Source of the DNA: Caecitellus pseudoparvulus
Taxonomy: Eukaryota > Protista > Bigyra: Bicosoecida
Reading direction: 5' to 3'
Length of the DNA: 64,000 nucleotides
Assembly (NCBI GenBank): GCA_965644315.1
Contig: CBFFRQ010000017.1
Span: 143,860-207,859 of the forward strand
The translations under genes were made by a program, and so were the position numbers. The notes below the pieces were generated by a model, which was not told the DNA's origin, made no database searches, and worked only from the letters and a program-made list of their open reading frames with translations. Shown here in pieces: positions 1 to 64,000 of this stretch; position 1 is the stretch's first letter; the number at the start of each line of letters is the position of its first letter.

Positions 1-1825
1 TGACGAGCTGTCCAAGCGGGTGTCTGAGCTGGAGGGGCAGGTGGCACAGGCGCGTGACGATGCGGCGGCTGCGGCGGCTGCGGCAGCTGAGGGTGACAGT
101 GAGGCGGCGGCTGCCTTGGCCACTGTGACGGGTGAGCGTGACGAGCTGTCCAAGCGGGTGTCTGAGCTGGAGGGGCAGGTGGCACAGGCGCGTGACGATG
201 CGGCGGCTGCGGCGGCTGCGGCGGCTGCGGCAGCTGAGGGTGACAGTGAGGCGGCGGCTGCCTTGGCCACTGTGACGGGTGAGCGTGACGAGCTGTCCAA
301 GCGGGTGTCTGAGCTGGAGGGGCAGGTGGCACAGACACGTGACGATGCGGCGGCTGCGACTGAGGCCAAGGAAGTTGCTGAAGCTGAGCTACTTCCGACT
401 TTGGAACGCTTGGAGAAGTGTCAAGATCGCCTTACCCGCTTCGTGCCTGTGCACAAGAAGCTCGTTGCCAAGGAAGAGAAGTGCAGGAAGTCGCTTGGCA
501 TGGCCGAGGAGCGATGCAACACACTGAGTGCGGAGTTGGAGGAGGCCAAGCTGACATTGTCGAAACTGGAAGCAGCTTCATCAAGTAAAGATTCGAAGTG
601 TGAGGAACTTGCACAGCAAGTGCAGGAGTTGGAAGGTCGAGTGTCTACTGGAGCTCGAGCGTTAGCTGAAGCGCGGACAGAAGTAAAGGAGGTGCAATTG
701 CAGCTTCAAGGCGCCCAGAGTGAGTTGGAGAGTACACGAAAGCAGGCAGATGCTGCTTCAGCCTCAAGTGCAGAGATAGATGCGCTGAAGAAGCAGCAAG
801 CGGCTACGAAAGAGCAGCTGGCAGCGATGCAGCAAGAGAAGGAGCAATTGCGGGACAAGGCCGCAGAGCTGAGCGCTGCGCTAGCCAAACAGGAGGGGGA
901 GTTGTCTTCCGCCCGCCAGAAGGCCGAGGAAGCGGAGTCCACGCTTGCAGCCGTCATGGAGGCCAACTCAACTTACGCAGATGAGGTGCGGCAGCTGACC
1001 GAAGCCAAGGAAGCTGCAGAGGCGGAGGCTGCAGGCCTGAAGGAGGCGCAGAGGGAGCTAGGCGCTGCCCTCCAGAGCGCAAAGAGCCGTGCTGCTCAAG
1101 CTGAAGCAGCGAACAGCGCTTCCTCTGCGGCCTCCATGAGCGCGAGCTCCGAGGTGGCCGCGCTCAAGGGGCAGCTGGAAGAAGCCAAGGCCGCCGGGAA
1201 GGCTGCCACTGCTTCCCTTCGCAAAGCCCTGGCAGCGACGAAGCAGGAGCTTGAGGAAGCCAGGCACTCAGCGGGGCAGAGCACTGCGGTGGTGGCGGGT
1301 TCCCAGCGAGAGTTGGAAGATGCCCTGGCCAGTGTGCGAGGAGAGCGGGACGAACTCGCCCGTCAGCTGGCAGCAACCCAGCAAGCACTGGCTGCGAGCA
1401 CAAGCCATGCGTCACCAGCATTGCAAGGCAAGACGGGTGATGCGCTGGAGGGTGCGCCGGCGTCCCTGGACGGGGCTGCCGGGACAGGTGTGCTCTCCAG
1501 ACTGGCTTCTCAGTCTGCAGCCCAGGCGCCAGACCTCGCTGCGAATATGGCAGACGTGACGAACGCTGACAAGGCTATCATAAACAGCATTCGCAGACAT
1601 GCCGAGTCTGCAGTCAGGAGCATGCGCAGTCGTCTGAGGCGTGCCGAGGCTGAGCGCGAAGCGTCCCGGGCCGAAGCTGAGGCGGCAGCAAGCCGCGTTG
1701 ACAAGCTGGAACTGTTGCTGGCCGACTTGCGGGGGCAACTGCGTACGGCCACGGGGCAGATTGAAGCTGGTAAGCTGCAAATCGGGCAGCTGTCGTCCAT
1801 GCTAGCCGCTCGGGCCATGGGGTGA
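1..1825 (+). CDS. Long coiled-coil protein, 5'-partial (runs in from before the window), with N-terminal tandem repeats
   Basis: Frame open from the window start to TGA 1825; Ala/Glu/Lys/Gln-rich heptads; no diagnostic domain. Confidence 0.8.
   Translation, partial: DELSKRVSELEGQVAQARDDAAAAAAAAAEGDSEAAAALATVTGERDELSKRVSELEGQVAQARDDAAAAAAAAAAAAEGDSEAAAALATVTGERDELSKRVSELEGQVAQTRDDAAAATEAKEVAEAELLPTLERLEKCQDRLTRFVPVHKKLVAKEEKCRKSLGMAEERCNTLSAELEEAKLTLSKLEAASSSKDSKCEELAQQVQELEGRVSTGARALAEARTEVKEVQLQLQGAQSELESTRKQADAASASSAEIDALKKQQAATKEQLAAMQQEKEQLRDKAAELSAALAKQEGELSSARQKAEEAESTLAAVMEANSTYADEVRQLTEAKEAAEAEAAGLKEAQRELGAALQSAKSRAAQAEAANSASSAASMSASSEVAALKGQLEEAKAAGKAATASLRKALAATKQELEEARHSAGQSTAVVAGSQRELEDALASVRGERDELARQLAATQQALAASTSHASPALQGKTGDALEGAPASLDGAAGTGVLSRLASQSAAQAPDLAANMADVTNADKAIINSIRRHAESAVRSMRSRLRRAEAEREASRAEAEAAASRVDKLELLLADLRGQLRTATGQIEAGKLQIGQLSSMLAARAMG
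2..360 (+). repeat. Coding tandem repeat, 138/147-bp units (DELSKRVSELEGQVAQARDD-An-EGDSEAAAALATVTGER)
   Basis: Units start at 2, 140 and 287; the first two differ only by one extra 9-bp GCGGCGGCT; the third is partial. Confidence 0.95.
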
Positions 1826-1872
1826 AGAATCGGGAACACAGACAAGTGCATTGGCGGCAGCTGGCAGCAGAG

Positions 1873-3907
1873 TCACAGCTTGGCCTGTCCAGCGATGATC
1901 TCGCCCCAGGCGTGGGGGGTCAGTCGGGAGTACGTGGCGAGTTTGGCATCCAGGATAAACACTGGGTCTGGCACGACGGTGGGATCTGCACCATCTCGCC
2001 TCAAGGCCACCTTTTGGTGCTTGAACGTGCTGGTCACTGGCTGAGCCGGCAGCAGGCGCACGAAGATGGGCAGCGCATACTTGGGCAGGCCACCTATGGC
2101 GCGAGTTGCGACGTCGTTCAGCTCCAAGGGCTGCCCTGTCGCATGATCACTCGTGGAGATGACTGAGCCGGCCAGGGACACGTCACCCGACGGCACAATC
2201 GCGGCGCAGCCTGCGCGCCCATCGTGCCCTGGCACGGCAACGCCGTACACATTCACGTCTGCGACGCCGGGCACTTGGGAGACCACTTCAGCCACCTCTG
2301 TCGTGGCCACATTCTCACCGTGCCACCGGAAGGTGTCCCCAATGCGGTCGCTGAAGTGGATGTACCCCCCCGCATCACGCCGGAGCAGGTCACCCGAACG
2401 GAAATACACGTCGCCAACGGCAAAAACGTCCCGGAGCAGCTTCTTCGCATTGGCCCCGCTCTTCTCCCCACCTGCGTAGCCTTTGAACGAGGACGTCGGG
2501 TCCCGTGCGGAAATGACGCCCAGCATTTCCCCTGCCTCCCCTGGACGGCACTCGATGCAGCGGCCGGACGGCGCCCGCACCACCTCCTCTGTGTCCATGT
2601 CGAAGCGGACGATGGGGAACTTCTTCGTCATGTGGGCCAGTGCTCCCAGGCGCCCCACAGCGCCCATGCCCGGCCACGAGGCGAGGGGTGGCTTGCCTTC
2701 GTCGTTCAAGGCCATTGCAGCTGGCGGTGTGTGGCAGTGGTTCCACAGGTTCACGTTGCCCTCAGTGGCGGCGTAAAACTCGCCGATTTCAGCGATACCG
2801 AACCTGGCCACGAACTTGGGCCACACGTCCGGGCGCAGGCCGTTGCCGAATGCCAGACGCAGCCGGTGCTGGCGCTCCAGTGGATGCGGCGGCCCAGCCG
2901 CCAAGTAGCGGCAGAGCTCCCCGATGTACTGCACGACAGTGGCACCTGTCGTGGCCACGTCATCCCAAAAGGCGCTCAGCGAGAACTTTTCGCGCAGGGC
3001 CAGCGTCGTGCCTTGCGTCATGAGCAGTGACTGCGCAATGATGCCGGCTGCCGAGTGAAAGAGGGGCAGCACCTCGTACAGGATATCGTCGCCCCGGATG
3101 CCGAACAGCACGTGGTACACCAGACCAGCCAGCAAGAGCTTGGAGTGTGGGACAGGACACGCCTTGTTCAGGCCTGTCGTGCCTGACGAATAAATGTACC
3201 CGAAGGTGTCCAGCGGACCCACCCCTGCTCGCAGCAGGCGGGAGGGGCGGCTGTCACTGGCTTTGCCGGCACACACCCCGACATCCACTTCCTGCAAGCC
3301 ACTTGGCAGCTTGTCTGTGTGTTTTCCTGACCCTTGTGTAGCCAAAGGCAGCAAGGCGAAGGCCATGCCGGGGAGTGAGGAGGCAATGCCTTCTGCGACA
3401 CCTGCCACGGCGGGGCGCAGCGTCTCTTCATAGATGAGTGCCCGAGGGGACACGATGCGGACGCAGTGGCTCAGGCGCTTGCCTGTGAGAGCAGTGTTGA
3501 TGAAGGCACACTTCACACCGAGCTTAGCCAGGCCAACCCACAGGGCAATGAACTCTGGGCGGTTGTTCACGAGGAGGGCCGCTGTGTCGCCAGCTGTCAG
3601 GCGCAAGGAGGCTGCCGCCCAGTTGGCGATGCGGTTGGCAGCGGCATCCATGTCAGCGAAGGTGAAGGAGTGGCCCTTGAACATCACCGCCACCTTAAAG
3701 GGCCAGGCATCCACGGCGTCCTCCCACATGTCCGCCACCGTGCGCCCGGTGCTTGCATACTGCCTCAGTCTGCAGCACCACTCGAGGGTTGCGTGGCCGT
3801 GAGGGCAAAGTCGCGAAAACAAGGGTGGGAAGCGGGGTCACTCACAGCAGCTGGGCCGCCAGGGAGGCACGCGCAAGGTTCAGGTCATTGCAGATGCCGA
3901 GGTCCAT
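1873..3907 (-). CDS. Fatty acid transport protein / very-long-chain acyl-CoA synthetase (SLC27/FATP family) with PTS1
   Basis: YIYSSGTTG AMP-binding motif, QYIGELCRYL, FGNGLRPDVW, EFYAATEGN, YFRSGDLL, DRIGDTFRWHGENV; ends AKL. Model: ATG 3907, intron 3845-3770 (GTGAGT..CTGCAG). Confidence 0.93.
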
Positions 3908-4215
3908 GGCGGTGTGGCGTGGTGTGCATGTGCAGTGCAGGTGGTGCTTCACCCTGCTCAATGGCAGGGCGGAAGGCAAGCAGAGAAAGGGCCACGTCAA
4001 AAACCTCAGCCATGCAAACATTATGAACCTTTTGCTTTGGGGGCACTAAATATAGTGCGGCAGCTTTTGTAGCGTCATTGGAGCAGCGGAGGTAGGCAGG
4101 AGAGGCCTCCAACGCCAACGAAACTCCGTGGCGCTGAAGCCAGCAGAAGGCGCGTCAAGACGTCTCACAGCGCGCCTGTAGCAAAGCCGATCACAGCCAA
4201 GCTGAACGCGCACCC

Positions 4216-6421
4216 ATGGCAGCTCGCTCACCCCGCAAGGTGCGGGATAGGACCCAGCAAAACATTGAGAAGATCAAGGAGCAGAGGGAGGCGCGCAGGG
4301 AGCAGATGGAGGCTGAGAAGGCAGCCCGCGCAGCGTCTCGAGCTCAGATGGAGGCGGCTGGCACACCCGGAGATGTGGACTTCCAAAGGCTGGTGCACGA
4401 CTGGAGGGTTAGCCGTGGGGCGGAGGAGGAAGCCCACATCCCGCCTGGAAATGTCCGCATCAACATCGTGGCCCGGAAGCGGCCCATCGGGCGCAAGGAG
4501 GTCTCGCGCCAGGAGTACGACGTCGTGACGTGCCTGAACCCGACAGTTGTGGTGCACTATCCCAAGACCAAGGTGGACGGCATCACGAAGTACCTTGAGA
4601 ACCAGACCTTTGAGTTTGACCATGTGAGCGCCGCCCGCGTTTCACCCGGTAACGGGCGCTGCTGCCGCACTGCCTGCACACCGGCTGTGTTGCGCAGACA
4701 TTTCACGAAGGTTGTTCCACAGACATGGTGTATGAGTACTCAGTGCTGCCACTCGTGGCGCACATTTTCACGCCGGGGGGACGGGCCACTTGCTTCGCGT
4801 ACGGGCAGACAGGCAGTGGCAAGACCTACACTATGTCTGGCGTGCAGCTGAACGCTGCGAGAGACATCTTCCGCCTCATGCGCTCGCCCGAGCATGCTGA
4901 CAAGGACCTCAGCATCTACACCGCCTTCTTCGAGATCTACGGCGGCAGGTGCTTCGATGTGCTGCACGGCCGGTCCAAGGTTGTCATTCGGGAGGACGGG
5001 CGGGGCAACGTGCAGGCAGTGGGGCTGCGCCACGTGCCCTGCGCCTCTGAGGAGGAGCTGCTGGCCATCATCGAGGAAGGCAACGCCAGCCGCACCACTA
5101 AGAAGACGCACATGAATGACGCCAGCAGTCGCTCGCACGCGGTGTGCGAGATCCTGGTGAAGGACGGCCGCGGGCGCGTGTTTGGTAAGATGTCCCTCAT
5201 CGACCTGGCGGGCTCTGAGCGGGCTGCAGACGCACGCCACCACGACCGCCAGCGCCGAGTCGAAAGTGCGGGCATCAACAAGAGCCTTCTGGCGCTGAAA
5301 GAGTGCATTCGGTGCGTCTCCCACGTGCTCTGGCGCTGCCAACACCCGCAACCCACCTTCCCCCCCCCTTCCGCAGTGCACTGGGCTCCTCGGCATCCCA
5401 CGTGCCCTTCCGCGCTTCCAAGCTGACCATGGTGCTGAAGGACAGCTTCACAGCTAAGCAGGCCCGCGTGGCAATGATCGCCACCGTCTCCCCCTCCTCC
5501 ACCTCAGCCGACCACACCACCAACACGCTGCGGTACGCTGACCGAGTCAAGGAGAAGAAGGTTGGCGGCAAGGGTGCGCCCAAGAAGCCGGGCGCCTTTG
5601 GCATCGGGGGACCAGCTGCCGTGGACATCCAGTACCTGCAGCGGCCCGTGGCGGGGGGCCAGGTGGACTGGAGTGGGAAGGGGCCAACGCCGTCCCCTGC
5701 TCCTGCCCCGGCGCCTGGTCGCGGGGAGGCAGGGCTGCCCCCCTCGTCCTACGGGCGGGCCGACCCCGCGCGAGGCGGAAGGCCCAGCACACAGTCGCAC
5801 GCCAGTGCAGAGGACGCCAGCGAAGGCAAGAGCGCGGGTGGCGAGGGGCGGCGAGGGAGCGGCGCGTCTGGCGCGCCCCGGCGCAGCCGTGGGGGGAGGG
5901 GCGGCGGCCGGGCACCCGCCCCGCGACCAGAGTGGGTGGACGTCACCGACACGACGCCGGAGGAGGGGTCTCCCTCGGCGCCCAGCTCGCCCGCCGCCGC
6001 GGCTGGGGGGGAGGGGGGCCCCGAGTCCCCCTCCAGGGCAGACCTGGAGCAGCTGGCCCGGACGATGCGTGCAGAGGCGGCAGAGGACGGCCTGGCCTTC
6101 GACGACGGTGAATTCGTGAACATCAACCTGTGCCTGGACAGGGTGGTGGAGCAGGAGGAAGCGCTGCTGGCCAGCCACATGTCCTCTATCCAGCGCCACG
6201 CGGAGTTCCTGACGGAGGAAGGCGGCCTGCTGTCCAAGTGCTCTGGCCCCGACGTCGTGGACTACGACATCGACGCGTACACCGCCAGCCTGGAGAGCAT
6301 CCTGCAGAACAAGCTGAAGGACACCAAAGCCCTGCTGAAGCAGCTGCAGGGCTTCCGCACACTGCTGCGCATGGAGGAGAAGCTGACCATGCGCAGGGGG
6401 GAGGGCAAGACCGACGGCTGA
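4216..6421 (+). CDS. Kinesin-13 family microtubule depolymerase (KIF2/KIF24-like)
   Basis: KVD motif, [43 protein letters not shown]; introns 4624-4697 and 5312-5376 join the three ORFs in frame. Confidence 0.95.
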
Positions 6422-6442
6422 GCGCTTGCAATGCAGGGCACG

Positions 6443-7708
6443 TCACACCTCCCGCGCCACGGGCAGCTTGCGGTGGATGTCGAAGATCACCTCTGCGTCC
6501 ACAGGCCCCAGGCGCATGAGGCCCATGACGGCCTCAGTGGGGGAGATGCTGCCCCTGAGCACGGCGTCCATAGCCTCGATGATGGGGACATCCACATCGT
6601 GGCGCTTGGCGAGGGCCAGGGCGGCAGGGGTGGTGGCCACACCCTCCGCCGCCTCGGACATGCCTGCCAGCACCTCCTCGATGCTCTGGCCCTGCCCCAG
6701 CTTGACGCCCACAGACCGGTTCCGGGACAGGCTCCCGAAGCACGTGAGCATGAGATCCCCGACCCCAGAGAGCCCTGCGAGCGTGGCTTGCTGGGAGCCC
6801 ATGGCCACTGCCAGCGCGTTCATCTCCGCCACCGCCCGGGTGACGAGGAGGGCAGTGGTGTTGTAGCCAAGCCCCAGGCCCTCCAGCACACCCGACGCGA
6901 TGGCGTACACGTTTTTGAGGGCGCCACCGACCTCCACACCCACTACATCCGTGGTGGTCCACACACGAAGGGAGGAGGAGGCGAACGCCTGCGCCACTTC
7001 CACCGCGATGGCCTCGTCGCGACACGCAGCTACTGCACCAGTGGGCCACCCCTCCAGGAGCTCCTTCGCGAAGGTGGGCCCTGAAAAGAGGGCTGTCGGC
7101 TGGTCGCGGTCGAGGGCTTCGGGGATGAGGTCGGACATCACCTGCAGCGTCTCGGTGTGCAGACCCTTGGAGGTGGACACGATGGGCACGTCTGATGGAA
7201 TGAAATCCTGCGCAGGGCCAGCGTGCTCACTGAGGGCAGGGGGGGGTGCCCCTCACACCTACCACGACTCACTTTCAGGTCCCGCAGCGCGTCTCGACTG
7301 GCCTGCACAGGGATGCTGTGCACGATCATGCTGCAGCCATTCAAGGCCTTGGCGGGGTCCAGGGTTGCTCCCAAGTTGAAAGGCAGAGGGTAGTCCGTGA
7401 GGTAGGAAGGGTTGCGGTGCTGAACCTGGATGCTGCGCACTGCCTCTTTATTGCGCCCCAGCAGGACCACTTGGAACCCGTTGCGTGCTGCGGGGCGTGC
7501 GGCTTGCAGGTTGCGCGCAAGCTTCGTTTCAGTCACGTTTCAGCAGGCTGCTCTCACCGAGGACAGTGCCCATTGCAGTGCCGAAAGACCCCGCACCAAG
7601 CACCGTGACTTTGCTAGTCTTTGGAATGATGTTTGGCCTTGCCTGCCCCGAGGAGCACCAGCGGCTCCCTGCCCTCTTCGCCGCGCTCACAGCTCTGGAA
7701 AGCGCCAT
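6443..7708 (-). CDS. gpsA: NAD(P)H-dependent glycerol-3-phosphate dehydrogenase (GpsA-type) with presequence-like N-terminus
   Basis: VLGAGSFGTA, SKG, SGPTFA, GALKNVYAIA, GLSGVGDLMLTC, SRN motifs; introns 7557-7488 and 7272-7208. Confidence 0.92.
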
Positions 7709-8031
7709 GAGAAGCGTGTGTCTCTCGCCGTAGGAAGGCTGAAGCAAGGCTCCGTTTTCGCAGCAGCACAGCCTTGCACAGAACAGCAGGGGCGGTTTGG
7801 ACTATGGAAGCGTGCGCCAGCATCTCAAAAGTGTCGCTTGTTTTCCTATTGCAAGTGAAGCGCGAAAAGTGAGTAACAAACAAAGGCCAGAGCTCCGGAG
7901 GCACGTAGGGTTCGGTTCGCAACTTCCAGCTATAGCTATCCGCACTGGCATTGTTCTGGACACACCAACGCTCAGCTGATAGTTGGGCATGTGCCACACT
8001 CTGCATGCATTGCTGGTGGCGGGACAGGAAT

Positions 8032-9851
8032 CTACTCTGCTGCAGCAGCGCCGGCAGCGGCGATGGAGGAGGAGGAGGCCTCAATGTCCGAGCTTGCGCC
8101 ACCCACGCTGCCGATGCCGTACACCTCGAAGCCAATCTCGCGCAGAGCAGCGTGGTCCACGATGTTGCGGCCGTCAAAGAGGAAGGCAGGCTTCACCATG
8201 CTCTCGTGCAGCGCGGCGTAGTCGTACGTCTTGAACTCATCCCACTCCGTCATGATGGTGATGGCGTGAGCGCCGGCGCATGCCTCCTCCGCGCTGTCCA
8301 CGATCGTCAGGCGCGTCTTCAAGTTGGGGAAGGTCTCCTCCGTCATGCCCAGCGTGTACTGCAGCTCCATGAACATGCCCTCGGCAGTGACCTTGGGGTC
8401 GTACACCACGACGTTGGCGCCCTCCTCAAGCAGGTTCTTGGCGACGTATGCGGCGGCCGTCTCACGGGTGTCCCCAGTGTCCTTCTTGAAGGCGAAACCC
8501 AGCATGGCGATGCGCTTGCCGGTGACGGAGTTGAACATGCGCCCCACGACGTTCTTGGCGAAGCGGTCCTTCTGGTAGTCGTTCATAGACACCACCTGCT
8601 CCCAGTACCCTGCCACCTCAGACAGCCCGTACGTCTGACACAGGTACACCAGGTTCAGGATGTCTTTCTGGAAGCAGGAGCCGCCGAAGCCGACGGAGGC
8701 GCGCAGGAAGTAGGGGCCGATGCGCTTGTCCGAGCCGACAGCCCGGGCGACTTCCGTGACATCTGCACCGGTGGCCTCACACAGAGCTGAGACGGCGTTG
8801 ATGGAGGAGATACGCTGGGCGAGGAAGGCGTTGGCGACGAGCTTGGAGAGCTCGGAGGACCACAGGTTGGTCGTCAGCAGCTTCTCACGGGGAACCCAGT
8901 GGTTGTACACAGAGCACAGGGTGGACACGGCCATGCGCCCGGCTGGGGTGGGGTCTCCGCCCACCAGCACGCGGGAGGGTGCGCGGAGGTCGTCGATGGC
9001 AGTGCCCTCGGCGAGGAACTCGGGGTTGGACACGATCTCGAAGGAGACGCCGGGGGTCTGGTTGGCCTTCAGCACGCGCTTCAGCGTCTCTGCAGTCTTG
9101 ACGGGCACGGTGGACTTCTCCACGACGATCTTGTCGGAGGTGGACACCTTGGCGATGGTGCGGGCGCAGAGCTCCAGGTTCTTGACGTTGGCGGCCTTGC
9201 CGGCGCCAATGCCATACGTCTTCGTGGGGGTGTTCACGGACACAAAGATGATGTCTGCCTCCTTGATGGCGCCCTCCACATCCGTTGTGAAAAACAGGTT
9301 CTGTGCATGGAACGGGGGCAGAGCCAGGTGCGCAACCGCCGGCGCCAGCGTGTGTGGCAGCTGCCGCTGAACGGCAGCTGCATGGAGCGTTCAGACACCA
9401 CCCCTCATGTACTTGAGCAACCACGCGGCTCAGTTAGGGGCATGGAGAGCATGGAGCAGCGATCGGCTCGAGAGAGCGGGTGCTGCCACGCCTCGCCGAT
9501 GAAACGCCGGCATGAAACCTCACCTTTCCGCGCACTGCCTTGACGCACTCATCCAGGCCAGGCTCGTAGATAGGGAGGTCGTCAGAGTTCCAGGCATCAA
9601 TGCGGGGCTTGGCAATGTCCACGACAGTCACCTGTGAGGGCGGGGTGGGACGGCAAGCCAGCGTGCCGCACAGGCGTAGACCCGCCGACACAGCCACCCA
9701 GTTTGCTCACCGTCACGTCTGGGACCTTCTCGGCGATGATGGCCATGGTGGGGCCGCCAACATACCCTGCGCCGATGCAGCAAATCTTCTTGCCGGCAAC
9801 GTCCACCTTCTCCCATGTCCAGGCGCCAGCAGCGACTGTGTGGGCAGCCAT
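8032..9851 (-). CDS. UGDH: UDP-glucose 6-dehydrogenase
   Basis: [57 protein letters not shown]; introns 9710-9632 and 9523-9301. Confidence 0.97.
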
Positions 9852-10118
9852 GGCGATCGTGAAGGGAAGTGGCGGGGTGAACAGCTTCAGGTTGGGAAGC
9901 AAGCGCGAGGAGCGTGAGCGCTGTGGAGTGGTGGGGAGTAGGAAAGTGCATTGGGTCAGACACTGGCACTGCAGATGATTGTTGCCCATTGGTCAGCGGG
10001 ATGCCAACGGGGGGGGTCGCTCGCTCGGGTGCTGGCTGGTGCTGGCTGGTGCAGGTGTGCGGCACGCACACAGACGGGCGGGTCACAGGCAGAAAGGCGG
10101 AGCAGGCCTGGAACACGT

Positions 10119-10596
10119 CTACCTCTCAGCTTGGGCTGTGTGGGGTGTCAGCTGCGACGTGTCCACCCTGAAGCCGTCCCCCACGTTAGCCCAGCGCTCG
10201 GCGTCCAGGGCCAGCAGCTCCTTCACATATCTGCTGTCATTGAGGGCGACCGTGAACTTGGCCGAGTCTGTCTTTGTCGGTGACAGGGATACGATCTGCG
10301 TGGGGGTGGTGAGAGGGGCAGTGGCGGGCACTGGCACATGAATGAGGGGGAGTCGGATGCTGCCACACCTGCTTCTTCCGCCTCATGTCTGCCAGCACGG
10401 AACGCCTGAACTTTGCCTTGGAGGGGACGAGGGACTCGTTTCCACGCACACTCCTGTACAGCGAGTTGAGTGTGACAGGGCCCTCGGCCTGCTGCAGCGC
10501 AGTCCTGACCAGTGTGGCAGCAGTCATACGCTTGGCCAGAGCCTGCCTGAAGGCAGTTTGGCGCACCGCTGCGGAGGTGGACGCAGCGGCAGACAT
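10119..10596 (-). CDS. Small basic winged-helix-like protein, possibly mitoribosomal mL80-like
   Basis: Two ORFs joined in frame by intron 10368-10296 (GTGTGG..CGCAG); GPVTLNSLY..SKAKFRRSVLADMRRKKQI resembles plant mL80 from memory. Confidence 0.55.
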
Positions 10597-10704
10597 GGCC
10601 GGCGCTGGGTCACTGACTGGCACAGTCTTTGAGGCGCTCGCATACGCGGCTGGGGCTCGTCTCGTGGGCGGGGGTCGTCTGGAGTGCGGCATGTATTGCC
10701 GCCC

Positions 10705-10714
10705 CAATTTCCGC
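10705..10714. promoter_or_regulatory. Recurrent upstream element CAATTTCCGC (exact copies also at 38749-38758, 45964-45973, 54608-54617)
   Basis: Exact 10-mer in either orientation, four times, each 11-110 nt upstream of a predicted ATG; variants at 11260, 41148, 60768. Confidence 0.55.
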
Positions 10715-11291
10715 AACATGACGGATTCCTGCATCATTCGCGCGACGCATTTTATGAAGCCCCTGCGGCAAAGTTGCTCCTGGCGCAGCACTTTCCCACG
10801 TCATCACACACTCCGTACCGCACACCTGTGTCTTTGTGAGAGAGGTGAGTTGTTGTTGGTCCGCAGTCCCCGTGCCGCTGTGTCCGACGTCGCAGCATCA
10901 GCACAAGAACTGTGCCTGCGCTCTCCAAACTGCACGCTTTCACCGAACCCGTTGCTCCTTTCCAGGCAAGCGCTCGACTGCAGTTCTCTGCTTAAACCGT
11001 TGATCGCATCATCAACCATCGTAAGTGCTGTGTCAGCTTGATCAGTCTTGTGTGCGGCCGCCGGCCGGGGCGCCTTGGTCTGGTGTGTTGGTGCAGAGTA
11101 CACAGTCTCGAGGCGGTGCCGCTGCCGGAACTGGGATGTGTGTGTTCCTGCAGCCAGTCCGAGCCCTCAGTAGCAGTTGGCTCCTTTCTGAGCCCTTGCC
11201 ATAGCTTGGGGCCTCGCCTTCGCGAGCTCTGGCACTGTTATCGTCGTTCAGCAGTCACTCAAATTCCGCCGCCCCACCTATCACGCAGACC

Positions 11292-11651
11292 ATGGCCAAC
11301 CTCGCTGCCCTGTCTCCCGCCGAGAAGGAGGACCTCGCCGTCTCCCTGGCAACCCTCATCCTGCACGACGGTGAGGTCGAGATCACCGCGGACAACCTGA
11401 ACGCGCTGACCACCGCCGCCGGCATCGAGCTGAAGCCCTACTGGGGCAGCCTCGTGGCCTCCTTCGTTGAGGGCAAGGACCTCGATGACATCCTGCTGAA
11501 GCCTGGCATGGCCGGCCCCGCTGTGGCCGCTGCCCCCGCTGGTGAGGCCGCTGCCGTCGTCGAGGAGGAGGAGGAGGAGGAGGAGGAGGAAGAGGAGGAC
11601 GTCGGCGGAGCTGGCGACCTGTTCGGCGAGGACTCCGATGACGACTGGTGA
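11292..11651 (+). CDS. RPLP1: 60S acidic ribosomal protein P1
   Basis: [28 protein letters not shown]-domain, Ala hinge, poly-Glu tail. Confidence 0.93.
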
Positions 11652-11672
11652 TCACCCTGGCCTGCGTCTCTG

Positions 11673-11679
11673 CAATGCA
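11673..11679 (+). terminator. Candidate 3'-end/polyadenylation signal CAATGCA (representative copy)
   Basis: (C/A/G)AATGCA lies on the sense strand within about 55 nt of the stop in 10 genes of the window (see findings). Confidence 0.6.
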
Positions 11680-11859
11680 CACGCGCCACGGTTGTCCGAC
11701 CCTGCTTGCTTTTGTGGCAGCCTTCGCATTCTCCTCGCTGCCCCCGGCTCACACAGTGCCTGGCACCACTTTCCATGCAGTGCCGCCCGCCCATTCCACC
11801 ACCCACGCCCAACTTTGAGTCCGCACTTAGAGCACCCACAGCTCCCGCTCTTGCCCACC

Positions 11860-13577
11860 ATGTCAGCTCGCAAGCGCCCTGCTGAGAGCTCTGTCGCCGC
11901 TGCCGCAGCAGCCGCAGGCGCCAGTGAGAAGCGGGCTCGCCCACTCGTGGACGACTCTGACAAACACACGTACCAGAGCGGCTTTGGCAATGAGTTTGCC
12001 ACGGAAGCTTTGAAGGGTGCGCTGCCGGTGGGGCAGAACAGTCCCCAAGTTGTGCGTGGCCAAGGGAGTGCCGCGGCCTGGACCACACGCAGCATGCCAC
12101 GCGCGCCTCTTTCCCCGCTCAGTGCCCATACGGGCTGTACGCCGAACAGCTGTCTGGGACGGCTTTCACGGCCCCTCGCAAGGAGAACCAGCGCAGGTGC
12201 GTGACGCCTCAGCCTGCAATGTGCACCTCATTCCACCATCAGTGGGGCGGCTAGTGCACTGCACCTGTCCTGCCTGCCGCAGTTGGCTGTACCGTGTGAG
12301 GCCCAGCGTCATGCACGCGCCGTTCAAGCCGGACGGGCGCTGTGCCCTGTGGAAGTCGGACTTTAGCGCCGAGACTGCCGACCCGAACCAGGTGAGTTCG
12401 GCCGTGCCAGGGCGAAGGCGTGTCGGGCGGTGACGCTGGCGTGATGTGGAGCTGCATCAGCCTGTCCACCCGCTCCCCTGCACAGATGCGCTGGCAGCCA
12501 TCTCCAGCGCCCGCGAAGCCCACCACCTTCCTGGAAGGCATCGTGACCATGAGCGGCGCTGGAGACCCCTGCTCCAAGACTGGCATGGGTGTCCACGTGT
12601 ACTCCTGCAACACCAGCATGGAGCGCACTGCCTTCTACAACTCAGACGGCGACATGCTCATCGTGCCGCAGGAGGGCGCGCTGGAGGTGCGCACTGAGCT
12701 GGGCCCGCTGCGCGTGGCACCCCAGGAAATCGTCGTCATCCCTCGCGGCGTCCGCTTCGCCGTGAGCGTGGAGGGCCCCTCTCGCGGCTACATCTGTGAG
12801 CTGTTCCAGGGACACTTCGCCCTGCCGAACCTGGGCCCCATCGGTGCCAACGGCCTGGCCAACGCGCGGGACTTCTTGTACCCCACAGCTGCGTATGTGG
12901 ACGAGGACGAGGAGTGGGAGGTGCTGAACCGGTACGGCGGCGCCATGCACAGCACGGTGATGAAGCACTGCCCCTTCAACGTGGTGGCGTGGCACGGAAA
13001 CTACGCCCCCTTCAAGTACGACCTGGGTCGCTTCAACACCATGAACAGCGTCACGTTCGACCACCCCGACCCCAGCATCTACACCGTGCTGACTGCGCCC
13101 ACCGACACGCCGGGCGTGGCTGTGTGTGACTTCGTCATCTTCCCACACCGGTGGATGGTCATGAACCACTCCTTCCGCCCGCCCTACTTCCACCGCAACT
13201 GCATGTCTGAGTACATGGGCATGATCAGCGGCAAGTACGACGCCAAGGTGGGCTTCGTCCCAGGCGGCTCCTCCCTGCACTCGTGCATGACACCCCACGG
13301 ACCTGACGCGCCCACCTTCCTCAAGGCCAGCTCAGAACACCTGCAGCCGCAGTGGTTCGACAAGGGCCTTGCGTTCATGTTCGAGAGCACGTATATGCTG
13401 AAGCTGACGCAGCACGCCCTCACCTGCTCTGAGCTGGACAAGGATTACTTCAAGTGCTGGCAGCAGCTGCCCAAGATCTTCGACCCGGCGACACCTCACG
13501 TGACTGTGCCGGAGTCTGCGGCAGCAAAGGCAGTGGCAGCTGCCGCAGCTGAGGCAGGGGCGGCAGCGAAGAAGTGA
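11860..13577 (+). CDS. HGD: Homogentisate 1,2-dioxygenase
   Basis: [61 protein letters not shown]; introns 12052-12122, 12197-12282, 12392-12485. Confidence 0.97.
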
Positions 13578-13726
13578 ATGCAGCTGCGCTACCTTGGCGA
13601 AATGCGAGGGGGGGGGGGGACAGCCGCAGGCCTGGTCCAAATCCCCCCTCCCACCAACTCCTTACGCGCTGGTATGCTGGCCTGTTCTTGTCGTGTTCTC
13701 CACCTCCTTGCAGGCCCTGGTCTGGC

Positions 13727-14819
13727 ATGGCGTCCCGCTTTGATGGGCAGCTGTCGGCTGCCCGCCGCATCGTGGACGTGTGTGCACCGCAGCGCAGTGC
13801 CCAGGCCGTCAGCGCGCGCCACCGCCCCCTCCCGCGACCCGCTCTGTGCCCAGGAGCTAAGGGAGCTTCTTGACCAGCGCGAGCGTCTCGCTGCTGCCTC
13901 GGCGTCCACGTCTCAGGTGAGAATCCTCGAGGTGGCAGCAGGCAACCCCTCCCGTCTGCACCAGTTGCCGCCATGTGCTCGTGCAGGTGTCACGCTCGTT
14001 GAAGGAGAAGCAGAGGGCCCTCACGAAGCGAATGCGAGATGCAGATGCAACTCTTCGCAGCATGCGTGCTGACCCCACCTCGTACTCGTTGTAAGTGTCG
14101 CCGAGCTCCAGCGTGGTGCAGTGCACTTTGGCATGTGGTGCCGGCACTCCCTGGCGCTTCCCAGGTCAAGCGGCGAGTTGAGCAGGTTATCCGCAGACTT
14201 TAAGCAGCTGCAGGAGGAGCAGGCGTCCATCAAGGGCGCCGTGCAGAACCCCCCCAGCGGGGACCGCACTGCGCTCATGGCTGGGGCCACAGCAGGGTTC
14301 GCTGGTGCTGGCTCGGACCGTGGCGCAGAGACTGCCCGATCTAAGAACATGACCAACACTCAAATGATGGCGCAGTTCGAGGAGGACACTAAGGAGCAAG
14401 ATGCCATTCTGGACGACCTGGAAGCGGGCGCAGATCGACTGGCGCATGTTGGGCGGGCAATCGGCGACGAGGCTTCGGCACATATCGTGAGTGACAGCGC
14501 GCGGCCCCGACCCTGCGCCTACCAGCGCTGCCAAGACGTACCAAGCAACACCCTCGCGCCGACCTTCCCCTTCACAGCGCCTCCTGGATGACCTAGACCC
14601 AGAGATGGACACCGCCCGAGACAAGCTGCGCACGGGTACGTTGGCGTTGTGCGCCTGCGGCTTTCCTCGGCGCGCCTCACTTCCCTGCCACTGCTGGTGC
14701 CCACAGAGACTAAGCACATCAAGAAGGTGACAGTGAAGACGCAGTTTTGCTGGCTGTATGTCGTGATGTGTTTGCTGGTGCTCGTCTTGGCAGTGTTGGT
14801 GTTCATGCGGTGGGGATGA
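13727..14819 (+). CDS. Qc-SNARE (syntaxin-6/8-like) with C-terminal TM anchor
   Basis: EQDAILDDLEAG..IGDE..LLDDLD SNARE heptads then CWLYVVMCLLVLVLAVLVF; five GT-AG introns (13778-13853, 13917-13986, 14091-14164, 14487-14577, 14636-14706) keep frame. Confidence 0.85.
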
Positions 14820-15179
14820 GATTGGGTTTCAAGCCGGGGCGGCGCTGACGCAGGCAGCAAGGCAAAGCGTGGCCATCTTCGCCGCCACCCTGTGTGCAAC
14901 ACTCTCTGCAGCGTCCCTGGCGCCAGTTGTCTCGCATTCACGCTGTGCGAGGCGGCGCTTGCTGGACCAAGCCGCGTTCGCGGGCCGAAGCCTTTTCTTC
15001 AAAATTCACGCACTGCCTGAACATTGGCCACGTTTGCGCAAACCTGCTCCTTGCCACGTGCCCCGTGGCCCGAGCCCACTGTCAAGCAAGCATCCTTGCG
15101 TGGAGTGTTTCTGCGCCACTGCCAGACACTGCCCCTCCCCCTGCGCTCCGGCCTGCCACCTGCACAAGCCACCAGGACA

Positions 15180-15614
15180 ATGCCTTGCTACAAACTCATT
15201 GTCTGGTCTCGGCCAGAGGCAACTCCAGCAGAGCTGGCCAAGACCTTCCGCGGCTTGGCCAAGCTCGTGTACCGAGAGCAGGGCCAATTCCGCACGCTTG
15301 CCAACAAAGGCGTGCGGCCCTTGGCCTGGCCCATTCGCAAGCCCTATGAGAAGTTCGACGAGGCACGACTGGTCGAATGCTCTTTCGATGTCTCCCCCTC
15401 TGGCAAAGAGCAGCTGGAGGGCTTCCTCACCAGCGCCGAGGAAGTGCTGGCGTTCACGCACTTGAGGGATGACGGGCCACTGGCAAGCTTCAAGCGCGGC
15501 ACAAGGAAGGTCCGCACCAAGCCTGTCACTGCACAGATGTTGAGCCAGGGTGTCCTGTTTGACCCTGAGACCATGAAGCCGACACTGACGTCGCTGCATG
15601 CAAACCAAAGGTGA
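15180..15614 (+). CDS. MRPS6: Mitochondrial ribosomal protein bS6m
   Basis: MPCYKLIVW..G.FRTL.NKGVRPLAWPIRK..FDVSP matches the S6 family pattern. Confidence 0.8.
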   Translation: MPCYKLIVWSRPEATPAELAKTFRGLAKLVYREQGQFRTLANKGVRPLAWPIRKPYEKFDEARLVECSFDVSPSGKEQLEGFLTSAEEVLAFTHLRDDGPLASFKRGTRKVRTKPVTAQMLSQGVLFDPETMKPTLTSLHANQR

Positions 15615-16141
15615 CCGCACGCCTCCATACCTGCCTTTGCTTCGGGGGCTTGTTAGAAAGTTTGAAGCTCGCTGCGCAAGGAGCATGTACGGCGCTGCCT
15701 CGCTCCAGATCTGTGCTGCATTGCCGGTGTCGTCGTGTCCCAGGCTTGACTCTGCTGCCGCTTCACCAAGCAGGGGGGAGTTCCACTCCCGCAAGTGCTC
15801 GCCCGAGGGCGCAGCAAACTTGTTGCTCGCGTGCAACTCGACCACCCAATGCATGGTCCACACTCGGCGCTCCAGTGTGTGCTGTGTCGCAGAACACTCC
15901 CCTGCACGGACGTGGGAGGGGGGCTCAGCGCTGCTGAGGCTTGCAACGCCAGTCGGCGCTCCTCGGCATAAACCACGCGTCACTCAAAGCGAAGCACTGA
16001 AACGGCCCAACCCCATTTCATAACTCGTATCAAAGTCACTCTTTTCTGTTTGCCAGGGGTTGTTCCCCCGTCGGTTGCCCGCCTGAGAAACAGCGGCAGC
16101 ACGCGTTGCCACCACGCCGACGAGCGCAAAGCCCCTCCACC

Positions 16142-18864
16142 ATGGCATCACAAGGTTTGTCGCCGCTGCTGACTCGCCCTGATCCACACGTGCCCCCCTC
16201 AATCGCTGCTTACGTCTCGCTTCGCAGGGGTACGCTTGTCCGGGTGGGCGTTGCCACAACGCGAAATTTTGTGTCACGTGCGTTTCTCCGCTCCTTGTGC
16301 AGAGCACTTTCCCTACGCTGGAGCTGGCCGTCGCCGAGAAGGAGGAGCCCCGCAAGAATGGCCAGGCAGTGACAACCCAAAATGTTCGCCAGGTGGACGC
16401 GAACAGTGTCACGGTGGCCCTGGGAAGCGGCGCACCGTTCCGCAAGGTGACCTACAAGCTCACACAGGCGTCGTTCTCGGTGTTTGGCAGCAGTGAAACA
16501 GTCGTTCAACACAGTGACTGTCTGGACTTGACCAAGGATGAAAGCCTGGAGTACACCTTCCACGAGTTGACGCCGTCCAGCCAGTACACCGTGACTGCTG
16601 AGCTCACTCAGCCGACCTCTGCCACGACAGAGGAGGTCCGCCGCCTGCAGGCCACCTTCACCACCCTCTCAGACAGCGAAGGCCTTGCGCTGCGGGCGGA
16701 GCGGGCTGAGGGCAGGCTGGCCGCACACGAGGCTTCGAAGCAAAGCGGTGCCGCCTCGGCGACAGCGCTGCGCGCTGCTCTGGACCAGGAGATGAACCTG
16801 CGTGCCGGGGTGGAGGAGCAGCTAGTCGCACAGCGCAAGGCTGCGTCCTCCGCAGCCTCAGAGCTGCAGCGGTCTCAGAAGCACATGGAGATCATGAAGG
16901 CGGAGGCCAGCACGTTTCGCCGCACGGTGGAGGAGTTGGAGGGCGCGCGAGCGGACATGCTGTCAGGCGTGGCGGAGGTGTGCGACACAGACCCCCGCCC
17001 AGACCTGCCCACCGCGCTGCAAGACCTGACTGAGACTGTGCAGCTGCTGCGTGCAGAGTTGGACGACAAGGAGGCTGTGGTGCAGGACCTCACCCGCCAG
17101 CTGGAGGAAGCCAAGGACAGCATGGCTGCCACGCGCGAGGCATCAGCTCAGCGGCAGGAGGATGCTGCAGCTGCTGTGGCTGGCCTGGAAGAGAAGCTGC
17201 AGGCGGCGCAGTCCGAGTGCACAGAAGTGCGCACAGCGCTGCAAGAACAGGTGCAGGAACTTCAAGGCTCCTTGGCAGAGAGCAAGCGTGAGCTGGAGGC
17301 GCAGACTGCGAAGCTGGCAGAGGCGAAGGCGGAGTTGGCCAGCTACGAGCAGCGCCAGCAGCAGGTCACATCTGAGCTGTCAGACATGCAGCAGCTGCTG
17401 AAGGAGGCCAAGGAGGAGGCCAGCAAGCACCTGGTGCGGGCGGAGAGCAGCGAGGCTGAAGCCGTGCACGCGGCTGCTGTTGCGGAGAGGGTGGAGGGCC
17501 TGCAAGCCCGCATCGCTGAGCTGACAGCGGAGCGGGATGCAGCGCAGGCCGCCCAAGCCGAGGCAGCTGACAGCGCCAAGAAGGACGCGGCTGAAGCAGC
17601 CGCCGCTGCGTCTGGGCGCATCGAGGAGTTGCTGGCTGCAGTGGAGGCTGCTGACCAAGCCAGGGCTGGGTGCGACAAGCGCGTGACGTTCCTGGAGGGC
17701 CAGCTGCACGCCCTGAGCAAGGAGGGGCGAGACGTCCTGCGCAGCCTGCGGTCCATGGCTGTCAGCGTGGGCATCACGAGCCCTGTCCCCGTCACTGTGA
17801 ACACTGGCGTGCTCCCTGCAGTGGCCGCCCGCGTTGAGGCTGCCCTGGCAGAGCTCTGCGCGTCCATGGAGGCAGAGGAGGTGGACCTGGGCGGGCAAGT
17901 GCCCGGCACGCCAGCCTCCCCCGTGCGCACGTCCTCCGCAGACTCCGGTGTCAGGCTGAAGGAGTGCATCCAGGCGGCCCAGGCAGCCATGCGGCGCAAC
18001 GCCGCCGGGCTGGCGGCGGCACAGGAGAAGCTGGCGGCCAGCGAGGCTTCCCAGCGGGAGCTGCGTGCCGAGATCGCCGAGCTGCGGGAGGCTGTCGTGA
18101 CCAAGGAGGCACAGCTTGTCAGCGCGGCCAAGGCTCGTGTGGAGCAGGAGCACGCCGCGGCTGACGTGGACGCTTTGCGCAGCGAGGTGGCTGCTGCCAA
18201 GCAGGAGGCCGAAGACATCCTGCGCGCCAAGAAGAGGCTGGAGCGCGAGCAGGGCACGGCGGTCCTGCACAACGCCGAGCTGGAGGAGCAGCTGCGGTCC
18301 ACGCAGGAGGAGGTCATGGCGGTGAACAAGGCCAACGCTGACCTCCGCGGCGAAGTCGCAGCCTTGCGCCTGCACCAGTCACCGGGGCACGCGGGTGCCG
18401 AGGGGTCAGTGCGCGAGAGCTCGGAGGTGGCGGTGCTGCGGGCCCAGCTGAAACAGGCAGAGGAGGAGGCGAGTGGCATTGCCCAGCAGCTGGCTGCTGC
18501 AGAGCTGGAGCTGAACACGTGCACGGCTAACTTGGCCAGCCAGAAGTCCCAGCTGCAGTCCAAGGATTCCGTCATCGCGGAGCTGCAAGAGCAAGTGCGG
18601 GTCATGTCGGCAGAGGTGGAGGCCCATCGCGCCAGCCTGGAGAGCGAGGCAGAGAAGGCGGCAGCCGAGCACCGCTTGGACAAGGACGTCATCCTCAAGG
18701 TGGCCAACGTCACGTGCAGCCCCATTGCGCAGGCTGTCAAGGCCCTGCTGGGCACGCGCGGCGACGCCAGCGCGGCGGTCATGGACTTGCTGGGCAGCAC
18801 ACACGTCGCCACGCCTGCTGCGTCGGCTGTCCCAGTGCAAGGCGGCGGCCGGGGCGGGCATTGA
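16142..18864 (+). CDS. Fibronectin-III-like domain plus long coiled-coil protein; model includes a 2-nt micro-exon
   Basis: YTFHELTPSSQYTVTA FN3 signature then heptads. Exons 16142-16154, 16228-16229, 16303-18864 give MASQGSTFPTLEL... Confidence 0.8.
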
Positions 18865-18925
18865 AATGCATTGCTGGGCTCTCAACGCTCGACACAGACA
18901 TTCTCAAAGCTCTTCGTGTGCGCCG

Positions 18926-19621
18926 TCACCTGGCGAACTCCTTGGCGCCCTTGTACGACTGCTCGGTGCCGCGGTCAACGCCAGCCCAAGTCTTCTGCAC
19001 GCTGTCCTCGCCAAACACGTGCCTGTTGGTGGTGTCCAGGGCGTGCCACCAGTCTCCCCGGGCCTCCTTGCTCTTCGTCCACTCAGCAGCTTTGTCCTCG
19101 TCAGCGTAGAGCTCTGTGGATCGCTTGGACGCGTTCACCCTGCGAAGCGCCGGGTGTGCCAGCGTGATGCCCTGCCCAGCTGATTGGCGCATCTGCGCGG
19201 CATCACGCACTTGACTGTGGGCTCCCACATCAGCATCTGGCTGCCCCTCCAGGTGGCAAAGGTGACTGCGAGGAAGGGACAAAGGCTTGCGTGCTGGCGT
19301 TGCTGGCAGCTCGACGGCGAGGCACTTGCCAGGCTGGCTCGGCCAGCTGATGCCCGGCGTGGTGGCCAGCCGCATCACTCACCAACGCCACCGACGAGCA
19401 GGACCAGGGGGGTTGCCTGCGCAGCAAGGCAAAGAGGATGTGAAATTAAGCATAGGTATCTGTTTTTCATACCCAGGAAGGCTGCAGGTGCGCTTCTGGG
19501 CTTCTGGACAGCACTGCGTGGCCAGTGCCCAAGCCAGCGTTTCGCGGCGCACATCACTCACCTCCCACACGCTGGCAAACGCGCGCTTTGTGTTAGAGCC
19601 GGCGTTAATGACGCGAACCAT
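18926..19621 (-). CDS. NDUFA4/B12D-like small mitochondrial membrane protein
   Basis: Spliced (introns 19561-19417, 19382-19266, 19210-19140): MVRVINAGSNTKRAFASVWEATPLVLLVGGVVTFATWRGSQMLMWEPTVKVNASKR..., single TM then P-x-V-x-V-x3-R as in B12D. Confidence 0.7.
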
Positions 19622-20322
19622 GATTAATCTGCAGAAAGGCAGGGGTTTGTCTCGTGGCGGGCTGAGTGGAGCCGCGATAGGGCGCCCGTGCGGTGCAGCG
19701 TGTGATGCCAGCTTGATGTGGTTTGAGCAATGGTGCTCAGGACGCACAGTTTAGGTGAGGGGTGTTGCAGGGAGTCGGGACAAGTCTGTGATGACTTTAA
19801 AACTTGTTTATGAAGTACTTGCTTGGGATTAGGGTGGTGAGTGCGGCTTGGTTGATTTGGCACGGGCCGGGCAATTGGGAGGTGGTCTAGAACCCCCCTT
19901 CGAAGGCGATTGCCCCCCCCCCCTGGCGCTGGAGAGGGCCAGTGCGCACTACAAGGAGCGGCAGCAATGCAGGAAGGTGTCTTTCAGGCTACTGTATTCT
20001 GTTCCCTGCGAGGGGAGCAGCAGCATGAAGCTGTGACGTCGCGGCCGTTGTGACTTGTGCCCCATTCGCCGTTGCAAGGGCGCCACAACCCGCGCATGTG
20101 CTCGAGGTACGTTCTTTTACTTCTCCCTGCCACATCAAAACCCTTCCAGATACTGCTCACTGACCGTTCTGTACGCCTCTGTCTTTCCCACCCGCCATCC
20201 GCGCCACCACATCCAACTGCAGGGGCGCGTTTCGCCACCCCTCCTGCGCAAGCTGCCAACGGGCTTCCCGTCGGCTCGTGTGGGCTTCCTTCTTGGCAGG
20301 AGACCCCCCCCTGCTTCGCAGC

Positions 20323-21058
20323 ATGGCAGCAGCGAGTACAGGGCGCGCGTTTGCCCAGCAGCTGTTGGCAAAGCAGTACAAAGGTGCGTGCGCATGCACG
20401 CTGTTTGGGCTGGCGTTTCAGTTGTTGCAGCGCAGGGCGTCCACGCTGCTGCAGAGCTGACGACGAACCCTCCTGAGGGAATCCACGTGGGATTGAAGGA
20501 CGAGGACCTGTTCCACTGGACTGTCATGGTCATCGGCCCCCCTGGGACTTACTAGTGCGTGTCCTGCGTCATGGCCTGCCAAGTACGGACGGGGCTGGTG
20601 CATGGCTGGGCACCGTCACACCCCGCCACCCGGCTCCCGCAGCAACGAGGGCATGTTCAGGTGCGAGCTCACGTTCCCCGACGACTTCCCCAACATGCCT
20701 CCTGCCATGAAGTTCCTGGACGAAGTGTGGCATCCCAACAGTGCGTGTCGCGCGCCGCCTCGCCGCCTCCGCCTTTCCCACGCGAGCCCCGCCCACTGCA
20801 GTCTACCCGGACGGCAAGGTGTGCATTTCCATCCTGCACCCCCCTGGCGTGGACGAGATGAACGCCCAGGAAACGGCGGAGGAGAGGTGGCGCCCCATTC
20901 TTGGCGTGGAGGCGGTGCTCATCTCCGTCATCAGCATGCTGGCCGACCCCAACATCGAGTCGCCAGCCAACATCGACGCCGCAACGCAGTTCAGAGATGA
21001 CAAGAAGGGCTTCCGGCGCAAGGTCAGGCGGTGTGTGGCCAAGACTCTGGAGGAGTGA
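20323..21058 (+). CDS. Ubiquitin-conjugating enzyme E2, UBE2G/Ubc7 (or Cdc34) class
   Basis: [20 protein letters not shown] plus acidic insertion loop, ERWRP, SPANIDAA; introns 20384-20454, 20555-20642, 20741-20801. Confidence 0.93.
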
Positions 21059-21431
21059 CGACCCGCACATGCAAGCGCTGCATCGGCGCCCTTGAGGCCG
21101 CTGCACGGCACAGTTGCACCAGGATGCCACTTTCCGTGGTTGACTGCAAGCAAAAAGTGTCGTGCCAGAATACACTGTAGAGATCGCACGACCTGCTCAG
21201 CACCAGCCACACGTGCGCTGAGCAAGCGGGGAAGTTTTGAGGGTTGGCAAGCCTCGCCAGTGGCTTCGCCAGGGGCTTCAAAGTGCACCTGTAGACCCGC
21301 CAGACGCCTGTTTATGAATCTGGGCAGACAACTTCCACTTTGCGCTGCCGGCGTCCGCGTTCCTCGCCGTACACTGACTTGAGCGCCTGCTGGCTGCTGG
21401 GGCTGTGAAACACCAGTGAAACGCAGGCAAC

Positions 21432-24400
21432 ATGGACACTGTGTACGGCTTCGTTGACCGCATGTTCCAGGCCATGGACTTGCGGAACCCTTTGATGAAG
21501 GGTGTGCTGTACTATCTCCAGTCTAACCCCATCATCAGCAGGTACTTGGACCTGTCCAGGGCAACGCCAGACCTGGCACTGGACCGCGGCGAGGAGGCAG
21601 GGGAGATGCGCATTCGCAACATCACCCTGCGCGCGGAAGCCCTGGAGCAGTTCAAGCTGCCCATCACTCTGTTGGACAGCCATGTCGGCAGCCTGGACGT
21701 CCGCCTGCCCGACTCGTACTTCGGCACCTTCACAGACCTGCTGCTGGGCGGTGAAGGGGAGGCGCTAAAAACTGCCCTCGTGCTGAACGGCATCAACATC
21801 ACCATCGCCCCCCGGGACAACCTGGAGGGTGCTGTGGCGCGCGGTGCTGGCGAGAAAGCATCCGAAGCCAGCGGCCTCACGCCCTCCCAGCGTGTGGACG
21901 CGCTCATGTCAGCGGCCCAGGTGGACAAGCTGCGCCGGCTGGGGCTGGACAAGGACTCAGAAGACGAAGAGCTGACCATCAGGGCCGTGGCCGTGCTCAC
22001 TCAGCGCATGACCATCCGTGTGCACCAAGTGCACATTCGCTACGTGGACACGGTCACACGCCCCGAAGCGCCGTTCGCTCTGGGCATCGTCATGCAGGAA
22101 GCACAGGGGGGGCCGCTGCTGGACGTGGTGCGGGCTGCTGCCAAGGCTGGCGACGCGGCAGCAGCGGCGGTGCAAGCTGCGTCACCTGCCCACCCGGGTG
22201 ATGCCGCATGCCAGGCTTTTTTGGACTCACCAGAGTGGATGGCGGCCATGCAGCCCCCGCAGGTAGGGCTGGCTGACCGCCTGCGCACGTCGCAGCGCAA
22301 ACTGGCCACCTTGCAGGGCCTGGGCGTGTACCTTCAGCAGCTGCCTTCGCAAGGTGCGCCCACGGGCCCAAGTGGCGGCCCTGTGGAGGAGGACCCGCTG
22401 CCTCCAGAGTTTTCCTTCGTCAACGCCGCACTTGAGGACACCCCCGTTCGGCAGCGGGATTGGGTTCTGCATCCGCTCTCTGCCCGTGCGGCGTACACGG
22501 TGCAGGCTGGCCAGCTGTTTTCCAGGCACTGCCCCCCCGCGCAAAGGGCGGTCGTACACATCCCTCGGCTGGCACTGTCCATGTCAGAGGCGCAGCTGCA
22601 CAGTGCCTGCGTTGTGGCGGCGTACTTGCGAAATTACCGCCTCCACAGCAAGTACTCCGACTGCTGGGAGTCTGCGCAGCAAGTTGCAGCGGCAATGGGC
22701 ATCCACCGGGCGACTTTTTTCCCGCTCGCTGCGCTGTGGGAGCACGCCAAAGGCCGCCCTGAGGCGTCCTTGCACCGTGCGAAGTTGTACCACGCGAGTG
22801 TCAGCCAAGTGTTTGCCCGCTTTCTGCCACAGGAGGTGGTCAGGGTTGCCAGTCTCCGGCATAGTGCCCGTGGCACCGCAAGGACCACCCTCGCAGCACT
22901 GGTGCCTGCCCCACTCCCCGCCGCGCCAACTGCGGGTCACCTGCACGACTGGGCAGAGCACATGCGCGCCTTTCTCGAGGCGGCTGAGCAAGGCGGCGGG
23001 CGCCAGGAAGGAGCTGTCAGTCTGGGCAGCTCTTCTGCTGCGGCAGCAGGCGCCGCGTCGGGGGTCGGAACGCCAAGTACTCCAGCGTCAGGCCAAGCGT
23101 TTCCGTCAGAGACATCTGCTTCACCAAGTCGCTTGCTCCGAAGGCAGGCCTCCACAAAGATGCTGGATGAGGCGCTTCAAATGGACTTGGCGAAGTGCAC
23201 AGCACCACCAGATGTCTTCGCCACGTGCATGGAGGCATTCAGAGCCAGGGTGCGGCGAAGTCTCCTGGCGAGGCAGCGGTGGGCGTTTGCTCAGCGGGCA
23301 GTTGTGGGGGATTTGCGGCGGCAGGGCCAGCGCGTGCGCAGCAAGCTGGCTTCCAGACTGCGACGGCAGGGGCGAGGAGCTGCCTCTGGCGTGTCGGGCA
23401 CCCATGAGTCTGCGCGCTTTCACACCCTGCAGGCTGTGACGCTGGGGCCGTCGGGACTCCGACTGAGCATGGTGGAGGCGCTGTGGGGACCACAGTACGT
23501 GGCCGCCTTCAAGTTGCTCTTCCGGCGCAAGCTTGGGCAGGGCGGCATGCTCATCGATGGCGTGGTGCTCCCCAGCTTCAGCATCATTGAAGTCGCCCGG
23601 CCGCAGCCTGGTGAAGCGCATGTGAAGGGGACCTCCCCATTCATCACGACTCCGTTGCCGGGCGAGCCAGCAGAGCTGCCCTTGTCATTCCGCCTCGAAG
23701 CAGGGCAGCTTGTTGCATGCCATCGGAGCGCTGGGCAGCAGGGCATCCCCATTTCCGTGAATGCGTCCCCCACTGCATTTGATGGCGAGCTGTTGGTGAC
23801 TTGGGTGGAGGACGTGCCTGCGAAGACCCTGCCGCCACACAAGGACAAGGATCTGAAGTGGCAGCCATCCACATCGTCGCAACTTGCACGGAGCAAAGCA
23901 GAAGACACGATCAACTTCCTCGACAGACATCTGTCGGCGGAGAACCTCCTGCGGTACCGCCGGGTCGCCCACGCAGAGTTGCAGCTGGAGAACTTCTTGC
24001 TCAAGTTCCGCGAGCACCAGCGCCAGGAACTTCGAAGGGTTGCTGGGCAGCAGAGCGCCTGCTTTCCATCGCTCTCATGTGCGGGATCCCCACGCGCAGC
24101 CGAGCCAGGGGAAGCAAGCGCGAGCGTGGACAGTGCCGTCAGCAGAGAGCGCCTCACGCGACTCGTAGCAGTTCCAGTTTACACGGGAGAAGCTATTCGC
24201 GCCTTGCAGCGCAGCCAAGACACTCTGAATCGATTGCAAAGTTCTTCATCGGAGCCAAAGTCGGAGGAACGGGACAGGCAAGCCGCCATTGACGACACTC
24301 TCCGCCGCATGCACGAGGCGGAGCTGTCCGAGCCCAGGTCCCCGGCGCAGCTGCACCCCCTTTCACTGTACACCCACCAACTGCACACCCCATCTCTGGA

Positions 24401-27400
24401 TGGCGAAGCTTTCCTTCAAGCTGTCAGCCAGCAGCGCGACGGCGACTGCTTTGCAGAGACGCTGGCCGCGTTGCTCCCGGGCGGTTCTGGCACCCCGCAA
24501 GTTCCCGGGCCGGCTCAACGTGCCCTGCTGCGCGCCGCGCTTCGTCGAGCGCAGATCCCGCTGGGCTTTGCGCTGACACTTCCTCAACCTGGACTGCAAC
24601 CCGCTCCACCAGCGTATGGATTCATCTCGTCTCTCTTTCTCACACAGCGCCCGGTCCTGTGGGCCTCAGCTGCGTCTGCTCAGCTGCCGCTTCCCGCACC
24701 CTGCAGCACTTCATCGCAAGACAGCGAAAAGCGTGGAACCGTCATTCTGCGCATTCAAGCCAGGGACGCAACGGAAGAACAGCTGCACACGGCTCGACAG
24801 GTCCCTGTCGCAAGTAACACCTGGTCGGGCCTTGCGCCAGGCGGGGCTTGTGTGGGCTTGGCTTCTGAGTCCTCAGGCCTGCTCACGTGGATGTCCGAAG
24901 CAGTCCTGGCACATGAAGCTTGGTGTGAGGAGCCAGTTCTTCGCTCTCGCTTGGCGCGCTGCATTGTGTGCCCCACACAGGGGCTGAATAGTGCCCACGC
25001 TTCGCTGCACACGACTGGGACTGCCGAGGTGCAGCACATCTCATTCGGTCGTTTTCGTGAGCCCCCGATGGCACCAAGTGTCCCAGCGCACCTGGATCAC
25101 GTCGGGCACCTCCCGTCTGAGCACCTCTTTGCGTATGCGTCCCTTCTCACGGAACAGGACAAACAAGGGCTTGCGACTCTGCTGCCCCTCACCAGCCTCG
25201 ATGACCCAGCGCTTCTCGACGTTGACGACAAGACGTTGCCTTGGAGCTACGTCCTGCGCCACGCACATGTACGCTGTACAGAGGCATCCGTGTCCCTGTC
25301 CCTTTCCTCTCGAGCCGGCCCGAGCGGCGGTGTTGCGGGCGGCGCCATGCCAACCTGGCGACAGGCACAGGCCGCCCCGTTTCTTGCAGCGAGGTTGCTG
25401 GACGCCAAGCTCCTGGTGCAGCAACTTAAGGCACAGCACTTGCGAGGAAAGGTGTCGGTAGCAAGCATCGAGGTCGAGCAGGATGCGTCAGGACTCCGCA
25501 TGCGGCACGAACGGCCTGTCTGGGATGCGCTTCAGACTGCGGTAGAGCAGGATGGCGGGTCCTTTGCGTCGGCGGTGGGGCGCATTAAGTCCACAACTGC
25601 TGCACTGGGGCCCTCCAGCCCTACCGAGCAGTTGCTGGCAACCTTGTTTGCGATCGTGGACCCCCCCGAGGCATCTGCAGTCCACAGCCGCCCTCCTTGG
25701 CTGTTGCCGCGTGACACCTGCCAGCCCTGCCACAACCCACCTCCTTCACCCTGGGAGGGCACCTCTTCACTGCTGAGTTGGCTGTGTGCTTACATTCGCT
25801 TCTTGCTCAAGCCACCTTGCGGCGAAGCCCCCGCCTTGACGCCTGCTGTCTTGCTTACGTTGTGGATGAGTGCCCATTCCACTGCTCTGCCTAGTGCAGC
25901 ATTACCACGAACTGTCCTTGCGTTGGAGGAAGCTTGCCAAGTTGAACCACCTACGCTGTTCCAACACGCCCCGCCCACGATAAGGGGCTCCCGGCCCGAC
26001 TCCCCCTTTGCGCTATTTCTCCACAAGCGGGTGTTACAGCGCCTGCTCACCGGCACGCCACCCGCGCAGGATCTCCGGGAGCTGCAAGTGGGGGAGTTGT
26101 CACGTGCGCACCAAGTGGCTGCCTGGATGCGGGAAACCGTGCAGCACGCTCACAAGGAGGCAATCGCAGATTTTTTCTCCGGGTGCCCATCGTTTGATGC
26201 GATTCTCCTGGACGATGAGTTCGTTCAGTACCTATTTGCGTACGCGAGCAGCGTTGCGGAGCACGAGGAGGAAGCCCACGACGTGGTCCCGCCCCAAGCC
26301 CTAGCTCCGGCGCTGCGGTTTTGGAGGGATTTGATGCTGCTTGAGCGGGGTTTGAAAGTCCATGCGAACGCGCAGCTACAACCGGTGTGTGCCCTGCTTA
26401 CTTCCCACCAGGAGACGGTTCAGTACGTGAAGGCTCTCTTCGCGGGGTACGTGGGTGGCACGGCAGTGAGCCAGACCACCCAAGCACATCAGCCGGTCAC
26501 GCAGCCTGCAAAGCCTTCCTGGTCCACGTGGCTGTGGGGGACTGGAGTCGCCGCTCCACGTCTTTCCAGTGCGCAAGGCCCCATGTCCACGGGCCACCTC
26601 ACGCCACTGGCAGCCTGGCTTGGCAAGTCGGAGGATGGTGAGAGTGCCTTGAGGTCCCTCAGCGATCACCTGTGGGGTTCTGCCGATGAGGTCCGGGCGA
26701 CGACTTCATCTGGTCCCAGCGCCCTCCTAGGGCACCAGCTTGTGTCAGAATGGTGTCGGCCGCTGCACAACTTGCTGCGTCGGCTGTTGGATGTCCACTT
26801 GCTCCCGCGGTTCGTCGCCGACACCTGGCATCCAGAGCATGGCTGTTTCCGGCAGCTGGAGGCAGCCATTGCGCCGGGCGCACTCCTGCAAGGGGTAGCC
26901 CGTGCAAAAGCAGGCAAGCTGGCGACGGCTTGTGGGGCACTGAACAGCCTGCATGCTCGCCAACGACCTGACATTCTGCCAGGGCTCATGTGGGGCGGAG
27001 CCCGGCTTCGCGTTCAAGACGACGGCGGCTGGAAAGACGCCGCCCAGTTTTTGTCCCTCTCTGTCTCAGGGATGGCAAGCGACCCAATTCCTGCAGTCAA
27101 TCTGCACTTTGAGCACTGCAAGACTGGAGTTCCGGCCGAGCAGTACTCTGGACTGTCCAGCCCGCGCACGCCTGCCCAGGAGAGTGACATGCAGCGGCAC
27201 GAGCTGGAAATTTTACAGGAGCAGTTGACTGAGCTGCCTCGCATTGAACCTTTAACATCTGAGTTCGGCTTGGGGCGGGTGCTTGTGGAGGGTGCTGCTG
27301 CGATGTTAGCGTGGGAATCACAGGAGGGCGCGGCGTCCGGGGTGGTGGCTGCAGAAGCACCCTCTTCAACGACAGTGTTCTGCCACATAGATGCAGAGGG

Positions 27401-30400
27401 AACAGCACTCAGTATTCGGCATCGCCCAGATGATGATGCTCCGTTTAAGAGCCTTCCGCTTCACCACCACTGCCGAGTACTCTTGCCAGCCGAGGTGCCA
27501 GTTGGAGCGGAACAAGCTGCCGTAGGCGGGGGCCCTGCATCCCCAGCATTCGCCGCAATTTTGGCATGGGTCACAGCCTTTGGGCAGCGGGGGGGCTTCA
27601 AAAGTGTTCCCGATGGATTTTTGACACGTGGACTGCTTTTCCTGTCTGTGCCCATGCACGGAGCCCCTCGCAGCTCGGACGTGCAGTGCCAGGTGCTGCA
27701 GCTTCCGTCGGAAAGCAGCAGAGATGCATTCCACTTGGCAGCAAAGCACAGCATTTTATCTCACCTCGTGCAGCACGCTCGGGCAGAGGCGCTCAGTCTC
27801 TCGCGTGGCGATGTAGGCCATGACCTCCTCCAGCAGCTGCAGCCGTCGCTGTGCGCCTTTGAAGGCGAGACAAAGTCACACCTAGCATCGTGCTTCAATG
27901 AGGATTTGCCAAGTGTGCAAGGCGAGCTGTCACCTAGTGCTCTAGACCATGGTAAGGTGCAAGTTCCTTCTCGCAGCTTGCTGCACACATCGGCCGACAC
28001 CCTGGAGCTGGCGCTGTCGCCTGCAGAGGTGCCGGGCCTGCCTTCCACCGCACGGCTCAACCTTGCAGGGGCCCTGCCCTGTGCAGAATGTCCACCAAAA
28101 CAGGGTTTTCAAACCGCGCATTTATCAGTGGGCCTCATTCACATTTGCTTGCACCCCGCAGCGGCGGGTTCGCTGCTGTCGGAGTTTTTGCATGCAAGGC
28201 CATACTTGGCAGCCGCCTACGTTGGACACTTGTCCCTTCTGCCGCCAAGCTCTAGGCAGTCCGATGTTGCGCTGGCCAGTAGCATCCAGGCGATGAAGCA
28301 GACCAGGTCACTCCGCCGAGAGTACCGTAAGCGGGTCTTGGATTGTGCGATGCGATCGTGTGTGCCTCAGGGTGTGGGGCAGATGCACGACCGCGCTGCC
28401 GTCAAACGTGACTTGCTCAGGCAAAACTACCGCCGCGCAGACAATTTCATTCCAGAGCAAGAGGGTCATGAAGTCCATCACGCGGCCTCCCTTGAAGAGG
28501 GAGTGAGCGATGCTCGTGTGTCTGTTTGGGTGGCCGGACTGGAGTTGGCCCTGCCGGCCACCGCGGCTCGAGTGCCTCGTGGTGCCCCGGGTACAAGCCG
28601 CGAAGTTGACTTGGACTGCACTGTCGTTCAGTCCGAGGTGAGTCCAAGGCCGGGCTGGGTTCATTCCCTCCCCGCCCTGGACGTGGTCATGCTGCGCATG
28701 AGTGGTGTGCAGGCTGGGACATTCACGGGCGCCCATGTGGGTGCTCAGATTCAACGAGTTGACGTGTCCCTGGTCACCTTGATGGATGCTGCTTGTGCAA
28801 GTGCAGGTCGACTTGGAAGCGTGGCTCAGGGGGCGCCCAACCTTGATCGCTGGGCGCCGGTCATGAGAGCCGTGTCAAGCTGCGCTCTCCGTGCCTGCTT
28901 GCTGCAGGACACACCCCTGCTCTCGCTTCGGAAAGGGGCAGGAGTTCAGCTGTATGGGGTGGATGAAAGCCAGGTCATCCTTGGGTCCATCGACGTGTTT
29001 GCCGTCCCAGCCTGCGCTCCGGAGCTGCTCGGTATTCGTGCTGCCTGGCAACACCTTCACCACATTTGGGTGGAGGTGGAGGCTGCATCCCAGCAACTCC
29101 AGCTGCGCAGTGGGAACACAACTCATTCAGGCGCGTCAGGGGAGTCAATGCCACCCGAGCCCCATGGGCAGAGTCCGTGGAGGCTGTCCGTGACACTGGA
29201 TGCATGCCACTTGCACCTGCTTGCGCGGGGAGCAGGACCTGGCTGCCAAGCAGCCTCTGGTGAGGGCTTGACGGCGGAATGCGCTTCTTCTTTGATATGT
29301 TGCACTCCTGAGTGTGCTTGCTTGTTCACGCTTGGCTTGCTGGGTTCGCGAGCGCTGGTGGAGTTGCCAAGCCTAGCGGCACCGCAGCACCCCATGAGCC
29401 TGTCTGGCATGGCGAAGGCCCTCAACCACGTGCACCCACCAGGGTTCTCGCCACGAAAGGCTTCTTCGACAGCGCTTCTGTCACGCATGGAAGTGGGCGG
29501 CTTGGTGGGTGTGTGTTTTCCAGGGCTGCTCTCAGGCTCAGGGGCTGAGGCGTTGCACAGGCAAGCCACTCCCCAGAAAGACATGCCGTATGCCCCGTGG
29601 GATTCAGATATGAAGAGCGTAGCGTGCATGTCCCACGAAAACAACTCTCCGCACCTTGTCGTCCAGTGTGGCAGCGGTAAGCGGCGGGCGGGGAAAGCTG
29701 CCTTGCTCACTCTGCAGCAGACCACCTCCAGTGCGTCGGCAGAAGGGCAGTGTGCCACATGCTGCACCACGCAAGTGGGACCAGTGGCACAGCACCACCA
29801 GCCTCATCACGGCCGAGCAGCAACGTGGGCTGCGAGCAAAGCGGCTGCCTCTGCGCTGGCAGCGCTGGACGAGGACTCGCCAACCCCTGACACGCCCGTC
29901 GATTCCGTACACCCAACTGAGGATGTCAGTGTGCACTTGCGTGCCTTCAGCACAGACCTCCCTCAGCATGACGTTCGCAGGGGGGTTTCCATCGACATTA
30001 ATCACGTTCACGTGCTCCCCTCTGCCATGCTTGTGCAGGGCATGTCGACCCTTGTGGGGAGTCTGCAAGGCTGCATCCGCGCGCAAGCAGCCCAGCGCGG
30101 CGAGGACGGCGCCCGGGAGCTTAGCTTTGTTCGCGCCTGGTGCACAGCGCTCATGCGAATGTCATCAGAAGAAAAGCGCACCGAGGATGAGGCACTTGGG
30201 TCGCGACGTTCGCGTCAAGGTGCCACTTGTGCCCTGCCGCTCCAAGTGGTCACTGAGCTGCTAGTGGTGTCTGGCTCGGTCGCTGGTGTGCATGGGCGCC
30301 TGACACACGACTGTGCCATGTTGGCAGGGATTTCATGTGGCCAGCTGTCTTTTCGGGCAAGCAAAGGCAGTGTTGTGGAGGACATTGTCTGTGTCCCTCT

Positions 30401-33400
30401 GTCAGGGCCGGTGTTTGAATCCGAGCAAGCCCAGGCGACGGTGCAGCGAGAGCTCCTGAGATTATTCGACGGAAAGGGCAGTATACAAGTGCACCATACG
30501 TCAAGACGATCAGGTGCATGGCGGTGTGTGGGGGCAATCGATGGGGACTTGAGTATCACCCTTTGCCGACCCGAGCTGTTCATGCTGGCGTGGACGTTTT
30601 CCGACGGAGACACACGTGACCCGTTGAGGCGAGGCGGACAGTGGCTGCCGCACATGATACCTTTCTCTGCATACTGCCACCCCCTGCTCGCGGCCCGGTT
30701 CTCCAGAGAGTGCGCTTCAAGACCATCTGATGCTGTCTGGAGCAAAGCGATGCTGCCCGCCGTTTCCACTGCGTTGCGTGGGCAGAGTGCTGTTGGCCTG
30801 CGCCCCGTCCACCCCGCGCGAGGCTGGGCTGCCATGCCGCACCCCCTTCTTGTCCCAACTGACACTGAGTCAGCGGACCCTTCGCACTGGTGGAGTGGCG
30901 TTCCTGGTGGAGTCGTGCAATTGAAGGTCGGTGACATCTTGCTCAGCGCGTCGCATGCTTCTCCGGAGTCAATCTCAGATGGGCTGCCCGCCCCCAGGGA
31001 GCCCCTTCACCATGCCTGGCAAGATATCAATGCGGCCCTCACGGAGCGGGCATTCTCCTTGGAGCCTGAGCTGCCCCTGCTGTTGACTGATGTGGAGGCT
31101 GTGTGCGGGCGGGTGTCCGTGGATGTCGAGCAGGATATCAGCGTCTTGCCATGGGACGTACTCAGCGCAGTGTACGCCAGCGATGGATACGGCTTGGGAA
31201 GCAGCCGTGCTGGTGACAGGGCAACCGGCTGGATGTGGATTCGAGGCTTTAGCTCTCACATGGAACACGTGGCTCCCGTGCTCGCGGTCACTGACGGCGC
31301 CGATGTGGAGGCGGTCATGGGACCTCAGCTGCACCCTCATGCAGGGTTTGGCGGCCGGCGACACGCTGTGAAAGTCACATCTCTTGTCGTGCAGCCCATC
31401 CCAGTGAGTGCGGAGAGTGACGAGGCGTCCGCCACGCAGCAGAGTCCAGCACAGGCGTCCACAACGGTGCAGGCGCTGCACATGCACACAACTGCAGATG
31501 CGCTGGCTGTACGGCAGGTCATGCACGTAGGCAAGCTAGTCCCTCGGGTGCTCGCGCAGCTATCACAACAGATGTGTTCCACTGGCCCCTGCCCCGACTT
31601 TGTATCGTGGGTTCGGGGGGATGCGAGGCAGCTGGACAGTGTCGCAGCACGATTGGATGCGTTGACCCACGAGAGTGGGCGGGACCGTTCAGCCTCGGAC
31701 ACCTCAATTGGGGAACGTGATCATTCTGGCGGGGGGGACTCTGACGCATTCACACAAATCGGCACGCAGCCAGGCTCTGACAGCCTCTGGGGCGCCGCTG
31801 CGGGGTCGGAGGCAAGCCCGACAGCCTCCCTGCAAGGTTCAGTAGCTGAGCCTGAGACAGGCAAGGGTGGAGCTCCACTGGAATCCCTGGAAGCAGAGAC
31901 GTTCGTGACACTACAAGCTGAAACTCTCTTGGTAGATGTGCAGTGCCTCGCCTCGGGCGTGCAGCGGTTCTGGGGAGCGCCGCCTCCTTTGCCGGTGATG
32001 CGTGTTGCGCACGACATTCACAGGAGCGTCGCTGCAGGACGACCAGATTTGAAGGGCGACCAATCACCATATTTTCAAGACGCGCTGGACATCTGGCCTT
32101 GCCTTGAAGACAATTACAGGTGGTGTGCAAGGGCCGACTGTTCGCGGCTGGCCTGGCTGCACGACTTTGCGCGAGGTGTCGTGGCACCCCACACGCAAGT
32201 TATCATGTACAACGCCAGCGCTGGCTGTAAACTTAACCCGCTTCGACACCAGGATGTGTGGAAGACGTCCCGTGAAGCCCAGCGGGGTTCGGTGAGCATG
32301 ATGGAGTGCGAGCTGGGCACTGCAGCCATGTTCGTGGGCCTCGTCGCGCCCAGCCCCTTGTTGCAGCCTGTCTTGGGGCTCGTGCCCGAGCACGAAGCGT
32401 TCACGCATTTGCATGCACAACGTGACAACACAGCTCACCTGTGGCCACAGGAGCCAGCCTGGAGGCATGGCGTCCCGCGAGCCGCAGTTGGCGGTGCTGT
32501 CGGCGCGTTGCATGAAGCAGCCGCTGGCAGATGGGGGGATGCAGTTGGTACACCGTGCCCGCCAGGCATGAGCCCCACAAGGTACATTGTGTACCCCCAT
32601 TGGTGGAGGCCGGGCAGCGCCTTGCCCACGCATGTGTACTCGCTGAACAGCCCACATTGGTGGGCCAGGGCCCTGTCCAAACACGCGGGGGCTTCTGCGT
32701 GGGGAAGGGAGGTGCTGCAGGCGCTGACTGATGGCGATGTGCACACCCTTGACAGCTTCCAGCAACAGCGTGAAGAAGCTGGTGACACTTGGCAGCCACC
32801 TCGCAGCGTGGCCGCCACAGCCGAACTTGCTTGGGCTGGGCACACTGCGCACCGCAGCACGGCGAGCCTCCTGCGCGGTTCCTTGCAGCAGCAGCTTCAC
32901 ACCCTCGCCACTGGGCACCAACTCCATGTTCACAGCAGCACTGGCAGTGGCATGTGGAGCCCAACACCCAACCTTGGTGGTGAGGCGGAGCTGCTGGACA
33001 CCGGCATGGACAGCGAGGAAGTGCAGGTGGGGGAAACATTTTTTGCGCTGCAGGTGCCCGTCGTGACGAGCTCCCCCTTCCAAGTGAGTATGCCGCGCGA
33101 AGGTGGGCAGCCTCATCACCTGGCAGGTGTCAGTCCTTTGGCACAGCTTGCTGTTCAAGCTGTGCGGCGCGAGCAGACCCGTCAGTTTTTCTTGTACATG
33201 GCGCCCCGTCTGGAGAACTGTCTGCAAGTTACGGCGATCGTCCCAATGGATCCCTGGAAGTCGGACGTGTCTGAGCCTACTTCATCTTCTCTGCCTCCCA
33301 CCCTATCACGTGAAAGCGCCGAGTGGATTCAGAGCTGGCTGCAGCAGTGCGAGAGTCGGCTTGGGCCGTGTGGTGCATACGGCCCGCTGTGGGTGTGGGG

Positions 33401-35549
33401 ACAGGAAGCCCGTGCCAGCGCGTCTGCTCCAAGTGTGCCGGGTGCAGACACATTCACCCGACCGGAGCAAATCCCAACTTCTGAATTGTCCTCTGCATTT
33501 GCAGTCATGCACGAGTTACGAGGGGGACTGGCAGACGAGCTGCAGGAAAGCCCACTGCACGCTGGGGACTTGCGCGGCCAGGCAGTCCCCCCACCCCCTC
33601 GCACCTTCATCAACTTCACCGACACAATGAGCGTGAAGGTAGCGGGCGCAGGGCTGGCCGTCCGGTTCATGAAGCTGTGGCAAGACGAGATGAAGGCCAT
33701 TGCCGGGCAGGTCCTTGCTGCTCGAAATGGACGCAATCTGTGGATGGCGTCCTCCCTCGTCGCCCCCACAGCTTCCTGGATGAAGATGTCTGGTTCCGCG
33801 ACTGGAGTGACAGTCATCATTCCCCAGAGCTGTGCAGACCCAACGTCTGAATTGGTGGTCACCTTCGATGCTGTGGCCGCCGCCAACCGTCTGGAAAAGC
33901 TGCCTTCTGGCGTGCATCCCTCGGCCAGGTACCCACAGCGCGTGAAAAGGCAGAGTATCAGCCCTGTAGAAGGTGCAGCAGGTCGGCGGGTGAGGGTGGT
34001 CATGGATGAAGCCGAGGCTAGCGCAAGTCAAGTGCTCATGGAGACGTTCGACGTGGTGCTGAACGGCATGGTGGTGGAGCTCCACTGCCTGCGCTTGGCA
34101 GATGCGGCAGTGACTGTGCAGCCACTGGGGCTCGCAGCCAGCATGCAGGTTAGTCTGTCCAACCCAGCAAGCATGGCTGAGCGCTTTGCTTCTGCTGTGG
34201 ACACTGCTTTGGAGCTGACCGTGACGAGCTCAGCTGGGGCCAGCTTGATGATGTCGTCCATGCAAGGCATGTTGGCGCTTGTGAACACCAACTTGCGTGA
34301 GCAGAGCTGCCTGCTTCACATGCTCCCTCTGGTTGACTCCAACGCTTTGGACAAGCACATTCAAGTGCTCATGCCGGGCGACGCGGCGCATGCACCCATT
34401 GCGGTGATTTCCCCGCCGCTGGCTCGCCGAGTCCAGCACGCTGTGCAGGGCACTCGTGCCACAAGCGTTCCTTGGGCAGAGAGTGCCGCAGCAGGGGCAA
34501 GTGTGCGCACGGCAGTGCCGCCCTCCACCCAGCAAGGTGATCCAGATGTGGCGTTTGGCGCGGTGCACGTCCTTGACTTCTTGCCTTTTGCTGAGGAGCG
34601 CATTCCCCACCTGCCCGTGAGCAAAGTGGCGCCTCTGGCCTGGCAGCACGAGGTGCAGGCGGGGCTGCCGCGCACAGGACTGACTCACGCGACACAGACC
34701 GACTCCTTACAAGCGCCAGATGTAGGCCGCCCAGATTTTCGCGCCGTGCGCGAGGGCGCGGCGCTGGGAACCTGCGTGCAAGTGGTGAGGCCGCCAGTGT
34801 CCCGCGCCACCACCGCCTCCGGCTGCTCACAGGGTGTGTTCCGCGTCCTGCAGCATGAGCGGCGGGTGTCCCACGAGACCATTCTGAGGCAGTACCCCCG
34901 ACCGTTCCCAGAAGAGTATGAGTGGGTGTGGGTGAGCCGTCCAGATGCCCCCGGTAAGCTCAGACTGGCTGCCGCGCTGCAGCAAGGTGACTACGTGTCG
35001 CCGTTTCACGGCCCACCTCCCGATGCCAAGCAGCCCCCCAGCCTGCCCCCGCTCCGGAGGCTGCTGTGGCAGCCCGAGCCACGTGTTGGTGGTGCTGGTA
35101 CTGACCTGATATCCCCACTTTCGCGCCGCATGGATGCGGGCAGTCCGCAGTCAGGCGTGTCGGCTGACTCTCCCCACGATCAGGCCTTTTCCGCGCCACC
35201 CAGCGTGGATTTGCACGCCCCACTCCAAGCTCTCCTCCAAAGCGTCGCAGTGGACAGCAAGAAGGTGAACACCGCCGGTATCGAGGTGTCGTTTGAGTCG
35301 GTCCTGGACACTGCAGGTTTAGTGGTGGGGCGGGCGATTCAAGCGCTGCAGGCCGCTGGCGGGGACGGCCACGTCATCCAGCAGCTGGAGGCTGTCCAGC
35401 AAGCCATGGATGCTGCCACAAGCGCAGCTTCCGAGCAGCTGGAGGTGTCCGAGGACACAGCTGCCGACCTGGCGGCAAACAACGAAGCCATGGCTCGCAT
35501 GCTGGCTCTGCGTCTGGAAGGTGGGAGGGGTCAACACGCCAAGCGATGA
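21432..35549 (+). CDS. Giant VPS13-like bridge-like lipid transfer protein (Chorein-N), 4705 aa, intronless
   Basis: GEMRIRNITLRAEALEQFKLPITLLDSHVGSLDVRLP (Chorein-N), TIRVHQVHIRYVDTVTRPEAPFALGIV, RWAFAQRAV and LSAENLLRYRRVA match VPS13 N-terminal blocks; single uninterrupted 14.1-kb ORF. Confidence 0.8.
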   Translation: MDTVYGFVDRMFQAMDLRNPLMKGVLYYLQSNPIISRYLDLSRATPDLALDRGEEAGEMRIRNITLRAEALEQFKLPITLLDSHVGSLDVRLPDSYFGTFTDLLLGGEGEALKTALVLNGINITIAPRDNLEGAVARGAGEKASEASGLTPSQRVDALMSAAQVDKLRRLGLDKDSEDEELTIRAVAVLTQRMTIRVHQVHIRYVDTVTRPEAPFALGIVMQEAQGGPLLDVVRAAAKAGDAAAAAVQAASPAHPGDAACQAFLDSPEWMAAMQPPQVGLADRLRTSQRKLATLQGLGVYLQQLPSQGAPTGPSGGPVEEDPLPPEFSFVNAALEDTPVRQRDWVLHPLSARAAYTVQAGQLFSRHCPPAQRAVVHIPRLALSMSEAQLHSACVVAAYLRNYRLHSKYSDCWESAQQVAAAMGIHRATFFPLAALWEHAKGRPEASLHRAKLYHASVSQVFARFLPQEVVRVASLRHSARGTARTTLAALVPAPLPAAPTAGHLHDWAEHMRAFLEAAEQGGGRQEGAVSLGSSSAAAAGAASGVGTPSTPASGQAFPSETSASPSRLLRRQASTKMLDEALQMDLAKCTAPPDVFATCMEAFRARVRRSLLARQRWAFAQRAVVGDLRRQGQRVRSKLASRLRRQGRGAASGVSGTHESARFHTLQAVTLGPSGLRLSMVEALWGPQYVAAFKLLFRRKLGQGGMLIDGVVLPSFSIIEVARPQPGEAHVKGTSPFITTPLPGEPAELPLSFRLEAGQLVACHRSAGQQGIPISVNASPTAFDGELLVTWVEDVPAKTLPPHKDKDLKWQPSTSSQLARSKAEDTINFLDRHLSAENLLRYRRVAHAELQLENFLLKFREHQRQELRRVAGQQSACFPSLSCAGSPRAAEPGEASASVDSAVSRERLTRLVAVPVYTGEAIRALQRSQDTLNRLQSSSSEPKSEERDRQAAIDDTLRRMHEAELSEPRSPAQLHPLSLYTHQLHTPSLDGEAFLQAVSQQRDGDCFAETLAALLPGGSGTPQVPGPAQRALLRAALRRAQIPLGFALTLPQPGLQPAPPAYGFISSLFLTQRPVLWASAASAQLPLPAPCSTSSQDSEKRGTVILRIQARDATEEQLHTARQVPVASNTWSGLAPGGACVGLASESSGLLTWMSEAVLAHEAWCEEPVLRSRLARCIVCPTQGLNSAHASLHTTGTAEVQHISFGRFREPPMAPSVPAHLDHVGHLPSEHLFAYASLLTEQDKQGLATLLPLTSLDDPALLDVDDKTLPWSYVLRHAHVRCTEASVSLSLSSRAGPSGGVAGGAMPTWRQAQAAPFLAARLLDAKLLVQQLKAQHLRGKVSVASIEVEQDASGLRMRHERPVWDALQTAVEQDGGSFASAVGRIKSTTAALGPSSPTEQLLATLFAIVDPPEASAVHSRPPWLLPRDTCQPCHNPPPSPWEGTSSLLSWLCAYIRFLLKPPCGEAPALTPAVLLTLWMSAHSTALPSAALPRTVLALEEACQVEPPTLFQHAPPTIRGSRPDSPFALFLHKRVLQRLLTGTPPAQDLRELQVGELSRAHQVAAWMRETVQHAHKEAIADFFSGCPSFDAILLDDEFVQYLFAYASSVAEHEEEAHDVVPPQALAPALRFWRDLMLLERGLKVHANAQLQPVCALLTSHQETVQYVKALFAGYVGGTAVSQTTQAHQPVTQPAKPSWSTWLWGTGVAAPRLSSAQGPMSTGHLTPLAAWLGKSEDGESALRSLSDHLWGSADEVRATTSSGPSALLGHQLVSEWCRPLHNLLRRLLDVHLLPRFVADTWHPEHGCFRQLEAAIAPGALLQGVARAKAGKLATACGALNSLHARQRPDILPGLMWGGARLRVQDDGGWKDAAQFLSLSVSGMASDPIPAVNLHFEHCKTGVPAEQYSGLSSPRTPAQESDMQRHELEILQEQLTELPRIEPLTSEFGLGRVLVEGAAAMLAWESQEGAASGVVAAEAPSSTTVFCHIDAEGTALSIRHRPDDDAPFKSLPLHHHCRVLLPAEVPVGAEQAAVGGGPASPAFAAILAWVTAFGQRGGFKSVPDGFLTRGLLFLSVPMHGAPRSSDVQCQVLQLPSESSRDAFHLAAKHSILSHLVQHARAEALSLSRGDVGHDLLQQLQPSLCAFEGETKSHLASCFNEDLPSVQGELSPSALDHGKVQVPSRSLLHTSADTLELALSPAEVPGLPSTARLNLAGALPCAECPPKQGFQTAHLSVGLIHICLHPAAAGSLLSEFLHARPYLAAAYVGHLSLLPPSSRQSDVALASSIQAMKQTRSLRREYRKRVLDCAMRSCVPQGVGQMHDRAAVKRDLLRQNYRRADNFIPEQEGHEVHHAASLEEGVSDARVSVWVAGLELALPATAARVPRGAPGTSREVDLDCTVVQSEVSPRPGWVHSLPALDVVMLRMSGVQAGTFTGAHVGAQIQRVDVSLVTLMDAACASAGRLGSVAQGAPNLDRWAPVMRAVSSCALRACLLQDTPLLSLRKGAGVQLYGVDESQVILGSIDVFAVPACAPELLGIRAAWQHLHHIWVEVEAASQQLQLRSGNTTHSGASGESMPPEPHGQSPWRLSVTLDACHLHLLARGAGPGCQAASGEGLTAECASSLICCTPECACLFTLGLLGSRALVELPSLAAPQHPMSLSGMAKALNHVHPPGFSPRKASSTALLSRMEVGGLVGVCFPGLLSGSGAEALHRQATPQKDMPYAPWDSDMKSVACMSHENNSPHLVVQCGSGKRRAGKAALLTLQQTTSSASAEGQCATCCTTQVGPVAQHHQPHHGRAATWAASKAAASALAALDEDSPTPDTPVDSVHPTEDVSVHLRAFSTDLPQHDVRRGVSIDINHVHVLPSAMLVQGMSTLVGSLQGCIRAQAAQRGEDGARELSFVRAWCTALMRMSSEEKRTEDEALGSRRSRQGATCALPLQVVTELLVVSGSVAGVHGRLTHDCAMLAGISCGQLSFRASKGSVVEDIVCVPLSGPVFESEQAQATVQRELLRLFDGKGSIQVHHTSRRSGAWRCVGAIDGDLSITLCRPELFMLAWTFSDGDTRDPLRRGGQWLPHMIPFSAYCHPLLAARFSRECASRPSDAVWSKAMLPAVSTALRGQSAVGLRPVHPARGWAAMPHPLLVPTDTESADPSHWWSGVPGGVVQLKVGDILLSASHASPESISDGLPAPREPLHHAWQDINAALTERAFSLEPELPLLLTDVEAVCGRVSVDVEQDISVLPWDVLSAVYASDGYGLGSSRAGDRATGWMWIRGFSSHMEHVAPVLAVTDGADVEAVMGPQLHPHAGFGGRRHAVKVTSLVVQPIPVSAESDEASATQQSPAQASTTVQALHMHTTADALAVRQVMHVGKLVPRVLAQLSQQMCSTGPCPDFVSWVRGDARQLDSVAARLDALTHESGRDRSASDTSIGERDHSGGGDSDAFTQIGTQPGSDSLWGAAAGSEASPTASLQGSVAEPETGKGGAPLESLEAETFVTLQAETLLVDVQCLASGVQRFWGAPPPLPVMRVAHDIHRSVAAGRPDLKGDQSPYFQDALDIWPCLEDNYRWCARADCSRLAWLHDFARGVVAPHTQVIMYNASAGCKLNPLRHQDVWKTSREAQRGSVSMMECELGTAAMFVGLVAPSPLLQPVLGLVPEHEAFTHLHAQRDNTAHLWPQEPAWRHGVPRAAVGGAVGALHEAAAGRWGDAVGTPCPPGMSPTRYIVYPHWWRPGSALPTHVYSLNSPHWWARALSKHAGASAWGREVLQALTDGDVHTLDSFQQQREEAGDTWQPPRSVAATAELAWAGHTAHRSTASLLRGSLQQQLHTLATGHQLHVHSSTGSGMWSPTPNLGGEAELLDTGMDSEEVQVGETFFALQVPVVTSSPFQVSMPREGGQPHHLAGVSPLAQLAVQAVRREQTRQFFLYMAPRLENCLQVTAIVPMDPWKSDVSEPTSSSLPPTLSRESAEWIQSWLQQCESRLGPCGAYGPLWVWGQEARASASAPSVPGADTFTRPEQIPTSELSSAFAVMHELRGGLADELQESPLHAGDLRGQAVPPPPRTFINFTDTMSVKVAGAGLAVRFMKLWQDEMKAIAGQVLAARNGRNLWMASSLVAPTASWMKMSGSATGVTVIIPQSCADPTSELVVTFDAVAAANRLEKLPSGVHPSARYPQRVKRQSISPVEGAAGRRVRVVMDEAEASASQVLMETFDVVLNGMVVELHCLRLADAAVTVQPLGLAASMQVSLSNPASMAERFASAVDTALELTVTSSAGASLMMSSMQGMLALVNTNLREQSCLLHMLPLVDSNALDKHIQVLMPGDAAHAPIAVISPPLARRVQHAVQGTRATSVPWAESAAAGASVRTAVPPSTQQGDPDVAFGAVHVLDFLPFAEERIPHLPVSKVAPLAWQHEVQAGLPRTGLTHATQTDSLQAPDVGRPDFRAVREGAALGTCVQVVRPPVSRATTASGCSQGVFRVLQHERRVSHETILRQYPRPFPEEYEWVWVSRPDAPGKLRLAAALQQGDYVSPFHGPPPDAKQPPSLPPLRRLLWQPEPRVGGAGTDLISPLSRRMDAGSPQSGVSADSPHDQAFSAPPSVDLHAPLQALLQSVAVDSKKVNTAGIEVSFESVLDTAGLVVGRAIQALQAAGGDGHVIQQLEAVQQAMDAATSAASEQLEVSEDTAADLAANNEAMARMLALRLEGGRGQHAKR

Positions 35550-35703
35550 TAATGTACACTTTTCACGTGCCCTGCGACCCCCTCCAACGTGGAGGCTCCC
35601 AGATGCCTCGGTATTTGACGTGATCGCCAGGCTGGGGCACCTGGACTGGCTTGTGCCGCTTGTGACACTTGAGCTTGGACTTGCGTTTCACACTGAAACG
35701 TCC

Positions 35704-36952
35704 ATGGCATCGCTGTGGAGCCACCTATCCCACATGGCCGCAGGGGTAGTGGAGGAGGACTCAGATGGAGACAGCGATCGAAGTCATGAGCATTTGCGCC
35801 CCAGTGCCATGGGCGCTCTCGAGGGCCTTCCTTTCGGCGAGAGTGGCATGTACGACAACGCTCAATGGTTGATCACTACTGTTTTTGTGCGCTCACCTGG
35901 CACCCCGCACTCTGCGTGTGCATCACAGAGCATCGCCGATGCATGGATCGCATGGCATGTCTGCGCATGATCCCTCTTCGCATACGACTGGTGGCATCTC
36001 TGCGGCTGCCTCCAGCCTCGTGTACACCCAGGCGCAGCCTTTGCATGCAGGGGCGCTACCCCAGCCCCACGAAGCAGAGCGTGGAGGAAGCTTGAAGCAG
36101 GAGAGGGACCGAGTGTGCAGGCTGGAAGGCATGGTGCGGGAGCTAAAGGAAGACAACCGTGACGCTGCCCACCACATCATGGCTCTTGAGTCAGAGTTGA
36201 GATCCCTGCGAGCGCAGGTGCACGCCGCCCAATCAGCAGGGGGCACGGACAGCCCGGAAGTTGCCCAAGTCGAACATTCACAAGCCGACACTACAGGGGA
36301 GCTCCGATCGCTGCAGCGGCAAGTTGAGGTGTGCCAGATGCGCGAGTCTCAGCTGGTGAAGGAAGTGCAGGCACTGCGTCGGTCGGAGGGGGTGCTGGCG
36401 GACATGGTCAAGCGCCTGCAAGCCCGCCTATCCGAGGCGCACGCAGGCAGGGCACCGCCCACCACGCCATCCACGACACTGCCCACCAGTGCACTCCCCG
36501 GAGTCTCACAGCGTGGGCCTGGTGGAGAAGGTGTCAGTCTACCGTCTGGTGCCGAAAGCGACAGGCAAGGTTGCCTGCTGAAAATTGCAGCGCTGCATGA
36601 AGAGATCAGGTTGCTCAAGTCAGAGTCGTCTCTCGGTGGCCTTGCCCAGCGAGAGGGGGAGGGTGAGAGCAGTGCGGCGGCTGCGTTTGTGCCGAAGAAG
36701 GCAGTGGCCACGCTGTGGTGCCGGAGTCACGATGCCAGCTTGCACCGCACTGAACGGCAGCGCTGCACAGAAATGCTGGCAGGGATGTTAGGCCTTTCCC
36801 AAGCGCAGCGTGAGCAAGTGGGCGCGGCCTTGCCATCGGTGTCACTGCTTCCGTTCATGGGCACCAGCAGCTCAAGTGCTCCAGCGGGCGACTTTGCTGG
36901 AGGCCTCATGGACCAATGGGTGGCCTTTTTAGATGACAAAACCACCGATTGA
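35704..36952 (+). CDS. GRAB-domain golgin (GMAP-210/Rud3-like), short
   Basis: Amphipathic N-terminus MASLWSHLSHMA, coiled coils, EMLAGMLGLSQAQREQVG...LMDQWVAFL; intron 35850-35928 joins the two ORFs in frame. Confidence 0.7.
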
Positions 36953-37227
36953 GCAGCTAGATGCGCGTTGGCTTGTATTTGTGTGTGTTGGGGGGGGCAA
37001 GTCGTTGCACCAGGCATTATCCACCCAGCTTTGTTCCAGCCAAGCACGGGTGCCTCGCGAACATGCTTCCGCTGCAGTAGCCCGACGCATTTCCCAGAGC
37101 ATGCCGTCAACTTAGAGTTTGGAAACATGAGACAGGAGCTGGATGCTCAGAGGCGTGTTTGGGGAGCTTTTTGCTTGCGAGGGAGCGAAGCGGGGGTGCA
37201 CAGCAGAGCCCGGGAGCTGGGCTGGAT

Positions 37228-38732
37228 TCACTTGACTGTCATGGCCAGGGAAGTCAGCATTGCCTTGTCCGTGCTTCGAAGCGAGTCCCCATGCGCCGCC
37301 ATCATGTCTGCGACGACCTTGCGTCTGTACCTTGCTTGGACCTGGGTCCAGGCCGCAGCCTCGGCTGCCAGCTCCTTGCGCTCTCGGTACGGCTGGAGTT
37401 TCAGCACTTGCTTTCGCTGTGCTTGTGCTGCAGCCTGGGCTTTGAGCTGACGAAAGTGGGCGGCTCGTGCGTTGGCCTTTTGTCGCTGCGCTTCGTCTAA
37501 TTCTGCTTGCTTCGCTGCGGCAGTTGCAGCCATGCTGAGGCTCAGTTGGTGGTCCTGGGCGGCCTGCTCTTGCCGGGCGCGCTGCTGTCGCTGAATGATG
37601 GCTTGGTTGGATGCCTTGGCTTCCTGCAAGGCTGCCTCACGACGCTTGGCCTTGTCTTTGCGCCGTGCGCGGGCTTGTAGCTCGGCCTGCTCTTGAAACA
37701 GCCGGTCTTGCAAGTCGTCCGCGAGTGTGCTGCGCGCCCGCCGCTTGTTGAAAGCCTCTACTTCCTTGAAGAATGCAGCGTCGGCCTGCTTCTTTGCCTG
37801 CACCCGTGCTTCTGCTGCACGTTCTTCTGCCATGGCCTTCTCAAGTGCCTGTGCCGCGAGGGCTGCGTCAAGGGCTGCCTCCGCCTCCACTGCTCGCTGC
37901 TTCTCCTCCCGCACGCGGTCGTTGAAGGAAGCGACAGCTGCCGCGTGGTCCAGTTGCTCCTGCTTCTGCTTGCGGCGTTTTTCAGCCTCCTCAGCAACCG
38001 CACGCACAGCCGCTCGTCGTTGTGCCTGTTCGAACTGGTACTTCGCCTCTTCCTCAGCTTCCCTCGCCTCAGCACGCACAGCAAGCTGCTCTAGCAGCGC
38101 CCGCTTCGTGTCCAGGGCAGCTTGCTTCCGCCGGGCTTGCTTTTCTGACTCGGCGATTTCAGCCAGGGCAGCTCGCTGTGCGGTTTCAGCGTCCAGCATT
38201 GCTTCGTGTTGCCGCTCGTCCGCTGCCCGGCGCTGCTTGTCCTCAACCTGTCGCTGCCATGCAGCCATGGCCTCAGCACGCCCCCTCACTGACTGGAGAG
38301 TCTTGGCCAGGTCGCTCGTTGCAACTTGCGCTTCTGGGATGGGTTGGGAGTGGAAGCCGTGCAGCAGGGGCAGGGCCAAGCAAGCTGGCCTGCTGAGTGC
38401 TGCGTACCAAGTTTCCTCTCGAGGGCATCTTGCATCTCCCCGCCTGTTTTTCCTGATTTGGCAGCCGCCTTCAGCTTCTTTGCATCAAAATCACGCATCC
38501 AATGCACCTTTGCTGCTGCTGCATGCGCCCGCTCGGCCGTGCTTCGTCGGGAGGCGTTGGCTGAACCCTTTGATGCCTGCGGCGAGTCAAGTCAACGCGC
38601 GTGCGCAGTGTGACGCAGGGCGCCATGGCCGAGGGCACGACGTACAATGTCCCGCATGCGCTGGAGCTCCGAGGCCTTGATGAGGCTCTGCCCTGCTCTG
38701 GGCAGGCGCTTGGCGCCACGCTGAGCGGGCAT
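37228..38732 (-). CDS. Trichohyalin-plectin-homology coiled-coil protein, CFAP45-like
   Basis: Introns 38645-38577 and 38407-38334 give a continuous charged helical protein; IKASELQRM and DLAKTLQSV..A.A....RQVEDK resemble CFAP45. Confidence 0.6.
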
Positions 38733-38858
38733 CACAGCCAGGCGCGCTGCGGAAATTGCGTTGACTTGCTGTGCCCGCCACCTGGCACGAAGCACTTTGA
38801 CTGGCGCTCTCGTGCAAGCCTGCAGGGGGTGCTGGCATTGCATTGCCTCGGCGGGAAT

Positions 38859-40954
38859 CTAGCGGCGCCTGCCGCCCTTTTTGTTTTTGGCCCTGCGCTT
38901 GACGGCAACTTTCGGGGCTGCTGCGGTGCTGCCCTTCTTGCTCTTGCCCTCTGCAGCTGGCTCGCCACCAGCAGCCTTCTTCGCCTCGGCAATGGCACGG
39001 GCATCCAGAGCTGCGGCGACTTTCTCAGTGTCCACCCCGACGGTGCCTTGCGAAGACCCTGTGTTCTTGTAGCCTGCATGCTGCACGGCCGCCTTGGCGC
39101 TGCGTTTGCGGTTGCCGAAGCGATCCCGGCTGCGCAGACGGTACGGCAGCCAGCGCTCCGGGTCGGGCTTGGGCAGGGGGATGCCTGCCTTGAACGACGG
39201 CTTTTCCCGCAAGAAGGCAAGGTAGGCCTCTCGGCGCCGAGCCCGACGCCGCAGCCTGGCGATCTTGCGCTTGGCAGCCCGCTCCGCCGCAGGCAACTGC
39301 ACCTCGCTGCCGGACGCCTGCGGCAAGCTCGGAGCCTGCGCCACAGGGGCGTCTCCTGCCCCCGCCGCCGCAGCAGCTGGAGGGGGTTGGGCTGTGGCAG
39401 GGGCGCGCGCTGCAGGGTGGGGCGCCGCACTGACCCACGGCAGCTTGCTCTGCACGAGGCTGTGCACATCCCCCGTCCAGGCGCCAGGCAAGGCGGCAGA
39501 GGGAGGGGGGCCTGCCTTGGCCGACGCCATGCGTTGCAGGGCGTCTGCAGCAGGGCTGGCGTCCGCCTTGGCCAGGAGGGGCTCTGCTGCCGCTGCGTGC
39601 CCTGCAGCCACCAGCACGGCGCTGGCCGCGACGAGGGCGGGGTTGACGCCACTGCAGGCTTCCAGGACGCAGCTGGCGATGCCAGCGGGGTCCTGGCCAG
39701 CCTGCACCGCAGCTCGTGCGAAGGCTGCAGCCGTCGTGGCGAGAGCCGCCTCCTTGGACAGCGGGAGCGCCTGGCGCAACGACGCAGCCCTGGCCGCGGG
39801 GTCCTCCAGTGTGGCGGCGCGGGCGACAAAGCCGGCTGCAGTGCGGGGCGCGTGGCCCTCATCGGCGATGGCGCGAATGGCGTCAGCCATGGGCGAGGCG
39901 TCGCCCTGGGGCAGGGCGGCCAGGGCGTCCGCATGCTTCTTCATGTGGGCCAGGAGGGCTGCCTGGTTGCGGCGCAGGGCGGCCACTTGGCTCGGCTGCA
40001 GCTTGGCCGTGCTGGCGGCGGCAAGGGTGCTGTTTGTGCGTTTGAACGCCTCGAACACCTCCCGGGAGCTGCGCAGGACTGAGGTGTTGTTGGTGGCCAG
40101 CACCCCCGCCTGTCCTGTGGCGGGCATGGCAGCGTACGTTTCGGCCGCGTCAGCGGTGAAGCCGAGGCGGTGCAGGGCAACGGCTGCCTGCATGCGCAGT
40201 GGGCGCGTCTCTTCGTCAATGTCCGCGGCGGAGAGGCCTTCGGCGGCAAGGCTTTGCTTGGCTGCGGCGTTTGTGGCTGAGAGCTGGCCCAGCGCGCCCA
40301 GTGTGTCCCCGCGCAGCAAGGAGCCTGTGGCGAGGTTGAAGGCCACCTCAGTCTCAGTCTTGAGGGCGGGCGTGATGGCGGGGTCTGTGTCCAGGCCGCC
40401 AGCCACCAGTGCAGCGGTCAGGTTCACTGCAGCCTCCACTTCCTCCTCGCCTGTGGAGGCCAGTTTTTCGTAGGCGGCCGCAGCTTCAGGGAACAGCCCC
40501 CGGCGGTACTGGGTCTGTGCAGACAGCCAAGCCCACGCTGGGCTGGAATCCCCGCTTGCTGTCACTGCCTGCGCCACCGCCTCCAAGTTGCCGGCGCGGT
40601 AGTTGGCGTAGGCGCCTTCCAGAGCCAGAGTAGCGGGGTGCGCAGTGGCCAGCTGCACGACATCGGCATACTGCGAAGCAGGGGGCAGGCCGCTGTGCAG
40701 TGTGGCGGTGTATCGAGTGGGCATGCCAGCGGACTGACTTTGCCGAGCTTCACCATGCGGGTGGCGGCGAACTTGAGCAAGTCCACATCATCACAGCCAG
40801 CGTCGATGCCTGGGCGAAACGCGGGGGTATTCATGCAGGCGTGGCGTGGCCTTGGCGGCGGCTTGCTGCACGCACTGGCTTTTGCAGCAGCTACAGCTCC
40901 TTCGACATCTCCTGCTTCATCCAGCTTGTGCAGGGAGGCAAAGTCGACTGCCAT
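38859..40954 (-). CDS. SRP72: Signal recognition particle subunit SRP72
   Basis: TPR-like N-half (AYANYR, AQTQYR, FNLA), basic patch then KPDPERWLP and SQG; introns 40875-40810 and 40738-40671. Confidence 0.9.
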
Positions 40955-41318
40955 GCTTGGCTTTGAGCGGGGCAGTGCACGTGGCTGGATGCGGGGGATG
41001 CTGGGAGTTGCGTCAAGTAACAGGGGCGACCACCTGACGTCAGGCAGTGTTACTTTGCTTTATCGGTGGGTCTTGTTGGTCCGGCGCCGCTGTGCCGGGT
41101 GACTGCAGTGCGGGGGGGGGGAGAGAGGGGGGGTGCCTGCTGTGCTGGCGGAAATAGGCCAGGCAGCCTGAGGGAAGGCAGCACAGTGCCAGTGCTCTGA
41201 CAAACCACCCACACCTCGCGCGCCAGTGCATGCCGCCCAGGGGCAGCTGCACACAGTGTCATTGCCGTGTTTGCACCACTGCAGTAGGTGTTGGGGCACA
41301 GGCGCTGGCGGGGCGGCC

Positions 41319-44300
41319 ATGGCAGATGCCAGCATGTGTGTGTCTCGGCAGGTGGAGCTGCAGGCGTGGGAGGACGCCGTGCGGTGGGGAGGAGTGCCTG
41401 CTCAAGGGCCGTCCTGGCTAGACAGGCAGCCCACTGGTGGTACCAAGCGGCCTGTGCCAGGTGCAGCGCTTGGGGCCCATGCCGCTGGTGCTGGCTCCGC
41501 TGGCCCAGCCAGCGACAGCACCCCGCCTTCGCAGTCGAGTGCCAAGCGGCCTCGGCAGTTGGATGACGCTGTGCTGGAAGACCTGGCACCGGCACGACCC
41601 TTGCTACCCCGCACCCGCCAAGTGATGCCTGCAGCCCCCGCCATTGGCTCGAACGAAGCCTTGCTGCGGGATGCGTGGGTTGCCGAAGCGGACGCTGAAG
41701 CCGAGGGCGACGTGCCGCCACCCCTGCCCTGTGTGGCCATTCAACGAGGCCCCACACTGCTCTCTCTGCAGCACCAGGCGTCCATGGTGCCGCGGCTGGC
41801 GGCTGGCATGTGGGCTGCTCACGCCTACCGCGCAGCATTGAAGGGTGGCATGCCGTTTGTGCACGCCACCAGTGCTGCTGCTGCAGGAGCCGCAGGTGCT
41901 GCGCTGGCGACAGTAGCTTCAGACGTATCCATCATGTCCATCAGCCACACGAAGACCGCTGTGGAACTGCTGCCTGAGTTCTTCCCAGTGCACCTGCCTG
42001 GCCCAGCCGTGTACAGGCAGTCCCCCATCAGCCCTCTATCACGCCCGTCTCAGCACGCAGGCAGCGGTGCCCTGCAGCGAGTGGTACTGGCAGATGGTTC
42101 CCCAGCCCCCGTCGTGCTGCAAGGGCTTCCGAAAGGCGCGCCTTCAGCGCAGCCAGCCAAGGGCGCTGCTGCCAAGGCCGAAGCAGCCCCACCCGGCGCC
42201 ATGCCACACTCGCGCATGTTCGTAGTGGCAGGGGGCCTGGCAGAGAAGGGCATGGAGGCCATGAGCACGAAGACGGCAGAGTTCGTGCGGTCGCGACTGG
42301 CTGCGCGCGGCGGCAGCGGCAGCGGTGCCGCGACCCGAGCTGCCACGACTCCCTCTGCCACCATTAGCACGGTGCGGTTTGACACGGTCGAGTCCCTGTC
42401 TGCACGCTGGGGCGACTTGGTGCTGCTGGAGTACGTGGAAGAGCTGCCGCTGATGCTGTCTCGGCCAGGCATGTCCTCGCGCATCGTGACGCACTGGCTG
42501 CCCACGGACAGCATGCGGCGGGCGCTGAAGCGGCGGCAGGCGGCAGGGCACAAGCCCCTGCTCACGCCCAGCGACTGGCAGGATGGCCCCGAGGAGCTGT
42601 CTGATGACGAGTCGGGCGACGAGGAGGTGCCGGGCAAGCACACGCCGCCTGACGTGGAAGAGGGCACTCTGAACACCCTTGCCTCCAAGGAGCAGTACCC
42701 GCTGCTGGGGTCCATTGAGCAGGGCAAGTGGACTACTACGATCGTGAACAACCTCATGATGGCGCCCATCTGGCAGCACGACGCTGCTTGCCGGGGGCAG
42801 GACTTCCTGCTGATCATGGCGCCCGCTGCGGAGGGGGAGGGGGAGTGGGTGCCGGTGCTGCGGCAGCTGCCGCCCACCTTCACCGTGGGCCAGATCGAGC
42901 CGCGCATGGAAGTGCCGGAGATGGCCTCTGCAGAGTCTTCTGAGTTCCTGAAGCAGTGGGCTTGCCTCGTCTTTGTGCGCCTGGCCAGCACCGTGCAGAA
43001 CGGGTATGTCCCCGCCAGCACCCTCCGCGCTGTGTTCGGTGAGGAGCTGGCGCACCCGTGCATGATGAAGCACTTGATTGAAACGGTGGCCATGCACGAT
43101 GGGCGCACTGGCGCGTGGCGCCTGGTACCCAACGGCCCAGACGAGGACGCCCTCCGCAACAGCCACCTGCTGCAACACCCTGAGGAGGTGTGCTTGTGGC
43201 ACGCCTTCCGCGCAGGCATGTGGCAGCTGCGCCGCCGTGGCATGCGGCTGAACACGGCAGCTGTGGTGAACAGCCTGGACAAGGTGTGGAACCACCTGCG
43301 AGGGCTGGCGACTGCGGCGCAGGATTCGGAGGTCATCAGCCAGCGCGCGACGCTGTCGGCGCTCATGGCTGGCGCGACGACCGTGCGCCACATTCTGGAC
43401 GTCGCGCCCTGGTCGCTGTCCGGCAACTACGTGAACGTGCACTCCAAGGGCGGGACGGGGGAGCTGACGCTGGCAGGCCCGGGCGGCAACTTGCTGGGGG
43501 ACCCCTCCGGTCGGGGGGAGGGCTTCTCATTTGTGAAGGAGGCCGTGTACAAGCAGCGCACGCAGAAGGCACGCAGCCGGATTGGCGGGCGGGAGGGCAC
43601 CAAGTACGACTTGCGCAGCCTGTCGCAGGCTGAGCTGGCCAGCAAGCTGCTGGAGGAGGGGTACACGGAGGAAGAGATTGCCTCGGCACGGCGGTGGGAC
43701 CGCGTGAAGATGCTGAAGCGAGCCCACAACGAACGGGAGGCGCAGGAGCTGTCCCGCAAGAAGCTCTCAGCGCCCATCCGTGAGTACATGTACTCGACCA
43801 AGGAGACGGTGTCTGCCGAGGACAAGCGGCGCCGGCGCAAGGAGCAGGAGTGTGCCATCCAGGCCAAGCAGCGGGCGGTGCTGTCCTCCGCCACGCCGCC
43901 CCCGCTGGACTCTGACACTGACAGCAGCGACGACAGCGACGGCAGTGACGACAGCCTCGGCGACGCTCTGCTGGGCGGCGCCTCTCGTCGACGACGAGGG
44001 CGGGATGCCGACGAGCAGCACGAGCTGCATGCTTGGAAGGCTGCCGAGGGACAGGGCCAGGCCGGTGACACAGGCAGCGCCGCGGAGCTGCTGAACCCCG
44101 TGCAGCGCGCTCTGCCGCCCGCCCTGCGCAGCCCGCCCCTGCCAGCCGCCAAGCTGAAGCGGGGGCAGCACATGTGGGAGGCGCCAGGGCCCCTGGCGCT
44201 GTGCGGTGCCCCGCCCGGCGCGCCCTTTGTCAACGACGTGGACGAGGGCGACGTCGCGTGCTTCCTGCGCATCATGCTGCGGGCCTACGCAGCTGGCGTG

Positions 44301-45680
44301 CACCACAGGTTCAGACACATGGTGGCCCGCACCATCAGCGTGACCATCGACGGCAGCGGGAATGAGGTGGTGCGGGTGCACTTTGACCGGCGGCCCAAGG
44401 CGGTGCGCACGCAGTGGCTGGAGCAGGTGGCAGGGGTGGACTTGACGGCCCCCATGGTGCGCAAGAACTTCGGGCGCAAGGCGCCGTACCACAGGGCTGT
44501 CGCTGAGCGGGAGAAGGCACGCCTGGCGGCCTGCCTGAGGGCGCTGGTGGAGGCACAGGTGTTGGAGGATGGCCGACTCGTCAGTCTGGCCCGCAAGTTC
44601 GACCTGCTCGTGGCGAGCCCGGGGGTGAGCCGCGTGCGCCTGGGCAGCGACATGGTGCCTGTCTGCTCCATGTGCCACTTGTGGGGGCACGACTACAAGC
44701 ACTGCCCCGTGGAGGATGCCAAGATGTCCGGACTGGGCGCGTTGCCCTTCAACCTGGACGAGGAGCTGGCGCGCATCCAGGCAGGTGGCAGCGTGAGCAC
44801 GCCTGCGCCGCTGCCCTCTGCCAGCGAGCCAGAGGACGGCGACGAGGAGTTGGCAGGGGAGGGCGAGGAGGAGGGTGCGGTTGCGGAGGAGGAGGAAGAA
44901 GAGGAGGATGTGTGTGAGGCGGTGGAGGAGGGGCTGCCCGTGTCCCTGCACAGCCTGCTCAGCACGAGCGGGTCAGGCCAGCCCCCACGCATGGCAAACT
45001 ACACTCGTCCACCCGCCGCAGAGTTGGCGCACCAGCTGGAGCGCTTGGTTCTGCTGGCCATGTCATCAGATCGACAGCGCCTGCTGCGTGCCGTGCCCCA
45101 GGGCACGGCTGGCCACGCCGTGTACGCGGAGGCGGTGCAGGAGCACCTGGACCTGGTCCTTGTCCGGCGCAAGGTGCTACGTGGCGAGCTGACGACGCTC
45201 ATGGCGCTGTTTGAAGACTTGGTCACCATCACCGACAACATGTCCGAGGCGGCTCGACTGGATCCGTCGCTGAAGCCTCATGAGGAGGCGGCCCACGCCA
45301 TGTACCGTGCGGTGGAGGGGCAGTGGGACCACTTCTCCAGTGTGTGTGGACCACTGGAGGCCCAGGTGGCAGCTGGCGTGGAGGCGGGTGCTGGGGGAGG
45401 CAGCGCAGCTGGCGAGGCGGGAGGTGGTGGGGTCGCGGCAGTGGCTGTCCAGCAAGGCGGGCTTACCGCGGGGGGGGAGGCAGGCGCAGACACGACGCTG
45501 GTCGCCACTCCTGCAGACGCCCCAGGGGATGCACCAGGCGTCTCAGGGCCTGCGGTGGGGGGGGATGGCGGCGCAGAGAGTGCTGTCGCAGCGGCAGAGG
45601 GGGGTGACGGCGTTGACACCCTCCTGGCAGGCTTTGACAGCGAAGTGGAGGAGGAAGAGGAGGAGGCGGGGTTCATCTGA
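41319..45680 (+). CDS. TAF1: Transcription initiation factor TFIID subunit 1
   Basis: GDLVLLEYVEELPLMLSRPGM, VGQIEP, APWSLS, GDPSGRGEGFSFVK, GTKYDLRSL, RWDR, CSMCHLWGH..CP zinc knuckle, bromodomain-like C-terminal segment; start codon uncertain. Confidence 0.9.
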   Translation: MADASMCVSRQVELQAWEDAVRWGGVPAQGPSWLDRQPTGGTKRPVPGAALGAHAAGAGSAGPASDSTPPSQSSAKRPRQLDDAVLEDLAPARPLLPRTRQVMPAAPAIGSNEALLRDAWVAEADAEAEGDVPPPLPCVAIQRGPTLLSLQHQASMVPRLAAGMWAAHAYRAALKGGMPFVHATSAAAAGAAGAALATVASDVSIMSISHTKTAVELLPEFFPVHLPGPAVYRQSPISPLSRPSQHAGSGALQRVVLADGSPAPVVLQGLPKGAPSAQPAKGAAAKAEAAPPGAMPHSRMFVVAGGLAEKGMEAMSTKTAEFVRSRLAARGGSGSGAATRAATTPSATISTVRFDTVESLSARWGDLVLLEYVEELPLMLSRPGMSSRIVTHWLPTDSMRRALKRRQAAGHKPLLTPSDWQDGPEELSDDESGDEEVPGKHTPPDVEEGTLNTLASKEQYPLLGSIEQGKWTTTIVNNLMMAPIWQHDAACRGQDFLLIMAPAAEGEGEWVPVLRQLPPTFTVGQIEPRMEVPEMASAESSEFLKQWACLVFVRLASTVQNGYVPASTLRAVFGEELAHPCMMKHLIETVAMHDGRTGAWRLVPNGPDEDALRNSHLLQHPEEVCLWHAFRAGMWQLRRRGMRLNTAAVVNSLDKVWNHLRGLATAAQDSEVISQRATLSALMAGATTVRHILDVAPWSLSGNYVNVHSKGGTGELTLAGPGGNLLGDPSGRGEGFSFVKEAVYKQRTQKARSRIGGREGTKYDLRSLSQAELASKLLEEGYTEEEIASARRWDRVKMLKRAHNEREAQELSRKKLSAPIREYMYSTKETVSAEDKRRRRKEQECAIQAKQRAVLSSATPPPLDSDTDSSDDSDGSDDSLGDALLGGASRRRRGRDADEQHELHAWKAAEGQGQAGDTGSAAELLNPVQRALPPALRSPPLPAAKLKRGQHMWEAPGPLALCGAPPGAPFVNDVDEGDVACFLRIMLRAYAAGVHHRFRHMVARTISVTIDGSGNEVVRVHFDRRPKAVRTQWLEQVAGVDLTAPMVRKNFGRKAPYHRAVAEREKARLAACLRALVEAQVLEDGRLVSLARKFDLLVASPGVSRVRLGSDMVPVCSMCHLWGHDYKHCPVEDAKMSGLGALPFNLDEELARIQAGGSVSTPAPLPSASEPEDGDEELAGEGEEEGAVAEEEEEEEDVCEAVEEGLPVSLHSLLSTSGSGQPPRMANYTRPPAAELAHQLERLVLLAMSSDRQRLLRAVPQGTAGHAVYAEAVQEHLDLVLVRRKVLRGELTTLMALFEDLVTITDNMSEAARLDPSLKPHEEAAHAMYRAVEGQWDHFSSVCGPLEAQVAAGVEAGAGGGSAAGEAGGGGVAAVAVQQGGLTAGGEAGADTTLVATPADAPGDAPGVSGPAVGGDGGAESAVAAAEGGDGVDTLLAGFDSEVEEEEEEAGFI

Positions 45681-46053
45681 GGGGCAATGCACGCAGGGCG
45701 CCAGTGGTTTCGCTGCGTGGTGGGTGTCTGGCTGCTGTGGGGCCCTGCAGCCACAACGCTCGAGGCGGGGTTCCTGAACGGGTTGTGCCACAGGGCGGGA
45801 GACCGTCTTGCCGAGCGCGCAGCGTGGGTGCAAATGAACAACACACACCCCCTGTGACGAAAGAGCTGGGATTTTCCTCGTATGACAAGCGTTTCCTTTT
45901 GCTAGCACCGCCTGCTGCGACACAGAGGAGTGCTTTGGGCTGCGTGCTGTTGGGATTGGGGAGCAATTTCCGCAAGTCCCACACTTGGTCTGCGGCGCGC
46001 ATCAGGGTCCCTCTCAACTACACGGCATCGGAAGGTGCTGCAGGGGGAAAATC

Positions 46054-49000
46054 ATGGCAGTGCCCCCCCCTCCCGCTCCCTTGGCCATTGCTGCCTCAGC
46101 GGCAGAGGCAGAGGTGCTCGTTCGCAAAGCCTTCACGCCGGCGCCGGGTGAGGACTGTGCGCCGTACCTGACGCAGGCACGCCTGCTGATCCAGGACGCC
46201 ACCACCAAGTCGTGGTCAGTGTTAGTCCCTCTCCTGGAGAGCGAGCACGTGCAGGTGCAGCTCTTTGCAGCCGAGGCGCTGCAACACAAGGCCGCACGGC
46301 AGTGGCGCCTGCTGTCGGCGGAGCACCGGTCAGAGGTGTTCCAGGCGCTGTGGCGCCTGCTGTCGGCAGGGACGCTGTCGCACATCGCAGTCGTGCGGCA
46401 CATGGCCAGTGCCCTCGCCGCTGCCACGGCGCTCTCCGACTCCTCCCTCGCCGGCACCGTGGCTGAGCTGGCCGGCGTGGCCAGCGCCTCACTTTCTGGC
46501 GCCGCAGCCGTCGTGTCGGGGGCGCTGCAGACGCCCAGCGCCACCATGGTGACACTGCTGGCGTGCGTGTACACGCTGCAGGAGCTGCCCAGCGCCGTGC
46601 AGGACGTGGACATGGGCCCCGAGGCCCGCAAGGCTGCCGAGGCGGCGCTGCGGTCTGCAGCAGGCACCGTGCTGGACCTGGCCCAGGCGCTGCTGAGCCG
46701 ACCGGACAGTCCCTTTGCCGCCGAGGGGCTGCGTGAGCTGCTGTCCCAGCCGTCGGTGTTGGTGCGCGGCATGGCGCCCAAACCCCCCCGCAAACTCGCC
46801 GGTGGCGCCGCCAGATCAGCCCGAGACATGGCTGGGCGGGCGCTGCAGGGGGCGTGCGCCACGGTGGGCATGGTGCACCAGTGGCTGGCGCACGTGGCAG
46901 AAGCGACGTGGGAGGAGCTCGTGGGGGGCCACCGCCGGCCCCTGGCTGTGGCGCTGCTGGCTGGGCTGCGCCTGCCGTCTGCGGCTCTGGTGACGGCGGT
47001 GGGGGAGGCGGTGCGGGAGCTCCTGGATGCGACGCTGGGGCGGGGCGACCACACCAACACTGCTGCCAGTGACACGGCCAGTGCTTTGGTAGCTGCCAGC
47101 GTGGACAGCCACGCGGCCGTGGCGCACTTTGTGCGGGAGTGTGGTGGGGAGGCGCCGGATGTGGGGGACGACGCGGCGGCGTGGGGCTGCGGTGTAGCGC
47201 TGACCATGGAGAGCTTCGCGACGTGCTACCGGCCGTGGGTGGTGGGTGGCAATGCTCGGGATGACCTCATCGAAGTGCAGGCAGCGGCTGCGGCAGAGGG
47301 CGGCGGCGGCGGCCCGCGTGCCGACCCCGTGACGCTGCCGCCCAAGCACGAGGCTGGCTGTGCGTTCGTGAACGCTGTGCTGCACCTGATGGGCAGCCCC
47401 TGCCTGGCCGTGGCCACGCAGGCCTGCAGTGTCGTGCCTGAGCTGTCCGAGTCTCGCATGTCCATCCGGCCCAGCCTCCTGCAGCAGCACCTGTACGCAC
47501 AGCAGCTGCACATCGTCGTGTCCCAGGCGGCATACCCCAACAGCTTCGACAAGGAGGGTGGCTGGGCGAACGTCATGCCAGAGGTGCCTGCTCTCCCCGC
47601 TGGCCTCTTCCCCACTACCGGGGTGGACGCTGCTGTGGCGGCAGCCACCCAGCATCCGCTGCAAGGCGTGGGGCTGCAGGTGCGCGCGGGGCAGGAAGCG
47701 TTTCACCGTTTCCGCGCAGAGGTGGGCTCTGGCAGCCTGCTGCAGGATGCCTTGGTGAGCCTGGGCCCGGCCATGTTCACGCGCGTCACGCTCACCTCTG
47801 CAGTGCACGCTGCGAGCAGTGAGGTGTCGGGGGGCCCCCTGGCCACCGTGTACGCTGCCGTGCACGATGAGGCGTGGGCAGGCATCGTGAGCTCCCTGAC
47901 GCCTGCCACGCTGCTGCAGCACTGGCGGCGCCTGGAGGCGGCCTTCTTCGTCCTGCACTGCGTCAGCACGTCCATGGCGTCAGCGCTGAACGACGCCGCC
48001 GTCGCACAGGTGGTGGTGCCGGTGCTACTGCCCGTGCTGCGCTCCGACATTGCCGCTTTCCCAGCACCCCTCGCCCGCACGCTGTTTCGCCTCCTGGCCC
48101 GCCTCAAGCGCTGGCTGGCGTCTGTGGACAAGACTGCCAGCGGCAGTGGCTCGCCCGAGATCCTGTCCGCAGCCTTGCGCTCGTGCCTGCAGGGCGTGCT
48201 GGTGTCCCCAGACGCAGAGGACGAGGACGAGGAGCACGGCGATGTGCCGGGTGGCAGCGGCGCAGAGGGGGATGTGCACGACATGCTCATCATGCCCGAC
48301 GCCGAGACGGACGGGTCCATGGTGTGTGCTGCGGCGGCCTGCGCCATGCAAGCCATCGTGCAGGCGGCAGCGGTGGAGTTGTCGCGGCTGGGCGCCGAGG
48401 GCGACTTGGTGGGCGCCCTGGCTCGCATGGTGGCTGCAGGGCAGCCTGGCGCCGCCACCGCCGCTGCCTGCGCCGCGACAGCCTGGCTCATCGGGCACAT
48501 TGCCGCTCAGGACAGCGAGCGGGCGTGCCAAGTGATGGCAGCGGCGGTGGCGCCACTGGTGGAGCACCTCTCGTCACTTCTGCGCAGCTGCGAAGGCGGA
48601 CAGCACATGGCAGACGAAGAGCAGCTTGCTGTGCGCAATGGCCTGCACTGCTTGCGTCGCCTGCTGGAGTACGCCAGTCCTCGGCTGAGTGGGCAGTCAG
48701 CTGCAGCATTCGACGCTCGGAAGCCGCTCAAGGTCGCGCTTCACGCCATGTGGCCTGTGCTGCACGCCATCGTGGATGGCTTTGGCGCAGACGAGGTGCT
48801 GGTCTCGGCCACCTGTGCCGTCATCAAGCAGCTGCTGCTGTCCCTGCGCTGGCAGCTGGCACCACTCGCTGGGTCCTTACTCCCAGCCTTGGCGGCGTTG
48901 GTGGGTCGCTACGCCTCCGCCCAGCCCCTGTACACGCTGGGCGTGGCGGTGGAGGTGTTCGCCGGGCCGTCCATCGCAGGCTTTGAGCTGCCCGATGCCG

Positions 49001-49764
49001 ACATTGACGCCGTGCACGCCGTGCTGGCGAGGTCTGTCTTCTGCGCTCTGTACGCCTGCACCCCCGTCCGCGTCAGCGCCAGCACTGCTGAGCGCCCCAT
49101 GGCAGAGGCCTGTGCTCGCCTCCTGGAGCGCTGTCTGCGCATGCTGCCCGATGTGCTGGCTGCACCTCAGGGGGCAGACGCACTGGCTGCTGCGCAGGCG
49201 GCCCTTCCGCAGTTGAAGCTGCCAAACGGCACCACCCCGCCAGCGCTGCGTCCGGCGGTGTCTTCACCCAGCTGTGCGTTGGAGCTGCTGCTGCCGCTGC
49301 AGCTGCTCATCTTGCAGGGCACGGACGCGGACGCCATCAAGATGACCTGCCGGACCCTGAAAGCCCTCTGCGGTGCCAAGTCCCAACAAGCCTTCGCCGC
49401 AGCCCTCGCTGGCGCCGCCCAGCCCCTCGTCTCCGCGCTCACTGTGGCGCTGCTGGCGCCAACTGCCGCCATGACCGGGCTGAAGGTGGCTGAAGCCCTG
49501 GCCGTGGTGGGGGCCACGCTAGGTGTGCAGGCTGTGGCGCCTGCAGTCCTGCAGCACCTGCGCACGGCCCGGGCAGCGGCGCTGGAGCAAGGCAAGGCGT
49601 TTGGGCAGCTGGCGGAGGGAGAGCTGGCGGCACTGATGGAGGCTTGGATCGCGACGTCTGCCGCGGAACGCACGCCCACGAGGTCTGTGCTGCTCCTGCA
49701 GAGCCTGTCCTCAGTATGCCTGGGTCAGAATGACAAGTCCTGCCTCATGCACTTGATGCCTTGA
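46054..49764 (+). CDS. Importin-beta family HEAT-repeat protein (importin-13/transportin-SR-like)
   Basis: SWSVLVPLL..VQLFAAEALQHK..QW (IBN_N), WRRLEAAFFVL, helical repeats throughout; intronless. Confidence 0.75.
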   Translation: MAVPPPPAPLAIAASAAEAEVLVRKAFTPAPGEDCAPYLTQARLLIQDATTKSWSVLVPLLESEHVQVQLFAAEALQHKAARQWRLLSAEHRSEVFQALWRLLSAGTLSHIAVVRHMASALAAATALSDSSLAGTVAELAGVASASLSGAAAVVSGALQTPSATMVTLLACVYTLQELPSAVQDVDMGPEARKAAEAALRSAAGTVLDLAQALLSRPDSPFAAEGLRELLSQPSVLVRGMAPKPPRKLAGGAARSARDMAGRALQGACATVGMVHQWLAHVAEATWEELVGGHRRPLAVALLAGLRLPSAALVTAVGEAVRELLDATLGRGDHTNTAASDTASALVAASVDSHAAVAHFVRECGGEAPDVGDDAAAWGCGVALTMESFATCYRPWVVGGNARDDLIEVQAAAAAEGGGGGPRADPVTLPPKHEAGCAFVNAVLHLMGSPCLAVATQACSVVPELSESRMSIRPSLLQQHLYAQQLHIVVSQAAYPNSFDKEGGWANVMPEVPALPAGLFPTTGVDAAVAAATQHPLQGVGLQVRAGQEAFHRFRAEVGSGSLLQDALVSLGPAMFTRVTLTSAVHAASSEVSGGPLATVYAAVHDEAWAGIVSSLTPATLLQHWRRLEAAFFVLHCVSTSMASALNDAAVAQVVVPVLLPVLRSDIAAFPAPLARTLFRLLARLKRWLASVDKTASGSGSPEILSAALRSCLQGVLVSPDAEDEDEEHGDVPGGSGAEGDVHDMLIMPDAETDGSMVCAAAACAMQAIVQAAAVELSRLGAEGDLVGALARMVAAGQPGAATAAACAATAWLIGHIAAQDSERACQVMAAAVAPLVEHLSSLLRSCEGGQHMADEEQLAVRNGLHCLRRLLEYASPRLSGQSAAAFDARKPLKVALHAMWPVLHAIVDGFGADEVLVSATCAVIKQLLLSLRWQLAPLAGSLLPALAALVGRYASAQPLYTLGVAVEVFAGPSIAGFELPDADIDAVHAVLARSVFCALYACTPVRVSASTAERPMAEACARLLERCLRMLPDVLAAPQGADALAAAQAALPQLKLPNGTTPPALRPAVSSPSCALELLLPLQLLILQGTDADAIKMTCRTLKALCGAKSQQAFAAALAGAAQPLVSALTVALLAPTAAMTGLKVAEALAVVGATLGVQAVAPAVLQHLRTARAAALEQGKAFGQLAEGELAALMEAWIATSAAERTPTRSVLLLQSLSSVCLGQNDKSCLMHLMP

Positions 49765-50354
49765 GGAGCATTGCGGCTGGGCAAGTCAACCTGCAAACTC
49801 CGAGGCCCACGCCTGTCTGCCGTTCCTTACGCTGGCTCATGGGGAGCAGAAGGGGGGTTGGGAGGTCAGGCATGTTAAGGGCGCCCTGCCTTCCGTGTGC
49901 CTGCAGACTTGTGCGCGGAGCGGACACCCCCCCTGCTTTGCTGCGGGTTGCGAGCTGGCCACTCGGGCCGGGCGCCCAATCCCGCGCCACTGTTCTCATC
50001 ATGCGAATGCACAGCGTGGCATTGAATCGCCCATTCTGGACTGTGTCTCTGATTCTCACCGCGACCACTGCTCGGAAGGAGCGGCTGCTGGCAGACACGC
50101 CTTGCTGGGTGAGACCATATTACGCCAGAGCCACGCGCCCAAGCCAGCACAGGCAGCCGCTTTCGCCGTGCAGATTGCGCGTGGCAGTAGTACACCCACC
50201 TCAAATCATGTCACGCCTGTGCACGGCGTTTGCATTTTTTCAAGCGAAGCACCTGTCACCCGTTCTCCGGTTTGGCAGGCCCGGCGGCAGTGCCCCACCA
50301 GCACAGCCCAACACGCCGGCACCAGCAGCAGCGGAAGCCGCCTCGCAGCCCAGC

Positions 50355-53300
50355 ATGGACTCGAAGCAGACGACACGAGTGGTCATTGCAGCGGCAGCAG
50401 CTGCTGTTGTTGCGGTTGGGGCGACCTACCTCGTCATGTCGTGGAGCCAGGAGCGCGAGAGGCGTGCGATGGAGGAGGCGCAGGCAGCCAAAGCAGCTTC
50501 CGCAGGTGCAGCGCAGAGAGGCGAGGAGGAAGACGAGGAGGGCGAGCGACGGCGCCCAGCGCTGCCCCCACTGCACCCCCCTGCCCCCAGAGTGAAATCA
50601 CTCGACTCTGACGACGTGCGGTGTCCTTCAGATGGCTTGAGCAGCTCCGCTGCGTCGGCTTGTGGTGTGCAAAGCAGCGGAGGTGGAAGGGCAGACGGGT
50701 ATGCCCAGGCATCCCCTGCAAGTGGGCGTGGCATCAGGCAGGGCACCCACCAATCTGAGATAAGTGAGATAACGTGGCCTGTGACGGGCAATTCGCCGTC
50801 TGCCAAGTCCCCCGCCAGCCGGACAGGGTCCACACGTGGAGAGCATGAAACGACGCCGAAACGACCCAGTCTTTCCACGCACGGCAGTGTGGGCAGTGCC
50901 CGCTCGGACATTTCCTCCCTGCGCATTGGCGTGCGCCGCGAACCCACGTCTGAGGAAGCCTTGTCACCCGCTTTGCAAGGCACTGGGGTGGCGGGCAGCT
51001 TCTCAGGGCACAGTGATCGTGGCGGACATGGCTTTTCCAGCGCCAGGCCAAGTGGCGGTGGTGGCGAAGAGGCCCCCATTGGCGTGGAGAGCACCCCCCT
51101 GGAAGTGGTGCGGGACCGCCCTTTTACGGACGACTACGAGATGCTGGAGAGCATCGGCAGGGGCACCTTCTCCGTCGTGCGCAAGTGCCGGCACCTGGCC
51201 ACGGGGGACGTGCGCGCGGTAAAGTGCATTGACACGCACCGCTTCCGCCTCAGCGCATCCTTCGACTCGGATCGACTGCTAGAGGAAGTGCGCATCCTGT
51301 CGTCCCTTAGGCACCCCCACATCATCACGCTCTATGACGTATACTTCTCGCAGCAGGAGGAAGCCATCTTCTCCGTCACCGAGCTGGCGCAGGGCGGCGA
51401 GTTGTTCGACTCCATCCTCGCCTCGGGCAACTTCTCCGAAGCCCAGGCACGCCACGTCGTGTGGCAGGTGCTCTCCGCACTGGCCTTCATGCACCGGCGC
51501 GAGGTGGTGCACCGGGACATCAAGCCGGAAAACATCTTGGTGTTCGGGTCCACCCAGCGCCCCCCCAGCAACCCCCACAGCGCCCCAGAGCCCATGTTGA
51601 ACGTGAAGCTCGCTGACTTTGGTACATCGCGCATGCTGGCCGGTGCTGGAGCCAGCACGTTTGTGGGGTCGCCGCAGTACGTGGCGCCTGAGATTCTCTT
51701 CGCGCGGGAAGGCGCTGGGCGGTATGGCACTAAAGTGGATGTGTGGAGTGTGGGCGTGACCTTGTTTGCCATGCTGGCCGGGTACCTGCCCTTTGACGAC
51801 GCGGCACACCCCGGTGACACGTCCGGGTGGGAGGCACGCATCAAGGCGGGCACCTTCCGCTTTGCGCCACCTGTGTGGACTCACATCTCCGCTGGCGCCC
51901 AGGACATCATCTCCCACATGCTGACGGTGGACCCCGCGCAGCGCTGGTCGGTCCAGGAGTGCCTGGCACACCCTTGGTTGGCGGGCCACCCGCCAAAGCG
52001 AGGGGATGCAAGTGCAGAGGGGGAGGGCAGCAGCAGCGCACCAGTGGCAGGCGCGCGCACAGCCCCACCTGATGCATCACCCAGCACGGGCACGGCGCAG
52101 GCTGGTCTGCACACGTCATCCACCATGCCTGTGCCAGGGCAGGCTGGCGCTGTGTCGTCAGATGGCGTGGCGCTGGTGCCGGCCGGCCCAGCGGGCATGG
52201 CAGGTGTGTCCATTCCCATGCTGCTCACGGTCAGCAAGAGCATGGACCTGGATGCCCTGTTCGCCCTGCAGCGCAGCATCGCGCTGCACTTTGCAGAGGC
52301 CCATGCCAGCCTGCGCCGCATGCCGGCCGCGTCCGGCGCCGTGCGGCACCACGCCGTGGAGTGCCGCACCCTGCAAGCCAAGGTGACGAACATCATCACA
52401 GGTTTCAAGGACAAAGCCGGCAGCGTGCTGCAGGTCCTCGACGACCTCAACGTCGCCGTGGAAGACCGAGACTTACCCGGGACCAAGGCGTTGTTCTCCC
52501 GACTGCAGCAGTGGGTGCAGCGCCTGCGCACCGAGAGCATCGGCATCCAAGAAGGCTACTCGCAGATAGTCATGGATGTGCAGATGTCCCTGGAGAGTGC
52601 ACGGGCAGTGCGGGATTCAGCCACAGATGCCGCTGGCAGGCGCCTGTCGGCTAGTGGCAACCGCAGAGCCCTTGCAGATGGACGCCCCTCCACCTCCCTC
52701 ATGCTGCAAGCTCGTCATGCTGCTCCCCACTCACCTGGCACTGCCCTTGCCGGCACAGGGGACGGCTCACCATCGGGCTCCGTTTTCAGCACCGATGACC
52801 GTGTCGGCATGCTGTACAACCCCGTGGATGTCGCGACAAACGCCGACGCGCTGGCAGCGCTGCTGTCCGGGCAGGCGAAGCCTTCCCCAGGCCCTGACGA
52901 ACTGCGCAGGGCCCGCAACATCCTGCAGGGCATGGGTGCGCCAACTGAATCAGGCCAAGACAGCCCCCTGCCCATGCCGTCGCCAAAGCCCATGGACGCG
53001 AGCCGGGGCTTTGGCTGGTCTTCCGCTGCACAAACTGCGCACAGCGACGTGCAGGGCCCGCCAGGCACGCTGCTGGGTGCGATGGCCGGCACGTCTGCTT
53101 TTGCACCTCCCTCTGCCCCCGCTGCGCCCGCAGGGCCTGGAACTGGGCTTGGCGCAGGCACAGACGCAGGTGTCCACACGAGTGGCGGCACGGGCGTGGA
53201 GCCAGTTTCCGCAGGTACAGGCGTGGCACCTGGCCCTGGAGCGTTGGCAGGTGGAGGGCTCTCCCCTGGCATTGCTCGCCAGCACACCGGCAACACGCAA

Positions 53301-54062
53301 TCAACGGGGCAAACGCTAGGCAGTGGAGGGGAGCCCGATCCTGGCTCCTCTTCGCCACCCCTTGTTGACCTCCCATCCCCTCTGGCAGCAGGATACGTGC
53401 CAGCAACCTCTGCGCCGGCGCAGTCAGCGGGCACGCCGGACATTTCCCCCCTGCTGGCCGCGCGCAAAGATGTTGGGACACCAGAGGCCCTGCGCTTGAA
53501 CCGCTCTGGCACTGCCTCCTCCGCCGACACTGCTGCGCTCTTCGCATCGGGTGTGCCCATCGACCTGAGTAGCGTGCGCCAAGACTCCACTGTCAGCGTG
53601 CACACGAGCGAGGCAGACCGAGGACCGGCAGCACAGCCGCAAGCCAAGGCGCACGAGTCGACAGAGCGGCCATCATGGGCGCGGGGCGCCACCGCCCAGC
53701 CCTGGTCTCCAGAGAACGCCCTCGTTCAGCATCAACCAGGCGCAGCAGGTGGCCTGCCAAACTTGCACCTGTCCCCCGAAGAAGCAGACGCTCTCTTCAG
53801 GGCCTTGGGCGCCCTGAAGGCCGTGGACGAGCTCCTCAGTCGGTGTGTGGGCTTCTGGGGGGGCATGGAAGTGGTCATTGACGTCCTCGTCCACGGCAAA
53901 GAACACTCCGAAACCCTGCTCGCCTCCACCACCTCCCCGCGCCTGCTCAAACGGGCCATGGACAAGCTCAAGGCGTACCGGGAGTTCTGGCTCGCCTTCC
54001 GATTCTTGTGCATGCGATACGTCACGGCAGTGTCACGGAAGAACTGGTACAGGTTCCTGTAG
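50355..54062 (+). CDS. CAMK-group Ser/Thr kinase with N-terminal TM anchor and C-terminal helical domain
   Basis: IGRGTFSVV, AVK, HRDIKPEN, DFG, GSPQYVAPE, DVWSVG; hydrophobic VVIAAAAAAVVAVGATYLVM near probable ATG 50355 (frame is open further upstream). Confidence 0.9.
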   Translation: MDSKQTTRVVIAAAAAAVVAVGATYLVMSWSQERERRAMEEAQAAKAASAGAAQRGEEEDEEGERRRPALPPLHPPAPRVKSLDSDDVRCPSDGLSSSAASACGVQSSGGGRADGYAQASPASGRGIRQGTHQSEISEITWPVTGNSPSAKSPASRTGSTRGEHETTPKRPSLSTHGSVGSARSDISSLRIGVRREPTSEEALSPALQGTGVAGSFSGHSDRGGHGFSSARPSGGGGEEAPIGVESTPLEVVRDRPFTDDYEMLESIGRGTFSVVRKCRHLATGDVRAVKCIDTHRFRLSASFDSDRLLEEVRILSSLRHPHIITLYDVYFSQQEEAIFSVTELAQGGELFDSILASGNFSEAQARHVVWQVLSALAFMHRREVVHRDIKPENILVFGSTQRPPSNPHSAPEPMLNVKLADFGTSRMLAGAGASTFVGSPQYVAPEILFAREGAGRYGTKVDVWSVGVTLFAMLAGYLPFDDAAHPGDTSGWEARIKAGTFRFAPPVWTHISAGAQDIISHMLTVDPAQRWSVQECLAHPWLAGHPPKRGDASAEGEGSSSAPVAGARTAPPDASPSTGTAQAGLHTSSTMPVPGQAGAVSSDGVALVPAGPAGMAGVSIPMLLTVSKSMDLDALFALQRSIALHFAEAHASLRRMPAASGAVRHHAVECRTLQAKVTNIITGFKDKAGSVLQVLDDLNVAVEDRDLPGTKALFSRLQQWVQRLRTESIGIQEGYSQIVMDVQMSLESARAVRDSATDAAGRRLSASGNRRALADGRPSTSLMLQARHAAPHSPGTALAGTGDGSPSGSVFSTDDRVGMLYNPVDVATNADALAALLSGQAKPSPGPDELRRARNILQGMGAPTESGQDSPLPMPSPKPMDASRGFGWSSAAQTAHSDVQGPPGTLLGAMAGTSAFAPPSAPAAPAGPGTGLGAGTDAGVHTSGGTGVEPVSAGTGVAPGPGALAGGGLSPGIARQHTGNTQSTGQTLGSGGEPDPGSSSPPLVDLPSPLAAGYVPATSAPAQSAGTPDISPLLAARKDVGTPEALRLNRSGTASSADTAALFASGVPIDLSSVRQDSTVSVHTSEADRGPAAQPQAKAHESTERPSWARGATAQPWSPENALVQHQPGAAGGLPNLHLSPEEADALFRALGALKAVDELLSRCVGFWGGMEVVIDVLVHGKEHSETLLASTTSPRLLKRAMDKLKAYREFWLAFRFLCMRYVTAVSRKNWYRFL

Positions 54063-54628
54063 GCTTCTCGACTGCAGTGAACTGGAAGCAAGCGCAGGTT
54101 GAGCCTGCACATGCTTGCCAGGCCAGTGAGCGTTTGGGGCTGAAGCTGGCCAGCCCTGCATGGCAGCACTGTGCTTGGGGCGTTCTGCCGTGGTTGGACA
54201 CGACGCGAAGTGCCCGTGAACTCTGCGTTTCGTCCTTTGCAAGGCGACCTTGTAATGCGACACAGTTTGACTGGGCCTTGGTTCAAATGCTATTCCGAGC
54301 GAGGAAAGGTGGAACGGCTTGCCGAGCGCCACTGCACAGGTGAACGGAGTGTTGGGCGTGATGCTTGTGGTGGAGCGTGCAAGAGCCCGAAATGCAGAGA
54401 AGTTTCGTGGTTGCAGGAGCTGCTTTGTGGGGGGGGGGTTCCACACTGCCGCACCCGATGCAGTTCGGCAATCTTGAACCAAGCTAGAGTTTCTTCCAAG
54501 TAAAAACGACCTTGGAGAAGTCTGGTTTAGTTCAATAAACTGCTAAGAGCCTTTTCCCACCAGGACTTCCATTGCCAGAGGCCTCAGTGCCGCAATTGCT
54601 TGTCGGAGCGGAAATTGAAGCCGCCAAC

Positions 54629-57600
54629 ATGGCAGCAGCTGAAGGCGGCTTGGATGATAGAGCCCAGCTATGGAAGGATGCGTGCACAAGGGGGGACATA
54701 GGATGGATGCTAGCAGCTTTTCAAGGGGAGCTTGATGAATCATATGCTATCATGCGTGCCTTGACGCGCGAAAGTGCAACTCGAGCCTTCTGGGTTGCTT
54801 GCGTCTGCGGGCACGTGCCACTGCTCCAGGAACTGCTGGCTCTGGAGGGCGGACAAGCGGTGGAGGTGCATGCTGGGAGTGGGCAAGGGCCTGAGACTGG
54901 CTTTAGGGCGGCGTGCGAACGAGGTCATGTGCATGTGGTGCGGGAGTTGCTCGCCCTGGCTGGTGCCCGCCAGGTGGATGTCCATGCTGGGCCAGAAGAA
55001 AGGCCTGAGGCTGGCTTCCGGTGGGCATGTGCGAACGGCCACATCGATGTGGTGCGGGAGTTGCTGGCGCTGACGCGGCCATCGTGAGGTGAACGTGCAT
55101 GCTTGGGATGCGAACGGGCCTGAGGCTGGTTTTCGACTTGCCTGTGCGAATGGCCACATCGGTGTGGTGCGTGATTTGCTGGCGCTGACCGGACATCGTG
55201 AGGTGGATGTGCATGCGGGGGATGCGAACGGGCCTGAGGCTGGTTTTCGACTTGCCTGTGCGAATGGCCACATCGGTGTGGTGCGTGATTTGCTGGCGCT
55301 GACCGGAGATCGTGAGGTGGATGTGCATGCTTGGCGATGCGAACGGGTCTGAGGCTGGTTTTCGACTTGCCTGTGCGAATGGCCACATCGGTGTGGTGCG
55401 TGATTTGCTGGCGCTGACCGGAGATCGTGAGGTGGATGTGCATGCGGGGGATGCGAACGGGCCTGAGGCTGGTTTTCGACTTGCCTGTGCGAACGGCCAC
55501 CTGGATGTGGTGCGTGATTTGCTGGCGCTGACCGGAGATCGTGAGGTGGATGTGCATGCGGGGGATGCGAACGGGTCTGAGGCTGGTTTTCGACTTGCCT
55601 GTGCGAATGGCCACATCGGTGTGGTGCGTGATTTGCTGGCGCTGACCGGAGATCGTGAGGTGGATGTGCATGCATTTGACAAGGATGGCCCAGAGAGTGC
55701 ATTCCGTTGGGCCTGCTTCAATGGGCAGGTGGAAGTGGTGCGGGAGCTTCTGGATCTGTCCGGAGATCGAACCGTAGATGTCAACGCAAAGGAGGGGGAA
55801 GAGCATGAAACAGCTTTCCAGCTCGCATGTTGCAGAGGGCATCTGGATGTGGTGCGCGAGTTGCTGGACGTGCCTCCTGATCGCGCAGTGGATGTACACG
55901 CCGGGGACCAGTATGGTCCCGAGGCTGCATTCCGACTTGCATGTGCCTACGGTCATGTGGACGTGGTAACTGAATTGCTGAGATTGAGCGGCACTCGAGC
56001 TGTGAATGTGCATGCTGGCGACGGCGACGGAGACGATGCTGGGTTTCGAGCTGCATGCTTCAACGGCAATGAGGAGGTTGTGCGCTTGCTGCTTGATTTG
56101 CGAGGCGCAAGGGCTGTAAATCTGCATGCAGGAAGTGAATCAGCTTTTCAACTTGCGTGCGCGAATGGCCATGTAGATGTGGTGCAACAGCTGCTTGATT
56201 TCCGGGGCGATCCTAAAGTGGATGTACATGCAGGAGACCGGAACGGTCCACAGGCTGCCTTTCAGCTTGCGTGCGCGAATGGCCATGAAGGTATGGTACA
56301 AAAGCTGCTGCAGCTTTTCGACGAACGAGAGCTTGACGTGGACGTGCATGCAGGAGACCGGGACGGCCCACAGGCTGCCTTCCGGCTTGCGTGTGCGAAT
56401 GGCCATGTAGGTGTGGTGCAACGGCTGCTCCAGCTTTCGGGCGGAAGAAAGGTGGACGTGACAGCTGCAGATCAAGACGGCCCACAGGCTGCCTTCCGGC
56501 TCGCGTGCGCAAATGGCCATGTAGGTGTGGTGCAGCGGCTGCTGCAGCTTGCGGGCGGAAGAAAGGTGGACGTGAAAGCTGCAGATCAAGACGGCCCACA
56601 GGCTGCCTTCCGGCTCGCGTGCGCAAATGGCCATGTAGGTGTGGTGCAACAGCTGCTTGATTTCCGGGGACGGATCCTAAAGTGGATGTGACATGCAGGA
56701 GACCGGAACGGTCCAGAAGCTGCCTTCCGGCTCGCCCGCACGAATGGGCACGCGGATGTACTTCGTGAGCTGCAGGAGCACCCAAAGAAAGCCTGCACTA
56801 TTGGGTCCTGTGTGCCACTTCACAGAAGCCGATTCCAGGTTTTTAGGTGCTTGCAGTGTGGGCGATGTGCAGGTTGTGCGCGAGGTATTAGCCATCTCTG
56901 GTCCCCAGTCGGTTGATGTTCATGCCGCTGATGAAGTGGGTCCTGAAGCCGGCTTTCGCCTTGCTTGCGCGAATGGGCACGTTGACATTGTTCGAGATCT
57001 TTTGGCTTTGAGCGGGGACCGTGCTGTGGACGTGAATGTGGGCGATGAGGGTGGACCAAACGTGGCCTTCAGACTTGCCTGCGCGAACGGTTGCGTCGAC
57101 GTTGTGCATGAGTTGCTCATGATGACCGGAGACAGAGCAGTGCGTGGGGCCAATAGGAATAGGTGGGGCCCGGAGATTGGCCTATGGGCAGCTTGTACAA
57201 ACGGCCATGTGGAGGTAGTGCAAAGGCTCCTGAAGGCCACAGGCGTGAATAAGGTCGATGTGCATGCTGGAGACGAGGGGGGTGCCGAGGCTGGCTTTCG
57301 ACTTGCCTGTGCTAATGGGCACCTGGATGTGGTGCAGAAGCTGCTGTCTCTGCCCGGTCGTCGTGCGGTTGATGTACATGCTGGAGACGAGGGGGGTGCC
57401 GAGGCTGGCTTTCGACTTGCCTGTGCTAATGGGCACCTGGATGTGGTGCAGAAGCTGCTGTCTCTGCCCGGTCGTCGTGCGGTTGATGTGCATGCTGGAG
57501 ACGAGGGGGGTGCCGAGGCTGGCTTTCGACTTGCCTGTGCTAATGGGCACCTGGATGTGGTGCAGAAGCTGCTGTCTCTGCCCGGTCGTCGTGCGGTTGA

Positions 57601-58551
57601 TGTGCATGCTGGAGACGAGGGGGTGCCGAGGCTGGCTTTCGACTTGCCTGTGCTAATGGGCACCTAGATGTGGTGCAGAAGCTGCTGTCTCTGCCCGGTC
57701 GTCGTGCGGTTGATGTGCATGCGGCTGATACGAGGGGTTTGCCTGAGGGTGCCTTCAGGTTTACGTGTGCCGAGTGGCCACCTAGAGTGTTGTGCAGTGT
57801 GCTGCTGGCGCTGACCGATCGACCGTGCGGTGGATGTGCATGCTGGCGATGCGAACGGTTTGCCCGAGGCTGGCTTCCGGTGGGCATGTGCGCAATGGGC
57901 ACGTAGAGTGTGGTGCGTGAGCTGCTGGCGCTGACCGATGACCGTACGGTGGATGTGCATGCTGGCGATGCGAACGGGCCCGAGGCTGGCTTCCGGTGGG
58001 CATGTGCCAATGGGCACGTGAGTGTGGTGCGTGAGCTGCTGGACGCTGACCGGCCATGGTGAGGTGGACGTGCATGCGTGGCGATGCAGAACGGGCCTGG
58101 GGCTGGCTTCCGGTGGGCATGTGCCAATGGGCACGTGAGTGTGGTGCGTGAGCTGCTGGACGCTGTGTGGCCATCGTGAGGTGAATGTGCATGCTGAGTT
58201 GAAGGGTGAGCGAGAGCATGTATTTCGCAAGGCCTGCGAGGGTGGTCATGTAGGTGTGGTGCAGTGAGCTGCTGGCGCTCACGGGACCACGTGAGGTGGA
58301 CGTTCATGCCGGGCCTGAAGGGGATCCTGAGGCTGGTTTTCGCATTGCCTGTGAAAAAGGCCATGTGGATGTGGTGCGGGAGCTCACGGGACTTTGTGGG
58401 AGTCGGGCAGTTCCTCGTCAAACTTGGCTTAAGTTTGGGAACATCACGGCGCAAGCAACTGAAGGATGCTGTCTGGGGCGGCACGAGCACTCGCCACGGA
58501 CGAAGGTCGATGCTGCTGCTCAGATCACGGTCTAGCACTGCATGGCTGTGA
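54629..58551 (+). pseudogene. Ankyrin-repeat gene A, about 32 repeats of 38 aa, broken by many 1-2 nt indels (pseudogene or sequencing error)
   Basis: Consensus VDVHAGDxxGPEAGFRLACANGHxDVVRELLALTGDR; frame breaks near 55075, 55331, 56670-56690, 57620 and many in 57720-58460; N- and C-caps match gene B. Confidence 0.8.
55087..58260 (+). repeat. 114-bp tandem repeat array in homogenised sub-blocks
   Basis: Period measured between GAGGTGG at 55200 and 55314; near-identical blocks at about 55087-55670, 56330-56660, 57260-57720 and 57830-58200. Confidence 0.92.
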
Positions 58552-59620
58552 ACGCTGCATCTTTGAGCGTCCTGCAATGGAAACCTGAGGCAGGTTGCGT
58601 CGGTCAGCAGGTGCAGAAGCACAAGACTGTCGCCCAGTATACCATGGCCTGAACCCCCAGCCGCTGTTGGAGAGCCGTGCACATGGGAGGGGTGTGCACC
58701 GCCACTTGCAGTGGGTGCTGGTTCTGCCTGTGCACAAGAACGTCCAGCACCGCACCCCATCCCGCCTGCTGGGAGAGAGTCAGGTCAGCAAAACACACCT
58801 GCATGCTTCCTGTCAGATGCCTGGCTGAAACACAGTGCTGCAGAAGGTGCATAAGGAACACAAGGGCACACAGCGGCCAGGCTGCACACACACCACCCAC
58901 TCTCCCGATCCATCGTCCTGCTCAGCACGTGCATCATCAGGCGGCATGTGACGATGCACTACAGGACACGCCACATTGCCCTGCTCCACGCCAATTGCTG
59001 CAACATTTTCGCCACCGTCACCGCCTATAAGCGGCCTTTGCCAGTGGCCGCTCCTCGCAGGTGCTGTAGCGTGGATACTGTTGCCTGATTCGCACACTTT
59101 GCCAGGGCATTTTTCACTGGACCAGGTCACTGCCCATACCCCGCTGTGCATGGGACGCGCCCTATGGTGGCCTTCGAGTTGCTTTTGGCGTTGGGCGGCA
59201 TGGGGTGCCTGGCATGCGTGAAGGGCGAGACCAGGACACCACCGCGCAAGGCAAGCGTCAGCAGGTCAGCTTGCGCCCCCTTGAACAGAATCTTGATATG
59301 GAGGGCCAGGGTGGGGGCCAAAGTAGGGCAGGCAATCAGTATCTTAACACGGCAAGGAGGGCCAAGCCAGTGATCAGACACAACTTGGACCAGATTGAAG
59401 TTCGGACTTCTGGAAGGGTGTGGTGTAAAGCAAAGCTGCATAGTGACTAGGGTCTCGATCGGAGAAGCGCTTGTATTAGCACAGCATCCCACGAGGAGGG
59501 TGCGGAAGCCGTTCCAGGGAGTTGTACTGTGAGTGGTGGTGCGGGGAGGGGGCAGGGCGCAGAGCTTGCTAAATCCACCTGGCTCCATGCCGGCAACGGT
59601 CTCTGCATTTGTGCATTTCA

Positions 59621-60556
59621 TCACGCACGATCCGAGCCACGGGACCTCAGCAAGAGCATCGCTCGCCGTCCATGCCGAGTGCTGGTGCCAGCCCACACTG
59701 CTTCACGCGCAGGCTGCACACTGAACTTCCATTCTTGTTGCCAGATGTGAGTTGGGATGGCACGATGACCAGTCAGGCCCAGTAGCTCACACAAGGTGCC
59801 CGTGTGGCCCCTGATGCATGCCCATCGGAAGGCAAACTCAGGTCCATCTTCATCTGCCGCATGCACATCCACTTCACGCGCTCCTCTAAGGCCGAGCAGC
59901 TCACGAACGATGTCGGTGTGACCCCCACAGCAAGCATGTCGGAAAGCGGCCTCAGGTCCATCTTCATCTGCCGCATGCACATCCACTTCACGCGCTCCTC
60001 TAAGGCCGAGCAGCTCACGCACGATGTCGGTGTGGCCCCCACGGCACGCGCCTCGAAAGGCGAACTCCAGCCCATCCCAACCTCTAGCATGAACATCCAC
60101 TTCCCGCTCCCCAGTCAGGACAAGAAGCTCCCGCACAATGTCTGTGTGGTCATTGGCGCATGCCCATCGGAAGGCACCCTCAGGCCCATCCTCATCCGCC
60201 GCATGCACATCCACTTCCCGCGCCCCAGTGAGCCCCAACAGCTCACGCACGACGTAGAGGTGGCCATTGGCGCATGCCAGTCGGAACGCAGCCTCAGGCC
60301 CATCCTCATCCGCCGCGTGCACATCAACCCCGAGGCTACCTGTCAGGGCTAACAGCTCGCGCATCAACTCCATATGACCTTTCTGGCATGCAACCCGAAA
60401 CCCAGCTGTTGTGTCTGAACTCGTCAGTGCCACAGCCAAAGTATCTGTTTGAGCATAGGCTTGCTGCAAGGTGTGCCAGAGCTGATCTGCATCCCACTCA
60501 TCACAAGCGGCTTTCCATTGGGCCTTGAGGTGTGCTGAATTTTCAAAGGTTGCCAT
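59621..60556 (-). CDS. Ankyrin-repeat gene B, 6 repeats of 38 aa, intact
   Basis: 311-aa ORF with the same repeat consensus (VDVHAADEDGPEAAFRxAC..GH..VRELL.L.G.R) and caps as gene A. Confidence 0.88.
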   Translation of the reverse strand: MATFENSAHLKAQWKAACDEWDADQLWHTLQQAYAQTDTLAVALTSSDTTAGFRVACQKGHMELMRELLALTGSLGVDVHAADEDGPEAAFRLACANGHLYVVRELLGLTGAREVDVHAADEDGPEGAFRWACANDHTDIVRELLVLTGEREVDVHARGWDGLEFAFRGACRGGHTDIVRELLGLRGAREVDVHAADEDGPEAAFRHACCGGHTDIVRELLGLRGAREVDVHAADEDGPEFAFRWACIRGHTGTLCELLGLTGHRAIPTHIWQQEWKFSVQPAREAVWAGTSTRHGRRAMLLLRSRGSDRA

Positions 60557-60599
60557 GGTCGAGTTCCGCGGAGATGCCAGGGTCTGACGCAGAAGTTGG

Positions 60600-63595
60600 A
60601 GCCAGAGGTTGAAACAGGCTCATGCAAGGGAAGTTCCGTGGTGGCGCGCAAGAGAGCAACAGGTGTGAAAGCGGGGAATATGCGAAACAATAATTTGACA
60701 AGCCTGTGGACATGCAGGTACAGCAGCTGTGTCGGTACGTTTGCGAAGAATGCCGCAGGGTCAATGTGCGGAAATCGCTTAGGAAAGCGACACGCCAGCG
60801 CGGCACGCACCACCTCCCGACACGATGCACGAGAAGAAAGGTTCACAGCGAGGGCGTACGAACATTTTTCCGAGTATTCTGCTTTTCAGGCCGGTTTTCT
60901 GTCGCCCATGGGAAGGTTTGGTTTGAGTTGTGCCGAGGCGGAGAGTGTGTCCAGCTTGGCCTCGTGTCTAAAGCTGTGCCAGGGCCACGCCGAGGGAGGC
61001 ATGCAGGGAAGGGATGCGCCAGAGGCACGCACGGACAGGCGTTGTCATTGACTCAGAAGAGTACCGAGAACTTCTCCAGCAGCGAGTTTGCGCGCCACAC
61101 CAAACGAAAGCCAATTTCCCGGGCTTGGAACGCTAAGAGAAAGGCCCGTCCACACACCACTGCAAGGAATTCTCCAGCCAGGGCGCAATCTTCACGTCTC
61201 ATGAAAGCATGATTAGGTGACTCTCCACTCACCAATCTGCCTCCAGCCCTACAGAAGCTGATTCATCCATGATCCTGCCAGGCATGGCGTCAACATCACC
61301 CCTGCCAGCGCAGTCTCCCACACGCTGCCTGCACCCCATGTCGAAAGCAAACCACCTCGCCCTCTGACACGTCTCACTATGCGCACCTTGTGTGCCATTC
61401 GCCTGTGGGAGTGCTACGTCGCGCATGTCCGCGAAGGCATTGTCGAGGTTCAGGCAGCCTTCTGGCGAGACCTCATGCGGCCCTTCGAGGACAAGGTGGA
61501 CTCCTGGAAAGAGACGCTGTTCAGAAAGCACTCCTCTCTCGGCGAATGCCCTGAGGTGCAACATGCGCTGGCCCAAGCCGTGCGCCGAGCCAGGAAGCAT
61601 GTTGTGAGCATGGTGCGATCCAGCACAAGTGTGAAGGCTCTGCGGGATGCCATCCTGCACATCTACCATGCCGCTGTCAAGCCGCATGTGGAGGGGTACC
61701 TGCAGGCCCTCACACGCTTCGCTGACACCATCAGCGTGGACTGGACCTTTGCATCTTCGGCCCGGGTGCACGTCGCGGGCCCACAGCCACTGCGCAGGGC
61801 CAGAGCTGTGCCAGCGAGCCCACAGCACGAGCTGGACGAGGAAGCGCCTGAAGATGAGCCGGACGGGGAAGCAGACAGCGGCAGCGACAGCGACGAGGGT
61901 GCAGAGGAGAGAGCCTGTGCGGGCAGCGGAGGCCGGGCCATGCGGGCCTCAGGCAAGACTCGGTGGCGAGTGGCTCCCAGCATAGCCACGGTTGTGGGCC
62001 GGTACGGCTTCATCCTGCAGCCTCCTATGTTCACGGGCTACGAGAGCGCGGCAAACTTGGCCTGGGTCCTGGACTCCTTACTGCACAGGCTGAAGGGACA
62101 CCTGCGGGAGCGCGGCCCGGCGGCGTCCCACCCCAGCGTCATCACAATGGACAACCTCAGAACCCACCAGCACGCCCTGCGGGCAATCATCGACGTGCAC
62201 TTCCCACTTCTGCCGAAAGGCGTGGTGCGGTTCGCGGTGGACCCGTGGCACTTTGCCAGACGCGTGGCCAAGGCCACTGCCAAGCGAGCCTTGCACCAAG
62301 ATGGCCCACTCTTCATCAGGCTGTGGTTTGATACAGTGGAGTGGATCCGGACGCCTGCACTGGGCGTGATGTCTCCCAAGTTGCTCCCGCCAGGGGAAGC
62401 CATCGCTCGGCAACGAGCTGCCTTGAACGTTCCTAAACCCGCCGACATCCAAGCCTTCATCGACTGCGCCTGCCGCATCTTGCGACGCAAGTCCCTTTCT
62501 GACTCCCAAAAGACACAAGTCCAAGAATTCCTCACAGTCTATGGGTGGGCTCTGTACGGGCCAGGGCGTGCAGCTGGGGCAGCTGCGAGCCTTCGCAAGC
62601 ACGCCCCCCTCGCTCTGGCTGCTGCCTGTGCCACTTCAGCAGGCATGCTACTCCATCGGGGCCAAGGAGATCACTTCACACCAACTCAGGCTGGGCTGCA
62701 CCCAGGCGGGGTGCCCATCCTTCCCCTCCACATTGGACCCTGCACTCACAAACAGGCCTCAGCGTCACTGGAACGAACTGCAAGCCTGTTTCGCCAGGTG
62801 TGGGTGCCTCCATCGCAGGGTGGCGCAGGCACAGCCGTGCAAGGCCGCATCACACGCGGCATCCTGGATCCCAAGTCCTCCTTCCCCGCCACTCGCGCTC
62901 AGGTCAAGGCGTCATTGCAGAACGATGTGGGGCTCCAAGGCTTGCTGGGTTGGCGTGACGCGGTGCACGGCGCCACCACCACCGGGGGCAATGAGAGCCT
63001 GCACTCAGGCATGCGGCACATGGTGTCAGCGGGCACATCCACTCGCCCGGATATCGCCGACAAGAACCTCGCGCTGTACTGGCTGGAGAAGAACCAGGCC
63101 ATTGCTGCCAAGTTGCTGTCAAAGTCTGCAAGCGATGACTGCCGGCAAGAAGAGACACACAGCAAGTCTCATGACACCGCAGCCACCCTGCAGCTTTGCT
63201 CTGTACTGACTGGTGAAGTCGGTGGCTTTGCTCGAGGTGCCCTGTCAGCAGCCTTGCAGAGCTGCCTGGATACGCCTGCACCGACCACATTCGAGGAAGC
63301 CAAGGCCTGTGGCCTGCCCCTGTACCACAAGGCCAGCTCGTCTGTCACGCCAGAGGTTGAGCTAGACATTCGCCGACTGCTCATCGAGGAGCGGGAGGCG
63401 CAGGAGGCCAAGACTGCCAGGTACAGCCCCAAGACAGCAGCGTCCCGCATCGCCTCAGCCGCTCACGCCACTGTCGGCCAAGTCGAGCGAGTGGCCAGCA
63501 AGGTGCAGCGAGAAGAAGAGCAGTTTGCCCAACAGGAGAAGCGAGCAAGGCACCATGGTCTCAGTTCGCCGAGTGCCAAGCGTGCGCGATGCTGA
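60600..63595 (+). mobile_element. Mutator/ISL3-like DDE transposase gene; intact 738-aa core (61379-63595) with decayed 5' part
   Basis: ISVDWTF (D1), VITMDN (D2), AVDPWH (DxxH), TGGNESLHS (E), basic NLS-like C-terminus; upstream fragments (CRYVCEEC) interrupted by stops and frameshifts. No termini identified. Confidence 0.7.
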
Positions 63596-64000
63596 GGGCT
63601 GGAGCAGGGCCACCGGCTCTGCGACTGGACGAAGGGAGTTTCATCGACACACAGGCCAGCCAGGACCCCGAGGCTAGACGCGTGGTATGAGAGACTTGCA
63701 GAACAATTCAAAGCTTCATCAAATCACCTGTAGGGTATGGACCTCCCAGCTTTTCAGAGTCGGTAGAGTGCAGCCCAATGCAGAGATATCGCAGGCCTCG
63801 TGGATTGTCGTGGTGAAGCAAAGCGAAACGCCACACCAGCCCTGTGCAGCGCTCTCTGGCGGGGGCAGCACAACCTACAGGCATGCTTTGGGCAGGATGA
63901 CTTGAAGGGTATCCATTGGATTGTATCCAGCACACGATATCGGCCAAATCCTGCGGAAACAAAACAAAATCCCACAGAGAGCGTAAAGTGTTTCACGTCA

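Follow-up and report, generated by a model that had tools for sequence, protein, structure and literature searches.

Background

The closest described counterparts of the locus analysed here are internal coding exons of one to three nucleotides (nt). In Coprinopsis cinerea, 13 internal exons of 1 nt and 57 of 2 nt (the latter in 50 genes, as annotated) have been reported, and the omission of its 1-3 nt exons, which annotation misses, often leads to a premature stop; the number of annotated 2-nt exons in this one fungal genome does not agree with the rarity that an earlier note on the present locus had implied (PMC12230235). The Arabidopsis APC11 and plant VPS55 genes each carry a 1-nt exon, for which one-after-another removal of the flanking introns has been proposed (PMC4674806, PMC8831610). 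The 1-nt exon of Fusarium CYP621A was hidden as AG-G-GT within an apparent intron of 139 nt, where the median is 56 nt, and was confirmed in SRA reads (PMC12940212).

Here we describe an exon of two bases, GG, in a protein-coding gene of a marine protist, located in a window (the whole stretch of DNA that was analysed) of 64,000 nt. The exon lies between an AG and a GT and is no longer than 3 nt, it is present in mature mRNA, its flanking introns are canonical and of normal length, and its omission breaks the reading frame. It belongs to the known class of 1-3 nt coding micro-exons (the APC11, VPS55, CYP621A and Coprinopsis type) and represents no new mechanism.

The resemblances to the individual members of this class differ in kind. 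Like Coprinopsis cinerea, the protist has a compact genome and an internal exon of 1-3 nt, but the former is a fungus surveyed genome-wide with long reads, whereas our data concern one case in a marine protist, seen in short-read contigs, with no sign of a large class (PMC12230235). With APC11 and VPS55 the GG exon shares a length below 3 nt, a position near the N-terminus between GT-AG introns, a requirement for the frame, and an explanation by intron definition with one-after-another removal; unlike ours, which lies in an orphan gene, the plant exons are 1 nt long, are conserved throughout land plants and have been examined with RT-PCR or reporters (PMC4674806, PMC8831610). In common with CYP621A, the clue was an apparent intron of double length and the exon supplies part of a Gly codon, but the Fusarium base belongs to a P450 motif that is conserved in 20 orthologues, and the Gly encoded here is the fifth residue of an N-terminus that is not conserved (PMC12940212). 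No reports of such exons in stramenopile-type or marine protists were found in a limited literature search, and the present case adds a marine protist lineage to those with transcript-confirmed exons shorter than 3 nt.

Three further classes were considered and rejected. At ratchet points no bases are left (AG/GT), and the introns concerned are very long; the locus described here has two short introns and keeps two bases in its mRNA, which excludes a zero-length exon. A fungal stwintron is an inner intron that interrupts a splice signal of an outer intron, whereas each of the two introns described here has its own intact donor and acceptor and a nested arrangement does not fit, the nested case being judged from the sequence. 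Regulated animal microexons of the SRRM3/4 type are mostly frame-preserving cassettes of 3-27 nt with a skipped isoform; ours is 2 nt long and frame-shifting, and no skipped form was seen among the transcript contigs. What the locus does share with recursive splicing and RS-exons is that a longer stretch would be removed in two steps via an internal acceptor-donor pair (PMC6224609).

Locus and gene structure

The source assembly is eukaryotic, comprises 30.6 Mb in 215 contigs with about 63% G+C, and contains an 18S gene of 1,697 nt, a short length that may point to a bicosoecid-type stramenopile flagellate; the same genome was also met in seawater samples and in sequencing runs labelled as other organisms. 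The region of the micro-exon gene was single-copy in a search of the genome, and the gene is flanked by the ribosomal protein S6 (rpS6) gene and by a convergent minus-strand gene with several exons. All of the coordinates given in the earlier note proved correct when checked on the sequence. The features of the locus are as follows:

15180-15614, rpS6 gene, identified by Pfam
15985-16141, plus strand, 5' UTR without an ATG; RNA contigs reach 15985 (run X5) and 16003 (run X4), which is a minimum extent, as contigs cannot show the true start
16142-16154, plus strand, coding part of exon 1, specifying M-A-S-Q and the first base of Gly5
16155-16227, plus strand, intron 1, 73 nt, GT-AG, GTTTGT...TTCGCAG
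16209-16213, plus strand, probable branch site of intron 1, here CTTAC with the A at 16212, a function suggested by the general branch consensus
16228-16229, plus strand, the 2-nt exon GG, bases 2-3 of the Gly5 codon, TTCGCAG/GG/GTACGC
16230-16302, plus strand, intron 2, 73 nt, GT-AG, GTACGC...TGTGCAG
16303-18864, plus strand, exon 3, 853 codons and a stop, continuous in RNA contigs
18922-19847, minus strand, highly covered transcript (depth 75 in run X16) with four GT-AG introns of 119 (in the 5' UTR), 145, 117 and 71 nt
20100-21058, ubiquitin-conjugating enzyme (UBC) gene; its introns of 71, 88 and 61 nt are read-supported

The whole cassette, from the start codon to the end of intron 2, thus occupies only 161 nt. 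Both introns are of normal local length, 73 nt each compared with 61, 71, 71, 88, 117, 119 and 145 nt for the read-supported introns of the neighbouring genes. The donor of intron 1 (AAG/GTTTGT) is weaker than the local GTGCGT/GTGAGT type and differs in this from the seven neighbouring read-supported introns, while intron 2 has the donor GG/GTACGC, a pyrimidine-rich acceptor and a possible branch site, GTCAC, near 16276. A tandem acceptor, CAG/AG, is present at 16301-16304, and its second AG, two bases past the acceptor that is used, would frameshift the gene; no use of this second AG was seen in the RNA contigs.

In the long open reading frame an in-frame ATG first occurs at 16792; there is an in-frame stop at 16180. 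On the transcript contigs no ATG precedes the start proposed in the earlier note, the one at 16142, whose context is CCACCATGG. Joined with GG, the model encodes 858 amino acids (aa) beginning MASQGSTFPT, and with GG omitted it encodes 68, as the claim that the exon is needed for the frame had anticipated. By frame computation, retention of either intron yields 93 aa and retention of both 76 aa, and all skipped or retained forms meet a stop within 26-93 codons.

Genomic DNA is compatible with other arrangements. The frame from the ATG at 16142 stays open across the whole 161 nt, and donors at 16214, 16238 and 16244 joined to 16302 (introns of 89, 65 and 59 nt) are also in frame; with three such single-intron models available, the micro-exon is unproven by DNA alone and RNA is needed. 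The motif itself is weak evidence, since a YAG-NN-GT is common by chance (7% of this genome's 148-nt stretches; 0.4% for a central YAG-GG-GT), and what is strong evidence is the match of the motif to two extra bases in RNA.

Transcript evidence

The transcript data consisted of assembled contigs rather than raw reads, which drop rare variants and leave minor isoforms invisible. The expected alignments were worked out beforehand: since genome and model mRNA agree as far as 16155 on the left side of the join and again from 16302 on its right side, inclusion of GG should show as a skip of 146 nt with TT..CA ends, and skipping of GG as a skip of 148 nt with GT..AG ends. The joint 16155/16302, with a skip of 146 nt and TT..CA ends, was present in three RNA runs from three studies at depths of 20.2 (X16), 11.5 (X4) and 4.4 (X5), which answered the earlier note's call for a search of RNA for the junction and bore out its 2-nt exon between two 73-nt introns. 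The joint was absent from the DNA run X15, a contig of which spans 15103-19922 without a gap. Run X4 is RNA-seq on record, and X16 and X5 were counted as RNA because the UBC introns are removed normally (GT..AG) in both.

The observed RNA join equals exon 1, GG and exon 3 letter for letter. An exhaustive search for decompositions of the joint, in which as many as three introns could lie side by side and have GT/GC/GA/GG-AG or AT-AC ends, gave a single solution, two 73-nt GT-AG introns around GG. The 2-nt exon is genuine and present in mature mRNA.

The single-intron models, in which a longer first exon would be spliced from 16214, 16238 or 16244 to 16302 and no micro-exon would exist, are in frame and free of stops on DNA, and the donor at 16244 (CGG/GTGGGC, 59-nt intron) is plausible in itself. 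None of the three joints was listed in any of the three RNA runs, however, and bases 16156-16243 are uncovered, so that these models are refuted by the RNA contigs as the main isoform and we regard them as extremely unlikely. The earlier note had called the micro-exon obligatory; this did not follow from DNA alone, where the three in-frame alternatives compete with it.

Removal of a single non-canonical 146-nt TT..CA intron (16156-16301) in one step, with the internal AG-GG-GT a matter of chance, would give the same mRNA and is what an aligner reports. To set against this, the ends of all seven other joints in the same RNA alignment are GT-AG when read on the coding strand, the central YAG-GG-GT that chance would have to provide has a probability of 0.4%, and both halves of the stretch have a pyrimidine tract, a branch-like motif and the local intron length. 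To our knowledge there is no class of TT-CA introns, and the single-step reading has hardly any probability in our estimation.

The mRNA would likewise be letter-identical if a 148-nt GT-AG intron were removed and two untemplated G's inserted by RNA editing, or if the contigs came from an intronless DNA allele or a retrocopy. Against the former, the two bases are templated in the middle of the stretch at a site bounded by AG and GT. Against the latter, the locus is single-copy, both introns are present in all six of the DNA sources, and two of the runs with the joint also show spliced neighbouring genes. We give these explanations only the slightest chance of being correct. With the templated GG exon, the gene model can be corrected at a place where aligners render a false TT-CA intron and gene finders either cut about 165 codons or misplace the first exon.

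Splicing of the cassette

Based on these data, we favour, with a probability of roughly 0.93, a constitutive 2-nt coding exon whose flanking 73-nt introns are intron-defined and are excised consecutively by the ordinary major spliceosome. Since two spliceosomes cannot flank two bases, the two 73-nt introns are probably recognised separately, each across its own length, and removed in succession. Removal of the first intron would leave GG as the edge of an exon of normal size, and the remaining intron would then be an ordinary substrate. The three exon bases before the second donor are GGG both before and after removal of intron 1 (GGG/GTACGC), so the context of this donor is unchanged and the sequence forces no order; either is possible. 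Only the doubly spliced mRNA encodes the 858-aa protein. Neither half-spliced form was seen among the contigs, in which such an intermediate would hardly be expected. The cassette thus provides a small natural substrate, 161 nt in length, for studying the order of splicing around an exon too short for two spliceosomes.

The earlier note had ascribed the exon to strict intron definition. Recognition intron by intron is likely, but its strictness is not upheld, since introns of 117, 119 and 145 nt are spliced out in the adjacent gene and length would therefore not prevent a skip of 148 nt. More probably, this skip would be out-competed by two good short introns.

The earlier note had also suggested an on/off switch. 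In such a regulated system the GG exon would be skipped via the 148-nt GT-AG path, or the weak first intron detained, under conditions outside those sampled, and the protein would be turned off. Every alternative form is frameshifted, the first donor is weak, an intron of 148 nt is within the organism's range as judged from the 145-nt intron next door, and the 1-nt exon of plant VPS55 is used alternatively (PMC8831610). Frameshifting on skipping, however, is a property of any exon whose length is not a multiple of three, and the three independent samples show the included form only: among their contigs, which drop rare forms, there was no 148-nt joint and no intron-retaining contig, and the depth of the bin 16101-16300 corresponds to the contribution of exon 1 alone. 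The switch thus found no support in the three runs and we consider it improbable, though less so than the alternatives discussed above; if real, it would constitute a regulated two-base exon in a protist. Constitutive use of the exon is the reading most consistent with these samples.

Strain variation and origin of the introns

Both introns are kept in five DNA loci of other strains that are about 99% identical. Five intronic sites vary among these loci, whereas exon 1, GG and all splice sites are unchanged; so few sites cannot demonstrate selection. The comparison leaves out L007/P0005, which match only from 16385, and P0002/P0003, which are unrelated sequences. In four of the other-strain loci the motif at 16209-16213 is CTAAC, the usual branch consensus, in place of CTTAC; its distance to the intron 1 acceptor is 15 nt, and the variant fits a working acceptor at 16227.

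With respect to origin, the cores of the two introns are no more alike than shuffled sequences (p 0.84), and a search of the genome gave a single match. As the introns are neither repeated in the genome nor mutually similar, nothing points to a recent duplication or to an introner or other mobile intron.

The encoded protein

The 858-aa product appears to consist of a beta-rich, fibronectin type III (FN3)-like N-terminal domain of about 125 aa followed by about 700 aa of coiled-coil-like sequence, the latter rich in A, E, Q, K, R and L and with sub-threshold matches to coiled-coil families. The match to Pfam fn3 (PF00041) was below the cut-off (E 0.078; 13.6 bits, cut-off 25), the Atlas gave 0.87-0.89 to FN3 clusters, and a fold model from the one sequence had eight beta strands at low confidence (pLDDT 56), with no match to this model in the PDB at E 0.001. 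Judged by sequence composition, the product contains no transmembrane stretch. We would guess that it is a cytoplasmic scaffold or tether. The micro-exon supplies its two bases to Gly5 in the unconserved N-terminus, where there is no known motif.

In searches for an orthologue of the N-terminal domain (a word search, a JGI scan and exhaustive HMMER with the N-terminal 146 aa) only same-species copies were recovered, together with a weak match to a bacterial-type Ig-repeat protein. A walk from the rpS6 neighbour did not find a copy of the gene near rpS6 in related species. In two of these (L030 and L031) rpS6 lies near a UBC gene, and in L030 a homogentisate dioxygenase gene adjoins as it does in the window; no FN3/coiled-coil gene was found near rpS6 in either. 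The gene may be lineage-specific or relocated. Going by these comparisons, the product would be an orphan protein, and conservation of the micro-exon is apparent among strains only.

Frequency in the genome

To place the GG exon in its genomic context, we counted strong acceptors followed at a short distance by a consensus donor. A whole-genome pattern count gave 20 cases with the donor 2 nt later and 29 with the donor 1 nt later, compared with 36 for a control with the reversed-strand donor word and 31 per position at distances of 11-30 nt. When both flanking introns were required, 15 matches were obtained genome-wide compared with 9 in the control (p 0.15). Genome-wide, consensus donors were thus not over-represented at 1 or 2 nt from a strong acceptor, in tests that are crude, restricted to consensus sites and blind to non-consensus donors, and that would miss the GG exon itself; a local scan of 264 kb for the pattern had too little signal. 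From these counts, such exons appear to be occasional in this organism rather than a genome-wide system, and a few dozen cases would be compatible with them. The two most intron-like of the 15 matches, G000:C42:554316-554464 (-) and G000:C68:498067-498208 (-), are candidates only.

Neighbouring genes

The 115-aa product of the minus-strand gene at 18922-19847 we take to resemble NDUFA4/B12D; its single exons gave no Pfam match. The 145-nt intron of this gene (19417-19561, minus strand) holds a CAG followed by 9 nt and GTATGA, and would split into 80 and 56 nt around them. The length of the X16 contig is exactly that of the form without the 9 nt. This element is either skipped in X16 or a chance occurrence, and as a candidate for an optional micro-exon it is better than the GG exon.

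The 5' UTR of the UBC gene has two additional bases, CC, after 20303 in X16, probably a strain difference in a run of C. Within the coding sequence of the homogentisate dioxygenase gene, a 60-nt GTACGC..CAG stretch (12137-12196) abuts the true donor at about 12197 (AG/GT), and the arrangement is most likely a normal exon end and not a zero-length exon. Further downstream in the window, an uninterrupted open reading frame of 4,705 codons occupies 21432-35549, and its N-terminus is, by eye, presumably VPS13-like.
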